Part shown: positions 1 through 64,000 of the stretch, in pieces
Layout: every line of letters starts with the position of its first letter
Numbering within the stretch: position 1 is the first letter of the stretch
Origin: a virus
Reading direction: 5' to 3' (one strand)
Length of the DNA stretch: 64,000 nt
IMG/VR virus record: IMGVR_UViG_3300036766_002281
Coordinates: 10,630 to 74,629 of that record
Position numbers and translations under genes: made by a program
The notes under the pieces: model-generated
What the model was told of the DNA's origin: nothing
Databases searched by the model: none
The model's input: only the letters and a program-made list of their open reading frames with translations

Positions 1-219
1 GATGAAGAACGAGCCAAAGGATATGTTCGTCCAGTTCGTACAAAGTATATTCATAAGACTTGTGGGGTTGAGACCGTAATGCATATTAAATTTGCTGAAA
101 CCTATGCAAGAGACCCAAAGTTTTATGGATCGACGTTTTGTGCTGGATCAAGATGTAGAGCTCATTTTCCGGTAAGTGAATTTTTGTGGTCGGATACGAA
201 GGAAGAGGTAGGAAGTTAG
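1..219 (+). CDS. 5'-truncated hypothetical protein, Cys/His zinc-binding-like
   Basis: Frame 1 is open from base 1: DEERAKGYVRPVRTKYIHKTCG...AETYARDPKFYGSTFC...C.AHFP...; TAG at 217-219. Confidence 0.7.
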   Translation, partial: DEERAKGYVRPVRTKYIHKTCGVETVMHIKFAETYARDPKFYGSTFCAGSRCRAHFPVSEFLWSDTKEEVGS

Positions 220-308
220 CTCAGGGGTAGTTCACATAAATCAAAACGCAAACGTAGGCAAACGAATAACCAGAAAATAGTAAACTTGAATGGAAAGGAA
301 GAAATCAA

Positions 309-785
309 ATGGAAGTAATATATGCTCCTACTAAGTACGATTATGATTTTAATAAGAAGTATGTTTTCATAGCTGGTTCTATCGAAATGGGAACGGCAGA
401 AGATTGGCAGAGCGAGGTTATTAAACAGTTTGAGCATACTAATTTTGTTATTTTGAATCCTCGTAGATTAGATTGGGATTCGAGTTGGGAACAGACGAAG
501 GATAATCCAAAGTTTCGAGAACAAGTAATGTGGGAGTTAGCTAGTCTTGAACGGGCAGACCATATTTTGTTGTACTTTAGTCCTGGAACTAAATCTCCAA
601 TCTCATTACTCGAATTAGGACTATTTCAATTAAGTAGAAAATTGATTGTAGTCTGCCCAGAAGGATTTTGGAGAAAAGGCAACGTAGATCTTGTCTGCGA
701 ACGATATAGTATTGTTCAAGAAGAAACATTAAATGAAGCTGTTAATTTAATAAAAAGGAAAGTGAGGATAAACGCAATTGTCTAA
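309..785 (+). CDS. nucleoside 2-deoxyribosyltransferase-like protein
   Basis: FIAGSIEMG..DWQ, ILNPRR, QVMWEL, SPISLLELG motifs. Confidence 0.85.
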   Translation: MEVIYAPTKYDYDFNKKYVFIAGSIEMGTAEDWQSEVIKQFEHTNFVILNPRRLDWDSSWEQTKDNPKFREQVMWELASLERADHILLYFSPGTKSPISLLELGLFQLSRKLIVVCPEGFWRKGNVDLVCERYSIVQEETLNEAVNLIKRKVRINAIV

Positions 786-985
786 CTCTAACTCTAACTC
801 TAATTCTAATCCAAACGAAAACGCACCATCAAACACAAGAAATAGTTTCTTTAACGAGCTATTTAAAGATGCCAAGACTAAGACGATTCATGATCTTATA
901 GATGAGGCAAGGGGTAGTTCATGACAGTTTCCGGGTAAGATGCCTCAGAAACGTTGACAATTTCAGAATCAAACGAACGAACGAA

Positions 986-1441
986 ATGAGCTATTTTTTC
1001 TACCGTCTAAAATATAGTATAAAGAGCTTTTTTCGTAGATGGTATTTTACTGCTGAAAAATGGTATTTGGTTCGACTCAGGAAAAGAACTCAAACTTGTC
1101 CTAGACGATCGGAGCTTGGAGTAGCTAGTCAAGTATTCAAAGATCCAGATTATTGGCGCTTGGACAATACTTGCTCCTATTGCGGTGGCTTAAATCCTGA
1201 ACGATTTTTAGAGGAAGTGCGAAATGGGGCAGAAGTAGAACCAACTAACAAAAGTTACAAAGCTTACGTGCATGTTAATAAACGTATGTACAAAATCTAT
1301 TTCCAACATTTCAATGACCCACATAAAAAAGAGTTTGTACGCTTGTATAACGATCACACGATGAAGATAGGTTATCCAGGATGTTTCTATGCTAAGCCTT
1401 ATTTTGTTCAGATACGAGGTGGAAAAACTGAAGTTGTTTAA
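986..1441 (+). CDS. hypothetical protein (CSYCGGL motif)
   Basis: ORF 902-1441; ATG at 986 is the more plausible start. Confidence 0.6.
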   Translation: MSYFFYRLKYSIKSFFRRWYFTAEKWYLVRLRKRTQTCPRRSELGVASQVFKDPDYWRLDNTCSYCGGLNPERFLEEVRNGAEVEPTNKSYKAYVHVNKRMYKIYFQHFNDPHKKEFVRLYNDHTMKIGYPGCFYAKPYFVQIRGGKTEVV

Positions 1442-1529
1442 ACTGTTCTCTAGTTAAAAGCGGAAAGGAAAGGAAATTAAAAAGGATTAATCTTAAAATG
1501 TATAATATAATGGGAAGGAAATAGAGAAT

Positions 1530-1724
1530 ATGCCAATTTTTGAATATCAGTGTAATATCTCAGAATGTAATCATAAATTTGATCATTTGATTCTTAGTTC
1601 TCGTAAACCGGAAGAGGTTATTCCTTGCGAAAAGTGTGGAAAGGAAGCAAGCAGAATTCTTTATAGTGGATCAAGCTTTAATTCTCAATTTTTGTGTTGG
1701 GATCGCGTCGGAGAAGGATCGTAA
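1530..1724 (+). CDS. FmdB-family zinc-ribbon protein
   Basis: MPIFEYQC..C.HKF...PCEKCG..ASR; TATAAT at 1501 upstream. Confidence 0.8.
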   Translation: MPIFEYQCNISECNHKFDHLILSSRKPEEVIPCEKCGKEASRILYSGSSFNSQFLCWDRVGEGS

Positions 1725-1864
1725 AAGATCGTTAAAGATCGTTACACTGAACGAGTTAAGGTTGTAGTACTGAATCGTTAACAATTTGAGATCCTTTACG
1801 TTTAAACACGAAATCAGTATAACGGTAGTGAAAGATCTTAAAAAAGAAACTAAGGGAGACATAA

Positions 1865-3532
1865 ATGTACGCAGGAAAAAGAGCAAATAGAGAGAATACG
1901 GGAGCAGATACTCTATCAGATGGCTTTGTAAAGAGTATGGGAGCAAAGCTCAATTCTAAAAAGAAAGGCAATAAGGTAGTAACTTCTAAGCAAAAGAAGC
2001 CTATTACAATTAAGATTAGTTATCTGTCGGAACTTAGCAAAAAGGGTTTTGAGAGTTGTGGAACTGGAATCTACAAAGATGCTAAGCATCATTTGTGGAC
2101 AGTAGAACGTTCTGCAGATGGTTATACTCTATCAAGAAACGCTGATGAAGATGGTACAGCAGATTCTTCAGAAACGAAAAAAGAAGGTTCTGAAGAGAAA
2201 GAAGCAGATCTTACCTCTTTAATGCAGGAATATGATGAATGGGTAGAAGAAGGTGGCTATCCTGTTGGAGGTAGTGCTAGTTCAATTCTTAATCAGTTCA
2301 GGAAGGAAAAGAACCTATCAAACGAGCAGTTCGAGCAAATGCACAAGGAGTTGAAGTTTGGAAGGAGAGATCTAAAACAAGCAGATCAAAAACAAGGTCT
2401 AATTCAAGCAATTATTGATGCTATGTTTGAGATAGATAAGACAGATGACGAGGAGTTGGCTCATCAAGCAATTAAAATTTTCTGGGAGTTTGGAGTATCA
2501 AGTGTTGCTCCAGATCTTGTTGATGAACTCATGGGTGAACTTGAAGAATTAAATTCAGCATCACTGGAAGAACTACTTACGAAACTTGAAACTTTAACAA
2601 AGAAAAAAGGATCAAAAACTGCTTTCGATCTTGATAGTAAACCAAGTGTAGAAGAGTTAGAAGAAGCAGAATCAAATGAGCGTCAAACTCAGATTGGAGA
2701 ACCATACGAAGAAAAGGATGTAACTGAGTTTTATGACGAGGCAGAAGATAGAGAGGTTATGGAAGGGCCACAGACAAAGCCTTACAAGCTAGAAGAGAAT
2801 GAGACTCCGGCTGAGAAAAAGATATCAGCTATAATCAAAGTTTTTACTAGTTCTGGAAAAGTAAAAGGTTATAAAATTGCCTTCGTTGCAACTGATGATA
2901 CTTACATAGACAAAGGACGTTTAGGAGGGTACATACTCCTAAACGATAAAACAAAACTTCCAGGATATTTTGAATATAATGAAGAAACAGGTCTGGGTTG
3001 GGATTTCGAAAATAATGAGCAGGTAACTGCTGTACTTGATCAACTTTATGATGCTAATGATAATTTTTCGTTTGGTATTGCATCGTATATTCTTAAAAAT
3101 ACTGACAGAGGTGGAAGTACAAAGATTTCGTACTCAATTTCAGATGTTTTACGCTTAGACAGTTTAAAAAAGTTTGCTATCAGTAAGACTAGAAAGAAAT
3201 TAAGGGGGACATCAGTGATAGACGCAGACGCAGACGCAGACGCAGACGAATTAGATGAAGTAGGAAAATGGTGGGACATGACCTCTGACGACGAACATTC
3301 CGAAATTCTTCAAAGTATTGGATATGGAAAAGAAATTATAAGTAAGTATAATTCCCTTACCTGGGAAGATCAATTATGGGATGTCAAAGAAAGGCTTGAA
3401 GATTACTATGACAAACGAGTACGAGTACGAACACGAAGTGAGAATGAGAATGAGAATGAGAATGAGAATGAGAAAGCCAAAGCCAAAACTAAAGTCAGCA
3501 GACCAACAACAATATCATCAAAACCTTTTTAA
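1865..3532 (+). CDS. acidic modular protein with K-x-A motifs, putative head-internal polyprotein (part 1)
   Basis: 555 aa, acidic blocks separated by KEA/KQA/KTA/KIA; SD GGGAG upstream. Confidence 0.6.
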   Translation: MYAGKRANRENTGADTLSDGFVKSMGAKLNSKKKGNKVVTSKQKKPITIKISYLSELSKKGFESCGTGIYKDAKHHLWTVERSADGYTLSRNADEDGTADSSETKKEGSEEKEADLTSLMQEYDEWVEEGGYPVGGSASSILNQFRKEKNLSNEQFEQMHKELKFGRRDLKQADQKQGLIQAIIDAMFEIDKTDDEELAHQAIKIFWEFGVSSVAPDLVDELMGELEELNSASLEELLTKLETLTKKKGSKTAFDLDSKPSVEELEEAESNERQTQIGEPYEEKDVTEFYDEAEDREVMEGPQTKPYKLEENETPAEKKISAIIKVFTSSGKVKGYKIAFVATDDTYIDKGRLGGYILLNDKTKLPGYFEYNEETGLGWDFENNEQVTAVLDQLYDANDNFSFGIASYILKNTDRGGSTKISYSISDVLRLDSLKKFAISKTRKKLRGTSVIDADADADADELDEVGKWWDMTSDDEHSEILQSIGYGKEIISKYNSLTWEDQLWDVKERLEDYYDKRVRVRTRSENENENENENEKAKAKTKVSRPTTISSKPF

Positions 3533-6062
3533 TACTGATTACGCTTTAGGAGAAATAAAGGAATCTACGAGTACGACTACGACTATACCTACCAAATGTC
3601 CGTTCTGTAAATCTGAACTTATGACAGTAGACAATGAGCCAGGAAGTACGATTGTAATGTGTAAGGAATGTGGATATGCAGGTTTAATTCCAGATCATCC
3701 TCTGGCACTTGAACGAGGGGCAGAAATGAAAACAGCAGATACAGCAGATAGAGTTTCCGAAGCTCTTAAACGAACTTACTACGAATCTAAAACAGTGCAA
3801 GGGGTATTTGCAAATTCAGTTGAGTTTGTAGACTGGGTTTACAATCGTTGGGGAGATTGGTTGCATTCAGAAGAAGAGTTAGAAAGAAAATTTGATGGAG
3901 ATACCTGGGAATTTATTAAATCAAAGATGCTTAACAAGAAAGACTTTTTAGAAGCATTGTTAGATAATCTTCCAGAACCACTAGATCCGAATAGAGAAAG
4001 TAGTATGAAAACTACTTCAGCTGACGAACATGGAGTAAGAGAACTTTTACTGTATATTGCTCAAGATGATGAACTTCAGAATAGGATTGTAAACCCACTG
4101 AAGGAGAGACTTACACGTAAAATTGAAAAAGGAATATTCGATTTAGATCGTTCTATTTCGGCTTGGCAGAACGTAGTTGAGAAATCAACGCATAAGTATA
4201 TGATGGATTTTGGAGATCCAGGAGAGAAAGTAAGTAATATATTTAATCGATCTACTAGAACTAAGGTGGCTGAAGAGTTGGCTGAAGCATTTAAAGTAGA
4301 ATATGACTTGGGTCATGATCGTGAACGTGAACCTGCCGCTATAGTGGAAAAGGAAGGGGCACCAGAAGCAAGTGATGAAACTCTTTGTTCAAGGTGTCAG
4401 CATATGAAGGGAATTCATGATCCAGATGGATGTAGTGGATCAACAGGAGTCGTAGAAGATCCACTAGAATGTTTTTGTCAAGGGTTTGTAGAGGAAGGAG
4501 CATCTAGGACTGCCGCAGATGAATCTATCTTCAATGAGTTAGTAGATAAGATTGAAAACGAAATTAAAAATACGGAGTCAATGAGTTACTTCAATGTAAC
4601 TCAACCGCTAAAAGAAATTGGAAAGTTATTTGGTAAGGATCGTTTGAATCAAGCTATTGACCAACTTGGTTTAGAAGATTACGGTATAAGAAAAGTTTCT
4701 CACGTATCAGAGTTAGACTCTTGGCTAATTCGTTCTAATTTTACAACAGTCAAACAGGCAGGTGAAGGCGAGGTTGAAGTAGACCCAAGAACTGGAAAAT
4801 GGTTTTGGTTTTCTATCGATCCAGCTCAAGAGGGTAAAGAGGGATTTGAGACTGAAGATGAAGCACGAGCAGATATGGCAAAATTTATGCAACATGTCCA
4901 TGGAAGTAGAAAGCAAGCTGCTGGTGGGGAAGAAGCTGCTCGGGCAGTCTGGGAGGCACTTGACGACGCAGGAAGAAAAGAAGAGTTGGAAGCCATTGGA
5001 GTTCTAAAACTTGAGACATCAAAAAAGGATTGGATTGCTCTTCCACCAGTTACAAGACAGAGACTTACGGAGAAGTTGGAAGGAGTTCCCAAACCTGTAG
5101 AAGAGGGAAAGCAGTATCAAATCAAAAGACCTGATGGGTTTCACGTTTACACTGTAACGGACATTCGTGGTAACCTGATAGAGTTCATGGACGAGCAGGA
5201 GAAAAAGTTTACCGCCCCGAAGGAGACCATAGAACAAGGACTTGCCAAAGGACAGGTTAAGGAAGCGTATATTAACCAGATAGCCGGGGAATTTTGTCCC
5301 CAGTGTAAGATTCCTGTACAAATGGTGGGAAGGGAAGATAATCTCCTTATTATGGGTTGTATAGCCTGTAGCTACAAAACAGCAGAGTACGATAATGAGT
5401 TTAAGATCCAATCTGACCTAGCTGACCAAAAGAGTTTACAAAAAGAAGTAAACAAAATTGATATGTTGTTTATGCATGATAAGAAGTATGCTACTAATCC
5501 TGCGGCACAAAAGTGGTTAAACGACGCAGAAGAATTGTTGGGGCAATGCGAAAAAGCTTATTGGGTTAACGCTGTAAATGAAGATCCTCAAGGAGTAGCA
5601 GAATTAGTTAGAAAAGGTTTGGATATTATAGAACAAATGAAGAGACAGTCAAGAGGTAAAACAGCAGAGTACGAGCGAGAGCGAGAGCGAGAGCAAGAAT
5701 ATGCTGTTCTAAATAGCACGTCCAGTGTTTTGACAAAGAATCCAATGGCGAATGAACTGATAGAAGATTGGGAAAGCCCTCAGCATGGAGAACCTTCGCT
5801 TCATTCTTATCTGCTTATTAAAACGAATAAGTATACTACTCCATTTGTTTTAGTAGGGTCAGGAAAAGAATACTCATCAGTAGGAGATCATATTCTATTA
5901 TGGGATGATGGGAATGGGAGCACTAGATTTCCATTTAGAGATTATAGACCAGGTTATCAAAGACCAGCTGCACGAGGAGAAGTTATTGCCACTGCTTACG
6001 GAGCAGAAGAAATCAAAACTAACTTTCCTCCCGGTCGATATAAAATGATGGTTATGAAGTAG
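3381..6062 (+). CDS. acidic modular protein with K/R-x-A motifs and Zn ribbons (part 2; possibly a frameshifted continuation of 1865-3532)
   Basis: 893 aa; KSA, KTA, RTA, KQA, KEA motifs; CPFC..CKEC and CPQC..CIAC; overlaps the upstream ORF by 152 nt in microsatellite-rich sequence. Confidence 0.6.
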   Translation: MSKKGLKITMTNEYEYEHEVRMRMRMRMRMRKPKPKLKSADQQQYHQNLFNTDYALGEIKESTSTTTTIPTKCPFCKSELMTVDNEPGSTIVMCKECGYAGLIPDHPLALERGAEMKTADTADRVSEALKRTYYESKTVQGVFANSVEFVDWVYNRWGDWLHSEEELERKFDGDTWEFIKSKMLNKKDFLEALLDNLPEPLDPNRESSMKTTSADEHGVRELLLYIAQDDELQNRIVNPLKERLTRKIEKGIFDLDRSISAWQNVVEKSTHKYMMDFGDPGEKVSNIFNRSTRTKVAEELAEAFKVEYDLGHDREREPAAIVEKEGAPEASDETLCSRCQHMKGIHDPDGCSGSTGVVEDPLECFCQGFVEEGASRTAADESIFNELVDKIENEIKNTESMSYFNVTQPLKEIGKLFGKDRLNQAIDQLGLEDYGIRKVSHVSELDSWLIRSNFTTVKQAGEGEVEVDPRTGKWFWFSIDPAQEGKEGFETEDEARADMAKFMQHVHGSRKQAAGGEEAARAVWEALDDAGRKEELEAIGVLKLETSKKDWIALPPVTRQRLTEKLEGVPKPVEEGKQYQIKRPDGFHVYTVTDIRGNLIEFMDEQEKKFTAPKETIEQGLAKGQVKEAYINQIAGEFCPQCKIPVQMVGREDNLLIMGCIACSYKTAEYDNEFKIQSDLADQKSLQKEVNKIDMLFMHDKKYATNPAAQKWLNDAEELLGQCEKAYWVNAVNEDPQGVAELVRKGLDIIEQMKRQSRGKTAEYEREREREQEYAVLNSTSSVLTKNPMANELIEDWESPQHGEPSLHSYLLIKTNKYTTPFVLVGSGKEYSSVGDHILLWDDGNGSTRFPFRDYRPGYQRPAARGEVIATAYGAEEIKTNFPPGRYKMMVMK

Positions 6063-6068
6063 ACGAGA

Positions 6069-6455
6069 ATGATGACCCAGATTTCAGATTCTATTTTTAT
6101 TGGAAATAGTCAAGATCATAAACGACTTGATGTTCTAAAAACAACTGGTATAACCGCAGTATACAATGTCGCAGCAGATTTGAATACTGAATGGTGTACT
6201 GAAATTGTTTACGTTAAATGTGGTTTATGGGATGGACCTGCTGGCAGTAATAGAATTGAGTTAGCTGTTGATCTGCTTGAGAAGTTAGTCGATGGTGGAG
6301 AAAGAGTTCTTATTCATTGCCATGAAGGATGCAATCGTAGTCCATATATTGTGGCAAAGTATTTAGCGAAAAAGAATGGAACTGATTGGAAGAAAGAGTT
6401 TGAAGGCATTAAAGTCAAAAGACCACAAGTCTATATTAAAGATTGGATGAGTTAA
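6069..6455 (+). CDS. dual-specificity protein phosphatase
   Basis: VLIHCHEGCNRS (HCX5R), IFIGN, GITAVYNVA. Confidence 0.88.
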   Translation: MMTQISDSIFIGNSQDHKRLDVLKTTGITAVYNVAADLNTEWCTEIVYVKCGLWDGPAGSNRIELAVDLLEKLVDGGERVLIHCHEGCNRSPYIVAKYLAKKNGTDWKKEFEGIKVKRPQVYIKDWMS

Positions 6456-6480
6456 GTTACGTTAAGTTACGTTAAGTTAC
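6451..6480. repeat. 10-nt tandem repeat (GTTAAGTTAC)x3
   Basis: Read directly from the sequence. Confidence 0.9.
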
Positions 6481-6496
6481 TAAATGGAGTAATCAA

Positions 6497-7066
6497 ATGC
6501 GATTAGAAGAATTAAAAAGTAGTGATGATTTTGAGAATGATGATGATTACTATGAGTACATACATGAATGGGAAACAGCCGACTGGAAAGATATTGAAGG
6601 TTTAATGAATGCTATTGATCATGCGCTGGGAGCTCATGGTCTTGAGTTGATTCAAGGTAAAGGTGAAGATGATAATTACTACGTTAAAGTGGAACAACTT
6701 GGGGAAGGAAAAGACAAAGGAAAACGATCTGAGATCGAAGCTAGTCTTATGACTAAGATGAAGATCTTTCAACGGGAAGCCGTAAGATTAAATCGTAATC
6801 CAAAATCAGTTAAAGAATTTAAGCTTTGGTTAGAAGCTCAAGAACAGAGACAAGCTATTGGTAAACAGAAAGGTCCAGACGTTGGGGAAACGATCGAAGT
6901 CTATGACTTTAGAACTGACGAGATGCTTCCTGCAGAAGTTACTAGTAAACCAAGTCTCAACCAAGATACTGGGCTCGAAGAAGTGGATGTGGTCTTCGAG
7001 GATGGTATGGAACACTACGCGGTCTGGAATGATGATGAAATGATGTGGGAATCAGGGGAGCTATAG
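6497..7066 (+). CDS. leader-family protein (internal leader at 6749, SH3-like C-terminal cargo)
   Basis: MTKMKIFQREAVRLNRNPKSVKEFKLWLEA. Confidence 0.75.
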   Translation: MRLEELKSSDDFENDDDYYEYIHEWETADWKDIEGLMNAIDHALGAHGLELIQGKGEDDNYYVKVEQLGEGKDKGKRSEIEASLMTKMKIFQREAVRLNRNPKSVKEFKLWLEAQEQRQAIGKQKGPDVGETIEVYDFRTDEMLPAEVTSKPSLNQDTGLEEVDVVFEDGMEHYAVWNDDEMMWESGEL

Positions 7067-7070
7067 TTTA

Positions 7071-7256
7071 ATGATAAACAGCATAAAAGTTTCAGATATA
7101 ATTGATCGTAGTGATTCTCCAAGAGCAGAGTTAGATAAGCATATCGACAAAATAAACTTATCTGCTGATGAGAAAGAACGCTTACGAAAACTAATTAGTG
7201 ACGCATTAGATCAATCCTACCAAGAAGGAATTTGGGCAGGACAGGAATCTAGATAG
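7071..7256 (+). CDS. hypothetical protein
   Basis: 61-aa ORF packed between neighbours. Confidence 0.6.
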   Translation: MINSIKVSDIIDRSDSPRAELDKHIDKINLSADEKERLRKLISDALDQSYQEGIWAGQESR

Positions 7257-7267
7257 GGAAATGTGAG

Positions 7268-7930
7268 ATGAAAAAATACGAGCTAACCAACGAGACAACT
7301 CAATCTGCTGCTGGAGCTACTTTGTATAGGATCAAATCCTTAATCAAATCATCAGCAGATTTTGGCATTATCGATTCCGGAGAACTAGGCGGGTTTGTTG
7401 AGAGTGAGGACAATTTAGCACATGATGGTCAATGCTGGATTTCTGATAATGCACAAGTCTCTGGCAACGCACGGGTCTTTGGAAGGGCACAGGTCTCTGG
7501 AAATGCAAAAGTATTCGGCGACGCGTGGGTGGCTGGCGAAGTACAAGTCTATGACAACGCCCAAGTCTATGGAAATGCGCGGATCTCTGGGAGTGAGAAA
7601 GTTTATGGGGATATGGAAGTCAAAGGAGACGAGAAATCAACCCAGAAGGAGGGTAAAAATATGCTAAACAAGATCGAAAAGTTTCAACGTCAAGCAAAAG
7701 CTCTTGGACGAGATGAGAACTCTGTTGAAGAGTTTAAAATGTGGTTGAAGGCAGAAGAGGGAGATTCACTCAAGTTTGAAACCACAAGTGATGAAGAAGT
7801 CCATAGCAATATAGATGACATCATATCCGATTTGAATGATGTAAAGAGTTTAGGCGGTAGAGACGATATCAAAGAAAGATTACGTAATATCAAACATACT
7901 TTAGATGACATTATTAATTACTACAGATAA
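7268..7930 (+). CDS. beta-helix repeat (xNAxVx) protein fused in frame to a leader-family module starting at 7661
   Basis: KKYELT...GELGGFVESEDNL...DNAQVSGNARVFG repeats, then SD AAGGAGG + MLNKIEKFQRQAKALGRDENSVEEFKMWLKA. Confidence 0.8.
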   Translation: MKKYELTNETTQSAAGATLYRIKSLIKSSADFGIIDSGELGGFVESEDNLAHDGQCWISDNAQVSGNARVFGRAQVSGNAKVFGDAWVAGEVQVYDNAQVYGNARISGSEKVYGDMEVKGDEKSTQKEGKNMLNKIEKFQRQAKALGRDENSVEEFKMWLKAEEGDSLKFETTSDEEVHSNIDDIISDLNDVKSLGGRDDIKERLRNIKHTLDDIINYYR

Positions 7931-7940
7931 GGGAGATAAC

Positions 7941-8240
7941 ATGCTATCAAAAATCAAAGAATTTCAACGTCAAGCAAAAGCTCTTGGACGAAATGCCTAC
8001 AGCATTGAAGAATTCAAACTCTGGCTGGATGCTCAGACCAAAACCGCTGAAAAACCAGTTGAAACAGATCTAGAACTAGCTGAAGTGGCTTTAGCTAAAG
8101 CAACGGCAGCTTATTTGGATGCCCTATTACAAGACTTCGGCAAAGATGTTGTTTTAGATGAGGTAGAAGAAGCATTGGATGAGCTGACCTCTGAAACTTT
8201 TGGTCTTTGGGCAAAAGAAAAGTTTCCTTTAGATATTTAG
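7941..8240 (+). CDS. leader-family protein
   Basis: GGGAG SD; MLSKIKEFQRQAKALGRNAYSIEEFKLWLDAQTKTA. Confidence 0.85.
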   Translation: MLSKIKEFQRQAKALGRNAYSIEEFKLWLDAQTKTAEKPVETDLELAEVALAKATAAYLDALLQDFGKDVVLDEVEEALDELTSETFGLWAKEKFPLDI

Positions 8241-8301
8241 GTGATGTCAGATCTAGAAAACCATCTCAGGAAGAGGAATAACCCGAACTAGGAGTAAGAT
8301 T

Positions 8302-8829
8302 ATGTCAAACGTAAACGCAAACGTAAAAGATGTAGCTCATTATGAAGAGTACCAAAAGGAAGTAGAAACACATAAATTTGTTAGCTGGGGTATAGGTATA
8401 GGTATAGGATTAGAATTAGATAAACCTTATATTGTGGCTCCTTTAGTTGGCAAACTAGTTTTTTGTGATGAACAAGTTGATTTGGATTCTGATTATCCAT
8501 GGGATAAAAAACTTCTTGCCCCCGATCCAAGAAAAAGCCCTACTTCTCGTAGAGCAGCAATGATGTATAAATTTGTTACCTGTGGAAGTAGTGTAAAAAA
8601 AGCAAGCGAAGAAATAGTAAAAAATATAAGTATGGTTTTGAATTGTTACCCAGATTTTCAGCTGGTAGTACAAATTGCTTTGGCAGAACCTTATGAGCTT
8701 AGACGTTCTGTTGATGGGACAAAAACTTCTCGGTCTTTCGAGAAAATCGAAGGGGAATCCTACGTTGAAGATTGTGGGTTTGCCTGCGTTGTGCAAGGTT
8801 GTATTGTTAAGAATCCTAGATGGGAATAG
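8302..8829 (+). CDS. hypothetical protein
   Basis: SD AGGAG, 175 aa; GIGIGI is encoded by a (GGTATA)n repeat. Confidence 0.7.
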   Translation: MSNVNANVKDVAHYEEYQKEVETHKFVSWGIGIGIGLELDKPYIVAPLVGKLVFCDEQVDLDSDYPWDKKLLAPDPRKSPTSRRAAMMYKFVTCGSSVKKASEEIVKNISMVLNCYPDFQLVVQIALAEPYELRRSVDGTKTSRSFEKIEGESYVEDCGFACVVQGCIVKNPRWE

Positions 8830-8862
8830 GTAAAAAGGAAATTACTAGACTAGGGAAATAAA

Positions 8863-9090
8863 ATGACACTTTCTGAGCTAAGGACATTGATTGGTAATAA
8901 ATATCTTTATACTGATTTCTATACTGATTGGGAAAATAAAGGGTATGGATTTAGTTTTTCTATAATAGAAGATTCTAAAAATAAAAAAATTTATACTTTT
9001 CCAGGATTGTTTCCTGATTACAAAAGTAGAGATTTGACAGTTAAGTATATGAGACAAGTGTTTGTGCCTGATCCTGAGGAAATAATATGA
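8863..9090 (+). CDS. hypothetical protein
   Basis: 75 aa, ATGA overlap with the next gene. Confidence 0.6.
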   Translation: MTLSELRTLIGNKYLYTDFYTDWENKGYGFSFSIIEDSKNKKIYTFPGLFPDYKSRDLTVKYMRQVFVPDPEEII

Positions 9091-10676
9091 TAGAAACTAT
9101 AATCTTTAAAGATCTTTTACGTTTAACTGCTGATAAAGAAGGGTTTGTAGCCCTAAACACTTCTCGGCATACAAACAAGTGGGTAGCTGGACTTCCAGAA
9201 GAGTTGTGGGAAAGTATCTACGAGGTCAAAACAGGTGATAGAGTTGATCTAGCTTTTGTATTTAGACCAGATGCAAAGTACGATCATGCGAAACTTGCTC
9301 TTTGGCGTAATCATTTTGGAGATGCCCCTAGATTAGAAGATTACAAAGCAGACCATGCTGAAGAGTTTGGTATTGACGAAGAAGAGTTAGAACAGTTTGA
9401 GAACGCACAGGGAGAGAAAGAGGAAATCTATCGCAATGATCGTTACCAGGCTACCAACAAGGATGCCGCTAATTGGCTGTTGAACATTCCAATGAAGTTT
9501 CTTGAACGGTATTTCTATTCACGTACTACTCCAGAAGAGATTGTAAGCATCAGGCACGAACTGATCAATACCCTAGAAGGATTTGAAGCACAGCTCGAGC
9601 AGATTGGAGTCGACCCATCGGAAGTAAAGGAACTGGAATCTGAGTTTGAGACTGTAGCCACCCCTCAACAAATGGATAGGGCATTAGAAGATTTGTACAA
9701 GTTTGGGAAAGACCATGGCGTCTGGTTTGAAAGCACTTTAATGAAAGGTAGTGCAGTTACGGCTTCCAGAGTTTATAAACGATTGGTAGATGGGTGGAAT
9801 AGAATAGTTGAACCAGATTGGAGTCCGAAGATGGATAAAAGTCTGAATACAGTAGTAATTGAATTCTATGATGGGCGGACGGAAAATGTTTTAACTGAAG
9901 AACAGTTAGATGAGTTCTTGGAAGAACAATTCTCTTACAATGATATGAATGCTGGAAAGGGTTTTAAAGTTTTTAAACGAATGAGTTATCAGGATTATCA
10001 AGTTGCGGTAAACGAAATGATTGATGAGATCTTTCCCGGGCATAATATTGGATCAAGCGTGCTAGATAACTTGTGGAGAGATGGGTACAAGATTGCAACA
10101 GTAACTTTGTACAATCGGGTTTGGTATGATAAGTGTGCCCCAGATCTTAATCAACCAAGTAGTTTTGTTGAGCCAAAGATTGTGGGAATGAACCGATATT
10201 ATGAAGTAGTACAAGCTCTCGATCAAATGAATACTGCGATTGGGCATTCCGTATTGAATTGTTTCAGCGACCTTATCCTGTTTAAGAAATCAAACGCTGT
10301 AGGAAGAAAAGCACATGATCAGGATTCAGATACTGTTAGTTCCCTTGACTTGATACTCTTGAACAAGACTGTAGAAGCATTAAATAGCAGAGGACTTTCG
10401 GTAAAGGTAGAAGACTATATCGATTGGCTGACTGGAAATGTGACAAAAGGAAGTTCCCGTTTCGACCAGGCTATTAAACTCTTCTTAACAGAACCAGTTT
10501 ATAACACGTTTAAGCATTTGAATCTTGTAGATGCTAAGGTTAAATTCGAACTAGGTCTTGGCCCACCTACGGTAGACGGGATCGATGTAAGTATGAGTCC
10601 AGAAAAAGAGTCACTACAGTTACTGCCGGGATTTACTGATGCAACAGTGGAGCCGCCAGTAGTAATAACTAGGTAG
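9087..10676 (+). CDS. acidic multidomain hypothetical protein
   Basis: 529-aa ORF; motifs DLLRLTA, SAVTAS, RKA. Confidence 0.7.
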   Translation: MIETIIFKDLLRLTADKEGFVALNTSRHTNKWVAGLPEELWESIYEVKTGDRVDLAFVFRPDAKYDHAKLALWRNHFGDAPRLEDYKADHAEEFGIDEEELEQFENAQGEKEEIYRNDRYQATNKDAANWLLNIPMKFLERYFYSRTTPEEIVSIRHELINTLEGFEAQLEQIGVDPSEVKELESEFETVATPQQMDRALEDLYKFGKDHGVWFESTLMKGSAVTASRVYKRLVDGWNRIVEPDWSPKMDKSLNTVVIEFYDGRTENVLTEEQLDEFLEEQFSYNDMNAGKGFKVFKRMSYQDYQVAVNEMIDEIFPGHNIGSSVLDNLWRDGYKIATVTLYNRVWYDKCAPDLNQPSSFVEPKIVGMNRYYEVVQALDQMNTAIGHSVLNCFSDLILFKKSNAVGRKAHDQDSDTVSSLDLILLNKTVEALNSRGLSVKVEDYIDWLTGNVTKGSSRFDQAIKLFLTEPVYNTFKHLNLVDAKVKFELGLGPPTVDGIDVSMSPEKESLQLLPGFTDATVEPPVVITR

Positions 10677-10711
10677 AACAACGAAATGTATAGAGCTGCG
10701 AACATGTACGC

Positions 10712-10915
10712 ATGAAGGAGTTTATGCTTATGTTCAAGTTCACTGACGATGATGAAGTTTTGTTACGTTGCTTGAATGCCTATTTAGATTGTCCAGGATG
10801 TAAAGGGCAGTTAGTCATTACGCACATAGAATTTTCGAATACATTTTTGAGATTTGTTCCAGTTAAGAGCTGTCTATCATGCAAATCAGATTATTTTATT
10901 ACTGAGTCAGATTAG
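10712..10915 (+). CDS. small zinc-ribbon protein
   Basis: CPGC...CLSC. Confidence 0.55.
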   Translation: MKEFMLMFKFTDDDEVLLRCLNAYLDCPGCKGQLVITHIEFSNTFLRFVPVKSCLSCKSDYFITESD

Positions 10916-10935
10916 GAGCAAGCAAGCACGCACAA

Positions 10936-11103
10936 ATGGAATGCCTACATTTAGAACTAATTAGAATCGACAAGGAAGACAGTTGGCTGTTCTACCAGTG
11001 TAAGAATTGTCATTTCGAAACGGAAGTGAAGGAAACTGAATTTTACAAATCAATGACAGAAGAAGAGAGAAAACAAGTTCACGAACCTTTAGATGGAAAT
11101 TAA
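10936..11103 (+). CDS. small hypothetical protein (CxH...CKNC)
   Basis: 55-aa ORF read manually, below the ORF-track size cutoff. Confidence 0.5.
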   Translation: MECLHLELIRIDKEDSWLFYQCKNCHFETEVKETEFYKSMTEEERKQVHEPLDGN

Positions 11104-11263
11104 TTAAAGTTAATAAACCTAAGGAGAAATCAAACGAACGTGTTCAATCCTACTCAACCTGCTAGTAAAGTATCTAAACCGAAAGCAAATATTGTAAGAC
11201 CATTTGAAAAGATAATGAGACCTAAAACAAAAGTAATTAAAATAAAATTTGAAGGGAATTAAC

Positions 11264-11584
11264 ATGCTATCAAAAATAAAAGAATTTCAACGTCAAGCAA
11301 ACGAACTTAAACGGGATGAGAACTCAGTGGATGAGTTTCGTCTTTGGTTAGAAGCTAAGACAGCAGAAGAAAAAGTTTTTCCTGAAAATACACTTCCTAG
11401 ACGTATCCAACCAGGTATTCGACTTGAAATACCTAGTGGAGATATAGTAAAAGTTGTAAGTAAGCCATATGATTATATGGACAATACTGTGATTGATATA
11501 GTTTTTGATAATGGGTTGGAAACTACTGCTATATGGTATCCTGAAGATAGTAGATGGGATGCCGTAGAAGAGCCAACTGAATAA
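11264..11584 (+). CDS. leader-family protein, SH3-like cargo
   Basis: MLSKIKEFQRQANELKRDENSVDEFRLWLEAKTA. Confidence 0.85.
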   Translation: MLSKIKEFQRQANELKRDENSVDEFRLWLEAKTAEEKVFPENTLPRRIQPGIRLEIPSGDIVKVVSKPYDYMDNTVIDIVFDNGLETTAIWYPEDSRWDAVEEPTE

Positions 11585-11642
11585 GAAGAGCTTATCAACA
11601 ACGAAGCGGAACCAAGACCAAGACCAAGACCAAGGAGATAAC

Positions 11643-11951
11643 ATGCTATCAAAAATCAAAGAATTTCAACGTACTGCAAAAGAGCTGGATACTGATCCAA
11701 ATTCAATAGAACAGTTCAAGATGTACCTTGAAGCAGAATATCCTGAAGGTGGAGAAGGTTCTGCAGACGAAGTAGATTTTGCCATCGAGAAGGTAATTTC
11801 TAGTTTGTATGAATTCAAAAATGGGTTGGATAAATTAAGATATACTAACGAATCTATTTTGGAAGAGTTAGAAAATATGGATATGGTATGGGAAGTATTT
11901 AGAACTGCTGTTACAACCTTTGTTGAATCAAACACAGAAGGGGAATCTTAA
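11643..11951 (+). CDS. leader-family protein
   Basis: MLSKIKEFQRTAKELDTDPNSIEQFKMYLEA; SD AGGAG. Confidence 0.85.
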   Translation: MLSKIKEFQRTAKELDTDPNSIEQFKMYLEAEYPEGGEGSADEVDFAIEKVISSLYEFKNGLDKLRYTNESILEELENMDMVWEVFRTAVTTFVESNTEGES

Positions 11952-11960
11952 GGAGATAAC

Positions 11961-12266
11961 ATGTTAAATAAAATCAAAGAATTTCAACGTCAAGCAAACA
12001 AACTTAAAAGAGATGCCAACAGCGTTGAAGAATTTCGTCTTTGGTTAGAAGCCGATCAAAAAATGATAGAACTTAATGCTGGAATTGTTCCTAGCACAAT
12101 TAAGCAAGTTGACGAAGTCTATTCTCGATTCAAAGGTGCGAAGAATGATCTTACTAAATTGTACCACGAACTCAAGGGGGAAGACGCTGTGGATCTTTCA
12201 GCAGTTCTTACTTCCATGGATAAGGCCATGGAAGGCCTTGAAACTTTATTACAGAGGTATGCCTAA
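11961..12266 (+). CDS. leader-family protein, helical cargo
   Basis: MLNKIKEFQRQANKLKRDANSVEEFRLWLEA; SD AGGAG. Confidence 0.85.
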   Translation: MLNKIKEFQRQANKLKRDANSVEEFRLWLEADQKMIELNAGIVPSTIKQVDEVYSRFKGAKNDLTKLYHELKGEDAVDLSAVLTSMDKAMEGLETLLQRYA

Positions 12267-12267
12267 T

Positions 12268-12357
12268 ATGTTAAACAAAATCAAAGAATTTCAACGTCAA
12301 GCTAGCGAGTTAGGAAGAAATCCAAACAGCGTAGAAGAGCTTAAGTTCTGGCTGTAA
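12268..12357 (+). pseudogene. cargo-less leader (29 aa) ended by an apparent GAA>TAA nonsense change
   Basis: MLNKIKEFQRQASELGRNPNSVEELKFWL*; DNA is TGG CTG TAA GCA where W-L-E-A is expected. Confidence 0.75.
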
Positions 12358-12401
12358 GCAATACCGCTATTGTTATAAACCTATTTGTAGAAAGTGAGGG
12401 A

Positions 12402-12803
12402 GTGAATCGATATAAGTATAAAAACGGGGCAATAGTTCGCATACTTACGTTTTTAACAGTTTTAATTCTTTCTACGAGTATTATAGCGGTACAAGCACGA
12501 ACACTTCTCTCTACGGTGACTTTACTTAAATTTGAGGATGATTACGATCAGAAGGACGTAGCAGTCATGGCAGTTGTAGATCGAATAGCAAAAGTTGATG
12601 GTGCTCACGGTGGTTTTTATTACGAAGTGAGTTTATATCCAGATGTAGTAGCAGTAGCTTTTACAACACAGATAAGTAAAAGGTTAAAGGTTGGAAGCCT
12701 AGTTGAAGTCCGTGGACGTTATTTTAAGTCGAACATGTTCATGGGGAACGTTTACAAACGATTTATTATTGCAGAAAAGCTTCTGGTTCTTGACGTAAGT
12801 TAA
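12402..12803 (+). CDS. exported or membrane-anchored protein, possible OB-fold
   Basis: Hydrophobic N-terminus; LKVGSLVEVRGRY. Confidence 0.55.
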   Translation: MNRYKYKNGAIVRILTFLTVLILSTSIIAVQARTLLSTVTLLKFEDDYDQKDVAVMAVVDRIAKVDGAHGGFYYEVSLYPDVVAVAFTTQISKRLKVGSLVEVRGRYFKSNMFMGNVYKRFIIAEKLLVLDVS

Positions 12804-12965
12804 ACAGTAATAAATCAAACGAAAGCATCTTAGTTTGCGGACCGAAAATTGAGAAACACCAGCAAAAACGGTATAACAAAGTAAATCTAAAACTGAGAAA
12901 GTAAATCTACGAATAGAATGAAATCAATAGAATTAGAGCCATAAAGGAAATCTAAAAGGAAACAA

Positions 12966-13487
12966 ATGTTATCTATTATTGGAGAATTTCAAAGGGAAGC
13001 TGTTAAGTTGGCCAAAGATCCTAACTCGGTTGAGGAATTAAAGAGATTTGCTTATGCAAGAATGTCTTTTATTCATTATTCTAAAACTGAGATAGAAAAT
13101 TTAGGAAGTATGAGAGTAAATTCAATTCTTATATCTATTGCGGGACTGAACGATGATTTTGCTGAAGTAGATGATTCTCGTTTTAAAGATGTATTACGTT
13201 TAAGATTTAGTGATGTAACAAGGGACTTTGGAAAATTTTTAGCTTTTAGAAAAAATCAAGCTGAACAGATTATCGCTTTTGTAAATAGAAACATTCCAGT
13301 TGATTTTGTTTACATCAACTGCGAACAAGGCAGATCTAGATCGGCAGCTATTCATTCAGCTTTAGAAAAAATTTATCATGCAAAAGAGGTTAATTTCCTT
13401 CATTGTAATTTACAGGTCAAGGAGACTTTGTTAGATGTTATCAAAAATCAAAGAGTTTCAGAAGTTAGCACAAGAATTAGACCGTAA
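12966..13487 (+). CDS. leader-family protein carrying a protein-tyrosine-phosphatase-like cargo
   Basis: Leader MLSIIGEFQREAVKLAKDPNSVEELKRF; then LISI, LRLRFSD, INCEQGRSRSAAI (CX5R). Confidence 0.8.
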   Translation: MLSIIGEFQREAVKLAKDPNSVEELKRFAYARMSFIHYSKTEIENLGSMRVNSILISIAGLNDDFAEVDDSRFKDVLRLRFSDVTRDFGKFLAFRKNQAEQIIAFVNRNIPVDFVYINCEQGRSRSAAIHSALEKIYHAKEVNFLHCNLQVKETLLDVIKNQRVSEVSTRIRP

Positions 13488-13893
13488 TCCAAACAGCGTA
13501 GAAGAGCTTCGGCTTTGGTTAGAGGCTCAAACCAAAACGGCTCAGGATCTTAGTTTTACTTCGGATGTTGATGATGTTGATATTCGACCTCGACCAAAAG
13601 ATGTTGATTTTGTAAATGCAAAAGCCAAAGTATTCTGGGATCTGCAAATGGACGCCCGGGAATATGGGATTAAGGATATCTACCCAACAGTTAGAAAAGT
13701 TGTGATTTCAGGAACGTATGAGTACGCCGTAGATATTGATGAAGAGGCAAGAGAAGAAGAGTTTGAGCTCTCCATTACAGCGGAAGAATGGAATATAAAA
13801 GAGGACTTAATGGGTGCGAAATTTGCTAACGGGTTGTACCCTTCTACAGTAAACGTAGACCAAGAATCAAAACAATGTACAGTTGAGTTTTGA
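13435..13893 (+). CDS. leader-family protein
   Basis: MLSKIKEFQKLAQELDRNPNSVEELRLWLEAQTKTA. Confidence 0.85.
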   Translation: MLSKIKEFQKLAQELDRNPNSVEELRLWLEAQTKTAQDLSFTSDVDDVDIRPRPKDVDFVNAKAKVFWDLQMDAREYGIKDIYPTVRKVVISGTYEYAVDIDEEAREEEFELSITAEEWNIKEDLMGAKFANGLYPSTVNVDQESKQCTVEF

Positions 13894-13914
13894 TAGATAG
13901 AACGTTACGAACGA

Positions 13915-14307
13915 ATGATATTAGATCTGAAACAATTTAAAAACGATCTTAAGCATTTGAATCGACATGGAAGTTCCCGGTGCGTTTTAGTAAATGTTTA
14001 CATGATTTCAGATTCAGAGCTCTATCACCGTTTTGTTACAGAACGTTTGAGAGTAGCATTTCCACTCGTTCTAGTTGTGGAAGAATCAAAAATTTTTAGT
14101 GGTTTTTCAAACGATTCTTATAGTAAAATTATGGATAAAATATACAATCGAGAGATTGTACTGTTTTCATTTGAGAATGCTGATGTAGGATTTGGTTATA
14201 ATATTGAGCATCTTCGTAGTAAAGTGCAAGCTGTTGTTGATGAAAGTTTTAGACAAAGAATAGACAAGACCTTTAAACGTATGGAGAGTGAACATGTTGT
14301 CAGATGA
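13915..14307 (+). CDS. hypothetical protein
   Basis: 130-aa ORF. Confidence 0.6.
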   Translation: MILDLKQFKNDLKHLNRHGSSRCVLVNVYMISDSELYHRFVTERLRVAFPLVLVVEESKIFSGFSNDSYSKIMDKIYNREIVLFSFENADVGFGYNIEHLRSKVQAVVDESFRQRIDKTFKRMESEHVVR

Positions 14308-16459
14308 AATAGGCGGTAAACTTCTAGATCTTGAACAACGTAAAGAAGCTGCAAAAGTTAGTAATCATCTACATACTGCAGTAGAAAAGCTCAGAGCAAT
14401 AGAAGAAGCTATTTTAAAGTTTTGTACCAAACCTAGAACTTCCAGCCAGGTTATACAGCTCTTTCCTGCTCGTCCTTTTAACATCTTGGCAATCATGGAA
14501 AATCTTAGAGTTAAAGATATGCTTACTCTTGCTGCCAATAAGTATGTCACAAACGTTGAGCATAGAGAGTTTGATGTCAGCATGACTATGACAGCTGATA
14601 GACGCAGCTTTACTTCGAAGACAGAGGAAATGTGGAGCTATTCCGACCAGGAAAGCAAACGTAGGCTTCTTTCAAAAGCTCATGTAATTCCAGAGAACGT
14701 TCCCAGATTCGCAGCAGAAGAATGGGCTCATCTTCCATCATGGGTTCAGAAGGCAGTTGAATATGAGCATAAGCATCCAGCCATTTTAGCAGAAGTTGAG
14801 GGTCAGGCAGAATATCCAGATCGCCCAAGTATTCAAACTATAAAAGATGCAGACGGACAATTCTACGCAGAAGAAGTTGAAGAGTCTGGAGGAGATTGGG
14901 GAGTATTCGATACCGAAGTAGGACATTGTTTTGCTACTTACTCAGGATCAGCTAAAGCAGAAAAAGAAGCGGATAAAATGAATCAAGAACATGGGCTAGG
15001 AAAGTATAAAAAGAAAAAAGCTGATGACGCTCCTGCAACTATAAATGTCAATGAGCAATCGCAACTTCAGCAAGTTGAAGGTGCAGAAGAAGATCACGGT
15101 CCTTCGTGTGAGATCTGTGGTTATGAATTTACCGAATCCCCTCAATTTGGAAACTCAGATATATGCCAACGTTGTGCTAAGGATCCTAACAAACGAGAAC
15201 AGTATGCAAGAGATGCTGGTTACGGTAAATGGCGGGGTGGGGACGAACGTAGTCTTGATCAGGCAGTTTCGGGCGAGATTGTTCCCTTCGGGGATAAATG
15301 GTGGAAGTTTACAGGTAGAATGACTTACAAACAATTGCGACCTGGAGTGATTTTTGGAGCCACTTATAGAGCCTTTAACGCCGGGTTTACTATTGAAGAG
15401 TTTCTTGGCTATTCTGGAAGAGATGTTAAGTATGGAGAAGGTGGTAAAAAGTATGATACCATCCAAGAAGTTTTTAAAGCTGAAGGAGTTAATTCCTTAA
15501 AGGCATTAGAAGCAAAACAAGATGAAGGGGAATACGGTTTTCATACCTACATGTGTACCAAGGAGTTGAGTGGTAAGCTGGAAGAGGGATGTTACTACTA
15601 CATTAGCGAAGGTAGATGGAGTAGAGGATCTGGTGCTGAGGCATTAAGCTTCTGGACAGTTGAAGAAATGGCAAAGCCAGAAAAGTATGAGGATGAAGAA
15701 GGTGGAGCCTTCGCACCAAGAAAGCATTCTCCTAGAGATCTATCGGTATCTGATCTTAAGGAAAGCCGGAGACGAAGACAAGCTTGTGATAAGGGGCAAT
15801 TTATCGAGCTTACATCAGTACAGGATGTTGATACAGGAGTAACTACAGATAATCCAATAGAGCTCCAGGAAGTGGTTGACTCTGGATTGAGTGCCAATTA
15901 CAAAGCTACGTTTATTACCAATGGTAGATCCAGAACTGCAATGTTGTCTACCTTGCCTGTAAAGAAGATAAAAGTTAAAACAGCAGAACCATTAATTCGA
16001 CAAGTTAAATCGGCAGATTCCAGTTTCGAAGAACATGTTAAGAAATTAATGCAAGAGGCTTTCAAGTATTATTCTGAACAGACAAAAATTATTCCAGACA
16101 CAGTAGATATCTGGAACGACGTTTTGAACAGTTTGTCTAGAGAACGTGGTACTACCTTAACCAAAGAAGAAGAGAATGAAGTCTGGGCTATTATTACTGG
16201 CGAGGAACCAGAAGGCGGAGGCGAAGACGAGATTGATATCAGTGGCTGTGGAACACAGATTAAGCAATTCCAAAGTGAAGCCAAACGATTAGGTCGTAAT
16301 GCTAACAGTGTTGAAGAACTTAAACTATGGATGGAAGCTGACAACGCTGAAAAAGAAGAACCTTTCAAATGGAAACACAAAACTTATGAAGAACCACCAC
16401 CTACAGCAGAACAAATATTACAAGAAATGGAAGATAAAGAATTTGATTCGTTCTGGTAA
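14288..16459 (+). CDS. acidic modular polyprotein with K/R-x-A motifs and a leader copy near the C-terminus
   Basis: KKA, RQA, RTA, KTA, KSA motifs; TQIKQFQSEAKRLGRNANSVEELKLWMEA at ~16250-16339. Confidence 0.75.
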   Translation: MNMLSDEIGGKLLDLEQRKEAAKVSNHLHTAVEKLRAIEEAILKFCTKPRTSSQVIQLFPARPFNILAIMENLRVKDMLTLAANKYVTNVEHREFDVSMTMTADRRSFTSKTEEMWSYSDQESKRRLLSKAHVIPENVPRFAAEEWAHLPSWVQKAVEYEHKHPAILAEVEGQAEYPDRPSIQTIKDADGQFYAEEVEESGGDWGVFDTEVGHCFATYSGSAKAEKEADKMNQEHGLGKYKKKKADDAPATINVNEQSQLQQVEGAEEDHGPSCEICGYEFTESPQFGNSDICQRCAKDPNKREQYARDAGYGKWRGGDERSLDQAVSGEIVPFGDKWWKFTGRMTYKQLRPGVIFGATYRAFNAGFTIEEFLGYSGRDVKYGEGGKKYDTIQEVFKAEGVNSLKALEAKQDEGEYGFHTYMCTKELSGKLEEGCYYYISEGRWSRGSGAEALSFWTVEEMAKPEKYEDEEGGAFAPRKHSPRDLSVSDLKESRRRRQACDKGQFIELTSVQDVDTGVTTDNPIELQEVVDSGLSANYKATFITNGRSRTAMLSTLPVKKIKVKTAEPLIRQVKSADSSFEEHVKKLMQEAFKYYSEQTKIIPDTVDIWNDVLNSLSRERGTTLTKEEENEVWAIITGEEPEGGGEDEIDISGCGTQIKQFQSEAKRLGRNANSVEELKLWMEADNAEKEEPFKWKHKTYEEPPPTAEQILQEMEDKEFDSFW

Positions 16460-16557
16460 GTCTTAATTAAAAATGATGGAAGAATATTAATTCGAAAGGA
16501 TTAAAACAATTAACAAACTAACAATCAACATTAAACGAAACGAAGGAGAACACGACT

Positions 16558-16962
16558 ATGTACGCTTTCATCGCAGCTTACAAACTTTATATTACCAATG
16601 GTGGTTCTGGATCAGCAACAAGTTTAACTGACTTCTTGACCTGGTTTAATGGCATTAGAAATGCCCTTACTCAGGAGCAGCAGATTTATATTGATCTTCT
16701 GAGTAATTCTGCTTATGCAACGTTCAGAAACAAATCTTCTGCTGTAATTCAAGAAGCAGTGCATGGTCTTGAATTTATTGATAACGTTGATAACTATACA
16801 GATCCAGCAAATACTGCCACTGCCTATCCAACAACTGTTTCAGGAAGTACTGTGATGGCCACAGCATTTATTAAGGCAGAGCTGGCAATGTTTGATAAGG
16901 TTATTAACGAGAATGGGCAATCGAGTAATAGTCAGGTAAATACTCTTCAAACGCTTTTATAA
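16558..16962 (+). CDS. hypothetical protein, possibly structural
   Basis: Strong SD AAGGAG; Ala/Thr/Asn-rich, 134 aa. Confidence 0.65.
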   Translation: MYAFIAAYKLYITNGGSGSATSLTDFLTWFNGIRNALTQEQQIYIDLLSNSAYATFRNKSSAVIQEAVHGLEFIDNVDNYTDPANTATAYPTTVSGSTVMATAFIKAELAMFDKVINENGQSSNSQVNTLQTLL

Positions 16963-17003
16963 GCGTAAGTGATCAAACGAAAGAAAGGTAGGCAATTAAA
17001 TCC

Positions 17004-17300
17004 ATGCTGGACCAAATCAAAGCATTTCAAAAGGAAGCTAAAGCTCTTGGTCGTAATGAGAACTCTGTGGAGGAGTTCAAGCTATGGATTGAGAGCGAGT
17101 CTCAGTCTCAATCGCAGACCAAGCAAGCTGCTGAACCAGAGGAAGATTACGATGAAGATAGAAAAAAGGTAATGGGAGATATCAAAAAGGAAATTGATTT
17201 TGTGTTAGAAAATTCATTTCCAGAGTTAGAGAACTTAGAGACTGTTATGTTCTTTGAGGACAATGATCCTGTTATAAAAGTAAGATTTATAGGTAGGTAA
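17004..17300 (+). CDS. leader-family protein
   Basis: MLDQIKAFQKEAKALGRNENSVEEFKLWIES...TKQA. Confidence 0.85.
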   Translation: MLDQIKAFQKEAKALGRNENSVEEFKLWIESESQSQSQTKQAAEPEEDYDEDRKKVMGDIKKEIDFVLENSFPELENLETVMFFEDNDPVIKVRFIGR

Positions 17301-17307
17301 AATACCA

Positions 17308-17610
17308 ATGCTGAATAAAATTAAAGAATTTCAACGTCAAGCAAACGAACTTAAACGAGATCCAAACTCTTTGTCTGAGTTCAAACTCTGGCTGGATGCT
17401 CAGACCAAGACAGCTGCTTCAGACACTGTAAAAGCTATTTTCACTTTAGAAATCAGAGATGATGATACTGGATATCCTGTTGATGTAGATTACAGTGAGT
17501 ATGAGGAAATGATGGAAAAACTTGAACAGATACTTATGAGAGCAAGATACAAAGGAGAAGGGTTAAACGCAGTAATTACTTCCCATGCTGATTCTGGTTG
17601 GCAAGGGTAA
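17308..17610 (+). CDS. leader-family protein
   Basis: MLNKIKEFQRQANELKRDPNSLSEFKLWLDAQTKTA. Confidence 0.85.
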   Translation: MLNKIKEFQRQANELKRDPNSLSEFKLWLDAQTKTAASDTVKAIFTLEIRDDDTGYPVDVDYSEYEEMMEKLEQILMRARYKGEGLNAVITSHADSGWQG

Positions 17611-17623
17611 ACTGTAAGAGCCT

Positions 17624-18646
17624 ATGAATTACAAATACCTGATGGTAAAAGTGGCTCATTTCCAGCACGATGCCCATAATCCGAATTCGATAGATGAATT
17701 TAAACTTTGGTTAGAAGCCAGAAACAGGCATGCCTGGATTGAACCACTGGGGGATGAAGATACTTTAAGAACGTATCTGAAAGAAAACCATCCAGAATCT
17801 TTGGATGGTAACCATCCTGTGTATCTTTTTGTGGATGAGTCGTTTGAAGAACATAAACTGATGTTAGTAGGCTCCACGCCTATTACTCTAAACTTTTTGA
17901 AGAACTTTAAAAGATTGTATAATGAGACAGAGCAAGAACGTGAAGACGAAGCGGCAGAAAAAGAAGCACTACCACCAGTTCTATCAAATAAAAAATCGTA
18001 TAAAAATGGAGCGCCCAACATGTTAAAAGAACTAAATCAATTTCAGAAGGAAGCAAAACAACTAGGAAGAAATGAGAACTCTGTTAATGAGTTTATATTA
18101 TGGCTGGAAGCAAGATCGCAATCTAAAACGGCATTAAGTGATGAGGCAAACAAATTCATTAGTGACAAAATTAGTAAGCTTCATGACGAAGGTTATGAAG
18201 GGGATCAAGCTATTGCTATAGCTCATGAGTATGCCAGAGATGCTGGCTACGATGTTCCAAGTCCAAAAAGTTCTTATACAAAAACGAAAAAGAAAGCTGA
18301 TCCAGATCCAGAACCTGAGGCAGACTTTGGACCAGACGAAGACTTGGGGGATCAAATAGAAGACGTAATGGAACATGAGGATGACCCAGAAAAGGAAGCC
18401 AAGCAGTTGATGGCTCTTTGGGAAAAAGGTGAGATGAGTTTGAAAGAGCTTCACCACCATATCTTAGAAGAATATGGTACGGAGCAGGAAGAAGAAAACA
18501 TTGAAGACATCGTTTTTGATCTAATTGACAAGCACGTCAAAGAGCTCAAGGGCGAAACCGAAGATGAGAGCGAGAGCGAGAGCGAGCTCGAAGAAGAGGA
18601 AGAGGAAGAAGGAGTAGGCGAAGAAGTTGGAGTACCAGAAAAATAG
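17624..18646 (+). CDS. double leader-family protein (degenerate leader ~17642; second leader at 18020)
   Basis: HFQHDAHNPNSIDEFKLWLEA and MLKELNQFQKEAKQLGRNENSVNEFILWLEARSQSKTA; very acidic tail. Confidence 0.8.
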   Translation: MNYKYLMVKVAHFQHDAHNPNSIDEFKLWLEARNRHAWIEPLGDEDTLRTYLKENHPESLDGNHPVYLFVDESFEEHKLMLVGSTPITLNFLKNFKRLYNETEQEREDEAAEKEALPPVLSNKKSYKNGAPNMLKELNQFQKEAKQLGRNENSVNEFILWLEARSQSKTALSDEANKFISDKISKLHDEGYEGDQAIAIAHEYARDAGYDVPSPKSSYTKTKKKADPDPEPEADFGPDEDLGDQIEDVMEHEDDPEKEAKQLMALWEKGEMSLKELHHHILEEYGTEQEEENIEDIVFDLIDKHVKELKGETEDESESESELEEEEEEEGVGEEVGVPEK

Positions 18647-18647
18647 G

Positions 18648-19034
18648 ATGAAAATAATCGTGTACAAGACTAGGGAAATAGAGAAGATAATTTCGTTTTT
18701 CCAGCATTTACCCGATGACTGGGATAGTTACGGGAGCCCACGTCCTAGTGCTAAAACTATTTATTCGTTAGAAAAGTTTACATCAAAGTTCTTTAAATTT
18801 TTCTATCTTCGAAATTCTGTTTATGCTATTCCAGGTGGGGGTATCCAACTTGATTTTAGGTATGAGCAGAAAGTTTTAGGATTTGAAATCTTTTCCAACG
18901 GGGAAATTCGTTATGAGCAGTATATAGGTAATAATCTGCTTTCCTGCAACGATCCTATTTGTAATAAGATTTCTTTGAAGGAAGATCTGGCAGATGCTCA
19001 GTTTAATGCTTTACTAAACTGGTTGATGGAGTAG
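18648..19034 (+). CDS. hypothetical protein (LPDDWDSYG motif)
   Basis: ORF 18627-19034; ATG 18648 follows the upstream stop. Confidence 0.65.
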   Translation: MKIIVYKTREIEKIISFFQHLPDDWDSYGSPRPSAKTIYSLEKFTSKFFKFFYLRNSVYAIPGGGIQLDFRYEQKVLGFEIFSNGEIRYEQYIGNNLLSCNDPICNKISLKEDLADAQFNALLNWLME

Positions 19035-19041
19035 CGAGTAA

Positions 19042-19386
19042 ATGATTCATGCGATAAAGGTTTTTCAACGTGAGGCAAGAGAGTTGGGTAGAGATGCCAA
19101 CAGCGTTAAAGAGTTAAAACTTTGGTTTCAGGCAATGACTGACGCTAAGTTTGATTACATTTTTGAGAAGCATCCAGAGTTTAAAACGCAATCAAGTCAT
19201 GAAATAATACAAATACTTAAGAATAGGTATCATCTGGACGGAGAAGAGATTACAGATTTTTTAAAACGTTTTATGCTAAGAGATGAAAAAGAAGCAGTAG
19301 CTCCTTATGATGTGGATCAGACGGAGGGTCGGCCAGGACATTCTTATGAAGAAATTCGTGATGTGTTAACTGGATTAGGAATATAA
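19042..19386 (+). CDS. leader-family protein
   Basis: MIHAIKVFQREARELGRDANSVKELKLWFQA. Confidence 0.8.
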   Translation: MIHAIKVFQREARELGRDANSVKELKLWFQAMTDAKFDYIFEKHPEFKTQSSHEIIQILKNRYHLDGEEITDFLKRFMLRDEKEAVAPYDVDQTEGRPGHSYEEIRDVLTGLGI

Positions 19387-19388
19387 TC

Positions 19389-19568
19389 ATGTATGGGGCA
19401 ATAGAAACTAGTTCTGAAGTAAAAAGACTTTCTTCAGATCGATCTAGTTCTATAAGTAATAGATCTATGGTTGTTCAATGTCACAACTGTTTTGCTTTTG
19501 GAAGCGTAGAAACAAACGAAAGATTTGATTTCTTTTTATGTGATATATGCGTAAACGTAAAGGACTAA
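19389..19568 (+). CDS. small Cys-rich protein (CHNC...CDIC)
   Basis: 59-aa ORF read manually; paralogous to the downstream ORFs. Confidence 0.55.
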   Translation: MYGAIETSSEVKRLSSDRSSSISNRSMVVQCHNCFAFGSVETNERFDFFLCDICVNVKD

Positions 19569-19607
19569 AACGTTCGTTTGTTCTCATTCCACTAAGGGAG
19601 GCTGAAC

Positions 19608-19913
19608 ATGGAAGTAAAAGAATACCAGGCTAGAGTATGTCATAACTGTGTTAAGCCGTTTATTGTGGAAGAGGTATCATTTCGGCGAGTATGCCCCGTA
19701 TGTGCCAGAATTGGTCATGAAAATACAAGTTCGAAGAAGAAATGTTCTAAATGTAGATCGCAGGTCTGGTATAGAAGAATCGTAAGAAAGATTTCGTCCT
19801 GGTTTAAGTATATGGTTGAAGGAGTTAAAAATAGATCACGATTAGTAAAGAAGAAGTCTAAAACTTTAACAATAAGATTAAAAACTGTATCAAAACGATC
19901 AAAACGAAAGTAA
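19608..19913 (+). CDS. zinc-finger protein (CHNC..CPVC..GH..CSKC)
   Basis: Cys/His pattern; SD GGAGG. Confidence 0.7.
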   Translation: MEVKEYQARVCHNCVKPFIVEEVSFRRVCPVCARIGHENTSSKKKCSKCRSQVWYRRIVRKISSWFKYMVEGVKNRSRLVKKKSKTLTIRLKTVSKRSKRK

Positions 19914-19922
19914 ACAAACTAC

Positions 19923-20123
19923 ATGATGTCAAAAGTTACACTTTCAAGATGTCATAATTGCAACGAATACTTTAAAACAGGTCCGGCAAAGAAACAGGCT
20001 TGTGACGAGTGTGCAAAGTTGGGACACGATAATCAAACAGCGGCAAGATGTGCAAAGTGTTTAAACGAAGTAATGGCAGTTACCTGGGATGCCAATAATG
20101 CTGGAACAGAAGAAGGATGCTAA
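19923..20123 (+). CDS. zinc-finger protein (CHNC..CDEC..GH..CAKC)
   Basis: Same Cys/His pattern. Confidence 0.7.
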   Translation: MMSKVTLSRCHNCNEYFKTGPAKKQACDECAKLGHDNQTAARCAKCLNEVMAVTWDANNAGTEEGC

Positions 20124-20147
20124 ACAGTCATGTATCGAAAGTAAGAA

Positions 20148-20342
20148 ATGGAAAAGAAATGCCACTGGTGTTTTGTCGTTATCGTTGTGGAACGGAAACA
20201 AAACGAAAAGGAACTTTGTTGCTCTAATTGTGAAACTTTAGGACATAACAAAAATGGATGTGCCAAATGTAAAAGATACTGGCGAGAACGCTTCATTGAA
20301 TGCTCTTCCGCAGGAGTTGGAAAAGAACCAGTTAACTCTTGA
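20148..20342 (+). CDS. zinc-finger protein (CHWC..CSNC..GH..CAKC)
   Basis: Same Cys/His pattern. Confidence 0.65.
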   Translation: MEKKCHWCFVVIVVERKQNEKELCCSNCETLGHNKNGCAKCKRYWRERFIECSSAGVGKEPVNS

Positions 20343-20703
20343 GCAAAGGCATGTTGTGGAATGCTTCAAAACATGGTTGGATATTAGACATAAGAACCAT
20401 CAGGGAGATTCCCCAACTTCTGCAGATATAGATCATTCAGCCTTGCTTTGGAGAATGATCGTGGAAAGAAAACAGCCATTACTAGAGCCACCACTTTTGC
20501 ACATGAGCTGCCCAGATTATAACTCTGTGGAGGGAGATAGTCCAAAACATCCATGGGATCCATATCGTGATCCAACAAAATGTGCCTCTTGTCATACTGG
20601 TCATAGATGGGAAAGAGACAAAGAAATTCATCCACGATGTGTTGTCTGTGGAGGGTATGGTCATTTAGCTTGTTTAAGGGAAAAATCAGTAGAGGTAAAA
20701 TGA
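20254..20703 (+). CDS. hypothetical protein with C-terminal Cys/His cluster
   Basis: DIDHSALLWRM; CASC..CVVC..H..C. Confidence 0.6.
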   Translation: MDVPNVKDTGENASLNALPQELEKNQLTLEQRHVVECFKTWLDIRHKNHQGDSPTSADIDHSALLWRMIVERKQPLLEPPLLHMSCPDYNSVEGDSPKHPWDPYRDPTKCASCHTGHRWERDKEIHPRCVVCGGYGHLACLREKSVEVK

Positions 20704-20704
20704 A

Positions 20705-21274
20705 ATGAAAAAAGTTCACGAGGCATTGCTTATTATTTTAATGTTAGTAACTGCCATAGTATCTTCAAATACAGTTAGGGCTTCTGGTTCTATTGCTACC
20801 ACCTATTATTTTCTACCACAACAAAAAGATGAAGTTCTAAAGTTCCAACACGATCTTATTACAACGGCTAAAAAGAAGTTGGATGTTGCTATGTACGGTC
20901 TTACTTCCTCGAATAATAATAGCTATGCAACAGATTTATTGGATGCCTGTAAAAGAGGAATACAAGTTCGTTTACTGAGGGACCAACTTCAATCTAGTTC
21001 TAAAGCTTCATCCGCTATCAATCTAGAAATTTCTAAGTTTAAGAATTGTGAAGTTAGATTAAAAAAGGTAGTAGCACCAATTATGCATTCTAAGGTGACC
21101 ATTGTAGATGGAACAAAAGTTTTCTGGGGAAGTTTAAACGAATCTGGATCAGGTCCAGCAGAAACAAACATAATGGAATCGAATAGTTCTGGAACAGTAT
21201 TTGAAAAAGCCTTTGAAGACTGGTGGAAGAACTCAATCTCACTAGCAGATTTCTTACTAAAGAGCAAAAAATAA
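20705..21274 (+). CDS. secreted phospholipase D-family (Nuc-like) nuclease
   Basis: Signal peptide; LDVAMY; RGIQVRLL; MHSKVTIVD..VFWGSLN (HKD motif). Confidence 0.88.
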   Translation: MKKVHEALLIILMLVTAIVSSNTVRASGSIATTYYFLPQQKDEVLKFQHDLITTAKKKLDVAMYGLTSSNNNSYATDLLDACKRGIQVRLLRDQLQSSSKASSAINLEISKFKNCEVRLKKVVAPIMHSKVTIVDGTKVFWGSLNESGSGPAETNIMESNSSGTVFEKAFEDWWKNSISLADFLLKSKK

Positions 21275-21288
21275 TCTAAGGAGAATAC

Positions 21289-22113
21289 ATGTCAGATCTA
21301 TTTGAGAAGATCGGAGAACGTCTTATAAATGAAGTTAAGCAACCAGTTCTTGTTCCAGCAGGACAGATTATTTTCTTCTTAAAGGATGCTGAAGAAGGGG
21401 TGGGAGCAGGAGCAGAAGTTGGGGAAGGGGAATTTGTAGAACAGATTGCAGATGACTTCGTTCAGATTCAAAGTAATGGAGATGTTCTTGGTTATCCTGT
21501 AGAGAGTATTGCCGACGATGAGAAGTTGTCTATTGTGCCTGCCTCAAAGATTTTTGCTTCGATCGAAGAATGTCAAGAAGCCTATCCAGAAGTTTTTGCA
21601 TTAAAAGAACAAAAGGTATCAGACAATCTATCGGTAGTTGGTAAACGTACAGCATGGATAATCAATGACGATACAGAAAAAGAGTTAACCAGTCATAATC
21701 TACAAAAGCAAGTTGTATCGTTTGTACGTAACTTTCTTTCTAACTATGATATTGGTGCTCAGTATGATTTGAAATTCTATACGGTAAGAAATGGATCTTA
21801 CAAAGAGCGTAACGTTATTGAATCAGGGGATATTAGTCTAGGATTAAATCTCAGAACGATCTCGAATGTTAAAATCAAAACAGATGTTACTGTGCCAATT
21901 CGGGGTGGAAAAATGATTGAGCCATCTGTATTGTTCCTAAACGGAGGACCAAGAATTATTTGTCAGTCCACCTTCGATCGACTAATTAAGGATAATACCT
22001 TCAGTCATCCAATGTATGGCAATCCTGAACGGTTTGTTACCCCTGAGATTTTGAAAATGTACCAACGTACTCGTATTCCAAGAATTAATCCTGGAGTGTA
22101 TGGGCGTGAGTGA
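21289..22113 (+). CDS. hypothetical protein (KRTA motif)
   Basis: 274 aa, SD AAGGAG. Confidence 0.7.
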   Translation: MSDLFEKIGERLINEVKQPVLVPAGQIIFFLKDAEEGVGAGAEVGEGEFVEQIADDFVQIQSNGDVLGYPVESIADDEKLSIVPASKIFASIEECQEAYPEVFALKEQKVSDNLSVVGKRTAWIINDDTEKELTSHNLQKQVVSFVRNFLSNYDIGAQYDLKFYTVRNGSYKERNVIESGDISLGLNLRTISNVKIKTDVTVPIRGGKMIEPSVLFLNGGPRIICQSTFDRLIKDNTFSHPMYGNPERFVTPEILKMYQRTRIPRINPGVYGRE

Positions 22114-22183
22114 CCTATGAATAGTAATTTAGAAAGTTGCGTTAGTAAAATAAAGGAAGAATTAATTTTGGAGGGAATAAATT

Positions 22184-22357
22184 ATGAATAGACGCGATGT
22201 TAGAAATAGGATAAAGAAAAAAAGAACTCGTCCTACAAGTATACAAATTCATAGGGCGTTTAATCGCTTTAAACAATTGGCTTGTAATGCCATTAGAATC
22301 CCGGTTGATTATGAAGGTTGGGCTAAAAAGATTTTGAAAGTTGTACCAATGGGGTAG
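22184..22357 (+). CDS. 57-aa basic protein ending in a major-capsid-protein-like segment
   Basis: SD GGAGGG; ...IRIPVDYEGWAKKILKVVPMG* versus MCP IKELIDYEGWARKCLRVRPL. Confidence 0.65.
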   Translation: MNRRDVRNRIKKKRTRPTSIQIHRAFNRFKQLACNAIRIPVDYEGWAKKILKVVPMG

Positions 22358-22360
22358 AAA

Positions 22361-22645
22361 TTGAATATGGAAAAACTTAAAGATAGTATTTCGCGTCTAA
22401 GAACTGTTGATAAATGGATACTAGATCAGTGGATACTAGTTCAATTTTTTGATTTACGAAAAGGCGATATCTTTCGTATGTTTGAAGACGAAGCTCGTAC
22501 TGAACCAGTGAAGGACAAAGAAGGAAATATTGTTTCTGTGGCAACTTCAGATCCTTACAAAGATTATAGTAATAGTGTGGTTGGAGTTTACACAATAGAA
22601 TGCGATCCCTACATTGGAGGACTACATGACAGAGTCTTCAACTAA
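22361..22645 (+). CDS. hypothetical protein
   Basis: 94 aa; LRKGDIFRMFE. Confidence 0.65.
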   Translation: MNMEKLKDSISRLRTVDKWILDQWILVQFFDLRKGDIFRMFEDEARTEPVKDKEGNIVSVATSDPYKDYSNSVVGVYTIECDPYIGGLHDRVFN

Positions 22646-22979
22646 GAAATCCTTCTTTTCTATCTTGTTAGGAAGAATAGATGGAATAATGGCTATCGTA
22701 GGTTTAGTAGCTTTAGGATTTGGGGCACCGTATTGGCTGGATGATCACTATGCTCGAGCTTCAGAAGTTGTGCAACTAAAAGAACAATTTGAGCAACAAC
22801 AACTTGAGAGTCGTCAGTTTTCTGTTCAGCAGAATATATTTGCACTGACGAATAAGTACAAGGATACTTCTAAGATGTCGATTGAAGACAAAATCAATTT
22901 ACAGAAGTTGCAAGATTTATTAAAAAGGGTGAACGATCGTTTGGAAGTACTGGACAAGAAATTAGGCCTCACCCCGTAA
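22614..22979 (+). CDS. single-TM coiled-coil membrane protein
   Basis: IMAIVGLVALGFGAPYWL followed by a heptad-rich tail. Confidence 0.65.
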   Translation: MEDYMTESSTKKSFFSILLGRIDGIMAIVGLVALGFGAPYWLDDHYARASEVVQLKEQFEQQQLESRQFSVQQNIFALTNKYKDTSKMSIEDKINLQKLQDLLKRVNDRLEVLDKKLGLTP

Positions 22980-23000
22980 TAAAGAATGGAGGAATAAGCA

Positions 23001-23942
23001 TTGGAACAGAAAAGCATCCAGGTCAGCGTTCTTGGGATCGGTGGTTGTGGTGGTAACATCTTAGCAGATGTCTATGCTGATTTGAAAGATTCTACTACCC
23101 CTATTACTTATAGAATTATGAATACCGATGTTCAGGCGCTTTCTTTTGTAATGGATCGTGGTTTTCCAAAAGACTTTCTCACTCAGATTGGTGGTAATGC
23201 TACTCGTGGGTTAGGGGCAGGATCGAATCCCGATGTAGGACGTTCAGCAGCGCAAGAGGACATTACTGAGATAAGAAGTTTGGTTACGGGAAAAGATCTG
23301 GTTATTGTTATTACTGGTCTGGGTGGAGGAACAGGATCAGGGGCTACTCCAGTAATACTTAAAGAAGCCAAAGAAGCAAATGCCCTGACAATGTGTTGTT
23401 GCGTAATGCCGTATTCTTTTGAATCAGCGGCAAGAAATAGTATTGCAAAGAAAGCCTTGAAAGAGATTGCAGAAACTTGCGATGCCTATCTTGCTGTATC
23501 AAACGACGCAGCAGAAAGCCTTGTTTTCAAAGACGTAATCAAGGAAATTAACAGTTCAGTATCTCAAGGTATTCAAGTTACTTTAGACGTACTACTCAAT
23601 GCCAGTTTAGTAAACTTAGATTTTGCAGATTTTACTACCGTAATAAAGAATGGAGGGAAAACATATTTTTCGTATGCTTGTTTCGATGGAGACAAACGAG
23701 ACGAGAAAATAGTCAAGGAACTCACCAGATTGAAGTTATATCCTGGTGCATCTCTTAAAAAGATTCAACGTGCTGTCATATTTGTGCGCGGTGGATCTGA
23801 TATGAGAAAAGAGGAGCTGAAAACTATTGTTAACTCTATTCAAGAAAAGCTATCGGAAGATGTGCTTGTGCTTATGGGGGTATCCGTCAAGGAATCTAAA
23901 AGTACTATCGAAGCGGCATTCGTTGGAGTTGTTGGAAATTGA
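23001..23942 (+). CDS. ftsZ: FtsZ/tubulin-family GTPase
   Basis: LGIGGCGGN, NTDVQAL, TRGLGAGSNP, GLGGGTGSG, VNLDFAD; TTG start after GGAGG; no C-terminal tail. Confidence 0.92.
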   Translation: MEQKSIQVSVLGIGGCGGNILADVYADLKDSTTPITYRIMNTDVQALSFVMDRGFPKDFLTQIGGNATRGLGAGSNPDVGRSAAQEDITEIRSLVTGKDLVIVITGLGGGTGSGATPVILKEAKEANALTMCCCVMPYSFESAARNSIAKKALKEIAETCDAYLAVSNDAAESLVFKDVIKEINSSVSQGIQVTLDVLLNASLVNLDFADFTTVIKNGGKTYFSYACFDGDKRDEKIVKELTRLKLYPGASLKKIQRAVIFVRGGSDMRKEELKTIVNSIQEKLSEDVLVLMGVSVKESKSTIEAAFVGVVGN

Positions 23943-24180
23943 TATGTTGGATGTAGTAAGTGGGGTAAAGGGAATTGTGTATATGAAACGTAGAAAGCAT
24001 GAGATTCCTGCTAAATGGGCATTCGTTTTTCTAAACAAAAGTGCCTATATAACCCATACCTATTTTAGGCAGATGGGAAAAAGATTTTGGTTTCATTTTT
24101 GGACTCCAAAGTGGCATGAAGGCAGAGGACCTTATTTATCAGTTGGTCTTGGAATAGTAGCAATCTATAGAGGATATTAG

Positions 24181-25387
24181 TTTAGGGGATGAATCGTAAA
24201 ATTATAAAGTAAATGATAAAAACATATAAATATAGACTTTACCCAACAAAAAAGCAGGTTCAGAAACTAGAGCTTACTCTTGATATTTGTCGTATCCTGT
24301 ATAATTCTTGTCTCTTGGATAGGAAAAATACTTGGGAGAAAACAGGAAAAGGTTTGTCTTACAATCAGCAATGTGAAATTTTAACTCAAAACAAGAAAAC
24401 TGTTTTATTCTTAAAAGAAATACATTCTCAGGTTCTCCAGGATGTCTTACTGAGAGTAGATAAGTCTTTTCAGAATTTCTTCAGGCGAATAAAACAAAAA
24501 CAAGGTAAAGCCGGGTACCCAAGATTCAAGGCAATGAATCGTTACGATAGTTTCTGCTATCCACAAAGTGGTTTTGAAATTGTAGACGGTAAACTAAAAC
24601 TCTCTAAAATCGGAACTATTAAGCTAAAACTACATAGAAAAATAGTAGGACAAATCAAAACTTGTACTATTAAGAAAGAACTTGATCGCTGGTACGCCTG
24701 TTTCTCGGTTGAACATCAACCACAAAAACGACCGGTACCAACCAAATCTATAGGAATAGATGTAGGCCTCACCAATTTTGCTACTCTTTCCAACGTAGAG
24801 GTTATAGAAAATCCAAGGCATCTTAGAAAATCAGAAAACAAACTAAAACTGAAACAACGATTACTTTCTAAAAAAATTAAAGGTTCTAATAACAGAACCA
24901 AAGCCAGAACTACCTTAGCTAAACTGCATAGAAAAGTAAGAAACCAAAGATTAGATTTTCATCATCAAGAAAGTAGAAAGTTAGTCAACGAATATGGCTT
25001 TATAGCTGTAGAAGATCTACAAATCAAAAACATGGTTCAGAACCACCATCTTGCTAAATCAATTTCAGATGCTGGATGGGGTCAGTTTTTGTCCCTGCTC
25101 AAGTACAAAGCGGAAGAAGCTGGTAGTTGGGTAGAAAAAGTAGGAGCTTATTATACAAGTCAGATATGTAGTCATTGCGGTGAACTGGTCAAGAAAACAC
25201 TCTCACAAAGAGTGCACTTGTGCACAAACTGTGGGCTGTTATTAGACCGAGATCATAACGCTGCTATAAATATTATTAATAAATCTACGGCAGGAACTGC
25301 CGGATTTCAAGCTTGGGGAGAAACGACGTATCAAAGTCCTTCGACGAACCAAGAAGTCACTGAGTTTTTAACTCAAGGGTAGTTCAC
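24181..25387 (+). mobile_element. non-autonomous IS605/IS1341-type element (tnpB only)
   Basis: No tnpA in the window; right end ...CACTGAGTTTTTAACTCAAGGGTAGTTCAC; left boundary approximate. Confidence 0.7.
24213..25382 (+). CDS. tnpB: IS200/IS605-family TnpB RNA-guided endonuclease
   Basis: KTYKYRLYPT, GYPRFK, RuvC IGIDVG / AVEDL / DRDHNAA, Zn finger CSHC-CTNC. Confidence 0.95.
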   Translation: MIKTYKYRLYPTKKQVQKLELTLDICRILYNSCLLDRKNTWEKTGKGLSYNQQCEILTQNKKTVLFLKEIHSQVLQDVLLRVDKSFQNFFRRIKQKQGKAGYPRFKAMNRYDSFCYPQSGFEIVDGKLKLSKIGTIKLKLHRKIVGQIKTCTIKKELDRWYACFSVEHQPQKRPVPTKSIGIDVGLTNFATLSNVEVIENPRHLRKSENKLKLKQRLLSKKIKGSNNRTKARTTLAKLHRKVRNQRLDFHHQESRKLVNEYGFIAVEDLQIKNMVQNHHLAKSISDAGWGQFLSLLKYKAEEAGSWVEKVGAYYTSQICSHCGELVKKTLSQRVHLCTNCGLLLDRDHNAAINIINKSTAGTAGFQAWGETTYQSPSTNQEVTEFLTQG

Positions 25388-25405
25388 TTGGTAGAACATC
25401 ATTGT
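25285..25405 (+). ncRNA. predicted TnpB omega/reRNA (scaffold ending TTCAC at 25387, guide from the flank)
   Basis: Typical 3' region ACGGCAGGAACTGCCGGA...GAACCAAGAAG, then hairpin and TTCAC; boundaries inferred. Confidence 0.55.
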
Positions 25406-25448
25406 AATGTAATTAAAATTAGTATCTAAGAGGATAAGACTAAATAGA

Positions 25449-25730
25449 ATGACTCGTCGTAGGCATTCTAAAAAACTGTTGGAAGAATACAGGAAAAAGA
25501 TTTTAGCTAGTTCAAAGGATTTACATTTCTATGGAATACAAGCATCGGAAGACTATCTGGACAATCGACTAAGTAATGAGCAGTACATTTACATTATGGA
25601 TCAGATTGAGGAAGATGTAGGTAGATTTTTGTTACTGATTCAAGAGTGTAAGAAGTTTCACCAGGCAATCAACATTAAACAGTTGTTAGCAGTAACAACT
25701 GAAAAACCAAATAGGAGGAGATTACAATGA
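25449..25730 (+). CDS. hypothetical protein
   Basis: 93 aa; ATGA overlap with the next gene. Confidence 0.6.
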   Translation: MTRRRHSKKLLEEYRKKILASSKDLHFYGIQASEDYLDNRLSNEQYIYIMDQIEEDVGRFLLLIQECKKFHQAINIKQLLAVTTEKPNRRRLQ

Positions 25731-26113
25731 AAGTATTTAAATTAGTATTGATGTTAACGGTATTGATGGTTGGATTGAGTTTGAGCATGCCAAGGAAGGC
25801 TAGTGCAACTGGAAATGTTTGTACTCCATGTACAGCTACTTGGACAGCCAACGCGTCAACAGATAACGTTACTGGATATAATGTTTATCTGTCTACGAAT
25901 GCCGCCGCAACAATTGCCAATTCAACAAAGGCCGCCGCAGGAAATGTTACGACAGCCACAATGGCAACTCTGTTTACTTTAACAAATGGTACCCAGTATT
26001 ATACCTTTGTTACAGCTGTTAACGTTGCTGGAGAATCAGGTGCAAGCACTATTGTTCCATTTGTTTATCAGAATGCAGCTCCTGGGGTTGTTCAGGGCGT
26101 AACAGTTAAGTAA
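25727..26113 (+). CDS. secreted fibronectin type III domain protein
   Basis: Signal peptide; TW..NVTGYNVY..LTNGTQYY.FVTAVN.AGES. Confidence 0.85.
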   Translation: MKVFKLVLMLTVLMVGLSLSMPRKASATGNVCTPCTATWTANASTDNVTGYNVYLSTNAAATIANSTKAAAGNVTTATMATLFTLTNGTQYYTFVTAVNVAGESGASTIVPFVYQNAAPGVVQGVTVK

Positions 26114-26143
26114 AAGTAAGAGTAAGCTACAACGACAACGACA

Positions 26144-26641
26144 ATGACAATGAAGAAGCATGAAATGAGAAAATGGAATTATCTATATCTTGGTATAGTG
26201 GTTCTTCTTCTCATTTCATGCGCTTCTTCTCCAACAGTTTATCCATCTTCAAATGGGCAGATATCTGGGGAACTTAGATCAAGTGCAAAGCAAGGAATAA
26301 GATTTGCGCAAACTGCAGGAAGCGTAAGTGCCTTAACGTGGGATGCCCCTACTACAAATGTAGATGGAAGCCTTTTAACAGATTTGGCTGGATTCAAAGT
26401 CTACTGGGGATTGACTTCTGGATCTTATTCAAGCGTAAAAGATGTTGGAATGGCTGGCGTAGGCAATGGTAATTTAGTAGGTGGAGTAGATATCAGTAGC
26501 TTAGGATGGCCTCAGAATACAACGTATTATGTTGTGCTTACAGCCTATGATACCTATGGCAACGAATCTTCTTATTCAAATCAAGTAAGTGGATTTTACG
26601 ATGGACTTGCTGGATCTCCTTTTCAGATTAAAGTACAGTAA
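26144..26641 (+). CDS. Fn3-domain lipoprotein
   Basis: LLLISC lipobox; LTWDAPTTN.DG..LTDLAGFKVYWG..YYVVLTAYD..GNES. Confidence 0.85.
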   Translation: MTMKKHEMRKWNYLYLGIVVLLLISCASSPTVYPSSNGQISGELRSSAKQGIRFAQTAGSVSALTWDAPTTNVDGSLLTDLAGFKVYWGLTSGSYSSVKDVGMAGVGNGNLVGGVDISSLGWPQNTTYYVVLTAYDTYGNESSYSNQVSGFYDGLAGSPFQIKVQ

Positions 26642-26653
26642 TAGGATAAGGCT

Positions 26654-26980
26654 ATGAAAAACTTTATAAGATTTTTGGTTCTTGCATTAATTGGTTTCTT
26701 TCAGTTGGCAGCAACTTGCACGCCTATTCCTACTACTGATCCAAAAGTTTCAGCAGTACAATGGATTCCAAATATTGCTACTGATTATGTTCAAGGGTAT
26801 AAAGTTTACGTGGGAATTCAAACGCAGGTTTACCCACTGGTTAAAGATGTTGGAGAGGTATCAAGCTATTCCCTAACAAGTCTTGGGTTAAAAACTGGGG
26901 TACATTATTATCTTACAGTTACTGCTTATAATGTTGCTGGAGAATCTATAAAGTCTGCAGAAGTGCAATTTGATTACTAG
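26654..26980 (+). CDS. exported Fn3-domain protein
   Basis: Signal-like N-terminus; W..GYKVYVG..LKTG.HYYLTVTAYN.AGES. Confidence 0.8.
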   Translation: MKNFIRFLVLALIGFFQLAATCTPIPTTDPKVSAVQWIPNIATDYVQGYKVYVGIQTQVYPLVKDVGEVSSYSLTSLGLKTGVHYYLTVTAYNVAGESIKSAEVQFDY

Positions 26981-26997
26981 TAGTAGAGAGGAAGATA

Positions 26998-27738
26998 ATG
27001 ACTGGAAAGGTATTGGAATTCAAAAATTATACAAAATGTAAAGTTTGTAAGATTGAGAAAGAAGATCAAACCTTTTTTGATTATTTTCATGGTTTAAGAT
27101 TTAAAGATAATCTTTCCCTATCTGCCCTTATTGAAAAGATAAGAATAAGATTTATGGAAAAGGGTATTCAGCTTCTTCTTCCTAACGAAGTAAATCTTTC
27201 AAATCACTTCAGCAAACACATTCCTTTAGATTTAGCGTCAAAGTATAAAGCTCAATCTCTGGTGAGAGCTTCCCAACAGTCTAAGGCAATTAAAAAAGAA
27301 ACTATTCAGACCTCAACGATTGTAAAAGAAAAGATTGCTATCTACGATGAGTTTGAAAAACTGTACAGCAAATTCAAAGGGGTAATTGAAGAATTTGAAC
27401 GAAAAGAGAATAATCAGATTACTGCTTTGAATTGGCTTCCGTATACAAGTTTGATTAGAGAGTTGAAATCTTTTCTCGTAGAGCTCAATAAAATGAATTC
27501 TAATGAGCAGATTGTAAAATTAGTTCTTCAAACTGCATTTCAGCAATACACGTTAGGAGCCCTTCAAGGAACGTTAAAGGAATGCGATCTGTTTAAGATG
27601 AGTTTGAAGAGTTACATTAAAGAATACGACGTTGTAGAAAAACTTGTGGATATGCATCAATCTAGATTGTATGATTGCCTATCATCAAGTAGCAAAGAAG
27701 CTATAAACCTTGTAAAAGAAGAGTACAAAATAGCCTAA
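26998..27738 (+). CDS. putative terminase small subunit
   Basis: CKVC...NLSNHFSKH N-terminus with helical body; upstream of TerL. Positional inference. Confidence 0.45.
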   Translation: MTGKVLEFKNYTKCKVCKIEKEDQTFFDYFHGLRFKDNLSLSALIEKIRIRFMEKGIQLLLPNEVNLSNHFSKHIPLDLASKYKAQSLVRASQQSKAIKKETIQTSTIVKEKIAIYDEFEKLYSKFKGVIEEFERKENNQITALNWLPYTSLIRELKSFLVELNKMNSNEQIVKLVLQTAFQQYTLGALQGTLKECDLFKMSLKSYIKEYDVVEKLVDMHQSRLYDCLSSSSKEAINLVKEEYKIA

Positions 27739-27771
27739 TCAATAAAACTTAACAAAGTAAGGGGTAGAAAA

Positions 27772-28455
27772 ATGTTTAAAAAGGTTATAGTTGCAGTAGC
27801 ATTATTGCTAGTTTGTTTTACCGTTAAGACGCAAACGCAGGCTCAGGCTGAAGATAGTTTGAAGCTTGAAAATGTATCTGTGCATGTTGGAAATCATATT
27901 CTTTCTAGTGCTCCTTCAGGAATATCGGGAACTCAGTTCGAATACGGTATTGAAACTGAGTTTAACGTTAGACATTGGAAGAATTGGAGGATAGCAGCAT
28001 CTATCTCTAGATCATCTTCTTCTGGGTCTGAGGCATTTAAGGAATCATCTTCTTCATGCACAACAGTTTCAGCAGTTCATTACAACGATGATTATATGCC
28101 TCTGCCTACTTCGCATACTGTTTGCACAACTGCAGATTCAGTTTACTACAGCTCCAGTTCTTTGGATCTTTTAACTTTAGATCTTGGAATTAAAAGGCAT
28201 TGGCATTTGCACAAACATCTTGAGACATCAGTTGGATTAGGATTGAATCACGTGAACGCAGATTTTCATTCTGGAGGTAGATCTGATACGAATTCAACGC
28301 TGGGAGTTTTTGTATCAACAGGAATTCAGCTAGAGCATAAAACATATCTATTTGGAGTAGATCTAAAAGCTAGCACAGATCCAGTAACGTTGAATGGCAA
28401 CAGAGTAGATGTTGGTGGAACTTCTATTATGGTGCTGGCTGGAAAATCTTTCTAA
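27772..28455 (+). CDS. outer-membrane beta-barrel protein
   Basis: Signal peptide ending AQA; alternating beta-strand pattern; C-terminal Phe. Confidence 0.75.
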   Translation: MFKKVIVAVALLLVCFTVKTQTQAQAEDSLKLENVSVHVGNHILSSAPSGISGTQFEYGIETEFNVRHWKNWRIAASISRSSSSGSEAFKESSSSCTTVSAVHYNDDYMPLPTSHTVCTTADSVYYSSSSLDLLTLDLGIKRHWHLHKHLETSVGLGLNHVNADFHSGGRSDTNSTLGVFVSTGIQLEHKTYLFGVDLKASTDPVTLNGNRVDVGGTSIMVLAGKSF

Positions 28456-28494
28456 CGTTAAACGAAAGAACGTTACTAACGAAAGGAAATTGCT

Positions 28495-30531
28495 ATTAAG
28501 GTTGTTCCTTCAACGGTAAATTTTACTTTAGATGATGTAGCAAGCAATCTACAGAATATCATCGAAAAGTTTGAAAAGCCCGGTACAGGTAGGTTAACTG
28601 ATAACGTAAGCCATGTTGACTACATGGTTCATCAAGCTCAAGGACAGGATCTTTCTCTCGATACCTTTTTCAAGAAGCTTGGTGGGCCAGCCCCCAACAT
28701 TATCGAATGGGCTTCTCGACCTGAGTATTTGAATTTTATTATTGAGGACGAGGATTCAGAAGAGTTAAGAGGAATCTACGAACACTATGGACAGTATGAA
28801 ACATTAAGAGATTTTTTCGAACTACTGTGTCCAATTTGTTCTAGACCAGAAGATCAGGATTGTTGGGGTAAAAGTAGAGAAACTTTAGAAGCCCAAACTC
28901 TTTTGATATGGAGTGCCGAATACAAAGAAGACATTTGTCCAAAGTGCCATAGCACCAGATCTGAGTTAGAAGAATCTGGAATGTTTAATGCCTACGATAC
29001 AATGCTTCTTATCGTAGGCATGCGATCGTCTAAATCAACAACAGCAGGAATAATTGGATCGTTCATTGAGCATAAAGTTTTGCTATCTCCCTCACCTCAA
29101 AAGTTTTTAGGCCAGGCTCCTAGGCAGCTCTTCGAAGTATCCTTTGTTGCTACTACCGCCAAACAGAGTGAGAAAACTGTTTACGAAGTGTATAAAGGTT
29201 TGAGAGATAACTCTCCATGGGTACAATCTTACCTTAAACGCTTGAAAGAGATTGAAAAGTTCAAAGGTCAGTATTATGATGATGGAAGTAGTACATCGGT
29301 AAAATACAAGCATATCAACGTTAATTTCGAGAGTCTAAACAGTAACAGCAGTGGCATTGCTGGAGGAACTAGGATTGCTGCGTTTATAGATGAGTTGGCT
29401 CGGTTTGATACTACTGAAAGTAAAAGAAGCGCAAAAGAAATCTACCGAGTTTTTAATCAAGGACTTAGAACAATTAGGTCGGTCAAAAAGCGCAAGAATA
29501 TTCCTAATTGCTATGGATTGCTCGTTTCAACGACTTCTCCATTAACGGCAAGAGACTATTCCATGCAGTTAGGTCAAAAAGCGGCAATTTTGAAGAAGAT
29601 GTATTTCATTCATAAATCAACCTGGGCTTTCAATCCTTACGAGCCGGAGGAAAATTTTGTAGAAGATTTTAAACTTGATCCTGCTGGAGCGGCTCGAGAC
29701 TTTGGGGCAACCCCGCCACTTGCTGAAATACCATTCGTAACAGACGTGGAAAACTTCCATCGAAGCATTGATGACCTATTAAAACCAACTGCTATCTTTA
29801 AATATATTAGTTCGAAAGATCCAACTGGAATTGATTATGTTGCTGCTCAGGTCGAGTTCTGTCAGTTGGATAGAATCTCAAATAAAGTTATCTTTGGTGA
29901 CGCTGGAAAATCTGGGGACAGTTTCGGACTGGCCTGCGCCCACGGAGAGTGGAAAACAATTGATATAGCCCACGCTGCGACTAAGGTCTGGGTTACTGTG
30001 TTCGATTGGATAATGGCAATTGTTCCAACTCAAAATCCAAGAAGAATTGTTTCGTTTACTTGTATTCCATTATTGGTTAAAGATCTTGCAACAAAGCATA
30101 AAATTGCTATGATAAGATTTGATAGATGGAATAGTGAATCTATTATACAAGAGCTCAGGCAATCGAGAATTGACTCGGATGTTTTCAAACTGAGGGTCGA
30201 ACACTATAAAACTTTTATACAGGATGTATATGGAAGCAAGGTTTCAATGTTACCACCTCTTCCTTCTGATGCAGGAGAAGATCCTTACCATGGAATGAGT
30301 GCGCAGGGAAGAGTCATCCACGAAATTTTGCATTTGGAGAGATCCCCAGATCTAAAGTCAGTTGATCATAGAGCTGGAGAACATAATGATCTCGCCGTTT
30401 GTGTTGTTGGGGCACATTATCTGGTTCAATCTGTTTTACCGACGCACTTTCTCGGTGGAGCCGGATCTGCGCAAGGAGTACAGCATGCTCAAGATTTTGT
30501 AGGAAGTATTGGAAAGTTTCGTCGGTGGTAA
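28495..30531 (+). CDS. terL: terminase large subunit (probable ATT start at 28495; first ATG 28624)
   Basis: Walker A-like VGMRSSKST, VATTAKQS, Walker B FIDELA, STTSP, nuclease DAG..GDSFG, FDRWNS, DH..GEHNDL. Confidence 0.85.
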   Translation: MKVVPSTVNFTLDDVASNLQNIIEKFEKPGTGRLTDNVSHVDYMVHQAQGQDLSLDTFFKKLGGPAPNIIEWASRPEYLNFIIEDEDSEELRGIYEHYGQYETLRDFFELLCPICSRPEDQDCWGKSRETLEAQTLLIWSAEYKEDICPKCHSTRSELEESGMFNAYDTMLLIVGMRSSKSTTAGIIGSFIEHKVLLSPSPQKFLGQAPRQLFEVSFVATTAKQSEKTVYEVYKGLRDNSPWVQSYLKRLKEIEKFKGQYYDDGSSTSVKYKHINVNFESLNSNSSGIAGGTRIAAFIDELARFDTTESKRSAKEIYRVFNQGLRTIRSVKKRKNIPNCYGLLVSTTSPLTARDYSMQLGQKAAILKKMYFIHKSTWAFNPYEPEENFVEDFKLDPAGAARDFGATPPLAEIPFVTDVENFHRSIDDLLKPTAIFKYISSKDPTGIDYVAAQVEFCQLDRISNKVIFGDAGKSGDSFGLACAHGEWKTIDIAHAATKVWVTVFDWIMAIVPTQNPRRIVSFTCIPLLVKDLATKHKIAMIRFDRWNSESIIQELRQSRIDSDVFKLRVEHYKTFIQDVYGSKVSMLPPLPSDAGEDPYHGMSAQGRVIHEILHLERSPDLKSVDHRAGEHNDLAVCVVGAHYLVQSVLPTHFLGGAGSAQGVQHAQDFVGSIGKFRRW

Positions 30532-30560
30532 ATGTTTTAGTAAAAATGGAGGGAATTTGA

Positions 30561-30992
30561 ATGCAAGATTCAATTACCATTAAAGATGAAAGAGCTACGA
30601 CTAGTAAGGTAGGAAAGTATTTTTGTAAGATAGCTGGTATAATTAATTTTGAAGGATTGGGTAGTTCAGGTCCGTTTGATACAGAAGAAGAAGCTATTCA
30701 AGCTGGTTGTAAAGAATGGTCCGGTCAAGTATTTATGGTTGGAAGAGGAGAACTTAGGGCACCAAGATTAAACGGGTATGCGTTAATAGATCAATGCTAT
30801 CAGAATTTTTTGGAAGAAACACATTTGGATTCTGTCGTTGATACTTGGCTTCTGAATGTTACTAAGGGGCATGAAAAAGATTTAAGCGCAATGATTTCTA
30901 AAACTTTTTCAGAATGGTTAGAAAAATATGGCTTCGATCATTACTGGGAAATTATTAAAGTAACTAGAATAATTAATATTGATGTAAAATGA
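30561..30992 (+). CDS. hypothetical protein
   Basis: GPFDTEEEAI motif; SD GGAGG. Confidence 0.7.
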   Translation: MQDSITIKDERATTSKVGKYFCKIAGIINFEGLGSSGPFDTEEEAIQAGCKEWSGQVFMVGRGELRAPRLNGYALIDQCYQNFLEETHLDSVVDTWLLNVTKGHEKDLSAMISKTFSEWLEKYGFDHYWEIIKVTRIINIDVK

Positions 30993-31098
30993 AAGATCAT
31001 CTTAATAAATATGGTCCTGAGTATTTTTTAGTAGTTTATGTAATAGTTTTTCTTAGTTTTGTTTATTGGCTTTCAAATTTAAAATGAAGGAGTATTAA

Positions 31099-31545
31099 AT
31101 GAAAAAATCATTTGTCGAATTAACTAGTAATCAGATTCTTGAGAAGTTTCCAGATGCTACTCAAGTCAACTCATTTTTTGAAATTGCTCAGGCTATGATT
31201 GATTCTGGAGTAGAAGAGAAAGAGATTAAGAAGACCTTGAAAGAGTTGTATGGTGCTACGAAAGAAGATTTAGAAAGGTTGACTGAAAAGTTTTTCAAAC
31301 GTAAGCAAGGGGAAGTCGAAAAAACTGCCGGAAAAGAATCTGATGAAGTTATACGAGAAGAGTTAGCTACTGTTAGAAATGAAATGAATCGTCTGATAGG
31401 AAGATTAGAATTTTTAGAAGGAAATATTCCTATAACTCAATCAGATTTAGAATCTAAAATTTATGATATTGTAAAAGAATTTGATAACACTTTACAACTG
31501 TTGAATACTTTGGTGGAGTCCTTAACAGAATCCAAAGAAAGTTGA
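31099..31545 (+). CDS. helical hypothetical protein (KTA motif)
   Basis: 148 aa; SD AAGGAG. Confidence 0.7.
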   Translation: MKKSFVELTSNQILEKFPDATQVNSFFEIAQAMIDSGVEEKEIKKTLKELYGATKEDLERLTEKFFKRKQGEVEKTAGKESDEVIREELATVRNEMNRLIGRLEFLEGNIPITQSDLESKIYDIVKEFDNTLQLLNTLVESLTESKES

Positions 31546-31564
31546 CTTTCAGATAAAGGAACAA

Positions 31565-31726
31565 ATGCGAAAACAATATAGAATCAAGCGTAGATCATGT
31601 GCGATGTGCAAGCCAAACAAAATGGGCTGGGCAAATAGATTTACAAGTAAGGAGCAGGGCCTTCAAAAAGTTCACGATAAAGAAATCAAAGATACCTTAC
31701 AACGAGGACAATCGAGGAGAAGCTAA
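31565..31726 (+). CDS. small basic protein (RRSCAMCKP)
   Basis: 53-aa ORF read manually; its stop overlaps the next ATG. Confidence 0.55.
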   Translation: MRKQYRIKRRSCAMCKPNKMGWANRFTSKEQGLQKVHDKEIKDTLQRGQSRRS

Positions 31727-33732
31727 TGCCAGGAAATTTAATTAATATAACGGTAATGAATCAAAGCACTGTTTTAACTGACGGAGCTATTCTTGCTAGT
31801 ATTCCTGATTTTCAAGTGCAGATTAGTAGAGATTTTGCCCCAGCATGGGGAGTAGATGCTGCCTTGAACTTTTTATCATCAAGCGAGATCGCAGATCATC
31901 CTGAAAAATTAGCAGACGTGGCTAATCATTATTGGCTAGTAATTTTGGATACAAGTGACGTTGCTTGTTTTACAGGAGATACCAAAGTATCTTTAATGAA
32001 TGGAACTGAAGTAACTTTTAAGGACCTTGTAGAAAAATATTCCGATAAACAATTTTATGTATATTCTTATGATATTGAAAATCAGGAAATAGTTCCAGGG
32101 CTGGCACATTCCCCCAGACTAGCAAAACAGAATTCCAAACTAGTAGAAGTTGAATTAGATAATGGTGAAAAAATTAAATGTACCCCTGATCATTTATTTT
32201 TAATGAGAGATGGAACGTATAAAGAAGCTCAAGATTTGAAAGAAAATGATTCTCTTATGCCGTTGTATAGAAGTTTTACTGTTAAGGATCCGCATAAGAG
32301 AGTGAGAGTTGGTTATGAGTTATGTCATGCTGGCAGTTGTTCTGAAGAACAATTTACCCATTATTTATCTGGTAAGTTATCGAATACTGGCAGTTGTTCT
32401 GTTTGTGGTTCAATTCTTCCAGATTATGCTCATCAAATAAGACATCATAGAGATTTTAATAAACTAAATAATTCTCCTGAAAATATCCAATGGCTTACTT
32501 CTCTAGAACATGCAGAGCTTCATCAACGTCTTTCTAGAAATCTTGCTATGTATGCTAAAACAGAAAAGCATAAAAAAAGAGCTAGTGAAACGTTGAAAAA
32601 ATGGTGGCTATATTCCCGAGATATTATGTTAGAAGGTTGCCGTAAAGGAGGGGCTTCTGTTGATGGGACAAAAAATCTTATGGAATGGAATAAATCTGAA
32701 GAAGGTAAAAAGCTTTCACTGGAAATGGTTGATAAATTTTTAATACCTTATGCTAGATCTAAAGAAAATAGAGAAAAAATGAGATTGCTAGGTCCAGAAA
32801 GACTAACAGCTTACAATGTATCAGATAAGGGAAGATTAAAATCGAGAGAAACAGCTTTAAAAAAGCATCGTGAAGGTATCTTAAATCCAAAAGAGTTTGT
32901 AACGCAATTGCATAAAGAAGGAAAACTTCCAGGATTTAATAATCATGATAGATGGCATGTAAAAAGAGAGATTAAAAAAGAAGATTGTATAGATTGTAAT
33001 TTAGACACTTTGTTTGAAAATTGTGTTCCTGAAGCCATGAAAGAATTGCAATTTAATCACAAAGTAGTATCGGTAAAATTTCTTAATCATGTTGAAGATG
33101 TTTATGATATTACCGTAGAAAAATACCATAATTTTGCTTTGACCTCAGGAGTTTTTGTACATAATTCAGCTCTCGGATATCATGATTTGAACCCAGCGGG
33201 TTATCCTATTTCAAAAGTATTTGCAAAATCTGATCTAGACTATGGGACTAGCTGGACTAATACAGTAAGTCATGAATTATTGGAAATGCTGGCGGATCCG
33301 AATATTAATAAAACGGCTCAAGTACAAGATCCAGGAACTGGAAGAGATGTTTTTTATGCTATCGAAGTGTGCGACGCCCCGGAAGCAGACCGCTACGGGT
33401 ATCTGATTAATAATACCTTAGTATCTGATTTTGTATTTCCAAGCTGGTTTCAACCTTTCGGCCGAGCTCCTTTTGATCATTGTAACCATATCACTGCTCC
33501 ATTTCAATTGATGCCTGGTGGGTATATTGGAAAGTATGATTCAGCTCAAGGGGGCTGGACTCAGGTAACTGCTGAATCTGTGACATCTGCGAAGGTTATT
33601 CTGCATCAAGGTTTGTCAATTGATTCGTTTAAAAGATCTTACGGTTCTATTCCAAAAGTTGGAAGTCGTAGGGAACGTAGAAGCAGGCCTCACTATCAAT
33701 GGATTCATAGTCAAATCAAATCTGGGTCATGA
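31726..33732 (+). CDS. zincin-like metallopeptidase interrupted by an intein
   Basis: Extein ALGYHD...SHELLEMLADP...EVCD; intein from CFTGDTKV to VFVHN/S. Confidence 0.8.
   Translation: MPGNLINITVMNQSTVLTDGAILASIPDFQVQISRDFAPAWGVDAALNFLSSSEIADHPEKLADVANHYWLVILDTSDVACFTGDTKVSLMNGTEVTFKDLVEKYSDKQFYVYSYDIENQEIVPGLAHSPRLAKQNSKLVEVELDNGEKIKCTPDHLFLMRDGTYKEAQDLKENDSLMPLYRSFTVKDPHKRVRVGYELCHAGSCSEEQFTHYLSGKLSNTGSCSVCGSILPDYAHQIRHHRDFNKLNNSPENIQWLTSLEHAELHQRLSRNLAMYAKTEKHKKRASETLKKWWLYSRDIMLEGCRKGGASVDGTKNLMEWNKSEEGKKLSLEMVDKFLIPYARSKENREKMRLLGPERLTAYNVSDKGRLKSRETALKKHREGILNPKEFVTQLHKEGKLPGFNNHDRWHVKREIKKEDCIDCNLDTLFENCVPEAMKELQFNHKVVSVKFLNHVEDVYDITVEKYHNFALTSGVFVHNSALGYHDLNPAGYPISKVFAKSDLDYGTSWTNTVSHELLEMLADPNINKTAQVQDPGTGRDVFYAIEVCDAPEADRYGYLINNTLVSDFVFPSWFQPFGRAPFDHCNHITAPFQLMPGGYIGKYDSAQGGWTQVTAESVTSAKVILHQGLSIDSFKRSYGSIPKVGSRRERRSRPHYQWIHSQIKSGS
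31966..33165 (+). mobile_element. intein (400 aa) with HNH-type homing endonuclease
   Basis: N-terminal C, block B CTPDHLF, HHRDFNKLNNSPENI..L..EH, VYDITV..HNFAL..VHN followed by Ser. Confidence 0.92.
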
Positions 33733-33917
33733 AAAATTCTTTAATCTATTTAGGTATTTACATTTTTGGGTTTGTTTCCCCGTTTGTACTTGGCGTCATA
33801 TTGCCATGTATTGTAGATTATTTCGATAACAGAAAAAGGGAAAAAGGAATAGCCAACGAATGGAAAGAATGGAATGAGAGACGAATCAATTCTCATACTC
33901 ATAGAAGAAGTTCTTAA
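33729..33917 (+). CDS. small membrane protein
   Basis: N-terminal TM helix; ATGA overlap. Confidence 0.55.
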   Translation: MKNSLIYLGIYIFGFVSPFVLGVILPCIVDYFDNRKREKGIANEWKEWNERRINSHTHRRSS

Positions 33918-35541
33918 ACGAAATTGGTCCAAAGTAAAAGAACTCGTTCACGCACTGGGAGAAAAACTTAGTCCTGATGAATTTGAAAAGGAACTAAGTC
34001 CTTTATCAATTTTTATTAGGTTATACAAAGATGTTGGCCTTTCGGCTCTAGACATAGTACGAGATTATGAAGAGCAGATATGGTCCATGAAAAAAGATTC
34101 TGACTATGTAGATCATGGAATGTATTCTTTAACCAGAAATAAGATGAAGCCTTTTGAAATGGAACCAACTAAAGGGCCATATCCAAGAGCCTTATCTCCA
34201 GTTCAAAAAAGTATTGGAGATATTTCTATGTTCGATCGTATTAGCAGCTCTTTTCAATCTGTTTTGAAATCGTTAAGAAAGAGATTAGTAACTGCTGATA
34301 AAACATTGTTTGAAAACAAGTGGACCTGCATCAAGGAAACCGACGACGGATATGTTTACTATGAAGGAATTGATGGGGTAGGGGTTCTTCCCTACAAAAT
34401 TGATGAAGATACGAATAAGATATCGTACCTGGTTCGGGACGAGCACAATCCACTGTTCCAAAACTTTATCACAGTTGTTACAGGAAGACGAGCAGAGGAT
34501 GAGCACGATGATGAGAATTGGATGATCAATACTGCCGTAAGAGAGCTCTTCGAAGAGGCAGGAATTGAAGCTGAGCCAGAAAGATTTACGTATGTTGGGG
34601 AACTTGCCAATGGTAAAGGAAGTACTCCAACAGATAAGTTATTTATCGTAGACGTTACTGGGCTGGAACAGACAACGCCAGAAACAGATGGATCTTCCTA
34701 CGAGGCCAAGAGCAGTAATTTCTGGGTTGACCAAGACGAATTCAATCAGCATTGTGCTAATTCCTTTTGTCCCTACCTTCCAAAATTTCTTAGTAAATTA
34801 GTACAAATCCACAACGAATCTTCTAAGGAAGGTTGCTTAGCAAGCGTAGGAGTAGCAGATCTAATCAAGGAAGCAAGTGAATCTTTAATGCTGACTCCAA
34901 AGAATACTGATCTGGCTCCACAAGTAGATTGGAGGTACCCCGTAAGGCAAGAAAATCCGGGTATAGGGCATAGACCATTTATGAGGAATGATCTACCGTT
35001 TACTAGATTGAAACCATCAGAAGAAGATTCTCATACGTTCTTCTTCGGTCCTGCCTTTCCTCAGAACTTAACAAAATTGAGAAAGGTTAAGAAGTCTTCT
35101 TATTTCCCTAGAGTTTTTCTTTGCATTCCAAGATTCAAGATAGCTCAGGAGAAGCAAGTAACCCCTTACATTGGGGTTGATTTGGATGGAACACTTGCTC
35201 ATTATGACAAGTGGAGAGGAATTGAGCATGTCGGCAAACCTATTATGACAATGATAAATCGGGTAAAAGAATGGTTACAACTAGGAATTAGGGTTAAAGT
35301 ATTTACAGCAAGAGCTTCTGAACCTGCAGCCATTCCTTATATTGCTAAATGGTTGGAGGAACAAGGTCTTGGTGGTCTTGAGATAACCAACATCAAAGAT
35401 CATTATATGATACAAATCTGGGACGATCGTGCAGTAGCAGTTATCCCGAACACGGGTATCCCAGTAATGGAAAACCCAGATGAGAGAGTATTGGATGAGA
35501 CCCGTAAAGAGTTGGAGTTAGTTGAAAAGGAGTATAGATAA
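33874..35541 (+). CDS. Nudix hydrolase + HAD-family phosphatase fusion
   Basis: TG..E...AVRELFEEAG (Nudix box); IGVDLDGTL..FTAR..WDDRAV (HAD). Confidence 0.85.
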   Translation: MRDESILILIEEVLKRNWSKVKELVHALGEKLSPDEFEKELSPLSIFIRLYKDVGLSALDIVRDYEEQIWSMKKDSDYVDHGMYSLTRNKMKPFEMEPTKGPYPRALSPVQKSIGDISMFDRISSSFQSVLKSLRKRLVTADKTLFENKWTCIKETDDGYVYYEGIDGVGVLPYKIDEDTNKISYLVRDEHNPLFQNFITVVTGRRAEDEHDDENWMINTAVRELFEEAGIEAEPERFTYVGELANGKGSTPTDKLFIVDVTGLEQTTPETDGSSYEAKSSNFWVDQDEFNQHCANSFCPYLPKFLSKLVQIHNESSKEGCLASVGVADLIKEASESLMLTPKNTDLAPQVDWRYPVRQENPGIGHRPFMRNDLPFTRLKPSEEDSHTFFFGPAFPQNLTKLRKVKKSSYFPRVFLCIPRFKIAQEKQVTPYIGVDLDGTLAHYDKWRGIEHVGKPIMTMINRVKEWLQLGIRVKVFTARASEPAAIPYIAKWLEEQGLGGLEITNIKDHYMIQIWDDRAVAVIPNTGIPVMENPDERVLDETRKELELVEKEYR

Positions 35542-36106
35542 CCAAGTGCAAACTATTCAACTAACTCAGAATCAAACGACTATTGTTTCTGATGAAGACT
35601 TTGAATATCTAAATCAATTCAAATGGTATGTTCTTAAATCTTTGACTTCCTCTGGAATAGAAAAATTCTATGCTGTGAGAAATATTCGTAATCTTGCAAC
35701 AGGAAAACAAATTCTTGTGTTTATGCATCATGAAATTATACGTCGCATAATTTCAGTCGAAGAATACCAATCTTATAGAGATCAAGGTCTACTGATAGAT
35801 CATAAGAACAGAAACAGGCTCGACAATCAACGACCTAATCTCCGCTGGGCTACTTCTCAACAAAATAATTGGAATCGATCTTTTCAATCGAACAATACTG
35901 ATAAATACAAAGGTGCTAATAGGCAAGTAAGTAAATACAAAGATAAAATATATCTAAGCTGGCATTCAGAACTAGGGTACAACAAGCAGAGAATTTCTTT
36001 AGGGTATTTCAAAACCGCACTAGAAGCAGCTCTAAGGTACGATAGTTTTGCAAGATTTTTATACGGCGAATTTGCTGTCTTGAATTTTCCAGATTCATAT
36101 TACTAG
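35522..36106 (+). CDS. HNH homing endonuclease with AP2 domain
   Basis: IDHKNRNRLDNQRPNLR; YKG..SLGYF.TALEAA..YD..YGEFA.LNF. Confidence 0.9.
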   Translation: MKRSIDNQVQTIQLTQNQTTIVSDEDFEYLNQFKWYVLKSLTSSGIEKFYAVRNIRNLATGKQILVFMHHEIIRRIISVEEYQSYRDQGLLIDHKNRNRLDNQRPNLRWATSQQNNWNRSFQSNNTDKYKGANRQVSKYKDKIYLSWHSELGYNKQRISLGYFKTALEAALRYDSFARFLYGEFAVLNFPDSYY

Positions 36107-36126
36107 ATCAATACTAAAATCAAAGG

Positions 36127-36417
36127 ATGTATATGGTTACTGGATATACCAATTACTTTCGAGACAAATGGAAGCAACAATTCCAGGAAGAGCCATCTGT
36201 TGAAAAACTAAACAAGCAGATGGATCTCAGCATAAGGATTCAGCCTTACTTGATTTTCTGGGACAGTAAGGCAGCAAAACTGGTAAAGATTCTTGCCTCG
36301 TATTGGATTCCTGATAGTAATATCGTTGTGAAGGTGGATTTTGAAAGCAAGTCATTCGTAACGTACTACTCACCTCAAGATATTACAAGTGAGGTAGAAA
36401 AGGTAGTAGGAACATGA
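36127..36417 (+). CDS. hypothetical protein
   Basis: 96 aa; ATGA overlap. Confidence 0.6.
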   Translation: MYMVTGYTNYFRDKWKQQFQEEPSVEKLNKQMDLSIRIQPYLIFWDSKAAKLVKILASYWIPDSNIVVKVDFESKSFVTYYSPQDITSEVEKVVGT

Positions 36418-38315
36418 CAGATTTTGTTGATACGTTAACAAAAGTAAGGCATAAAATTAAGAATCCATACGCAAAGGATGAACTAGAGAGCTTAGATTCA
36501 GCAGGCGGTCTTGGATCTGGATCTCGTGGTCCTGGGGCTGATGGCATAGATATGAATCCAACTCCTAAGTATAAACCAAAACGTTTAGAGAAAGCGCCTA
36601 CACCAAACAATCCAGACAAAGATGCTGTTGAGTGGCTGGATAAATTATCCTTCGCCAACGCCTTCGATCAAACCCTTCTTCGATTAAAAAATCAACTTAC
36701 AGGATCAGTCTTAGACTATCCAAAGCCTGGACTTGACCCGCAAATTTGGCAAGCTGATGGTACTTTACATCCAAACATTAAGCATACGATCCTGAAAAAG
36801 ATTGTAGACTTCTTCAAAGAGAAGGGCATTAACAAACATATTAGAAGAGTAGTAAAGTATGTTTACATTATCGGATCATTGACTTCCTATCAATACAATT
36901 CTAAATCCGACCTTGATACCCACATTGGAATCGATATTGATGATTTGAAAAAGGCTTTGTCCAAAACTACTTTCTGGGTAAGCGATGAAGAACTTGCTGA
37001 TCTATTGAATAAGCATTGGAAAGACGAACTAAACGAAAAGGAACCAGTTCTAGCTCCGGGAACAGAACATCCACTTGAATTTTATTTTGAGATAAAAGGT
37101 TATACTGGAGCTGAAAGAGCTGACGGAGTTTACAATCTTCTAAAGGATAAATGGATACAAGAACCAAGAACAGTTGATTATGATTTCGATCTTGATGAGC
37201 TGTATCCAAAAGTTATTGACGAGGCTTCTCATTTCTTGAAGTCAATGGATGCAGAGCTTGGGGATGTTAAACGAACTATTAGTGATATAGCTTTTTTGAA
37301 GGAAACCTTAGCACGATTTCCAAAGGAAAAGCGTAAACTTTTTAAAGAAAAAATAAGAGAGAAGATAAGAGATATCAATTTTTCCATTCAAGAACTTGTA
37401 GAAAAAGGGCAGAATATAATCGATGAACGTAAAGAAAAATATAATCCACTGGCTCCTTCCAATATCCATTTTAAGTATCTACAACGCTATGGTTACATCT
37501 GGCTTATAAAACAGCTAGAAGAAGTTCTTGAAGACAAAATGACAGAAGAAGTGAGTGTGCAAGACCTTGAAGATGTCAAAGCCGTTCAAGAAGTTTTAGA
37601 TCAGTTTGATTGCTTAGAAGATAGCACAGTAAAATTATCAGAAGCTCAAGTTATTTATGAGGACAGCACTATCCAGACTTCAGAAGTTTCAAAAGAAATA
37701 TTAGATCAAATACGTGGCATTCAGAAGACCATCGATAAGGATTTACTATCTCACGATGAAGATGCTCGTGGTTGGGTACATGGTGGAATGCAGGAACTTC
37801 TTCACGTAACGGTTTTATTCGGAGTTAATGCAGAAGACTTTGAAAAAGCAAAAGAGATATGCAAAGACTTTAAAGATATTGAGATTGAGGCTACTCACGT
37901 TGACTATTTTGATGTGGATACGAAGGAAGGTAAGTTTTCTTGCGCCGTAGTAAAATGTAGTTCCCCTAGGCTAGAAGAACTTCATAACAAATTAAAGGAT
38001 AATCTCGAAAATAAACACAAGTTTGATTACAAACCTCATATTACCATTGCCTACTTACAACATGGAAGTAGATTAGGGGATATTGAGTTTAAGCCGGTGA
38101 AATGGATAGTAGGTGATCTCGAAATGGGTATGCCTGATGGAAGTTTAAAACGATTGGCAACAAAATCTGATTTTGAAATCTTATTTGGTGGTAGGGTGGA
38201 TAAAAAATATGAAAGAAAACTAATTAGCTTTCTTACTATTAAATCAAAGGATAAAGTAGTAGAAGTACTGGAACGTATCAATAATGGAGAAGATGTAGCA
38301 AATGTTATACTTTAA
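36414..38315 (+). CDS. Pol-beta-type nucleotidyltransferase fused to a 2H phosphoesterase (Acb1-like)
   Basis: IIGSLTSYQY..KSDLDTH; C-terminal LHVTVLFG ... YKPHITIAY. Confidence 0.8.
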   Translation: MTDFVDTLTKVRHKIKNPYAKDELESLDSAGGLGSGSRGPGADGIDMNPTPKYKPKRLEKAPTPNNPDKDAVEWLDKLSFANAFDQTLLRLKNQLTGSVLDYPKPGLDPQIWQADGTLHPNIKHTILKKIVDFFKEKGINKHIRRVVKYVYIIGSLTSYQYNSKSDLDTHIGIDIDDLKKALSKTTFWVSDEELADLLNKHWKDELNEKEPVLAPGTEHPLEFYFEIKGYTGAERADGVYNLLKDKWIQEPRTVDYDFDLDELYPKVIDEASHFLKSMDAELGDVKRTISDIAFLKETLARFPKEKRKLFKEKIREKIRDINFSIQELVEKGQNIIDERKEKYNPLAPSNIHFKYLQRYGYIWLIKQLEEVLEDKMTEEVSVQDLEDVKAVQEVLDQFDCLEDSTVKLSEAQVIYEDSTIQTSEVSKEILDQIRGIQKTIDKDLLSHDEDARGWVHGGMQELLHVTVLFGVNAEDFEKAKEICKDFKDIEIEATHVDYFDVDTKEGKFSCAVVKCSSPRLEELHNKLKDNLENKHKFDYKPHITIAYLQHGSRLGDIEFKPVKWIVGDLEMGMPDGSLKRLATKSDFEILFGGRVDKKYERKLISFLTIKSKDKVVEVLERINNGEDVANVIL

Positions 38316-38766
38316 AGCTTCAGAAATAAATAACTATGGGTATGCTACAACTCCGGACATTGATAAAAATATCACAGAATTAATTGTGCGAGTAAGCGTG
38401 GTTAGGGGAGCTTGGGGTTTCCCAATGTCCGCGACTTCAGGATTAAGAAACATTGCTGATCAAACTCGTATTAATCCAATAAACCCAAAATCAAATCATT
38501 TAACTGGTAAAGCTGTGGACATTGCAGATACAGGTGTTCTTTGGCTATGGTCTTTGAGGAATCTGCAGTTATTGAAAGATACTGGGCTTTGGCTGGAGCA
38601 TTTTAATTGGACTCATCATCCAGCAGGAAATGGTTGGGTTCATTTTCAGATAGTCGCTCCAATCAGTGGACATAGAATTTATGTTCCATCAAGTGCTCCT
38701 GCGTTAAGTAATGTATGGAATGGAAAGTACGATTCAAAATTCGATGGATTCGATAAAAGTTTTTGA
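38302..38766 (+). CDS. M15-family Zn peptidase, putative endolysin
   Basis: TSGLR..SNHLTGKAVD..WVHFQ. Confidence 0.85.
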   Translation: MLYFKASEINNYGYATTPDIDKNITELIVRVSVVRGAWGFPMSATSGLRNIADQTRINPINPKSNHLTGKAVDIADTGVLWLWSLRNLQLLKDTGLWLEHFNWTHHPAGNGWVHFQIVAPISGHRIYVPSSAPALSNVWNGKYDSKFDGFDKSF

Positions 38767-38826
38767 ACCATGGAATTTCGTTTGTTTTGTTGGTTCTTTA
38801 ATAAGAATTAATAGTATACTATAACT

Positions 38827-40092
38827 TTGAGAGAGGAATTCATGAACAAAATCTCTTGGGCAGAAATTCAGCATCTCCTTCCTAAAGAAGCTAAAACCCA
38901 CGAACAAGAATTTAAACAACTTTTTAAACGCTTCGGAGCTGAAGAATTATCAGTCAATGATATTGATTTAGTTCTGAATGAGAAGAGTTTGGATACTGTT
39001 ACCGTGGCTGATGTTTTAAAAATAGCTAGCTTCGATAGGTATTTCTATGATTCCCTTGGTCAAATCATTGGACGTATAGAGACGGACGACAACGGCGATT
39101 CCAGGGCATATGATAAATCAGGTAACTATGTAGGACAAACTAGTGCTGGAATGACCCTTAACGCAGCAGGAGAACTCGTCGCCCAAAGTGACGTCCTTTC
39201 TAGTTTGTTTGTAAGAGAAGAAAGAATTGTTGGAAGCGTCTGTGTGGAAGATCTGATTAAAGAAGATTTAATGGCTCCAGTATCTATCACAGTTGCACAC
39301 GTAATCGAAGGAATTGGAATCGATTATCTTGAATTGGAAGATGAGCCCACGCAAGAATATGTTCCAGTAAGTAAAGGTCGTGGAAAATTCAAAGTATATG
39401 ATATTGTAATGACCCCATTCGGTAGAGGTAGAATTATCACTAAACAAACAGAGGACAAGCCCTATACTTATGGTGTTAAAATTACCTCTACGGATGAGCT
39501 TGAAATTGTAGACGAAGATGATCTAAAAATGATCAAAGAAGAAGTGGTCATGAACGAGCTTCAAACTCAACAAGGCTATAGTCTAGATAACGTAGTTGGG
39601 GTCAAAGATCTAATACGTCTAAGCATGGAGAAGTCGGCTTTAGATATTGAATGGATAAGAGCAAAATGGGATGATGAATCTAAAAAAGTAATGGATCAGT
39701 TAGCAAAAGAGAGCCAAGACTTTGCTGATGATCTTGAAGCTGGTCATATTCCATTATTGGAAGAATACTCGTTACATGACCTCAAACGTGTTACTTCCCC
39801 TTATATGCAGGGTAGCATTGACCAGGATCAGGCAGAAAAGCTTCTACGAGATCTAATGTATCAATTTAGAGCTAAGCTGTATTCTGATTATGGGCTAACT
39901 GTAGATCAAGCACGTAAAGACAAAGAAAAAGAAGAAGCTAAAGAAAAAGAAAGCCGCTTTGAGAAGGATCTTCCAGCTTACGGGGTGGCAGATATCTATC
40001 CGTACTCGGGAACAGGTGCAGGAATGCCTTCTAGTGGCGATCTTACGCGTATCATTAACGATGCTCCATCTAGACAAATTAGATTGAAGTAA
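38827..40092 (+). CDS. modular acidic protein with repeated V-x-D-L-I/K-x-A motifs
   Basis: 421 aa; VADVLKIA, VEDLIKE, VKDLIRL..KSA. Confidence 0.7.
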   Translation: MREEFMNKISWAEIQHLLPKEAKTHEQEFKQLFKRFGAEELSVNDIDLVLNEKSLDTVTVADVLKIASFDRYFYDSLGQIIGRIETDDNGDSRAYDKSGNYVGQTSAGMTLNAAGELVAQSDVLSSLFVREERIVGSVCVEDLIKEDLMAPVSITVAHVIEGIGIDYLELEDEPTQEYVPVSKGRGKFKVYDIVMTPFGRGRIITKQTEDKPYTYGVKITSTDELEIVDEDDLKMIKEEVVMNELQTQQGYSLDNVVGVKDLIRLSMEKSALDIEWIRAKWDDESKKVMDQLAKESQDFADDLEAGHIPLLEEYSLHDLKRVTSPYMQGSIDQDQAEKLLRDLMYQFRAKLYSDYGLTVDQARKDKEKEEAKEKESRFEKDLPAYGVADIYPYSGTGAGMPSSGDLTRIINDAPSRQIRLK

Positions 40093-40096
40093 GCAG

Positions 40097-42469
40097 ATGA
40101 ATCCACAAATAAAGATATCTTTAAGTCCGATGGAGAAATATTTTATGGGCGCTAATGAATTGAGCACAAACACAAATACAGAGAAAACGACAACTACAAG
40201 GGCATTGGTATCTGCAAACGCATATAAAGTTTTAGAGAAGAGATATCTTGCAAAAGATGATGCTGGTAAAGTTGTAGAAACTCCTCAACAGCTCTTTCAA
40301 CGGGTAGCAAGTAATATTGCAAAAGCTGAAATGAGTTATTCCAACGATGCAGAAATTACTACATCAGCCTATTATGATTTTTACAATGTTATGGCGAATC
40401 TAGAATTTCTTCCAAACTCACCTACCCTGATGAATGCTGGTAGGGAACTTCAGCAACTCAGTGCATGCTTCGTTCTTCCAGTAGAAGATTCTATGGTGGG
40501 AATTTTTGATGCCATAAAGAATGCAGCAATCATACACAAGTCGGGTGGTGGCACGGGTTTCTCTTTTTCACGTTTAAGACCAAATGGATCTTATGTTCGT
40601 AAAACCGGTGGGGTAGCATCAGGACCAATTTCCTTTTTAAAAGTATTCAATCAAGCTACTGAAGCAGTAAAACAAGGTGGTCGACGTAGAGGCGCCAACA
40701 TGGCAATTCTTAGGGTAGATCATCCAGATATTTTAGAATTTATTAAATGCAAGGACAATACCAAAGACCTTACCAATTTTAATATTAGCGTTGCTATCAC
40801 AGATGAGTTTATGAATGCTGTTGATCAGAACCTGGAATACTCTTTGATTCATCCAAAAACAAAAGAAGAAGTCAAACGATTAAGAGCAAGAGAAGTCTTT
40901 GACATGATTGCAAAGCAAGCCCATAAAAACGGGGAGCCCGGATTATTCTTTATTGATAAAGCTAATGCAACAAATCCTGTTAAGCATGTTGGAATGATTG
41001 AAGCTACGAACCCATGTGGGGAGCAGGAACTTATTGCAAATGACGTTTGTAATCTTGGTAGTATTAATCTTGAGCAGCACCTTCAATACAGCGATGTATC
41101 AGGAATTGTCATTGGAGTTGATTGGGAAAAACTGGCTAAGACCACAAAGATTGCAGTAAGATTTTTGGATAACATTATCGATATGAATTGTTACCCATTA
41201 CCAGATATTGAGACTATGGCAAAAGGAAATCGTAGAATTGGTCTTGGTATAATGGGATTTGCTCGAATGCTTTATCGTCTTGGTATTAGATATGATAGTG
41301 TCGAAGGATTGCAGGCTGCCGCAAGTATTATGTCGCATATTCAAGATGTAGGGCATGCCGCTTCAATGGAGCTGGCTGAAGAACGAGGAACATACTTAAA
41401 TTGGGAAGGTTCTGAGCATCAAAACAAAAATAAAAGAATGAGAAATTCTTATGTTACAACGATTGCTCCAACTGGAACAATTAGTATGATTGCTGATACG
41501 TCGTCAGGGTGCGAACCAGAGTTTAGTCTAATATGGTACAAGAATGTTATGGACGGACAGCATCTTCCATACGTTCAAGAATACTTTATCGAAGTAGCTA
41601 AACAAGAAGGGTTCTGGTCAGAGACTTTGTTGGATAAGATTGTTGCAAATCATGGGTCAGTTCAAGGGCTAGAGGAAGTTCCAAAGAAATGGCAAAATAT
41701 TTTTGTTACTTCTCATGATATACATCCATTGGATCATGTTAAAATGCAAGCCGCTTTCCAGCTCTATGTAGATAGTGCCGTATCTAAAACAATTAATATG
41801 GCAAAGTCAGCAACTGTGGAAGATGTTAAACAATCTTATATGCTTGCTTACAAACTAGGATGCAAAGGCATTACGGTTTATCGTGATGGCAGTAGAGAGG
41901 AACAGGTTATGAATTTAGGAGTAAGCATTAAGAACGAGGTAAAAGAAGTTCCTACAAATGGCAATGGTAGTGGATCCGCCCCGAATAGTTCTTTTCCTTT
42001 GATTCAGATAAAACCCAGACCAGAAATTATGAAAGGCTGCACAGTTAAAAGAGAAACTTCGTGTGGGCATTTGTATCTGACTGTTAACGAGGATGAGACG
42101 GGAAAACCTTTTGAAGTATTTTCAACGATGGGGAAAAGTGGTGGATGTGAAGGTTCTCAGAATGAAGCCGTGGCAAGACTCATTTCTTTGGCTTTGAGAG
42201 CTGGAGTTGATTACCATGAAATTGTTAAACAGTTGATTGGCATTAGATGTAATAAGCCTTTTGGATTAGGAGAAGCAAAAGTTGAATCCTGTTCTGATGG
42301 GGTAGCAAAGATGATGTTAAGTTACTACCACAAAACAAGGCAAGAAGAGGTTCGTAAAGTGCTAGTAAAAAATAAGATTACAGCTTCATGTCCAGATTGC
42401 GAATGCGAGTTAGAAATTAGCGAAGGATGTGAAAAATGTAGGTTCTGTGGGTACTCTCGTTGTGGATAG
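40097..42469 (+). CDS. nrdJ: class II (B12-dependent) ribonucleotide reductase with C-terminal TSCPD/Zn domain
   Basis: PNSPTLMNAG, SACFV, ATNPCGEQ, CNLGSINL, TIAPTGTIS, KGITVYRDGSR, CPDC..CRFCG. Confidence 0.95.
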   Translation: MNPQIKISLSPMEKYFMGANELSTNTNTEKTTTTRALVSANAYKVLEKRYLAKDDAGKVVETPQQLFQRVASNIAKAEMSYSNDAEITTSAYYDFYNVMANLEFLPNSPTLMNAGRELQQLSACFVLPVEDSMVGIFDAIKNAAIIHKSGGGTGFSFSRLRPNGSYVRKTGGVASGPISFLKVFNQATEAVKQGGRRRGANMAILRVDHPDILEFIKCKDNTKDLTNFNISVAITDEFMNAVDQNLEYSLIHPKTKEEVKRLRAREVFDMIAKQAHKNGEPGLFFIDKANATNPVKHVGMIEATNPCGEQELIANDVCNLGSINLEQHLQYSDVSGIVIGVDWEKLAKTTKIAVRFLDNIIDMNCYPLPDIETMAKGNRRIGLGIMGFARMLYRLGIRYDSVEGLQAAASIMSHIQDVGHAASMELAEERGTYLNWEGSEHQNKNKRMRNSYVTTIAPTGTISMIADTSSGCEPEFSLIWYKNVMDGQHLPYVQEYFIEVAKQEGFWSETLLDKIVANHGSVQGLEEVPKKWQNIFVTSHDIHPLDHVKMQAAFQLYVDSAVSKTINMAKSATVEDVKQSYMLAYKLGCKGITVYRDGSREEQVMNLGVSIKNEVKEVPTNGNGSGSAPNSSFPLIQIKPRPEIMKGCTVKRETSCGHLYLTVNEDETGKPFEVFSTMGKSGGCEGSQNEAVARLISLALRAGVDYHEIVKQLIGIRCNKPFGLGEAKVESCSDGVAKMMLSYYHKTRQEEVRKVLVKNKITASCPDCECELEISEGCEKCRFCGYSRCG

Positions 42470-42475
42470 CTGCTA

Positions 42476-42889
42476 ATGAAATTAAAGCTTGGGTCGAATG
42501 CTTTTTTTAATGTCGGCGTTGTAGTTCCTAAAAGGTCTTCTCACTCTGATACCCAAGGAGAAGGAGTTAGAAGATGGGTTTCTCTACAAACCGACTTAAC
42601 TCAGTTAGAGATTCAGCTTTTTACATCGATTAGTTACTTTTGTGATCTTCATGGGTATTTTCATTTAAGTGTTTTTGATATAAAAAAGTTAGTAAATTGG
42701 GAAACTAAAGAAGTAGTACGTATTTTAATCGAGTTAAAGAAAAAACGATTCTTAACTTTTTATTTTAATTTGCCAGAAAAACCTAGTAGATTATGTTTAG
42801 AATTAGTTCGATTGTTTAGAAGTAAGGTTAAAAATAGGATACTTAGGAAAACAAATGAGCTGGGAGCAAATCAAGTTACAAAAGTTTAA
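42476..42889 (+). CDS. hypothetical protein, possible winged helix
   Basis: 137 aa; L.ELKKKRFL. Confidence 0.45.
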   Translation: MKLKLGSNAFFNVGVVVPKRSSHSDTQGEGVRRWVSLQTDLTQLEIQLFTSISYFCDLHGYFHLSVFDIKKLVNWETKEVVRILIELKKKRFLTFYFNLPEKPSRLCLELVRLFRSKVKNRILRKTNELGANQVTKV

Positions 42890-43079
42890 TGAAGAGATTC
42901 ATAAACTCGTAAATGAGAGTCCATGTGATAATTGTGGGGAGACGGAACATACCTGGTATTCACATCAATCCTATACTATTCTATGCCCTATTTGTAAAGA
43001 CATGGTTCAACGAATCTGCGAAAATAGAAATAAAAGAACCGTAAGAATAGAACAATTAAGACAGGATATGATGGAGTAG
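42855..43079 (+). CDS. small zinc-ribbon protein
   Basis: CDNC..CPIC. Confidence 0.6.
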   Translation: MSWEQIKLQKFNEEIHKLVNESPCDNCGETEHTWYSHQSYTILCPICKDMVQRICENRNKRTVRIEQLRQDMME

Positions 43080-43083
43080 TGCC

Positions 43084-43332
43084 TTGGATATAATTGAAGC
43101 AATCATACAAGCTGCTCGAGAACGTAAATTACTCAGAATTCAGTATAAAAAGCTCAACAACGAGGTTACTGAGCGCGATGTAGAAGTTTATGAAATAAAG
43201 GATGGAACACGTCTCTACGCGTGGGATATTGCCAAAAACGACCATATCAGACAATTTATTATAACTGGAATTCTACAAGCGGAAGTGCTTGATCAAGTAT
43301 TCGAGCCTCGATACCCAATTCTAATTGAGTAA
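43084..43332 (+). CDS. stand-alone WYL-domain protein
   Basis: LRIQYKK..E.TER.VE.YEI..LYAWD..K..IRQF..I. Confidence 0.75.
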   Translation: MDIIEAIIQAARERKLLRIQYKKLNNEVTERDVEVYEIKDGTRLYAWDIAKNDHIRQFIITGILQAEVLDQVFEPRYPILIE

Positions 43333-43340
43333 AGGAAAGT

Positions 43341-46300
43341 ATGTCAGACGGAAATAAAAAGAAAGGGTCAACTGATAAAAAGTTTGATCCTAATAAAATA
43401 ATTGATTCTTTAATCGATGCTCAAAACAAGAGAATGGCTGGAGCTTCGGGAAGGCCTAGAATAGCGGCAGACCCGGGATTTTCATTTACCCTTCCAATGC
43501 CATACCAACCAGAGTTTGCCTCACCGGAACGTGTGCAGTGGCCTATTGATAGGCTACAACAAAATCGGTACTGGAGATTATTCTATAAAACGGATCCAGT
43601 TATTTCTACATGTGTAGATATGTTCTCTGAAATTATAGGAACAGAATTTACAATGTCAGGGGAAGGAGTTGAGAAAGAGGTTAAGAATACTTACGAGTAC
43701 ATGATTGAGAAAACGCAGATCATGGCTCTCTTTCCCTACTTCATAAGAGAATTTTTGGTTATGGGAGAGGTAATACCTCATCTCGTTTTTGATAAGAAAA
43801 AAGGTATTTGGACAAGTTTAATTTTTCATAATCCCGATCAGATAAAGGTTATCTCTTCTCCTTTTATTGGATTAGATCCAATTCTTGAATACACTCCTGA
43901 TGAGACCTTGAGAGCCATGGCAAGATCAACTAATCCAATGATACAAGAGTACATGAATAAATTGCCAGCTGAAGTCTCAGATGCTATTTTATCCGGTAGT
44001 AATCTTCCTCTTAATACTAGTCTAAATGTTAGCTTTCTAGCGAGAAAAACTCATCCGTATGATACTCGTGGTACTAGCATCTTTACCAGACTTTATAGAA
44101 TTCTGATGTATGAAGATGCTGTAGCCAATGCTTCCATCGCAACAGCTAGAAGACACGCTGGACCGCTGAAGATTGCAAAGTTAGGGGACAAGCAATTAGA
44201 ATGGGTACCAGAAGCATCTTACCAGGACAAGATCATACAGTTACTTACCGTAGCAGAACAAGATCCTCATTCATTTTTAATCCTACCATGGTTCGTAAAC
44301 TTCGAAGCCTTTGGTACCACAGATAAGATGATGAACATTGGTAGAGAATGGGATGTGATCGAGCGTATCAAGCTGACTGCCCTAGGAGTAAGCCAAGGTT
44401 TCTTGCATGGCGAGTGTTTTGCAAAAGGGACTAAAATTTTAATGGCTGATTATCTAAATAAATCGATTCAAAATGTCAAAGAAGGAGATTATGTTTTAGA
44501 TAGAAACGGGGCTTCTCAAAAAGTTTTAAAATCATGGAAATCTGAAACTCCAGAAAGATTAGTAAAAATTGATTTATGGGGAGGAAAATCTTTATTAGTT
44601 ACAGAGAATCATAAGTTTCCAGTTTGGGCATGGCAAAGAACTTGTGGTTGCGGCTGCGATAAAAAAATGGCTCCTGATCAAATGTTTGCTCAAGGACATT
44701 TCTTAAAGGTTACTAAAGGAAATACTTTAAAGAAGCCAGAATTTATTAGCATACAAGCTGCTGAAGAAGGAAATAATAAAAGAAAAATCATTTTGAAAAC
44801 TTATAATCCTTATCAAAAATTAGAAGCTAAAGATATTTGCCGACGCGATTTTTTGCTAGTTCCTAGAAAATTTGATGAAATTGTCCCGAAGGTCTCTTTA
44901 GATTATGCCAGATTACTAGGTTTTTATGTAGCAGAAGGATGTTATATAGATCCTAACAAAGCTTCAAAGTACAATAGTATTCAATGGACTTTTAATAAAA
45001 AAGAAAAAAATACTTACGCTGAAGAAGTAATGACGGCAGCTAGAAATTTAGGAATGAAATTTTATTTAACAATTGATGATCTTAATAATACATGTCAAGT
45101 GAATGCAGTTAGAAAAGGATATCAATTGTTTTATGAGTGGCTTTTAAGCAACGGAGGAAGGTATTCTCATGAAAAACAATTTAGTTCTGAAGTAATGAGA
45201 TGGCCTTTGATTTACAAAGAAGAGTTAATAAGAGCTTTGTTCAAAGGAGATGGGTGCAGAAGTACTTCTCTAAGATTAGACAAGCAAAACAACAAAATTT
45301 ATCCAGATTTTGTTGTCCAGTATGGAACTGTTTCGGAAGTGTTAGCTGATCAGATAGGTACCTTATTGGCACATTTAGGTATTTATGCTTCCTTATATTT
45401 TACTCCTTTAGAAAAGTTAGGCAAAGCACATAAACACGATGTTTACAATATTAGTTGTTATGGTACTCAGGCTCGAAAGGTAGCAAAACTTGTATGGGGG
45501 GACGACGTCAAGCCAGCAAAAAATTCAAGAAATAAATATTGGGTTGATGAAAATTACATCTATGTTCCGGTAAGGAAAGTTAGTATTATACCTAATGTAG
45601 AACGTATTCCTGTTTATAATCTTACGGTTGATGAAGATCATAGTTATATTGCTGAAGGAGTAGCTACCTATAATTCAACTTATGCGTCGATGAAAGGGAA
45701 TATGCAAACCCTTTTGATGCGCTTAGCTGGGCTAAGATCCATGTTTGAAAGTGCCTGGTGGAAGCCAAAATTCTTTAGGCCTATTGCTGAAATGAATGAG
45801 TTTGTCAAGCCTACCAAGGCAGAGGTTAGTCATAAACTTAAATTTAGAAGAAGTAAAAGGGAGTTGATTGAGGATGATCGTTATATCATTCCTACCCTAC
45901 AGTGGAAGAGATCATTAGATCCCAGAATCGATGCAGAACTGCTTGATGCCTATGAGCAAGTTATCGGCCGTTTGAAATTCCCAATTAGTAAGACGACAGT
46001 TTATTCTGCTGCCGGATTGGATATAGAAGAAGAACAGCGTAATATGGCTAACGAGAAGAAAAATGAAGTTGAGTTAGCAAAAGAGATGGGCGTTACTACA
46101 GAAACTCTTACGGGAGAAGAACCTGCCGCTGCAGGTGGTGGTGCGGGTATGCCTGCTGGTGGAGAAGCTGGTGGAGAAGAGGTTCCTCTAACCCCAGTTG
46201 AAGAAGCTGCTTCTAAACGTTCCAAAACAGCTGAACTAGATATTGGAATGGAGGATGATGAGTATAATAGTTTAATCGATTTGATACACGGCAAAAAAGC

Positions 46301-46661
46301 ATCTGCCTTTTGGAAACCTATTTTGAAAAAGAATGAGAAGGTAGAAGACTTTTCTAAAAGGTTTGATTGGGATAGGGTAGAAGAATTTTTGGATGGGAAT
46401 GATTTTACTCCAGCTCAGGTTCAGGCGCTCAGACAGAAGTTATTGGATGAGAATTTAGTAACTTCAACAAGAGATGAGATTATCAATTCCATGGTTGCTT
46501 CCCTCGACCCTGATAGTTCAGACGAAGAATTAAATAGAATTTCAGATATAGTTATACAGTCCAATAAAAGAATCAAGCAAAAGAGTGCCTCAAACGATTT
46601 ATTTTTTGCAGGTGAAGGAAATAAGCATCATTTAAATGGAAATGAAAAGAAAGGAGGTTAG
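43341..46661 (+). CDS. portal protein with intein
   Basis: WRLFYKTDPVI..CVD, E.LVMGEV, RGTSI..R, PLKIAKLG; located upstream of protease and MCP. Confidence 0.8.
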   Translation: MSDGNKKKGSTDKKFDPNKIIDSLIDAQNKRMAGASGRPRIAADPGFSFTLPMPYQPEFASPERVQWPIDRLQQNRYWRLFYKTDPVISTCVDMFSEIIGTEFTMSGEGVEKEVKNTYEYMIEKTQIMALFPYFIREFLVMGEVIPHLVFDKKKGIWTSLIFHNPDQIKVISSPFIGLDPILEYTPDETLRAMARSTNPMIQEYMNKLPAEVSDAILSGSNLPLNTSLNVSFLARKTHPYDTRGTSIFTRLYRILMYEDAVANASIATARRHAGPLKIAKLGDKQLEWVPEASYQDKIIQLLTVAEQDPHSFLILPWFVNFEAFGTTDKMMNIGREWDVIERIKLTALGVSQGFLHGECFAKGTKILMADYLNKSIQNVKEGDYVLDRNGASQKVLKSWKSETPERLVKIDLWGGKSLLVTENHKFPVWAWQRTCGCGCDKKMAPDQMFAQGHFLKVTKGNTLKKPEFISIQAAEEGNNKRKIILKTYNPYQKLEAKDICRRDFLLVPRKFDEIVPKVSLDYARLLGFYVAEGCYIDPNKASKYNSIQWTFNKKEKNTYAEEVMTAARNLGMKFYLTIDDLNNTCQVNAVRKGYQLFYEWLLSNGGRYSHEKQFSSEVMRWPLIYKEELIRALFKGDGCRSTSLRLDKQNNKIYPDFVVQYGTVSEVLADQIGTLLAHLGIYASLYFTPLEKLGKAHKHDVYNISCYGTQARKVAKLVWGDDVKPAKNSRNKYWVDENYIYVPVRKVSIIPNVERIPVYNLTVDEDHSYIAEGVATYNSTYASMKGNMQTLLMRLAGLRSMFESAWWKPKFFRPIAEMNEFVKPTKAEVSHKLKFRRSKRELIEDDRYIIPTLQWKRSLDPRIDAELLDAYEQVIGRLKFPISKTTVYSAAGLDIEEEQRNMANEKKNEVELAKEMGVTTETLTGEEPAAAGGGAGMPAGGEAGGEEVPLTPVEEAASKRSKTAELDIGMEDDEYNSLIDLIHGKKASAFWKPILKKNEKVEDFSKRFDWDRVEEFLDGNDFTPAQVQALRQKLLDENLVTSTRDEIINSMVASLDPDSSDEELNRISDIVIQSNKRIKQKSASNDLFFAGEGNKHHLNGNEKKGG
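44415..45674 (+). mobile_element. intein (420 aa) with LAGLIDADG endonuclease, ending Tyr-Asn
   Basis: CFAKGTKI, VTENHKF, LLGFYVAEG, IRALFKGDG, VYNLTV..HSYIAEGVATYN followed by Ser. Confidence 0.92.
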
Positions 46662-46663
46662 TT

Positions 46664-46849
46664 ATGGTTATGAAGAGAACTGGAAAGTCTACAGTGATTG
46701 CTGTTGGAGAGGCTGAAACAGAAGTTGAAGAACAAACTCAAACTCAAACTCAAACTCAAGAATCTTCGAAGAGCAATAGCAAGGGCGGGTCTAAATCATC
46801 TTCGAGTAAAATAAAAATCAAGATGAAACAAAAATCAATTGATTTTTGA
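46664..46849 (+). CDS. small hypothetical protein with (QT)n
   Basis: SD AAGGAGG; (CAAACT)n repeat. Confidence 0.55.
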   Translation: MVMKRTGKSTVIAVGEAETEVEEQTQTQTQTQESSKSNSKGGSKSSSSKIKIKMKQKSIDF

Positions 46850-46886
46850 CTTTTTGAATTTTGAATTTTAGTGGTTTTTAAAACGA

Positions 46887-46930
46887 ACTCCCTTTAAAAT
46901 GGATTTAAATTGATTCATTTTAAAGGGAGT
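46887..46930 (+). promoter_or_regulatory. 15-bp hairpin occluding the RBS of the protease/scaffold gene
   Basis: ACTCCCTTTAAAATG ... CATTTTAAAGGGAGT; GTG start at 46936. Confidence 0.65.
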
Positions 46931-46935
46931 GCCTA

Positions 46936-49827
46936 GTGAGTTTTTTTAAATCTGCAAAGACAGAAATTCTTTCTTTCACAGATAATTTAACAAATCCTTC
47001 TATAATTAGTAAATCTGCTAGTATTCAAAAGATAGCTAGCTTCTATAACGACAATCCTCCTGTAGCTGAAGATATAGCTTCCAAATTAGAATCTGTCGCT
47101 GAATCCTATTCTATTAGCACTAATCCAAAAGATTATGTTTATGTTGCTGTAAGAGCCCTTACAGCAGATCTTCCAAATGAAAATTTTGATGCTTTCTCCG
47201 AAAAGGAGCTTTTGAGGTTCGAACCTAAGTTTGGATGTAAGGTTTATCAAACTTTTAAAATGAAACCCCATCATGTCAATCATCGTTCTGCTGATCCTAA
47301 ACAAGCTCGTGGTGTTATTCTTGACGCTCATTACAATACCAAGAACGAAAAACACTTTCCAGAAATTCTTATTGCAGTAGACAAAACCAAAGACAAAAAA
47401 TTGGCAGAAGGAATTGTGAGTGGGGATATTCCCGGGTTTAGCATGGGATGCACAGCTGATTGGACTATTTGTGCCGTTTGCGACCATAAGGCATCTTCTC
47501 CAGCAGACTTTTGTAATCATATTCGTTTCCACAAAGGAAAAGAAATTAACAGTAAAGTGGCTTTTGAATGGTGCGAAGGAGTTTGTTTCGAAGAGGAATC
47601 AAGCGTAGATGATCCAGCGGACAAAGAAGCTTTAACACAAGAAGTTATTTTGGCAAGCAAAGGCTTAAGTAAAGATTTACAGATGGAAACTGAGTTTTTG
47701 GCATTGAATACGAAGGTCAACCAACTTAACGCGGGATTAAATAAAGTGATTGATAAATTAGATGGTAAGAGTACCCCGCTTTTAAAGGCGGCTTCGAATT
47801 CAAAGAAAGCTAATCCTCTTATGGTAGCTCCAGAGCAAGAGGAAGAGTCTGACGTAGAAAAGAAAAAGACCAAGAATTTTGAAAAGTATACGAAAGATAA
47901 AAAAGAAGAAGATGAAAAACAGATGTCTGGCACTGAGTATGGTGTAATTCCGGACATGGAAACAGAGAGAGGGCGAGGAGTGGAAAACACAGCTAAGAAA
48001 TCAGAAGGTATTAAAATGGCAAAAAATCCTTATCTGAAACAAGCTCTTGATTCTGCTGGTAAAGAGTATTGGAGTAAGTATTTGGCAGATTATGGGAAAG
48101 ATATAACAAAGGATGTTAAAAAGAAAAAGCTTTCTTCTGAAACCAAAAAAGCTGATTCAGGCCAAATGTGGAAAGGTACAGCTAAAGGTGGTGGTAACCC
48201 TCCAGCTGAATTCAAGATTGATAGAAAACCGGGAAATCCTCCTGCGGAGTTCAAATTTGCTGGATTGTACAAGGATGTTGAGATTTACCCTTCTAAAAAA
48301 TCTTATCTGCTTGTTGCCAAATCCAAATGTCCTATTTATTTGATTTCTTGTAAGGATGAAAAAGTCAATCTTAAACATGCTGCTTCAGATATTTTGAAAT
48401 CAGTAATCACTGTAGGATTGGCTTCAACAATGAAGAAGTTCGAAGCCATCCAACTTAAGTCCTACACGCCTACTTTCAAACCTTCGCTTGTAGAAGAGTT
48501 TTCAAGCGATGTTCGGGATAAGAGTTTAAGAACTAAGCCTACGGAAGGCGTCAATGAAGATGGAGTTGTTGACAAAGGTAAACCTTTTATGAAAGGTAAA
48601 TTCAGAGAAGATTCTGTTGATGCTGACGGGGTTAATACAGTTAAGCTCTCTTCTGCCGAGATGAATAGGCGGATTACCGCTATGCAAGATCTTATGCAAA
48701 TGATTGACGATGAGCAATCTAAAGGAACAGCTCAAGAAGAGATTGTAAAGATGATTGATACCTGGATTGAGAATTGGGATAAATCAGGACGTCCTGCAAT
48801 CACACCAGGTTCAGGAACATCAGTTGTACCTGGAGCTAGCCCCGGAACTACTTCTGCAACTCCTGCTGGACCAATGGCACGTGTGCAAAAAAAGAAAGCG
48901 AAAGAAGCTGGATCTCAGGATAGAGCTTTGTCAGATCTTGCTAACCAGGATAGATTTAAAAAGGAAGAATCTGCCCCGGTAACAGCAGATGGTACTGACG
49001 ATCTTGCTAAAATACAAAGAGATACCACTAAGGCAGATGAAATATGGTCGGCAGGAAAAGACGATTTAAACATTACTCGTAAGCAAGTGGTAGATCTTAA
49101 AGCAGAAAAAGAAAATCCATATTCTAAGGCATCTAGCAGACCTAGAATTTCTTACGAGACCAAAGAAACAGCAGTGAATGAAAAGAACTGGAAAGAAGTT
49201 TCTGATAAGAAATGGAAAGCTATCCAGAAAGCAGAAGTAGAACGTATTCAAAAGGAAAGTTCAAAACAAGTGCAAGAGTTTAAAACAGCTTTCAGACAGA
49301 GGCTTGTCAGAGCCTTGAAATTAGCTTCCATGCGTTCTGATTTAAACCTGATTGAAAGTCCATTAAAAATGCATCTGGCAGATGTTTTAATCGAGGAAAA
49401 TGGGGACTATACAGGTATGGATACTGAGTTAGCCACCAATTTAATTGAGAATGCCTTTGCTAGTACAGGATCAGCCCATATTGAATATCTTTTGAAGGAA
49501 GCGGAATCCTACATTGATATGCCAGAAGAAAGCTTCTTAGCAATTGAAGAAGATACAAAGAAGTTGAATTTGGTGCTTCCTGTAGCAGATGTGACGGATC
49601 GTCCAGGAGGAGAGTTCCCAATGTCTCTTGGAGAAGGTGAGGAAGGATTTTTAGATGAATCCGAACCGGGATTAGACCTTGGTATGGAAGAGGAAGAAAT
49701 AGGTTCCCCGGCAGAAGAGCTTGCAACTAAAGCTTCTAAATCTAATCCAGTTTTTACACCTCATGATAGTTCAACGGTTGGTAGATTCAGTGAGTTGAAG
49801 GGAATTTTTAGGAATCGTTTTAAGTAA
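46936..49827 (+). CDS. prohead protease / scaffold polyprotein
   Basis: PNENFDAF..EL, YQTF..KPHHVNH, ARGVILDA, FSMGC..CAVC..FCNH, then a coiled, K-x-A-rich region; between portal and MCP. Confidence 0.75.
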   Translation: MSFFKSAKTEILSFTDNLTNPSIISKSASIQKIASFYNDNPPVAEDIASKLESVAESYSISTNPKDYVYVAVRALTADLPNENFDAFSEKELLRFEPKFGCKVYQTFKMKPHHVNHRSADPKQARGVILDAHYNTKNEKHFPEILIAVDKTKDKKLAEGIVSGDIPGFSMGCTADWTICAVCDHKASSPADFCNHIRFHKGKEINSKVAFEWCEGVCFEEESSVDDPADKEALTQEVILASKGLSKDLQMETEFLALNTKVNQLNAGLNKVIDKLDGKSTPLLKAASNSKKANPLMVAPEQEEESDVEKKKTKNFEKYTKDKKEEDEKQMSGTEYGVIPDMETERGRGVENTAKKSEGIKMAKNPYLKQALDSAGKEYWSKYLADYGKDITKDVKKKKLSSETKKADSGQMWKGTAKGGGNPPAEFKIDRKPGNPPAEFKFAGLYKDVEIYPSKKSYLLVAKSKCPIYLISCKDEKVNLKHAASDILKSVITVGLASTMKKFEAIQLKSYTPTFKPSLVEEFSSDVRDKSLRTKPTEGVNEDGVVDKGKPFMKGKFREDSVDADGVNTVKLSSAEMNRRITAMQDLMQMIDDEQSKGTAQEEIVKMIDTWIENWDKSGRPAITPGSGTSVVPGASPGTTSATPAGPMARVQKKKAKEAGSQDRALSDLANQDRFKKEESAPVTADGTDDLAKIQRDTTKADEIWSAGKDDLNITRKQVVDLKAEKENPYSKASSRPRISYETKETAVNEKNWKEVSDKKWKAIQKAEVERIQKESSKQVQEFKTAFRQRLVRALKLASMRSDLNLIESPLKMHLADVLIEENGDYTGMDTELATNLIENAFASTGSAHIEYLLKEAESYIDMPEESFLAIEEDTKKLNLVLPVADVTDRPGGEFPMSLGEGEEGFLDESEPGLDLGMEEEEIGSPAEELATKASKSNPVFTPHDSSTVGRFSELKGIFRNRFK

Positions 49828-49930
49828 TAAGTTAGACGATTAGGAACAGGAACAGGTGCAGGTAAGGACAAGAAACAAAAACGAACGAAAACGAACGAAT
49901 CGAAAAGAACAATAGAAGGAGTATAAAGAA

Positions 49931-50644
49931 ATGGCAATCGATCTTAAAAGAAGTTTCATCGGTAGGGAAGTTGGAAATAAAACGGTAGAACCAACTACCT
50001 CTTTCAACGCGGGTATGATTGGAACTATCAATTCTTCTGGCAATGTTGCCGTCTGTGATTCTACAGCAGTGCCGGCAGGTATCTTGAAATGGAATAAGAC
50101 ATCTACAGAGTATGGTGTAACTGTTGATGAGCCAGTGGTTATGAATACGGATGGGACTACTGCTTCTAATCTGAAACATGCCAATGTTTCTAACGTTAAA
50201 GTTAGAAGTGTTGCTGGTGGTGGTACAACCTATATCTTGACTACAGACTATACTGTTAACGCTGTTAATGGTACAGTTACAAGGGTGGCAACCATTACTT
50301 CTGGTGCCACTGTGTATATTTCTTACACCTACCAGTTAACGGCAAATGATCTGGCTTCCAATGTTGCCGCTCCTGGTTATACCGGTCTTAATTTTCAATT
50401 AAGCACGGATGACACTCAGGGAAGTAACAAGATAACGCTGATTCAAGGGGTTAGCACAGTCTACACAGACCAGTACGATACCTCTAGAAACTATGCGATT
50501 AACGACGTGTTGTATTGCACTTCTGCCGGGATCTTTATCAACACTCCGGTTGGACCAGCATACAAGTTTGGAAGGGTTATCTCCGTGCCAACAGCATCTG
50601 ATCCATTTCTCGGCGTAGAAGGTAACTTTATTCAAGATAGATAA
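49931..50644 (+). CDS. putative capsid decoration / minor head protein
   Basis: Thr/Gly/Val-rich; DDTQGSNKIT..YTDQYD..GRVISVP..FLGV; immediately upstream of MCP. Confidence 0.6.
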   Translation: MAIDLKRSFIGREVGNKTVEPTTSFNAGMIGTINSSGNVAVCDSTAVPAGILKWNKTSTEYGVTVDEPVVMNTDGTTASNLKHANVSNVKVRSVAGGGTTYILTTDYTVNAVNGTVTRVATITSGATVYISYTYQLTANDLASNVAAPGYTGLNFQLSTDDTQGSNKITLIQGVSTVYTDQYDTSRNYAINDVLYCTSAGIFINTPVGPAYKFGRVISVPTASDPFLGVEGNFIQDR

Positions 50645-50652
50645 TCTGATTT

Positions 50653-50684
50653 CAGGCTAGACTAGTCTAGTCTAGACTAGCCTG
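50653..50684. promoter_or_regulatory. palindromic (A/T)CTAG pentamer array forming a hairpin
   Basis: CAGGCTAG ACTAG TCTAG TCTAG ACTAGCCTG between the decoration gene and MCP. Confidence 0.5.
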
Positions 50685-50758
50685 GGTTGGATTAAGACAA
50701 ATTGAATTCAAAATGAACCAAGAAAAGAACGATTGAAAATGAAAAGGAGTTTATAAAA

Positions 50759-51913
50759 ATGTTAAAAACCAATCCGTATAGGAAAGCTGCTAAAAAGGCA
50801 ACCATTCCTAGCAAGACAAATGAAAAAGTATTTGATGAAGCTGGAAAATACAATCCAAGACCTATTGGAAGAATGAGAGGCGATGGTAAAATAGTTGCTG
50901 CAAAATCTGGTCGGATGTTTGACAAGTCAGGGCAGGTCAACGCATACGACAATAAAGATTTGCTTCAGCAGGTTGCCTATCTTCTCCAGAATGTAACAAA
51001 AGAGAATCCAGTTCCAAAAGAAGCCATGAGAAAAGAATCTGCTCTTTCTAAATCTGCAAAACAGAGAGCAATCGTGGCGGCTTTCAAAGATCCAACAGGA
51101 GAAGGATTCCATATGATTGGCCAGGAATTACTTGCTCCAATCAAGGAACTCATCGACTATGAAGGTTGGGCAAGAAAGTGCTTGAGAGTTCGGCCTTTAG
51201 CTCAGGGTGAGATCTTCCGTTTGACGAAAGACGTTGCATATCAAACGGTTTCCTGGGTTATCGGACAGGATGGTATGACTCCTGAATCAAGGGTGATTGG
51301 TCGGTATGTTGTCGGTCCAGAATTCAAAGTGACCGCCTTCGTAGATATCGATATCGCTGAGATCTACCAAATGCAGTTCGATGGACTCGATCGGGCACAA
51401 GACCTGGCCAGACAGGACATCGAAAGAAAAGAAGATCAGGCTTTCATCACGGCACTAGACAAAGCTTCGACCACTTACAATTCAATTACCTACTTCTCTA
51501 GCTTATCAGTTTCAGCTTTTGAAGATGTCCGGTTTCAGGTTGAACGTAACCGGTTGGTAGTTGATAAATTTCTCATTAACCGTCAAGAGTTGTCTGATGT
51601 TGTTAAGACAATGTCCGGGGCGGTTGATCCAGCCACTCAGAGAGAGTTGATCCTTTCTGGGTACATTGGAAATATTTTAAATACCCAGATCGTAACATCA
51701 GCGGGTACAGGAACTTTCGAAGTTGTCCCTGCTGGAAAGATCTACGCGGTTCCAGCAGCGGAATATCTTGGAGACATGGGTATTCGTATCGATCTGTTCT
51801 CAGAGCCCTACAACAGATATGCAGTTGGAGAAACTGTTAAGGGCTGGGCCCTGATCGAGCAAATTGGATACATTCTTCCGAATGCTCGTGCAGCTGCAAA
51901 AGGTAGCAAATAA
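50759..51913 (+). CDS. major capsid protein (HK97-like fold, inferred)
   Basis: PIKELIDYEGWARK..V.PLAQGE, PEF.V, LDRAQ..A..I..KED, VPAGKIYAV..AEYLG; 384 aa; strong SD; position after the scaffold. Confidence 0.85.
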   Translation: MLKTNPYRKAAKKATIPSKTNEKVFDEAGKYNPRPIGRMRGDGKIVAAKSGRMFDKSGQVNAYDNKDLLQQVAYLLQNVTKENPVPKEAMRKESALSKSAKQRAIVAAFKDPTGEGFHMIGQELLAPIKELIDYEGWARKCLRVRPLAQGEIFRLTKDVAYQTVSWVIGQDGMTPESRVIGRYVVGPEFKVTAFVDIDIAEIYQMQFDGLDRAQDLARQDIERKEDQAFITALDKASTTYNSITYFSSLSVSAFEDVRFQVERNRLVVDKFLINRQELSDVVKTMSGAVDPATQRELILSGYIGNILNTQIVTSAGTGTFEVVPAGKIYAVPAAEYLGDMGIRIDLFSEPYNRYAVGETVKGWALIEQIGYILPNARAAAKGSK

Positions 51914-51943
51914 GTAAGTAGTAAAAGTGGTTTATCTAGGCCC

Positions 51944-51986
51944 AACAAGGTAGGTACTCTTAAAGTGGGTACCTACCTTGTTTTCT
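51944..51986 (+). terminator. 14-bp hairpin + T tract after MCP (terminator and/or part of a structured RNA)
   Basis: AACAAGGTAGGTAC...GTACCTACCTTGTT TT. Confidence 0.65.
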
Positions 51987-52086
51987 ATCACCACAAAATG
52001 GAAAGGAGGAAATCTAACGTCTTTCCATACCTGTTTATCTAATGGTAGGTAAACAGAGGTCAACCAGCAATCTGAGGAGACATTCT

Positions 52087-53100
52087 ATGAATGGTCCCTC
52101 CAATAAAAACAAGGAGGTTCTTGTTCTCGATGGAGATGGAAAGTATCTTTTACCAACTACACCTGCACTTGCTCGTAAGCTGCTAAATGAAGGCAAAGCA
52201 AGGGTAGTATCGAAAGATCCTTTTTCAATTTCCTTATTCAAGAACGTAGAATCCCCAAACACATCACGGAGGTATGAAACAATGAAGGCAATCAACTTAC
52301 ATGAGTATTTTAACGTATCAAAAGCAGTTTATATTCAAAACATCAGTGACCCTATTGGTGTTATCAGTTTAACGTTCAAAAAACTCAACGGGGAAATTAT
52401 TCCCTGCCCAATTCTCTCCTCAAGAAATCCAATTATACTAACTGATAAAGTAGCGTTTGAAGATATCAAGGAAAGTATCGAATTTAGGACCTATCTTCGC
52501 GCTAATAGTTATGGACCTGCCAAGTTACAGCTTTTAACGGAGGAAGAGTTCAACGGTTATTATGACCGAAGAGCTAAAGAAATAGGGGCATCCACTTCAG
52601 AACTTATTGAAGAAACGCATAGGAAAGCAGAAAGCATTGCGGCAAGAGAGAAAATCGTTACAGAGAAAGAGGCGTTTGTGGATCCAAGAACTATGGATCA
52701 CTCTATCCTTGAACCTGAAGTCAACACAAGAGTTATTTCTACCTGTCAGCAACTGGATCCTTCTAATCCAAGCAAAATTAGTGCAAGAGATGCCATTGAC
52801 ACCTTTAATTCTTTGAATATGACTCAGGTGGATTATGATTATATTTTATCAAATTGCTTTGACAGATTAGAAAAGAATAATGCAGTTATTCGGAAGTGGG
52901 CTATGGGCAGGTTGAAGGATATAAATGGTCCTTCGATGGCTCATTCTGAAATTATCATGCCACAGCAGGAAACAGAGCAATTACAAAAGGATCTTAATCC
53001 ACCAGTACAACGGACACAAACCAAAGAGAAGAAAGCCGCTCCTCAACAAAAAGAGCTAAATCAAGCTAGAGTAAAAGTAGGCGCCGGTGCGAGTAAGTAG
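52087..53100 (+). CDS. post-MCP protein with N-terminal PLMP/RRXRR-like domain
   Basis: VLVLDGDGKYLLPTTPALARKLLNEGKARVVSKDPFSISL; SD GAGGAG; second SD + ATG at 52282. Confidence 0.75.
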   Translation: MNGPSNKNKEVLVLDGDGKYLLPTTPALARKLLNEGKARVVSKDPFSISLFKNVESPNTSRRYETMKAINLHEYFNVSKAVYIQNISDPIGVISLTFKKLNGEIIPCPILSSRNPIILTDKVAFEDIKESIEFRTYLRANSYGPAKLQLLTEEEFNGYYDRRAKEIGASTSELIEETHRKAESIAAREKIVTEKEAFVDPRTMDHSILEPEVNTRVISTCQQLDPSNPSKISARDAIDTFNSLNMTQVDYDYILSNCFDRLEKNNAVIRKWAMGRLKDINGPSMAHSEIIMPQQETEQLQKDLNPPVQRTQTKEKKAAPQQKELNQARVKVGAGASK

Positions 53101-53125
53101 TAGAGAGTAGAGAGTAGGTGCGTGC

Positions 53126-53467
53126 GTGGAGGATCTGGAAATGGTTGAACCCGTAGTGGTTAAAGAAGTATTTGAACTACCTTCTTTAACAGAGAGGAAC
53201 ATTCTAGTAAAAATTCCAGATCGTTTCCACAGAAATATTTTCTTGTGGATGCATTCAATTCGTCCAATTAGCTACGAGTATGATGTTCGTACGGAAAAGA
53301 CTTCTCTAAAATTAGGGAAGTCTTTTCCGGAGCATTCTATTCCTTTTTTGGTTTTATACAAAGGCAGAGTTGATGCAGAAGATTCTTTTTTAAATATTCG
53401 GGTTAGGAATTTAAGCGAGAATAAAAATTCAATGTTTAGTTTTTTATTGTCTTTAGCTCAGGGGTGA
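53126..53467 (+). CDS. hypothetical protein
   Basis: 113 aa. Confidence 0.55.
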   Translation: MEDLEMVEPVVVKEVFELPSLTERNILVKIPDRFHRNIFLWMHSIRPISYEYDVRTEKTSLKLGKSFPEHSIPFLVLYKGRVDAEDSFLNIRVRNLSENKNSMFSFLLSLAQG

Positions 53468-53473
53468 TATAAA

Positions 53474-53860
53474 ATGCATGCTTATTATAAAAGTGCCAGA
53501 GTAACGATTGGTGCTGGAGCCAATACCGTTGTAACCGATGATTTACACGAAACTCCATTTAAAAATTTGAATGTATGGGTAAGACCAGCAGATAGTACTA
53601 CTACGTATTCTTACAAGGTAGATTACGGTGGGCAAACTCAAGCATCTGGATCTGTTTTAGGTGGCAAAGTTCAAACTTATAACGATACTCAGATTCAGCC
53701 TCCTAATCAAGCTAGCTCAAACTGGAGTCAGCAAGGATCCCAGAATGATCCATTCGCAGTGGGTCTTCCAATTAACCTTACTATTACAAACACTGGATCA
53801 TTTTCGGCTGTATTTCTTGTGAGCTTTACTTCTGAAACGTTTAACCAGGTAACTGGTTGA
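53474..53860 (+). CDS. putative virion structural protein (beta-rich)
   Basis: Thr/Ser/Gly-rich, 128 aa, within the structural cluster. Confidence 0.55.
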   Translation: MHAYYKSARVTIGAGANTVVTDDLHETPFKNLNVWVRPADSTTTYSYKVDYGGQTQASGSVLGGKVQTYNDTQIQPPNQASSNWSQQGSQNDPFAVGLPINLTITNTGSFSAVFLVSFTSETFNQVTG

Positions 53861-53888
53861 AGCAAGGTATAATAGTTGGAGGTTCCCA

Positions 53889-55808
53889 ATTAGCTCTACA
53901 GTACAGTTTAACTCTTCCAAAATAGTATTATTACATTGGTTTGATATACCGTCGGATACTTGGGTTCCGTTAAGTACTTTGAACCCTCTTCCAACTACTG
54001 GAGGTGGTGGTGGAACTGTAGTTGGTTCTTCTGCAGATAATTCCCCAAATACAACTACAAAACTTCCGGTCATTCCAGCTGTAGCAAATGCCGCAGCTCC
54101 AGTCTGGACTGAAGGGTATCAAGTTCCATTATCCGTAGACTTAACTGGAGCCCTTCGGGTTTCAGGAACATCAGGTGGTGGAATTGCCCAGCTCCAAGTA
54201 AGAAGTGGAGTGAATGCCTGGACTGATATAGGATACTTTGCAGGTGATCTAAATGTTCCAGTACAAGGCATAGTTACTGCAAATGCTGGAACAGGAAATT
54301 TTACTGTTGTCCAACCAACAGGAGCCAATCTTCATGTTGTAGTAGATTCTTCTGCCCTTGTTCAAGTACAAGGAACAGTAACAGTTGTTCAACCTACAGG
54401 AACAAGTCTTCATACAGTTTTAGATTCAGGAACTCTTACTGGAATTACAAATCCAATTCATGTTATTCCTGATACATCAGCAGTTGTAGTTCAAAACTTT
54501 CCTAGTACCCAGACTATACAAGGAACAGTAACAGTTGTTCAACCTACAGGAACAAGTCTTCATACAGTTTTAGATTCAGGAACTCTTACTGGAATTACGA
54601 ATACTGTTATTATTACGGGTACTGATGCAGATAATGCAGTTAACTCAACAACAAAAGTTCCTACAATCCCTGCTAGAGCGAATGCTTCTTCTCCTGCATG
54701 GACTGAAGGTCGTGAGGCTCCCTTATCAGTTGATTTAACAGGGGCATTAAGAGTAACGGGTTCATCAGGTGGTGGTATTGCTCAAATGCAAGTTCGAGAT
54801 GCTGCAAATGCTTGGACAGATATAGGATATTTCGCTGGCGACCTAAATGTGCCAGTACAAGGCACAGTTACAGTAAATGCTGGTACCGGAAATTTTAATG
54901 TTGTTCAACCTGCCGGAACAAATCTTCATGTTGTAGTTGACTCATCAGCATTGGTTGATGTTCAAGGAAATGTTACTGTTATTGGAACTGCATCTGATAA
55001 TTCAATAAATAGTCTTTTGAAGTTACCAGTAATTTCAGCAAGAGCAAATGCTGCATTTCAAGTTTGGACAGAAGGAAATCAAGTCCCTCTTTCTACAGAT
55101 TTAAGTGGCGCCGTTCGTATGCTCGTAACACAAGGAAGCAATGTTGCGATTGTAAAAACAACATCGCCAGTAGGAACAGATGCACGATTAGTTGTTGGCA
55201 ATATTCCTAGAAAAGAGACCCAAACATTAACGACAACACCTCTTGCTGCTCTTGCTGAATATAATTCTGGGTGGTTTGATTCTCAAGCAAGTGGCACAGT
55301 CTATGTTACTGCATCAGCTCTTAGTAATGTAGCTTCGATACAAATTAATGGGTTTATTATCGAACAGTCTGATGTAAATAATGATGAAAATATGGTATCA
55401 ATTATTGAATCACATGGAGTAGGTTCTAATGAATTAAAAGTAATTATTGCGGAAATAAGCCAACGTTATTGGAGAGTACGATATTTTAATAATCAAGTGG
55501 CTCAAACAAGTTTTAAGCTTACTGTAACTGAATCTGTTATAGCGCATATTGCAACTAATCTTAATCATGAGGACACACCTGCTGGTGTGTATGTACCAGA
55601 AAGTTTAGTTGGTCTTATTGGAGGGCAGACTACAAACAATTATTATAGGGCACTTCGTATGGATAATGATAATCGTTTGATTTCAGGACTGCCTGATCTT
55701 TATTCGATGTTTAATGAAATGTTAAAAGAGCTTAAACTTATTACTTTACATCTACATAATATTACAGAAGAAGAAATCGATACCTACGACGTGGAGGGAG
55801 TTGGTTAA
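53889..55808 (+). CDS. repeat-rich fibre-like virion protein (probable ATT start at 53889)
   Basis: Three ADN..KLP..ANA..WTEG..PLS.DL.GA.R units, VQGTVTV repeats; SD GGAGGT at 53878. Confidence 0.7.
   Translation: MSSTVQFNSSKIVLLHWFDIPSDTWVPLSTLNPLPTTGGGGGTVVGSSADNSPNTTTKLPVIPAVANAAAPVWTEGYQVPLSVDLTGALRVSGTSGGGIAQLQVRSGVNAWTDIGYFAGDLNVPVQGIVTANAGTGNFTVVQPTGANLHVVVDSSALVQVQGTVTVVQPTGTSLHTVLDSGTLTGITNPIHVIPDTSAVVVQNFPSTQTIQGTVTVVQPTGTSLHTVLDSGTLTGITNTVIITGTDADNAVNSTTKVPTIPARANASSPAWTEGREAPLSVDLTGALRVTGSSGGGIAQMQVRDAANAWTDIGYFAGDLNVPVQGTVTVNAGTGNFNVVQPAGTNLHVVVDSSALVDVQGNVTVIGTASDNSINSLLKLPVISARANAAFQVWTEGNQVPLSTDLSGAVRMLVTQGSNVAIVKTTSPVGTDARLVVGNIPRKETQTLTTTPLAALAEYNSGWFDSQASGTVYVTASALSNVASIQINGFIIEQSDVNNDENMVSIIESHGVGSNELKVIIAEISQRYWRVRYFNNQVAQTSFKLTVTESVIAHIATNLNHEDTPAGVYVPESLVGLIGGQTTNNYYRALRMDNDNRLISGLPDLYSMFNEMLKELKLITLHLHNITEEEIDTYDVEGVG
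54367..54598 (+). repeat. exact 82-nt direct repeat (54367-54448 / 54517-54598)
   Basis: TACAAGGAACAGTAACAGTT...ACTGGAATTAC occurs twice, 150-nt period. Confidence 0.9.
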
Positions 55809-56360
55809 ATGCCCGATAGTATAAAATCAGGATACTCAGGAAATCTTGCGACTGTTGATGAAGAAGGGAGACTGTCTGTAAAATCAACAGCAATATCTGA
55901 AGCTGCTGCAGAGGCAATTATTGGAAAATGTTTTATTATTAATACTGGAATTATTGCTCTTACAACAACAGGATCATATAGCGGTCTGCTCTATATTAAA
56001 AATTTAGCGAGTTCAGATTTATTTATACATTTGGTAGAATTCAATGGAACGCAGATGGCTCAATGGCAAACAATTAAAACGCCAACAACAGGAACATTGA
56101 TTTCTGGCGGGACTGCGATTGTTGGGTATAATGCAAACATAGCTTCAGGGGTCTCATTAAATGCAACATTATTAAAAGGGGCAGATACTTCTACCGTAAC
56201 TGATGGGACAGCTATTTTAGATTGTATTACACCTATTGGTATGACACCGAGTTCATTTAGAGATGTTTTAATAGTGTCGGTAAATAAAACAATTGCTTGG
56301 ACAGTTAAACCATCTGCAGCAGGAAATTTTAGTATAGTAGCAATTGCATATTATGATTAA
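55809..56360 (+). CDS. putative structural protein
   Basis: G.SGNLATVD.EGRL N-terminus; beta-rich. Confidence 0.6.
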   Translation: MPDSIKSGYSGNLATVDEEGRLSVKSTAISEAAAEAIIGKCFIINTGIIALTTTGSYSGLLYIKNLASSDLFIHLVEFNGTQMAQWQTIKTPTTGTLISGGTAIVGYNANIASGVSLNATLLKGADTSTVTDGTAILDCITPIGMTPSSFRDVLIVSVNKTIAWTVKPSAAGNFSIVAIAYYD

Positions 56361-56416
56361 AGGATTGGTGAGAAAACCACTGAGTCTTTAGCTCACGATT
56401 AAAGGAGTAGTTTAAT

Positions 56417-56968
56417 ATGTATATTAATGGACCATCAGGAAAAGTAGCAGATATAACGCCAGATTTTAGATTACGTACATTGTCATTAATTGAGCCTTTA
56501 ATGCATGGAATGGCGGAAGCTGGAAAGGCATGGACAGTTCCTATAACTGCCGCAGCATCAATTACTGATACTCCATTTTTCTTTTTTAATAATTTATGGG
56601 ATGTTCCATTAGATTTTCATGCTTTATTAATATCAAGTTCTAGCTCTGGATTAGCTACTGTTGAATATGGTCGTACTTATACGTCTGGCGGCACAAGTAG
56701 AACTACCGTAGCTCAATTAAATACATTATCTGCCAATACGCCAACATTTCAAGCATATTATGGAACATTAGTACTTGCGGGTACAAATACAGATGTTGTT
56801 TATGCCAGAGTTCCAGTAGATACCCCAATTGATCTTCTTGCTGGGTTACAAGCATTTCAAGTTTTTGCTGGCGGTATATTTGCAGTTAGGTTTAAAGCAG
56901 ATGCAGGAACACCGACAGTAGCATTGACCTCATATCTTCATGGACCTGAACCTTGGTCAAACGACTAA
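56417..56968 (+). CDS. putative structural protein, distant paralog of neighbours
   Basis: GPSGKVADITPDFRL; same length as the upstream gene. Confidence 0.6.
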   Translation: MYINGPSGKVADITPDFRLRTLSLIEPLMHGMAEAGKAWTVPITAAASITDTPFFFFNNLWDVPLDFHALLISSSSSGLATVEYGRTYTSGGTSRTTVAQLNTLSANTPTFQAYYGTLVLAGTNTDVVYARVPVDTPIDLLAGLQAFQVFAGGIFAVRFKADAGTPTVALTSYLHGPEPWSND

Positions 56969-56971
56969 TAT

Positions 56972-57628
56972 ATGTTAAATATTAATATTCAAGATCCAAA
57001 AGATACAAGTAAAAAGGCAGGGGTTGATAGTGACGGTTTTTTGCAAGTTATTGGCGCATCATGGCCACTTGCAGGTTTTAGCCCAAGAATATACCCGTAT
57101 CGGCAACAAATGACATTAAACGGCGTTGTCGGCGCATCAAGCGATATGAGAGTTAATGGGTCTGTAACAAATCAAATATTTGCTTTACCTCGACCTGCTA
57201 CAACTTTAAATGAGGATTTATATATAACAACATTATCTATAGTTATTGCAGATACATTACCAGCTTTAAATCAATTTGGAAATAAAACAGCAATGGTCAC
57301 AGGATGTTTATTACAATACATAACAGCGTTAAGATCAACTGTTTTAAATCCCTCTTTAAAATCAAATTGGGATTTTGTACGTATGGCTCTTGGAAGTCCA
57401 GCCTTTGGCGCAACAACAAATGCTTTTTATGCTTCAAACGTTTCTGGTACATCTGAAGCATATATTCCAATTATGGATTTAACTAAATATTCGCCTCCAT
57501 GGGGTATTCGATTATCAAGAAATACAACAGAGGCTTTACAATTTATTGTTAAAGATGATTTATCCGCGACAAGTACACGATATGTAACACAATTTGATAT
57601 TGTTGCACTAGGGTTTACAAGGATATAA
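56972..57628 (+). CDS. putative structural protein
   Basis: KAGVDSDGFL; DMRVNGS; LQFIVKDDLS. Confidence 0.6.
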   Translation: MLNINIQDPKDTSKKAGVDSDGFLQVIGASWPLAGFSPRIYPYRQQMTLNGVVGASSDMRVNGSVTNQIFALPRPATTLNEDLYITTLSIVIADTLPALNQFGNKTAMVTGCLLQYITALRSTVLNPSLKSNWDFVRMALGSPAFGATTNAFYASNVSGTSEAYIPIMDLTKYSPPWGIRLSRNTTEALQFIVKDDLSATSTRYVTQFDIVALGFTRI

Positions 57629-57629
57629 T

Positions 57630-57959
57630 ATGAGTATTCGTGCGACAAATTTAATAGCAGTTCCTAATGGGGTTGAGACATATCTAGTGGGTTCTGTAGG
57701 TACACTAATAATACCCACATCTCAAAAATTAAAAGATCTATTTATTAGCGCTTCTGTTATAGGTACATGGAGAATTTATATTAGCGCATTGAATATATTA
57801 AGTGATGGGACCTATGCAAATTCAACATTAATTTTTAGATTAGCTGCGAATAACCCATTTAAGTTGCCATTAAATGAAATAGGAATAAGAGGCATAGCAG
57901 TATCAATAACACCTGATGCAGCAGGTAATGCTTGTGCATTTGCATCATTAATACCATAA
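57630..57959 (+). CDS. putative structural protein
   Basis: 109 aa, beta-rich. Confidence 0.55.
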   Translation: MSIRATNLIAVPNGVETYLVGSVGTLIIPTSQKLKDLFISASVIGTWRIYISALNILSDGTYANSTLIFRLAANNPFKLPLNEIGIRGIAVSITPDAAGNACAFASLIP

Positions 57960-57972
57960 GGGAGACTTTATA

Positions 57973-58362
57973 ATGGCAGTACCAGCAGCAAGTGGAATAA
58001 TAAGAGTACCTTCAATACTATGTGTTACAGCGACTGGGGCCGCTGGGGCAGGTGTAACTGCAACACTAGCAGCTATCGCAAGTCAATATCATTTAATTAC
58101 AAAGATAGTAATTCAAAAATTTGCGACTGCTCTTTTAACTGCAGCGGCAACTCCTGTAATTGTTACAACGACAAATCTTCCTGCTGCTATGACATTTAAT
58201 TTTCCCGCAGATGCCGCTGCACAAGGGACATTAGTAACATTAGAGTTAGATTTTTCATCGCCATTAACATCAGCAGTATTAAATACGGCTACAACAATCG
58301 TATGTCCTGCTACTACAGCAATTATTTGGAATATTGGAGTGTATTATTATAGCACAACTTAG
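57973..58362 (+). CDS. Ala/Thr-rich putative structural protein
   Basis: ATGAAGAGVTATL; NTATTIVCPA. Confidence 0.6.
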   Translation: MAVPAASGIIRVPSILCVTATGAAGAGVTATLAAIASQYHLITKIVIQKFATALLTAAATPVIVTTTNLPAAMTFNFPADAAAQGTLVTLELDFSSPLTSAVLNTATTIVCPATTAIIWNIGVYYYSTT

Positions 58363-58403
58363 TAATCAAACAACAATCAATCAAACAAACGAAGGAGAAC
58401 AAA

Positions 58404-58892
58404 ATGAAAATATTAAAAAGTTTTTTCATAGGGTTGTTTCTGCTCACAGTAGTGGCCACTCCATCTTTTGCTTTCACTTGGAGTGATATTATGACCTTCA
58501 AATCATCTACAGAAGCTGGGTATACCCCCTCTACTGCTTGGTTAAAGAATACTAGTGTTGACCCACAAGCATTTTTAGCTACTGGGGTTTGTGGGCCTCA
58601 TTTGTTAGAAGTTAGTCAAAGTAATGGTCGTGTTTTGGGGCAGTTACTTGCCTTCTGTGTTTTTGGTACAGCACCGATTGAAAGCTCCAGTGCTGAACAG
58701 AATCAGGTCGGTGGGGCAGGTGGGCTTCAAATTTTTAAAACCTTTGGATTTGAAGCAGGTATTGGAAGCGATGCTAAACGTGGAGGTCTAGTAACTTGGC
58801 TAGGATTCAATCCTATATCGAGCTTACAGTCTGCTATTGGAGCGGTTCAACCAAGTAGCTTAACGTTACCCAGTGGGGCAGTTATTCCTTAA
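58404..58892 (+). CDS. exported protein
   Basis: Signal peptide ending PSFA. Confidence 0.65.
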   Translation: MKILKSFFIGLFLLTVVATPSFAFTWSDIMTFKSSTEAGYTPSTAWLKNTSVDPQAFLATGVCGPHLLEVSQSNGRVLGQLLAFCVFGTAPIESSSAEQNQVGGAGGLQIFKTFGFEAGIGSDAKRGGLVTWLGFNPISSLQSAIGAVQPSSLTLPSGAVIP

Positions 58893-58908
58893 CATTGTAA
58901 AGCTAATA

Positions 58909-58945
58909 TACCTAGGATGCTGTCTACCAGACAGCATCCTAGGTA
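58909..58945. terminator. perfect 17-bp hairpin
   Basis: TACCTAGGATGCTGTCT-ACC-AGACAGCATCCTAGGTA; no clear U-tract. Confidence 0.55.
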
Positions 58946-58965
58946 GTTGATAGGAGGGAATTAAA

Positions 58966-59385
58966 ATGATCGATCTTCAACACAGTCAAATTGTAATGGT
59001 TCTAGTTGCATCGGCAGGTCCATATTTAACTCAGTTTGTGCATTTTGGAATAGAATGGCTAACAAATTCAGTTCCATTTTGGATGAAACCTTTGTTACCA
59101 ATTTTTATGGGCATGGTGGCTTCTTCAATTTCTAAGTATGCAGGGGTGGAGCTTCCACTTGGTCTAAGCCATATTTCAGAAGATCAAATAGTTCAAATTA
59201 CTGGATCTGGGTATGTTCTTGGAACTATATCCGCACATCTGAATGATTTTTTGGATGGTCTAAAGAAAACGCATTCTCCTGATACAAATATGGGCAAGCT
59301 TTTGAATGCCCTGACTGGGGCACATACACCGAGCCAAATGAGGATGCATGTTAGACAGGCTCCAACGATTCCGCCTGCTGTTTAG
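58966..59385 (+). CDS. multi-pass membrane protein (holin-like?)
   Basis: Two or three hydrophobic segments; the holin call is inference. Confidence 0.5.
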   Translation: MIDLQHSQIVMVLVASAGPYLTQFVHFGIEWLTNSVPFWMKPLLPIFMGMVASSISKYAGVELPLGLSHISEDQIVQITGSGYVLGTISAHLNDFLDGLKKTHSPDTNMGKLLNALTGAHTPSQMRMHVRQAPTIPPAV

Positions 59386-59444
59386 ATGGTAGATTAAAGA
59401 ACGGTAATCAAAGTATATTACTGTAATAGGTTCATTTAGCAAGG

Positions 59445-59807
59445 ATGGAAGGAAAAATAAGTATGTCGACTGATACCCCTCAAACTTCTGCAACAGAAGT
59501 TATCCCTCAATCTTTTTTATTTTCAATCGAATTTCGTGGAAAGCATTATGTAGGAAAAACCACAAATCAAAAAACAGCTGGAGGAGAAGTAATCGTCTTA
59601 ATGGATGTAATCGAATTTTCTTTGTATGCTGATAAGAAAGGTGCCCACAGTTATTCAGGATGTTATCTTGGGGATCTTCTACCCTTGAAAACATCTGAAT
59701 ATCTTCTTCATCGTATCAATGAAAAAAGTCCGTTGTATATGGGATACTTTTCTACTTTAGCTGATATGCAAAAACAGAAAAATACCTTGGAGCAAATTCC
59801 AGCGTGA
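59445..59807 (+). CDS. hypothetical protein
   Basis: 120 aa. Confidence 0.6.
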   Translation: MEGKISMSTDTPQTSATEVIPQSFLFSIEFRGKHYVGKTTNQKTAGGEVIVLMDVIEFSLYADKKGAHSYSGCYLGDLLPLKTSEYLLHRINEKSPLYMGYFSTLADMQKQKNTLEQIPA

Positions 59808-60214
59808 AGGCTATTAAAAGAAGTTTTAATATAGAAGGAACTGTAAAATCTTTAGTTGATGCCCATAATCAGTTAGGGGATTTAATAAACAAGCAGGTAA
59901 TTCCTCTGCACAATGAGTTGGCAACTGGCACATCTTCAAGCATCGATCAAATAGCGGGGCAATTGCAAGAAATGGCAAGAGCTATTGATCAACTTCACGG
60001 ACGAATTGGAAGACTTGAAAACGATGCTAAACTACACTCTTTTCATATGAACAAGATTCAAATTGAAAATACTGCTTTAAGAAAATGTTTAGCTGTCGCA
60101 GGAATAGATATCGAAAAGTTTAAGGACGTAGTAGACCAATTGTTAACTGAAGAATTTCTAGTTAATAGCGACTACGTTCCTGCAGGAAATGTTAAAATTA
60201 CAGAGTACAACTGA
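59804..60214 (+). CDS. coiled-coil hypothetical protein
   Basis: GTGA overlap; heptad pattern. Confidence 0.65.
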   Translation: MKAIKRSFNIEGTVKSLVDAHNQLGDLINKQVIPLHNELATGTSSSIDQIAGQLQEMARAIDQLHGRIGRLENDAKLHSFHMNKIQIENTALRKCLAVAGIDIEKFKDVVDQLLTEEFLVNSDYVPAGNVKITEYN

Positions 60215-60259
60215 ATTAACCAAAATTGTAAATTTTGGGTTGTATAGGAGTTCACTTCA

Positions 60260-61426
60260 ATTAAGATCATTAAAACTAAGCGTGACTGCCCAATTGAATT
60301 TGTTAGCGATAGCAATGTTTTAGTACGTATTCAGATGAATCGTGATTGCAAGTATGTGATGTCTGACGGGGTAGTACAAAAAACCATGGGGTTGTTTGGA
60401 GCTAATTGTTTAACGGTTGAGCAAGATTTTCAGGGGCTTCCAAATCGATACAATAATCATAATTTAGATGGGAAAAAACTGCTTGTAATACGAGAAGGTG
60501 GAGCAGGGGATCTGTTGTTCAATACTCCTGTTTTTAAGTACTTAAAAGAAAAGTATCCAACTTGTGAAATTGGTCTGGCTTGCATGCCAGTATATTCTAG
60601 TCTTTTTAATAATCATCCTCATATTGATAAAGTTTATCCTCACGTAATGTCTTATGAAGAATTTCAAATCTATGATTATTTTGCTACGTTTGAAGGCATT
60701 ATTGAAACCAACATCGATGCCCAGTTTATAAATGCTTACGATCTATTCATAGAAAGATATGGAATTTCTTTAACTGAAATACCAGATAAAACTCCAATTA
60801 TTTCTGTGAGTGACAGAACAAAAGAGTTTTGGATCAGTGTTTTAGGACATAGACTTGGACAGAAAAATATTGGAATACAGCTTCGTGCTAGTTCTCCAGT
60901 AAGAACTATTCCGTTGGAAATGAACGCTGAAATTATTCGAAAGCTTATCAACAGTGGTTATACTGTATTTCTTTTGGATTCTCTATCTAGAAAACAAGAT
61001 ATAGCGAATTTTATAGCATCTTTTCAGTTATATGAAGCAGTGGATGCCTCAAAGTATTCTGACAATTTTGAACGATTGGCAGGAATTATTTCTTTGATGG
61101 ATTTATTTGTGGGGCCTGATAGTTCTGGTACTCACATTGCAGCAGCTTTAGATAAACCAATCGTAGGATTGTACGGACCATTCAGATCCCATTTAAGACT
61201 AAAATATTATAAAAAGGCAGTTGGAATTGATGCTCAGGCTCAAAGATGTAATTCTGGGCGTGGATGCTACCAACATGAGTACTCACTTTGCAATTTTGCA
61301 ATTGAGCTGGGCATAGACCAGGCTCCATGTTGGTCCCTGCTTAATACTGATATAGTGGTTCAACAGGTCGAAAAACTTTGGAACAAAGTATATACTAAAG
61401 ATAAGGAACTAGTAAATGCAAGTTAA
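60260..61426 (+). CDS. glycosyltransferase family 9 (heptosyltransferase-like); probable ATT start at 60260
   Basis: LLVIREGGAGDLLF.TP; DLFVGPDSSGTHIAAALDKP.VGLYGP. Confidence 0.88.
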   Translation: MKIIKTKRDCPIEFVSDSNVLVRIQMNRDCKYVMSDGVVQKTMGLFGANCLTVEQDFQGLPNRYNNHNLDGKKLLVIREGGAGDLLFNTPVFKYLKEKYPTCEIGLACMPVYSSLFNNHPHIDKVYPHVMSYEEFQIYDYFATFEGIIETNIDAQFINAYDLFIERYGISLTEIPDKTPIISVSDRTKEFWISVLGHRLGQKNIGIQLRASSPVRTIPLEMNAEIIRKLINSGYTVFLLDSLSRKQDIANFIASFQLYEAVDASKYSDNFERLAGIISLMDLFVGPDSSGTHIAAALDKPIVGLYGPFRSHLRLKYYKKAVGIDAQAQRCNSGRGCYQHEYSLCNFAIELGIDQAPCWSLLNTDIVVQQVEKLWNKVYTKDKELVNAS

Positions 61427-62393
61427 ATTGAGTGATGGAACGGAAATTTTTAATCTACTTGATACCAGATCCCCACTCGAATTCAGGGGAATATTTCAGA
61501 ATAGTAATTGTATGGGTCTTAGAGTTCATGGGTTAATTGGAGACTGTATAAAAGCTACAACTGTTCTTTCTGAGCTGATAAAAGAAGATCCCACGCGTAC
61601 TTATGTATTTTTGATTTCTTACAAGGACGAAACAAAAGGATCGCTTATAAAAGATATTTTTTCTGATTTGATCGCTAAGGGACTTATTGTTGGATTATTT
61701 TTAAACAACTATCAAATCGTAGGAAATATGAGTTTTTTGCAGTGGTCTTTTTTAAGAGATCTTGGATGTGATATAGCACTTGATCTATATTTTCATTCGT
61801 CTGATGAGTACAAACGCAGAAAAACTGGAATTGCCTATTTAGGATTTGAGCAACCTCAATCAAGTCCAACGAAGGTGGCTCTATTTCGTTATAGTGGATT
61901 TCATCAGCACGTTCCTTTACGACACATCCCAGAAAAAGAATGGTTGGAGATTGAAGATCATTTACTGAATTTAGGATTGGATGTTCATTTGTATGGGCAG
62001 GATGATACAATGAGAACTCTAGTTAAGCCGGATAATGATTTTAGAAAGAAGTTGTCAGTTCTAGGAACTATCAAACATTCAGCGGATTCTGGTCTATGTA
62101 TCAGTACTACGACTTTTCTTCCTCATTATCTTTCTCATTTTATTCCTTGTCTTGTATTCTGTGATCCGATAGATATTCCTGCTTTATGCTTACAATGGAG
62201 ATCAAACCATAATTTTATGCCTATAGATACAACCAAAGTTGATCACGTTTCTTACGTAAAGGAATTTGCAAGTCGTTGGTATCTAGCAAATACTAATGCT
62301 ATCAGTACAATGAGAACTTTAGTGGAAGCGTTATCAAAACAACCTGTAAATGTAAAGACAACGTCTTCACAATTGCAAATGGAGGTACAGTAA
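61416..62393 (+). CDS. putative glycosyltransferase (GT-B, GT9-like)
   Basis: GLIGDCI; R.IP..EW; located within the GT cluster. Confidence 0.55.
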   Translation: MQVKLSDGTEIFNLLDTRSPLEFRGIFQNSNCMGLRVHGLIGDCIKATTVLSELIKEDPTRTYVFLISYKDETKGSLIKDIFSDLIAKGLIVGLFLNNYQIVGNMSFLQWSFLRDLGCDIALDLYFHSSDEYKRRKTGIAYLGFEQPQSSPTKVALFRYSGFHQHVPLRHIPEKEWLEIEDHLLNLGLDVHLYGQDDTMRTLVKPDNDFRKKLSVLGTIKHSADSGLCISTTTFLPHYLSHFIPCLVFCDPIDIPALCLQWRSNHNFMPIDTTKVDHVSYVKEFASRWYLANTNAISTMRTLVEALSKQPVNVKTTSSQLQMEVQ

Positions 62394-62801
62394 ATGAATA
62401 ATCTGCAATGCGACGATTTCAAGGTAAACAGAGACAATGTAGTACAAATGAATTACGTTAAATCTTCAGAATATACGGATAGGTCAGGAAATGTTACAAC
62501 AGTTGGAATAAGTCTTGATTGTCCTACAAATTATGTTGGAGTTGGTGGTTCTGGTACTGCCCTGTGGCAGGAGACTAATCTTCCAAGTCCTTGGGGATAT
62601 TACTGGTATTCTCCAGTAGTAACTCTGCCCTACCTTCCTTGTAATCATTACTATGATTACAATCGAATTCAGAAACTAGAAGATCGAGTAAGGAAATTGG
62701 AAGTCAAGCTAAGAAAATTCACAATTGATGATGAGATAAAAGAAATGGAAGAGAAGCTCAAGGCTATGAAAGAGGAGAAAAAGAATCTCGCAAAAAGATG
62801 A
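62394..62801 (+). CDS. hypothetical protein with C-terminal coiled coil
   Basis: 135 aa. Confidence 0.6.
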   Translation: MNNLQCDDFKVNRDNVVQMNYVKSSEYTDRSGNVTTVGISLDCPTNYVGVGGSGTALWQETNLPSPWGYYWYSPVVTLPYLPCNHYYDYNRIQKLEDRVRKLEVKLRKFTIDDEIKEMEEKLKAMKEEKKNLAKR

Positions 62802-62986
62802 GTGCCGAAAAAGCCAAATTTTGGGTCCAAATTGCTCTTGATAATTTAAGCTGTTCTGTTTTTCTGCGAGTGGACGGACTTAAAGAGGATCGAAGGGAAT
62901 CTTCTGATAGGATAAAAAGAGCTTTGAACGAAGCGATGGCAGAGTTAAATAATCACTTGGATGGAAAGGAAAGAAGTAATGAGTAA
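62798..62986 (+). CDS. hypothetical protein
   Basis: 62 aa; ATGA overlap. Confidence 0.5.
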   Translation: MSAEKAKFWVQIALDNLSCSVFLRVDGLKEDRRESSDRIKRALNEAMAELNNHLDGKERSNE

Positions 62987-63707
62987 ACTTATGTTGGCAT
63001 CAAATTTTCAGGATGAGATTGGAAACGTGGAAGTGATCTGGAATATTTTTAAGGACGTTGTGGATGGCTGGGTTGTAGTCGACAGCGGTTCGACCGATGG
63101 TACTCAGCAAAAATTAAAAGATTTAGTGGGTGAGAAATTAACTTTAATTGAATCAGATATGATCAAGCAAAACGGTTATGGATACGCCAGAACCAAATTA
63201 ATTGAGTATTCTGTTGATGCTGATTGGGTTTTGATTTTTGATGGAGATGAAAGAATGTCTCCTGAAAGCGTAACAAAGTTGAAGGCGCTTATGGACGGAC
63301 CTTCTCCTGATTACGACATGGTCTGGCTGCCCCGATGCCACTTTCAAGATTGGGAAATGACAAAGGTCGAATACGGAAGCATGGAACGAACTGGTCCTAG
63401 CTGGAGGGAAGCCATACAAATAAATCCAGATTGGCAGCCTCGCCTCATTCGTCGGACTATGATCGATGGTAAGTCCAAAATTCAATTCATGAAAAGAGTA
63501 CATGAGCGTCCTCAAGGAATTCAATCTGCTTTAAATAGTTTGGAAAGCCCGGTTATTTTTCATTTTGGATGGATGAAATCTCCGGAACGATTGAAAATGG
63601 TATCTAGTCTTTGCGATAAGTTATGGCAGATGGATCAACAAGGAGAACCATTACAAATGTCTTACGAACAAGCCTGTAAAGAAAATAAATGGAGTTTCAC
63701 AAAGTAA
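62979..63707 (+). CDS. glycosyltransferase family 2
   Basis: VVVDSGSTDGT, YGYAR, DWVLIFDGDE, PDWQPRL, RVHE, HFGW. Confidence 0.88.
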   Translation: MSKLMLASNFQDEIGNVEVIWNIFKDVVDGWVVVDSGSTDGTQQKLKDLVGEKLTLIESDMIKQNGYGYARTKLIEYSVDADWVLIFDGDERMSPESVTKLKALMDGPSPDYDMVWLPRCHFQDWEMTKVEYGSMERTGPSWREAIQINPDWQPRLIRRTMIDGKSKIQFMKRVHERPQGIQSALNSLESPVIFHFGWMKSPERLKMVSSLCDKLWQMDQQGEPLQMSYEQACKENKWSFTK

Positions 63708-63736
63708 GTAAGTAAAGGTAAAGGAAAAAATCGATC

Positions 63737-64000
63737 TTGGAAATAGCCTTAAAAGAACTGAATCCATTGTGGATTAAGCATAGAGATAAAAATGTAGGTC
63801 TTATGATAAAATGCCCAATTGAGGGTTGTAAATGTAAAGGTACTGCATTAGCCTTTTATTTTAATCATCCTTCTCGTCCGAAACGTGAAGTAAGTGGAGA
63901 AGATTCTTTTGAAACAATAACTTTTGAAACAGGTTTAAGTGGTGTTAAATTTGGTTGCACATTTGTTGGAACTTTAAAAAATGGTACAGTTTCTTGGTAA
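63737..64000 (+). CDS. hypothetical protein
   Basis: 87 aa, TTG start, TAA at the window end. Confidence 0.55.
   Translation: MEIALKELNPLWIKHRDKNVGLMIKCPIEGCKCKGTALAFYFNHPSRPKREVSGEDSFETITFETGLSGVKFGCTFVGTLKNGTVSW

What the first reader, a model, noticed from the sequence alone, without database searches (positions are those of the whole stretch)
6749..19135. Fifteen copies of a ~31-aa leader peptide on diverse cargo proteins: candidate capsid-targeting cargo cassette system
Seen: the motif M-L-x-K-I-K-E-F-Q-R-x-A-x-x-L-x-R-[DN]-x-N-S-V-E-E-[FL]-K-L-W-L-E-A starts at 7941, 11264, 11643, 11961, 12268, 12966, 13435, 17004, 17308, ~17642 (degenerate) and 19042. It is also internal at 6749, 7661, ~16250 and 18020. 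The downstream sequence is mostly unrelated and acidic: helical domains, SH3-like domains and a phosphatase. In 8 copies a K/R-x-A site follows within 2-12 residues (QTKTA x3, KTA, SKTA, TKQA, RQA, RHA). Established: T4 internal proteins share a short N-terminal capsid-targeting sequence (MKTYQEFIAE) that the prohead protease removes, and IPI* blocks the GmrSD restriction enzyme. Inference: this is a longer, distinct address tag that loads a variable arsenal of proteins into the head for ejection into the host. I do not recognise it as a named family.
Basis: partly seen in the sequence, partly recalled or inferred. Interest (0 to 1): 0.92.

Follow-up and report, generated by a model that had tools for sequence, protein, structure and literature searches.

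The report
Shared two-helix tag on phage proteins
Fourteen neighbouring genes of an uncultured giant sediment phage attach the same uncatalogued 31-residue two-helix module to unrelated, mostly acidic proteins; it is most likely a portable address label, perhaps for loading them into the virus head, but nothing shows yet where it sends them.

Summary
Observation confirmed. A profile of the motif finds 15 copies in 14 open frames between 6746 and 19134 and nothing else on the 74.6-kb record. Synonymous sites between copies are near saturation (dN/dS about 0.23), so the peptide itself is under selection.

AlphaFold2 models it twice as helix 2-14, a six-residue turn and helix 22-33, joined to different folds: an all-beta domain and a DUSP-like Cys-phosphatase.

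It is a portable domain, not a strict leader. It is N-terminal in ten window copies, internal in four, with one stand-alone remnant, and C-terminal in four foreign proteins. Orthologous cargoes gain, truncate or lose it.

About 60 further protein clusters carry it, all from metagenomic phage contigs. No Pfam, NCBIfam or PHROG family covers it. There is only sub-threshold similarity to the first helix and turn of the HNH_repeat.

A K/R-x-A motif follows the module in 25 of 69 cases (9 expected). It survives where helix 1 is lost, and it is enriched in a neighbouring polyprotein-like ORF.

The phage has a protease-scaffold fusion, and in one relative two tagged genes sit directly behind the capsid gene.

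Capsid loading with proteolytic release is therefore the best reading (about 0.4), but it is unproven.

The scan has noted analogous, non-homologous short-leader arrays in other phages.

The parts
6497..7066 (+). 189-aa acidic protein. Internal module copy at 6746-6838, followed by QEQRQA and a beta-rich C-terminal domain paralogous to the 11264 cargo.
7268..7930 (+). 220-aa protein: YdcK-type beta-solenoid, then an internal module copy at 7661-7753 that keeps its own SD and ATG, then a helical tail.
7941..8240 (+). 99-aa protein: module at 7941-8033, then QTKTA, then an acidic helical cargo.
11264..11584 (+). 106-aa protein: module at 11264-11356, then KTA, then a beta-rich cargo.
11643..11951 (+). 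102-aa protein: module at 11643-11735 plus an acidic helical cargo. No K-x-A junction.
11961..12266 (+). 101-aa protein: module at 11961-12053 plus a helical cargo. Full-length orthologue P0065 (48% identity) lies on a 68-kb foreign contig.
12268..12357 (+). Module-only remnant: 29 codons, then TAA in place of the GAA of codon 30. No cargo follows in frame.
12966..13487 (+). 173-aa basic protein: module at 12966-13058 fused directly to a DUSP-like Cys-phosphatase fold (C-x5-R).
13435..13893 (+). 152-aa protein: module at 13435-13527, a flexible QTKTAQD linker, then an all-beta cargo of no known fold.
14288..16459 (+). 723-aa protein with a module copy near its C-terminus (16247-16339, no ATG). 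It also contains KKKA-D and KVKTA-E sites.
17004..17300 (+). 98-aa protein: module at 17004-17096, an SQ-rich linker ending TKQA, then an acidic cargo.
17308..17610 (+). 100-aa protein: module at 17308-17400, then QTKTA, then cargo.
17624..18646 (+). 340-aa protein with two copies. The first (17642-17719) is degenerate and followed by RNRHA. The second (18020-18112) has its own GGAG and ATG and is followed by SQSKTA. The tail is very acidic. P0068 and P0072 are two-copy homologues.
19042..19386 (+). 114-aa protein: module at 19042-19134 plus cargo. Orthologues are P0054 and P0064.
13915..13980 (+). Possible sixteenth, half-decayed copy (helix 1 and turn only) at the N-terminus of the 130-aa ORF 13915-14307.
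   Evidence: hhalign probability 16%, weak
46936..49827 (+). 963-aa head maturation protease (aa 46-238) fused to a scaffold-like region. Candidate processing enzyme and candidate binding partner of the module (inference).
50759..51913 (+). Major capsid protein. Candidate binding partner (inference). In relative L010 two module genes follow its orthologue directly.

Best explanation
The 31 residues are a small, independently folding helix-loop-helix domain: a basic helix 1, a conserved G-R-D/N-x-N-S turn, and an acidic, Trp-bearing helix 2. This lineage of large uncultured phages attaches it by domain shuffling to many unrelated, mostly small and acidic proteins.

It acts as a portable address, or docking, module that brings all of them to one common partner. 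That the domain is portable is shown; that it docks on a partner is inferred.

The partner I think most likely is the inside of the assembling prohead (scaffold, capsid protein or portal), so the tagged proteins would be co-assembled into the head. In roughly a third of them the basic-x-Ala junction just after helix 2 would be cut by the phage's head maturation protease. That would free the cargo to leave with the DNA at the next infection.

Orthologues that have lost or truncated the module would then act only after being made in the cell. This parallels T4 Alt (packaged) against ModA/ModB (not packaged), a comparison drawn from general knowledge.

The destination and the cleavage are inference.
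For: Shown:
- There are 15 copies under purifying selection with saturated synonymous sites.
- The two AlphaFold2 models place the same hairpin (H2-14, H22-32/33, pLDDT 85-94) on two different folds. In one model the QTKTAQD junction is the weakest stretch.
- About 60 foreign clusters carry the module at N-terminal, internal or C-terminal positions, on contigs of 15 to 209 kb.
- Orthologous cargoes occur with the module, with only its helix-2 half, or without it.
- Many polar positions are conserved across the family's 74 copies (Q9, R17, D/N18, N20, S21, E24, K26, W/Y28). That is more than a bare hairpin needs and suggests a specific interface.

Supporting the head-loading reading:
- K/R-x-A lies within 15 residues after the module in 25 of 69 cases, against 9.0 +/- 2.6 in shuffles (maximum 19 in 2000). 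It sits mostly at a fixed offset.
- The junction (K-T-A-N, K-R-A-S) is kept in P0078 and P0079 although helix 1 is gone.
- A stricter basic-x-Ala-acidic motif occurs 8 times, against 1.0 expected (z = 7), in the neighbouring 893-aa ORF. It also occurs in the portal tail.
- A head maturation protease is fused to the scaffold.
- In relative L010 (capsid protein 73% identical) two module genes follow the capsid gene. Only a terminator-like hairpin, about 20 nt and an SD lie between, leaving no room for a promoter.
- In L008 and L014 a module gene abuts the terminase neighbourhood.
- Cargoes are acidic. They include a Cys-phosphatase and, in relatives, a ParB-nuclease plus phosphatase.

Precedents from the literature: the T4 capsid targeting sequence (PMC3012670), and the helix-turn-helix coat-binding domain of the P22 scaffolding protein, which is used to load foreign cargo (PMC9962691).
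Against: - There is no virion proteome, no expression data and no binding data; this is an uncultured phage.
- The array lies about 30 kb from the head genes, in a stretch of small unknown genes of the kind that is often early.
- Two thirds of family members lack a K-x-A junction.
- No K-x-A site in the capsid protein or scaffold could be tied to a known maturation cut. The candidate capsid site is not conserved in Rctr197k.
- T4-type targeting needs only about 10 residues, so a folded 31-residue domain suggests a different kind of partner.
- The nearest deposited relative by capsid protein (Rctr197k, 55%) has no copy (with the positive control).
- Helix 1 and the turn resemble a repeat found in homing endonucleases.
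Confidence: 0.4

Rival explanations
1. The module is a docking domain for a hub other than the capsid. It would bind one host or phage machine (for example RNA polymerase, the replisome, the nucleoid or a defence complex) and recruit many small acidic effector domains to it inside the infected cell, without any packaging.
For: - The array sits among small unknown genes far from the head module.
- Conserved polar surface positions imply a specific partner.
- The module tolerates any position in a protein.
- Most members lack the K-x-A junction.
- Small acidic proteins are typical of host-takeover and anti-defence factors (general knowledge).
Against: - It does not explain the enriched and conserved basic-x-Ala junction.
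- It does not explain why module genes sit behind the capsid gene and next to the terminase genes in relatives.
- No candidate hub was identified.
Confidence: 0.25
2. The module is a minimal nucleic-acid-binding helix-turn-helix, related to the first two helices of the homing-endonuclease-associated repeat (PF18780) or to SAP/HeH motifs. It would tether the cargoes to DNA.
For: - Pfam HNH_repeat is the only family hit to the bare module (E = 0.018).
- Three HNH-repeat proteins appear among the 75 profile hits.
- Local hhalign gives probability 95% over 20 columns, matching I..FQ..A..LGR.
- Relatives fuse the module to a ParB-like nuclease domain.
- Tandem copies occur in P0068 and P0072.
Against: - The score is below Pfam's cut-off (15.8 against 26 bits).
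- The global hhalign probability is only 32%, and the compared proteins were picked by the module's own profile.
- The third helix of the repeat is missing.
- The would-be recognition helix is acidic (S-V-E-E-F-K-L-W-L-E-A) and the cargoes are strongly acidic.
- There were no SAP, HeH or HTH hits at E <= 5.
Confidence: 0.12
3. The module is a self-association domain. Two-helix hairpins would pair into four-helix bundles, so the tagged proteins would form homo- or hetero-oligomers (a co-assembling body), with no external receptor.
For: - Helix 2 carries hydrophobic residues on more than one face (V22, F25, L27, W28, L29), which a lone hairpin cannot bury.
- Many paralogues sharing one interface could co-assemble.
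Against: - No oligomer prediction could be run.
- The strongly conserved polar turn is not explained.
- This reading is compatible with, rather than exclusive of, head loading.
Confidence: 0.1
4. There is no common function. The family would be a tandemly duplicated gene whose N-terminus is conserved and whose C-termini have simply diverged beyond recognition.
For: The genes are arranged in tandem with similar sizes of about 100 aa. Two cargoes are paralogous.
Against: - The cargoes have different folds: all-beta, alpha/beta phosphatase and beta-solenoid.
- The phosphatase and solenoid cargoes belong to families that exist without the module.
- The module is also found at internal and C-terminal positions.
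Confidence: 0.05

Closest known systems
Capsid targeting sequence (CTS) of phage T4 internal proteins IPI-III and Alt
   Same: One conserved peptide sits on several unrelated proteins of one phage. The cargo genes are arranged as cassettes and turn over. A short junction motif follows the tag, and the phage encodes a head maturation protease. Cargoes are small, and enzyme cargo is possible.
   Different: - The T4 tag is about 10 residues, strictly N-terminal, and ends in the L/I-x-E cut site.
- This module is 31 residues and folds as a helix-loop-helix.
- It also occurs at internal and C-terminal positions, and it has no sequence similarity to the T4 tag.
- Its candidate junction is basic-x-Ala and is present in only about a third of members.
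- Packaging is not shown here.
[quoted passage not shown]
   Same: It is a two-helix hairpin of about 30-40 residues that is sufficient, as a portable fusion, to carry foreign proteins into procapsids (PMC9962691, PMC9965877). Both have a charged, amphipathic character.
   Different: No sequence relationship was tested or seen. The P22 domain belongs to one scaffold protein, not to a family of 14 cargo proteins. This phage's own scaffold shows no copy of the module.
Pfam PF18780 HNH_repeat (homing endonuclease associated repeat)
   Same: Helix 1 and the turn share the pattern I-x-x-[FL]-Q-x-x-A-x-x-L-G-R.
   Different: The match is below the family threshold. The repeat is about 54 residues with a third helix (F-G-S-F-N...A-G-L) that the module lacks. 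The module has no link with HNH nucleases, and its helix 2 is acidic.
Shared short N-terminal leader arrays noted by this scan in other jumbo phages (e.g. e1-5370560, e1-5757319)
   Same: Arrays of neighbouring unrelated genes share one N-terminal peptide and are read as capsid-loading tags.
   Different: Those tags are 8-12 residues long and end in the T4-type protease motif. None shares sequence with this module. They are unchecked AI notes, not evidence.

Membership tests
T4-type capsid targeting sequence | Short (about 10 aa), strictly N-terminal peptide | tested here: not met
   The module is 31 aa and folds as two helices. It is internal in 4 window copies and C-terminal in P0026, P0044, P0051 and P0061.
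T4-type capsid targeting sequence | The tag ends at the cut motif of the phage's prohead protease | tested here: inconclusive
   A K/R-x-A junction is enriched (25 of 69 against 9 expected), but the protease's specificity is unknown and two thirds of members lack the motif.
T4-type capsid targeting sequence | Tagged proteins are present in virions and processed | not testable with these tools
   This is an uncultured phage. There is no proteome, and no RNA run is listed.
T4-type capsid targeting sequence | The phage encodes a head maturation protease | tested here: met
   Residues 46-238 of ORF 46936-49827 match phrog_18299, head maturation protease, at E = 4e-39.
Pfam PF18780 HNH_repeat | Score at or above the gathering threshold | tested here: not met
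   15.8 bits against a cut-off of 26, in one copy only.
Pfam PF18780 HNH_repeat | Full repeat of about 54 aa, including the third helix | tested here: not met
   hhalign aligns only 20 columns (helix 1 and the turn). The global probability is 32%.
SAP / HeH / other helix-turn-helix DNA-binding motifs | Profile match to the family | tested here: inconclusive
   No such Pfam hit appeared at E <= 5 for any of the 14 proteins. Short motifs can escape HMMER. No profile-profile search against Pfam was available.
P22-type scaffold coat-binding helix-turn-helix | Two-helix hairpin that binds the capsid protein | tested here: inconclusive
   The hairpin is predicted with confidence. Binding could not be tested because no multimer prediction was available.
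RiPP precursor leaders (Nif11 / NHLP type) | A leader family match followed by a short modified core peptide | tested here: not met
   There was no NCBIfam leader hit. The cargoes are folded domains of 67-690 aa.

The most novel reading that the evidence does not exclude
A clade of uncultured jumbo phages uses a folded 31-residue helix-loop-helix domain as a general ticket into the prohead, in effect a scaffold-like capsid-binding module. It would be coupled to a new maturation-protease code (basic-x-Ala, then acidic) that also cuts neighbouring polyproteins. This would be a programmable cargo-loading system unrelated in sequence to the T4 tag.
Probability: 0.3. Interest if true: 0.75.

Novelty: new variant of a known kind. 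Interest (0 to 1): 0.55.

Why it matters
If the module loads proteins into the head, it would show that phages outside the T4 group have invented cargo addressing independently. They would have done so with a folded domain rather than a short peptide, and with a different protease code.

It would also mark more than 70 dark-matter protein clusters as candidate injected effectors: anti-defence factors, a phosphatase, and a ParB-nuclease plus phosphatase.

It would further offer a ready-made fusion tag for loading foreign proteins into large capsids.

Even if the destination is different, a 31-residue domain under strong selection that is swapped among so many proteins defines a new uncatalogued family, and its single reader protein would be worth finding.

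Tried and rejected
- IMG/VR scans with the profile, with a back-translated pattern, and with P0033 and P0023 gave no true relatives.
- The phages collection and genome contigs gave nothing for P0033.
- Metagenome loci could not be searched as whole records.
- The metagenome pattern scan gave 13 loci. Nine carry true copies. L015 and L017 gave no hit, and L016 and L019 gave only a marginal one (E = 0.011).
- Rctr197k, the nearest deposited relative by capsid protein, has no copy; the same tool finds all 15 copies in the window's own record.
- A PDB sequence search with the profile returned only chance matches.
- The ESM Atlas gave no usable feature hit, and its structure rows were generic helical hairpins.
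- PHROG hits to the bare module were weak: phrog_28431 in 3 of 15 copies, best E = 0.016.
- The all-beta cargo of 13435 has no clear solved relative. Foldseek against the PDB gave E >= 0.065, and VIA gave a best Z of 4.7. Only unnamed viral models matched.
- The 893-aa ORF has no homologue of similar length, so conservation of its K-T-A sites could not be tested.
- No RNA holder is listed for the stretch.
- hhalign of the module family against every other protein of the contig found no copy in the scaffold, portal or capsid protein.
- Rejected: a DNA-level repeat kept by recombination alone, because synonymous sites are saturated.
- Rejected: a RiPP leader, because the cargoes are folded domains.

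Full report
**Setting.** The window is bases 10630-74629 of a 74,629-base virus record. All genes run on the + strand.
- The record encodes a large terminase (28624-30531), a ribonucleotide reductase, an intein-bearing portal (43341-46661), and a 963-aa protein whose residues 46-238 match a head maturation protease and whose remainder looks like scaffold (46936-49827).
- It also encodes a 237-aa Ig-like protein and the major capsid protein (50759-51913).
- CheckV rates the record 43% complete. The same proteins occur on a 211,832-bp contig in the large protein collection, so this is a fragment of a jumbo phage.
- The source is a sediment metagenome.
- The nearest deposited capsid protein is that of Virus Rctr197k, at 55% identity.

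- A profile built from the motif and run on all six frames of the record finds 15 domains in 14 open frames, between 6746 and 19134. Domain E-values are 1e-14 to 1e-21 (6e-07 for the shortened copy at 17642). Everything else scores E of about 1 or worse. An independent tool returns the same 15.
- In the window F8, Q9, A12 and S21 are invariant.
- Over 74 copies from all sources, F8 and A12 (73 of 74 each), S21 (70), Q9 (68), E24 (65), I5 and N20 (64 each), K26 (62), R17 (58), W28 (57, plus 15 Tyr) and D/N18 (73) are kept.
- The copies are old. Nucleotide identity averages 62%. Only half the codons are identical where the residue is identical. Median dS is about 1.5, with 37 of 78 pairs saturated or not calculable, and dN/dS is about 0.23.
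- The peptide, not the DNA, is therefore what is conserved.

**What the module is.**
- Two AlphaFold2 models, each with a 25-28 row alignment, give the same picture: helix 2-14, a six-residue turn (G-R-D/N-x-N-S, ending in an N-cap), and helix 22-32/33, at pLDDT 85-94.
- In the 13435 protein the hairpin is followed by a weak linker, which is the lowest-confidence block and contains QTKTAQD. An all-beta domain follows (mean pLDDT 89.5).
- In the 12966 protein a beta strand follows directly, then an alpha/beta domain (mean pLDDT 82).
- The best Foldseek matches of that domain are all dual-specificity/PTP Cys-phosphatases (probability 0.99, E about 3e-3, TM about 0.45). Its C-x5-R motif sits on the strand-loop-helix.
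- Other cargoes are a YdcK-type beta-solenoid, helical segments, and a pair of paralogous beta-rich domains.
- One module is thus joined to several unrelated folds. That excludes simple divergence of a duplicated gene.
- Helix 1 is basic and helix 2 is acidic. Cargoes are acidic in 12 of 13 cases (pI below 5.1, against 19% of all proteins on the contig).

**It is a portable domain rather than a leader in the strict sense.**
- In the window it is N-terminal ten times and internal four times (6746, 7661, 16247, 18020). The copy at 12268 stands alone: 29 codons closed by TAA where the other copies have GAA.
- The copies at 7661 and 18020 keep a Shine-Dalgarno sequence and an ATG. They therefore look like former stand-alone genes fused to their upstream neighbour.
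- An exhaustive profile search of 1.84 billion representatives found 75 proteins at E <= 1e-3. Thirteen are the window's own and three are HNH-repeat proteins. The remaining 59 are foreign.
- Most foreign members are 80-130 aa with the module at residue 1. In P0026, P0044, P0051 and P0061 it is the last element of the protein. In P0009, P0030, P0047, P0067 and P0074 it is internal. In P0068 and P0072 it is doubled.
- The foreign members sampled lie on contigs of 1.5 to 209 kb. None of the 62 foreign members scanned has a Pfam domain at E <= 1e-3.

**Gain and loss on orthologous cargo.**
- The cargo of 13435 has close orthologues (64-83% identity) whose N-termini are shortened modules. P0078 and P0079 keep only S-V-K-D-x-x-E-A-S-x-K-[TR]-A-[SN]-D. 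MAFFT aligns this to N-S-V-E-E-L-R-L-W-L-E-A-Q-T-K-T-A-Q-D.
- The phosphatase cargo occurs in three forms: module-ParBc-phosphatase (P0084, P0085), a short module-phosphatase fragment (P0058), and ParBc-phosphatase with no module at all (P0083, on a 195.8-kb contig).
- Other pairs keep module and cargo together, for example 11961 and P0065 at 48% identity over the full length.

**The junction motif.**
- K/R-x-A occurs within 15 residues after the module in 25 of 69 family members. Composition-preserving shuffles of the same tails give 9.0 +/- 2.6, with a maximum of 19 in 2000.
- The motif's rate in the tails is four times that in the rest of the same proteins. It sits mostly at offset +3 to +5, as in QTKTA, QKKTA, HTKQA and TEKRA.
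- It is retained in the truncated orthologues above.
- A stricter form (basic, T/Q/S/V/K/R, Ala, then D/E/A/G/S) occurs 8 times, against 1.0 expected, in the neighbouring 893-aa ORF 3381-6062 (z = 7). Contig-wide it occurs 47 times against 21 expected.
- The portal tail holds S-K-T-A-E.
- In the protease-scaffold, two Ala-Ser/Ala-Ala sites are conserved with the L010 orthologue. One lies just after the protease domain and one lies 30 residues from the C-terminus. These are positions where herpesvirus protease-scaffold fusions cut after Ala (general knowledge). This is a lead, not a demonstration.
- I could not tie any site in the capsid protein to a maturation cut.

**Context in relatives.** A back-translated pattern scan of metagenome contigs gave nine loci with true copies, mostly from one groundwater assembly and often with two or three copies per short contig.
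- In L010 the order is protease-scaffold (45% identity), the 237-aa homologue, the capsid protein (73%), and then two module genes.
- Between the capsid stop codon and the first module gene lie only a perfect 12-bp stem-loop with a T-run, about 20 nt, and an SD. That gene is most simply transcribed by read-through from the capsid gene.
- In L008 and L014 a module gene abuts the orthologue of 26998-27738, next to the terminase.
- In L018 the module sits near the C-terminus of an 886-aa protein whose core matches window 21289-22113.
- The module genes thus behave like cassettes dropped between conserved genes, several of them late genes.

**Known families.**
- Pfam, NCBIfam and PHROGs have no family for the module.
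- The only hint is PF18780 HNH_repeat (E = 0.018, 15.8 bits against a cut-off of 26), together with three HNH-repeat proteins among the weakest profile hits.
- A local hhalign of the 74-copy family against repeats cut from those three proteins gives 95% probability over 20 columns (helix 1 and the turn). A global alignment gives 32%. The comparison is biased, because those proteins were selected by the module's own profile.
- The third helix of that repeat is absent, and helix 2 of the module is acidic. DNA binding therefore seems unlikely but is not excluded.

**Interpretation.**
- What is shown: a new, portable two-helix domain under purifying selection, shuffled onto unrelated cargo in a clade of large uncultured phages, often followed by a conserved basic-x-Ala junction.
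- What is inferred: it docks all these proteins on one partner.
- I rank the prohead interior first (about 0.4). The reasons are the junction motif, the protease, the polyprotein neighbour, the late-gene contexts in relatives, and two precedents: the T4 capsid targeting sequence (PMC3012670) and the P22 scaffold helix-turn-helix that loads fused cargo (PMC9962691).
- A non-capsid hub comes second (0.25). Nucleic-acid binding (0.12), self-association (0.10) and no common function (0.05) follow.

**Earlier notes of this scan.**
- Notes on the same genome about K/R-x-A punctuation (e1-6049131, e1-6049115) and about fused modules that keep their own RBS (e1-6049129) agree with what I measured.
- The scan has also recorded analogous short-leader arrays in other phages (for example e1-5370560, e1-5757319). 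By sequence look-up none shares this module.

**Limits.**
- No multimer prediction, no Pfam-wide profile-profile search, no virion proteome and no RNA data were available.

Noticed in passing
window 12268-12401: This module copy is cut short by TAA at codon 30 (the other copies have GAA), and only six more codons follow the stop in the same frame. The next ORF (12402-12803, 133 aa, one predicted membrane helix) is in another frame. It looks like a cassette whose cargo was replaced or lost.
   Followed up: partly
window 971, 11132, 12817, 16975, 19514, 19902, 28460, 49879, 49889: The motif (ATC)AAACGAA[AC]G occurs 10 times, against 1.2 expected. Most sites lie in intergenic DNA 20-165 nt upstream of three module gene clusters, the Zn-ribbon genes, the terminase and the decoration-capsid operon. 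It is a candidate promoter or regulatory element shared by module genes and late genes.
   Followed up: partly
window 3381-6062: The 893-aa acidic ORF has 8 basic-x-Ala-acidic sites, against 1.0 expected (z = 7), between small modules that include Zn-ribbons. It looks like a polyprotein. No homologue of similar length exists in 5.8 billion proteins.
   Followed up: partly
window 43341-46661: The portal gene carries an intein (Hint plus LAGLIDADG, residues about 356-780). Its acidic C-terminal tail contains S-K-T-A-E.
   Followed up: no
window 46936-49827: The head maturation protease is fused to a roughly 700-residue scaffold-like region, the same organisation as herpesvirus UL26 or P2 gpO. 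Ala-Ser/Ala-Ala sites after the protease domain and 30 residues from the C-terminus are conserved with the L010 orthologue.
   Followed up: partly
window 6069-6455: A bona fide DSPc dual-specificity phosphatase without the module (Pfam E = 2.5e-15) lies immediately upstream of the first module gene. The phage therefore has two Cys-phosphatase-like genes, one tagged and one untagged.
   Followed up: partly
window 13915-14307: The N-terminus of this ORF (M-I-L-D-L-K-Q-F-K-N-D-L-K-H-L-N-R-H-G-S-S) resembles helix 1 and the turn of the module. It may be a sixteenth, decayed copy (hhalign probability only 16%).
   Followed up: partly
window 51914-52041 and L010 500-575: A strong hairpin directly after the capsid gene is conserved in position in the relative. 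In the window an RRXRR-domain ORF follows it, while in L010 two module genes do.
   Followed up: partly
window 24213-25382: A 389-aa ORF matches PHROG transposase family phrog_506 (E = 2e-123) inside the phage. Shorter relatives are present on the L011/L018 contig.
   Followed up: no
window 19389-20703: A run of small Cys-rich (Zn-ribbon-like C-x2-C ... C-x2-C) ORFs lies directly downstream of the module array.
   Followed up: no

Follow-up and report, generated by a model that had tools for sequence, protein, structure and literature searches.

In T-even phages, the internal-protein (Ip) loci hold many small accessory genes that share only a conserved N-terminal leader, the capsid targeting sequence (CTS); these loci are highly variable, with content that differs among related phages and with flanking and leader sequences proposed as shuffling sites (Repoila et al. 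1994 via PMC3012670, PMC2839356, PMC12373910). The T4 CTS is ~10–20 aa long, strictly N-terminal, and cut off by the prohead protease (PMC7411985). PeSL (promoter-early stem-loop) elements, also found in T4-type phages, are short repeats flanking small non-essential ORFs. Homologous exchange between the repeats deletes, inserts, or replaces these ORFs with no site-specific recombinase involved, its crossovers lie in short, perfectly identical zones around the SD and ATG, and mini-circles have been demonstrated (PMC2839356, PMC4122927). These two are the closest known cases to the locus described here. Polymorphic toxin and CDI-Rhs loci also place a conserved N-terminal coding stretch before variable C-terminal cargos, and a short stretch before their orphan modules may provide the homology for swapping.

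We detected 15 copies of a leader module of 31–35 aa, placed at the start of or within 14 proteins of a large uncultivated phage that is represented by a 74.6-kb fragment that is ~43% complete. The window, the whole 64,000-nt stretch that we analysed, is part of this record. A profile HMM placed all 15 copies at 6746–19140 and none elsewhere on the 74.6-kb contig, which packs them into 12.4 kb with four runs of directly adjacent cassettes (Table 1). As in the T-even Ip loci, cargos here share nothing past the leader, with one pair excepted, and leader loci vary among relatives. Unlike the CTS, the module is a predicted helix-loop-helix that lies internally or at the C-terminus in 23 of 75 representative proteins, and the phage lineage is unrelated. 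In the T4-type class, the Ip proteins are packaged in the capsid and injected. In the phage described here, a protease-like domain lies at 46936–49827 (phrog_18299).

Short repeats beside small ORFs and perfect-identity zones around the RBS and ATG are features shared with PeSL, though PeSL consist of a non-coding, sigma-70-like promoter and a stem-loop terminator, whereas the repeat here is coding sequence plus RBS. In a scan of 6000–20000, neither promoter-like sites (30 vs 38 expected) nor terminator-like sites (11 vs 7.4) were enriched over shuffles. The highly variable cargos behind a conserved N-terminal stretch also recall polymorphic toxin and CDI-Rhs loci, but those are bacterial and combine large delivery domains with paired immunity genes, neither of which was seen here. 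Integrons likewise line up promoterless one-gene cassettes that are separated by a recurring junction sequence; they differ in that the repeat here is at the 5' coding end, with no attC-like 3' element. The preliminary description had proposed exchange without a dedicated integrase, and tyrosine (PF00589) and serine (PF00239) recombinases were indeed absent, a result that holds for the 43%-complete 74.6-kb fragment only.

Table 1. Coordinates and context of the leader copies in the window.
Coordinates	Strand	Context and shared blocks	Evidence
6746–6847	+	inside 189-aa ORF 6497–7066, residues 84–117	HMM E=8e-14
7661–7759	+	in-frame fusion behind beta-solenoid ORF 7268–7930, with matches to phrog_7964/5070 and the YdcK solenoid repeat in its N-terminal part; own AAGGAGG RBS and ATG	HMM E=3e-22
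7941–8045	+	N-terminal, 99-aa gene 7941–8240; blocks of 39 nt with 11643, 30 nt with 7661, 29 nt with 17308	HMM, exact blocks
11264–11365	+	N-terminal, gene 11264–11584; 35-nt block 11279–11313 = 17323–17357	HMM, exact blocks
11643–11744	+	N-terminal, gene 11643–11951; 39-nt block 11635–11673 = 7933–7971	HMM, exact blocks
11961–12065	+	N-terminal, gene 11961–12266; 5' and 3' parts like 11264, middle 18 nt (12009–12026) = 19042 copy	HMM, quartet, exact blocks
12268–12357	+	solo: 29 codons, then TAA (GAA in other copies); without in-frame cargo	HMM
12966–13067	+	most divergent N-terminal copy; CX5R phosphatase-like cargo; ORF 12966–13487 overlaps next leader by 53 nt in a different frame	HMM; phrog_5614
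13435–13539	+	N-terminal, gene 13435–13893; 24-nt block 13486–13509 = 12319–12342	HMM, exact blocks
16247–16348	+	near C-terminus of 723-aa ORF 14288–16459	HMM E=2e-14
17004–17105	+	N-terminal, gene 17004–17300	HMM
17308–17412	+	N-terminal, gene 17308–17610; clearest mosaic: nt 16–50 = 11264, nt 73–101 = 7941	HMM, exact blocks, quartet, triplet
17660–17725	+	partial, degenerate; N-terminus of 340-aa ORF 17624–18646	HMM E=2e-7
18020–18121	+	second, complete copy within ORF 17624–18646	HMM
19042–19140	+	N-terminal, gene 19042–19386	HMM

The leader belongs to a rare, unannotated family. In a set of 1.84 billion proteins, it is present in only 75 representatives (52 N-terminally, 19 internally, and 4 at the C-terminus), and it has no Pfam match at E≤0.1 and no PHROG or PDB relative. 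The 68 cargos of the wider family fell into 53 BLAST clusters, and the module heads or lies within cargos of at least 53 families across a small lineage of uncultivated phages from groundwater and sediment. Among INPHARED phages, the best terminase match was Virus Rctr197k (36% identity), whose whole record lacks the leader, and no nucleotide match to this phage was found. Searches of IMG/VR with a profile-derived peptide pattern, a degenerate DNA pattern, and the anchor proteins g9087 and g14288 returned no relative, although this phage's own record was possibly excluded there, and GTDB genome contigs gave 0 matches to the leader DNA pattern. Two candidate carriers, L008 and L009, matched the pattern by chance (HMM E=0.005, within a frame of 429 aa) and were dropped.

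The array does not occupy a fixed position across relatives, which are distant and fragmentary (core genes at 37–73% aa identity). In distant groundwater relatives, leader genes lie at differing places among conserved core genes: some follow the MCP gene, some adjoin the terminase neighbourhood, and some precede homologues of 1530/1865. The cargos themselves differ in length and type (a phosphatase-like CX5R domain and acidic helical proteins are among them), and all-against-all BLASTP found them unrelated except for one pair, in which g11264 matches the C-terminal part of g6497. In this pair the homology spans the whole length of g11264, leader and cargo together (BLASTP over 111 aa; cargo alone E=9e-6), so that free and fused forms of the same cassette exist here as they do between P0017 and residues 773–886 of P0023 (63% identity). 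P0023 was rejected as an orthologue of g14288 because their alignment covers the leader only. Some leader-cargo pairs have been co-inherited stably across genomes: g19042 matches P0049 and P0061, whose leaders diverged along with the cargo, and g17624 matches P0065 and P0067, which keep its two-leader layout. In L010 (ERZ1292623), one of the groundwater relatives, two unrelated cargos are each preceded by a 160-nt repeat made up of 103 nt of leader and the 57 nt before it (100% identical in the contig-level sequence), and this repeat-cargo-repeat layout fits exchange between flanking repeats, as in PeSL.

Selection acts on the peptide rather than on the DNA. Synonymous codon identity between copies was 0.51 against 0.42 expected overall and at chance level in the 3' third (0.42 vs 0.44 expected), and at the DNA level, codons 8–11 excepted, conservation did not exceed the requirements of the peptide. 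Since it is the residues that are conserved, with synonymous sites varying at about chance level, an RNA or DNA element in place of the peptide was ruled out. The predicted fold consists of helix 2–14, a loop, and helix 22–34 (AF2 helix-loop-helix model, pLDDT 93.7), with F8, Q9, A12, L15, and S21 invariant. Pfam, PHROGs, a PDB sequence search, Foldseek, VIA-align wide, and ESM Atlas gave no specific functional match: in a comparison with SAP (PF02037) and related HeH (helix-extended-loop-helix) domains, Foldseek ranked the SAP domain 2do5 6th (E=9.3), and VIA-align returned only generic helical hairpins (Z≤4.7). The leader peptide may have a shared docking or targeting role.

Superimposed on this protein-level conservation is a patchwork of exact DNA identity. 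The five shared blocks quoted in the preliminary description were recovered by exact-string search just where it had placed them, nowhere else, and never on the minus strand: 35 nt at 11279 and 17323, 29 nt at 8013 and 17380, 24 nt at 12319 and 13486, 30 nt at 7682 and 7962, and the RBS context GGAGATAACATG at 7932, 11634, and 11952. When all in-register exact matches of ≥17 nt were listed, the longest proved to be one that had escaped that description, 39 nt shared by 7933–7971 and 11635–11673 and made up of the RBS and the first 30 nt. Perfect identity of ≥24 nt was confined to ten copy pairs, leader DNA identity between copies is 50–79%, and the shared homology runs from about -14, at the RBS, to about +113 and is bounded at both ends.

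The leader DNA of the 15-copy family does not fit one single tree, in keeping with the mosaicism proposed earlier. The PHI test, whose signal is drawn from only ~100 nt, gave p<0.001 at site level and p=0.002 when restricted to between-codon site pairs with permutation of codon order, and was marginal (p ~0.05–0.07) on third positions only or with codons as characters. In the quartet of 17308, 7941, 11264, and 11961, 11 sites at nt 75–114 support grouping 17308 with 7941 and 11264 with 11961, 8 sites at nt 7–72 support the alternatives, and the support switches cleanly at nt 72–75. Synonymous differences (TTC/CTC/CTG vs TTT/CTT/TTA) back the 3' grouping, and the codon class of Ser21 (AGY vs TCN) crosscuts other groupings. 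The copy at 17308 had been read as 11264-like at its 5' end and 7941-like at its 3' end, and both its exact blocks and its site pattern (PPPPPqPqPPPPPPqqqqqqqqqqqq) agree, but its significance (before correction, site-level p 3.4e-4 and codon-level p 0.026) is lost after correction for the 1320 possible triplets, none of which remained significant. Moreover, its 5' likeness to 11264 lies in non-synonymous sites only and may therefore reflect convergent use of a different set of residues (NELKRD vs KALGRN). Taken together, these tests make the global mosaic signal sound and each individual event only suggestive. Recombination within the leader is likely.

We suggest, at a probability of roughly 60%, that the mosaic leaders arose through occasional recombination between copies of a peptide-coding module, as a by-product of repeated coding DNA. 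The repeated unit encodes a small protein module that is predicted to fold, and the ~115-bp stretch from the RBS to codon 35–38 is the sole sequence common to neighbouring genes. Copies would therefore have exchanged sequence now and then, by homologous recombination or by gene conversion over short patches. Such exchange would have yielded mosaic leaders with breakpoints near nt 38–50 and 72–75, and would also have joined leaders to new cargos, duplicated or inserted cassettes, and fused cassettes to upstream ORFs. It probably runs on general recombination functions of the phage or host. The near saturation of synonymous sites overall points to exchange that is occasional, not continuous, and together with the 50–79% identity it suggests that most copies are old and poor substrates for recombination now. 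The preliminary description had cast the RBS plus leader as a ~100-bp homology arm; this is partly supported, in that the leaders do not fit one tree, their homology is bounded, relatives lack a fixed array, and L010 carries its perfect repeat, but the copies are not kept homogeneous as arms, given their synonymous identity.

An unlikely alternative is that the array grew by tandem duplication and divergence only, with the leader kept for its peptide, the cargos diverged past recognition, and the mosaic being an effect of convergent residues, biased codon usage, and coincidence over an alignment of 100 nt. The near-chance synonymous identity, the marginal PHI values on third positions or codon characters, the failure of the triplet test after correction, and the stable leader-cargo orthologues are all compatible with this. 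However, it does not account for the codon-aware PHI result or for a discordant 3' grouping backed by synonymous sites, it sits poorly with cargos of such varied length and type, and divergence cannot produce a 160-nt repeat that is 100% identical before unrelated cargos. Recombination seems a better explanation of the mosaic than convergence.

We consider it decidedly unlikely that recombination here serves a dedicated, selected cassette system, integron-like but lacking an integrase, in which RBS and leader DNA are kept as a recombination site and exchange is frequent within or between co-infecting phages, possibly via excised circles. The dense array with its adjacent cassettes would suit such a system, as would the PeSL mini-circle precedent (PMC2839356), the co-occurrence of further leader-bearing phages in the sample (loose ends at 7710 and 7747), and the L010 order of repeat, cargo 1, repeat, cargo 2, which would be the expected product if a circle with one repeat had integrated or if crossing over had been unequal. 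Against it, DNA conservation is no higher than the peptide requires outside codons 8–11, the copies mostly share too little identity, and share it too patchily, to exchange efficiently by homology, neither a conserved 3' boundary element nor an excess of promoter- or terminator-like sites was seen, and the Logan contigs of both runs, which are blind to rare forms, hold no leader-to-leader joint or circle. Finally, there is only a very slight chance that a metagenome assembler jumped among leaders at shared k-mers and made chimeric copies. Source-run Logan unitigs do break exactly at shared blocks (7941–7961, 11308, and 17328–17352), yet these blocks are ≤39 nt, below read length, unitig depth is even at 13–17x, and near-identical pieces (X2; short and low-depth) occur in a second study's run. 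The 17308 copy is also unique outside its blocks, its first 15 nt differing from both 11264 and 7941, and is therefore not a splice of two other copies.

Recombination by itself is an expected outcome of repeated DNA in recombination-proficient phages and has clear precedents. On a broader but rather unlikely reading, the leader would be a folded domain of 33 aa for docking or targeting, and its coding DNA and RBS would double as a portable recombination junction. A lineage of large uncultivated phages would thereby have an integrase-free cassette system, through which more than 50 unrelated cargo families have been spread, fused to larger proteins, and moved around the genome, as a functional parallel to T4 Ip/CTS with an unrelated and much larger leader. 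If true, this would be a second, independent case of the T-even Ip principle, in which a shared leader assigns accessory proteins to one common fate and at the same time supplies the homology for re-assorting their genes. The leader family offers a simple handle for finding the accessory proteins, possibly injected or anti-defence, of a poorly known group of large environmental phages.

The window, bases 10630-74629 of a single 74,629-base IMG/VR virus record, is part of the genome of a large uncultivated phage, because that record is 43% complete per CheckV, no nucleotide matches to it were found among deposited phages, and the closest terminase, from Virus Rctr197k, has 36% identity. The runs containing its sequence are sediment metagenomes. 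GC content is 37.7%, and every long ORF lies on the + strand. The FtsZ/tubulin homologue and TnpB sit 4–6 kb downstream of the leader array, and TnpB-like fragments also adjoin leader genes in two of the metagenome loci described below (2805-3257 in L004, and L006).

Features of the phage fragment, in window coordinates
Feature	Position	Strand	Remarks
Leaderless dual-specificity phosphatase	6069-6455		at array edge; DSPc, E=2.5e-15; PF22785 "polymorphic toxin system DSP-PTPase", E=3.5e-7
Solo leader	12268-12357	+	29 codons, then TAA at codon 30 (GAA in other copies)
FtsZ/tubulin homologue	23001-23942	+	PF00091, E=8e-36
TnpB (OrfB_IS605)	24213-25382	+	complete, plus Cas12f1-like TNB
Large terminase	28624-30531	+	
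Class I RNR	40097-42469	+	
Portal	43341-46661	+	
963-aa protein containing protease	46936-49827	+	
Major head protein	50759-51913	+	

A ten-copy profile detected 15 leader copies, all within 6746-19140 and none in the remaining contig. Ten of these are N-terminal, each with its own RBS in front, and the other five (6746, 7661, 16247, 17660 and 18020) are internal or near-C-terminal in longer ORFs. Homology runs from about 14 nt 5' of the ATG (AAGGAGATAAC) to codon 35-38, and the flanks outside it are unrelated between copies. DNA identity between copies is only 50–79%, and only ten pairs share at least 24 nt of perfect identity. The longest in-register exact block, 39 nt (7933-7971 and 11635-11673), was absent from the preliminary description; every block that it did quote was recovered by exact search where it had been placed and at no other place. 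The solo leader at 12268, counted among the ten N-terminal copies, has no in-frame cargo downstream, and may be a cargo-loss scar or a nonsense mutation.

That description had read the shared blocks as mosaic identity produced by recombination. PHI, a global recombination test, gave p<0.001 over all informative sites of the aligned leader DNA; because neighbouring sites of one codon depend on each other, we repeated it with third positions only (p=0.07), with codons as characters (p=0.05), and with between-codon site pairs only and codon order permuted (p=0.002). In the quartet of copies 17308, 7941, 11264 and 11961, the 11 sites backing 17308 with 7941 all fall at nt 75-114 and include synonymous differences (TTC/CTC/CTG versus TTT/CTT/TTA), and the 8 backing other groupings all fall at nt 7-72. 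The Ser21 codon class (AGY versus TCN) crosses the other groupings. In copy 11961, an 18-nt patch equals 19042 exactly and the rest resembles 11264. The triplet originally singled out (17308, 11264 and 7941) gave a site-level p of 3.4e-4 and a codon-level p of 0.026, and the sites behind its 5' half are all non-synonymous; since these values precede correction for 1320 triplets, the triplet taken alone is only suggestive. We read the recombination signal as global among leader copies, with individual events not proven.

Codon usage bears on how much exchange there has been. Copies that agree in a residue also agree in its codon 51% of the time, versus 42% expected from contig codon usage, with 42% versus 44% in codons 23-33 and a clear excess only in codons 8-11 (TTT CAA CGT CAA). 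Same-codon use is thus near expectation, so the copies are mostly old and held by peptide-level selection rather than being homogenised; the same near-expected synonymous identity shows that what is conserved is not an RNA or DNA element. For two genes, g19042 and g17624, homologues of the cargo occur elsewhere, and the leaders of these homologues diverged together with the cargos, which speaks against frequent exchange. The leader has most likely undergone recombination (probability about 0.6–0.7), in episodes. The blocks of the preliminary description stand and its interpretation finds partial support: leader recombination is likely, but the proposed role of RBS plus leader as a selected homology arm is tempered by copies that are not being homogenised, and ongoing exchange is no more than a possibility.

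A degenerate leader DNA pattern had nine matches in the window and none in shuffles, and no matches in IMG/VR or GTDB genomes. It matched nine metagenome loci, of which seven were true, from Hainich groundwater (ERZ1292623) and one JGI record. Core-gene homologues in these loci have 73% (MCP), 45% (protease protein), 59% (terminase) and 37% (26998 gene) identity to the window. Leader genes lie immediately after the MCP gene in L003, adjoin the 26998 homologue and terminase in L002 and L007, lie 5' of the 1530/1865 homologues in L010, and occur among 26144/26654/TnpB-like genes in L004 and L006; the window has no leader at any of these positions, so relatives carry leader genes at other places among the core genes, with no fixed array. 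In L010 as assembled, a perfect 160-nt repeat (3091-3250 and 3520-3679) in two adjacent genes comprises 57 nt upstream, including the preceding gene's 3' end, and 103 nt of leader, with unrelated cargos after each. Pure divergence is ruled out as its source by 160 perfect nucleotides before unrelated cargos, and the structure is what unequal crossing over or integration of a one-repeat circle would be expected to leave. The first cargo, between the repeats, itself starts and finishes with a 31-nt stretch (3264-3294 and 3465-3495) encoding EGAKKNITDY, a second flanking direct repeat. In L003, a perfect 36-nt intergenic repeat in the RBS region (1746-1781 and 2464-2499) precedes the MCP homologue and the gene before it, probably serving both as a regulatory or translation-initiation element.

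Two runs were examined, both as contigs. Source-run unitigs break at shared leader blocks with even depth, and none of the contig matches listed joins one leader to another, which is no evidence for or against ongoing exchange. In contigs from other organisms the match to a leader covers nt 7710-7747 only, so other leader-bearing phages are present in the source sample. One source-run contig lacks 33 nt (one 11-aa unit) at 7530-7564, among the beta-solenoid repeats that ORF 7268-7930 encodes, a repeat-number polymorphism. At 13641-13818 the run has a second contig with about 36 listed differences over about 180 nt at roughly half depth; it represents a related strain or phage whose copy of the g13435 cargo has diverged.

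The closest parallel is the internal-protein (Ip) loci of T-even phages, two highly variable loci with more than 30 known variants, whose proteins have in common just an N-terminal leader directing capsid packaging, and which are accompanied by PeSL-like conserved sequences (PMC12373910, PMC3012670, PMC2839356). In PeSL (promoter-early stem-loop) shuffling, short repeats around the SD/ATG can yield deletions, insertions and mini-circles without a site-specific recombinase (PMC2839356, PMC4122927). Unlike in those systems, the repeat here is coding DNA, and the leader is three times the length of the capsid targeting sequence (about 10–20 aa; PMC7411985), has a predicted fold and is not confined to the N-terminus. 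We found no enrichment of promoter-like or terminator-like sites. Exchange had been proposed to need no dedicated integrase, and the 43%-complete fragment contains no integrase, resolvase or RecA gene.

No leader relatives were found in Pfam, PHROG or PDB sequences, and a profile search (E<=1e-3) found the leader in just 75 of 1.84 billion representative proteins, at the N-terminus in 52, internally in 19 and at the C-terminus in four. The 68 cargos of at least 30 aa in this family form 53 BLAST clusters. AlphaFold2, from a 22-sequence alignment, predicted helix 2-14, a loop and helix 22-34 (pLDDT 93.7), and fold searches returned generic hairpins only. Within the conserved F-Q-[KR]-x-A of the leader, residues 10-12 (e.g., window 7688-7696) fit a K/R-x-A motif, and V/I22-x-E24 loosely resembles T4-type L/I-x-E sites. 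Among the window cargos, g11264 and the C-terminal portion of g6497 form the only related pair, and the family protein P0017, which has a 63%-identical counterpart in P0023 (residues 773-886), parallels it as a cassette both free and fused. One window cargo resembles phosphatases, carrying a CX5R motif and matching phrog_5614; its ORF (12966-13487) overlaps the next gene's leader (13435) by 53 nt in another frame, and its end looks as though it was swapped at a junction. Given this architecture and the T4 analogy, we suggest that the leader may have a shared docking or targeting role. The chief value of the finding lies in this unannotated leader family, more than in its mosaicism.
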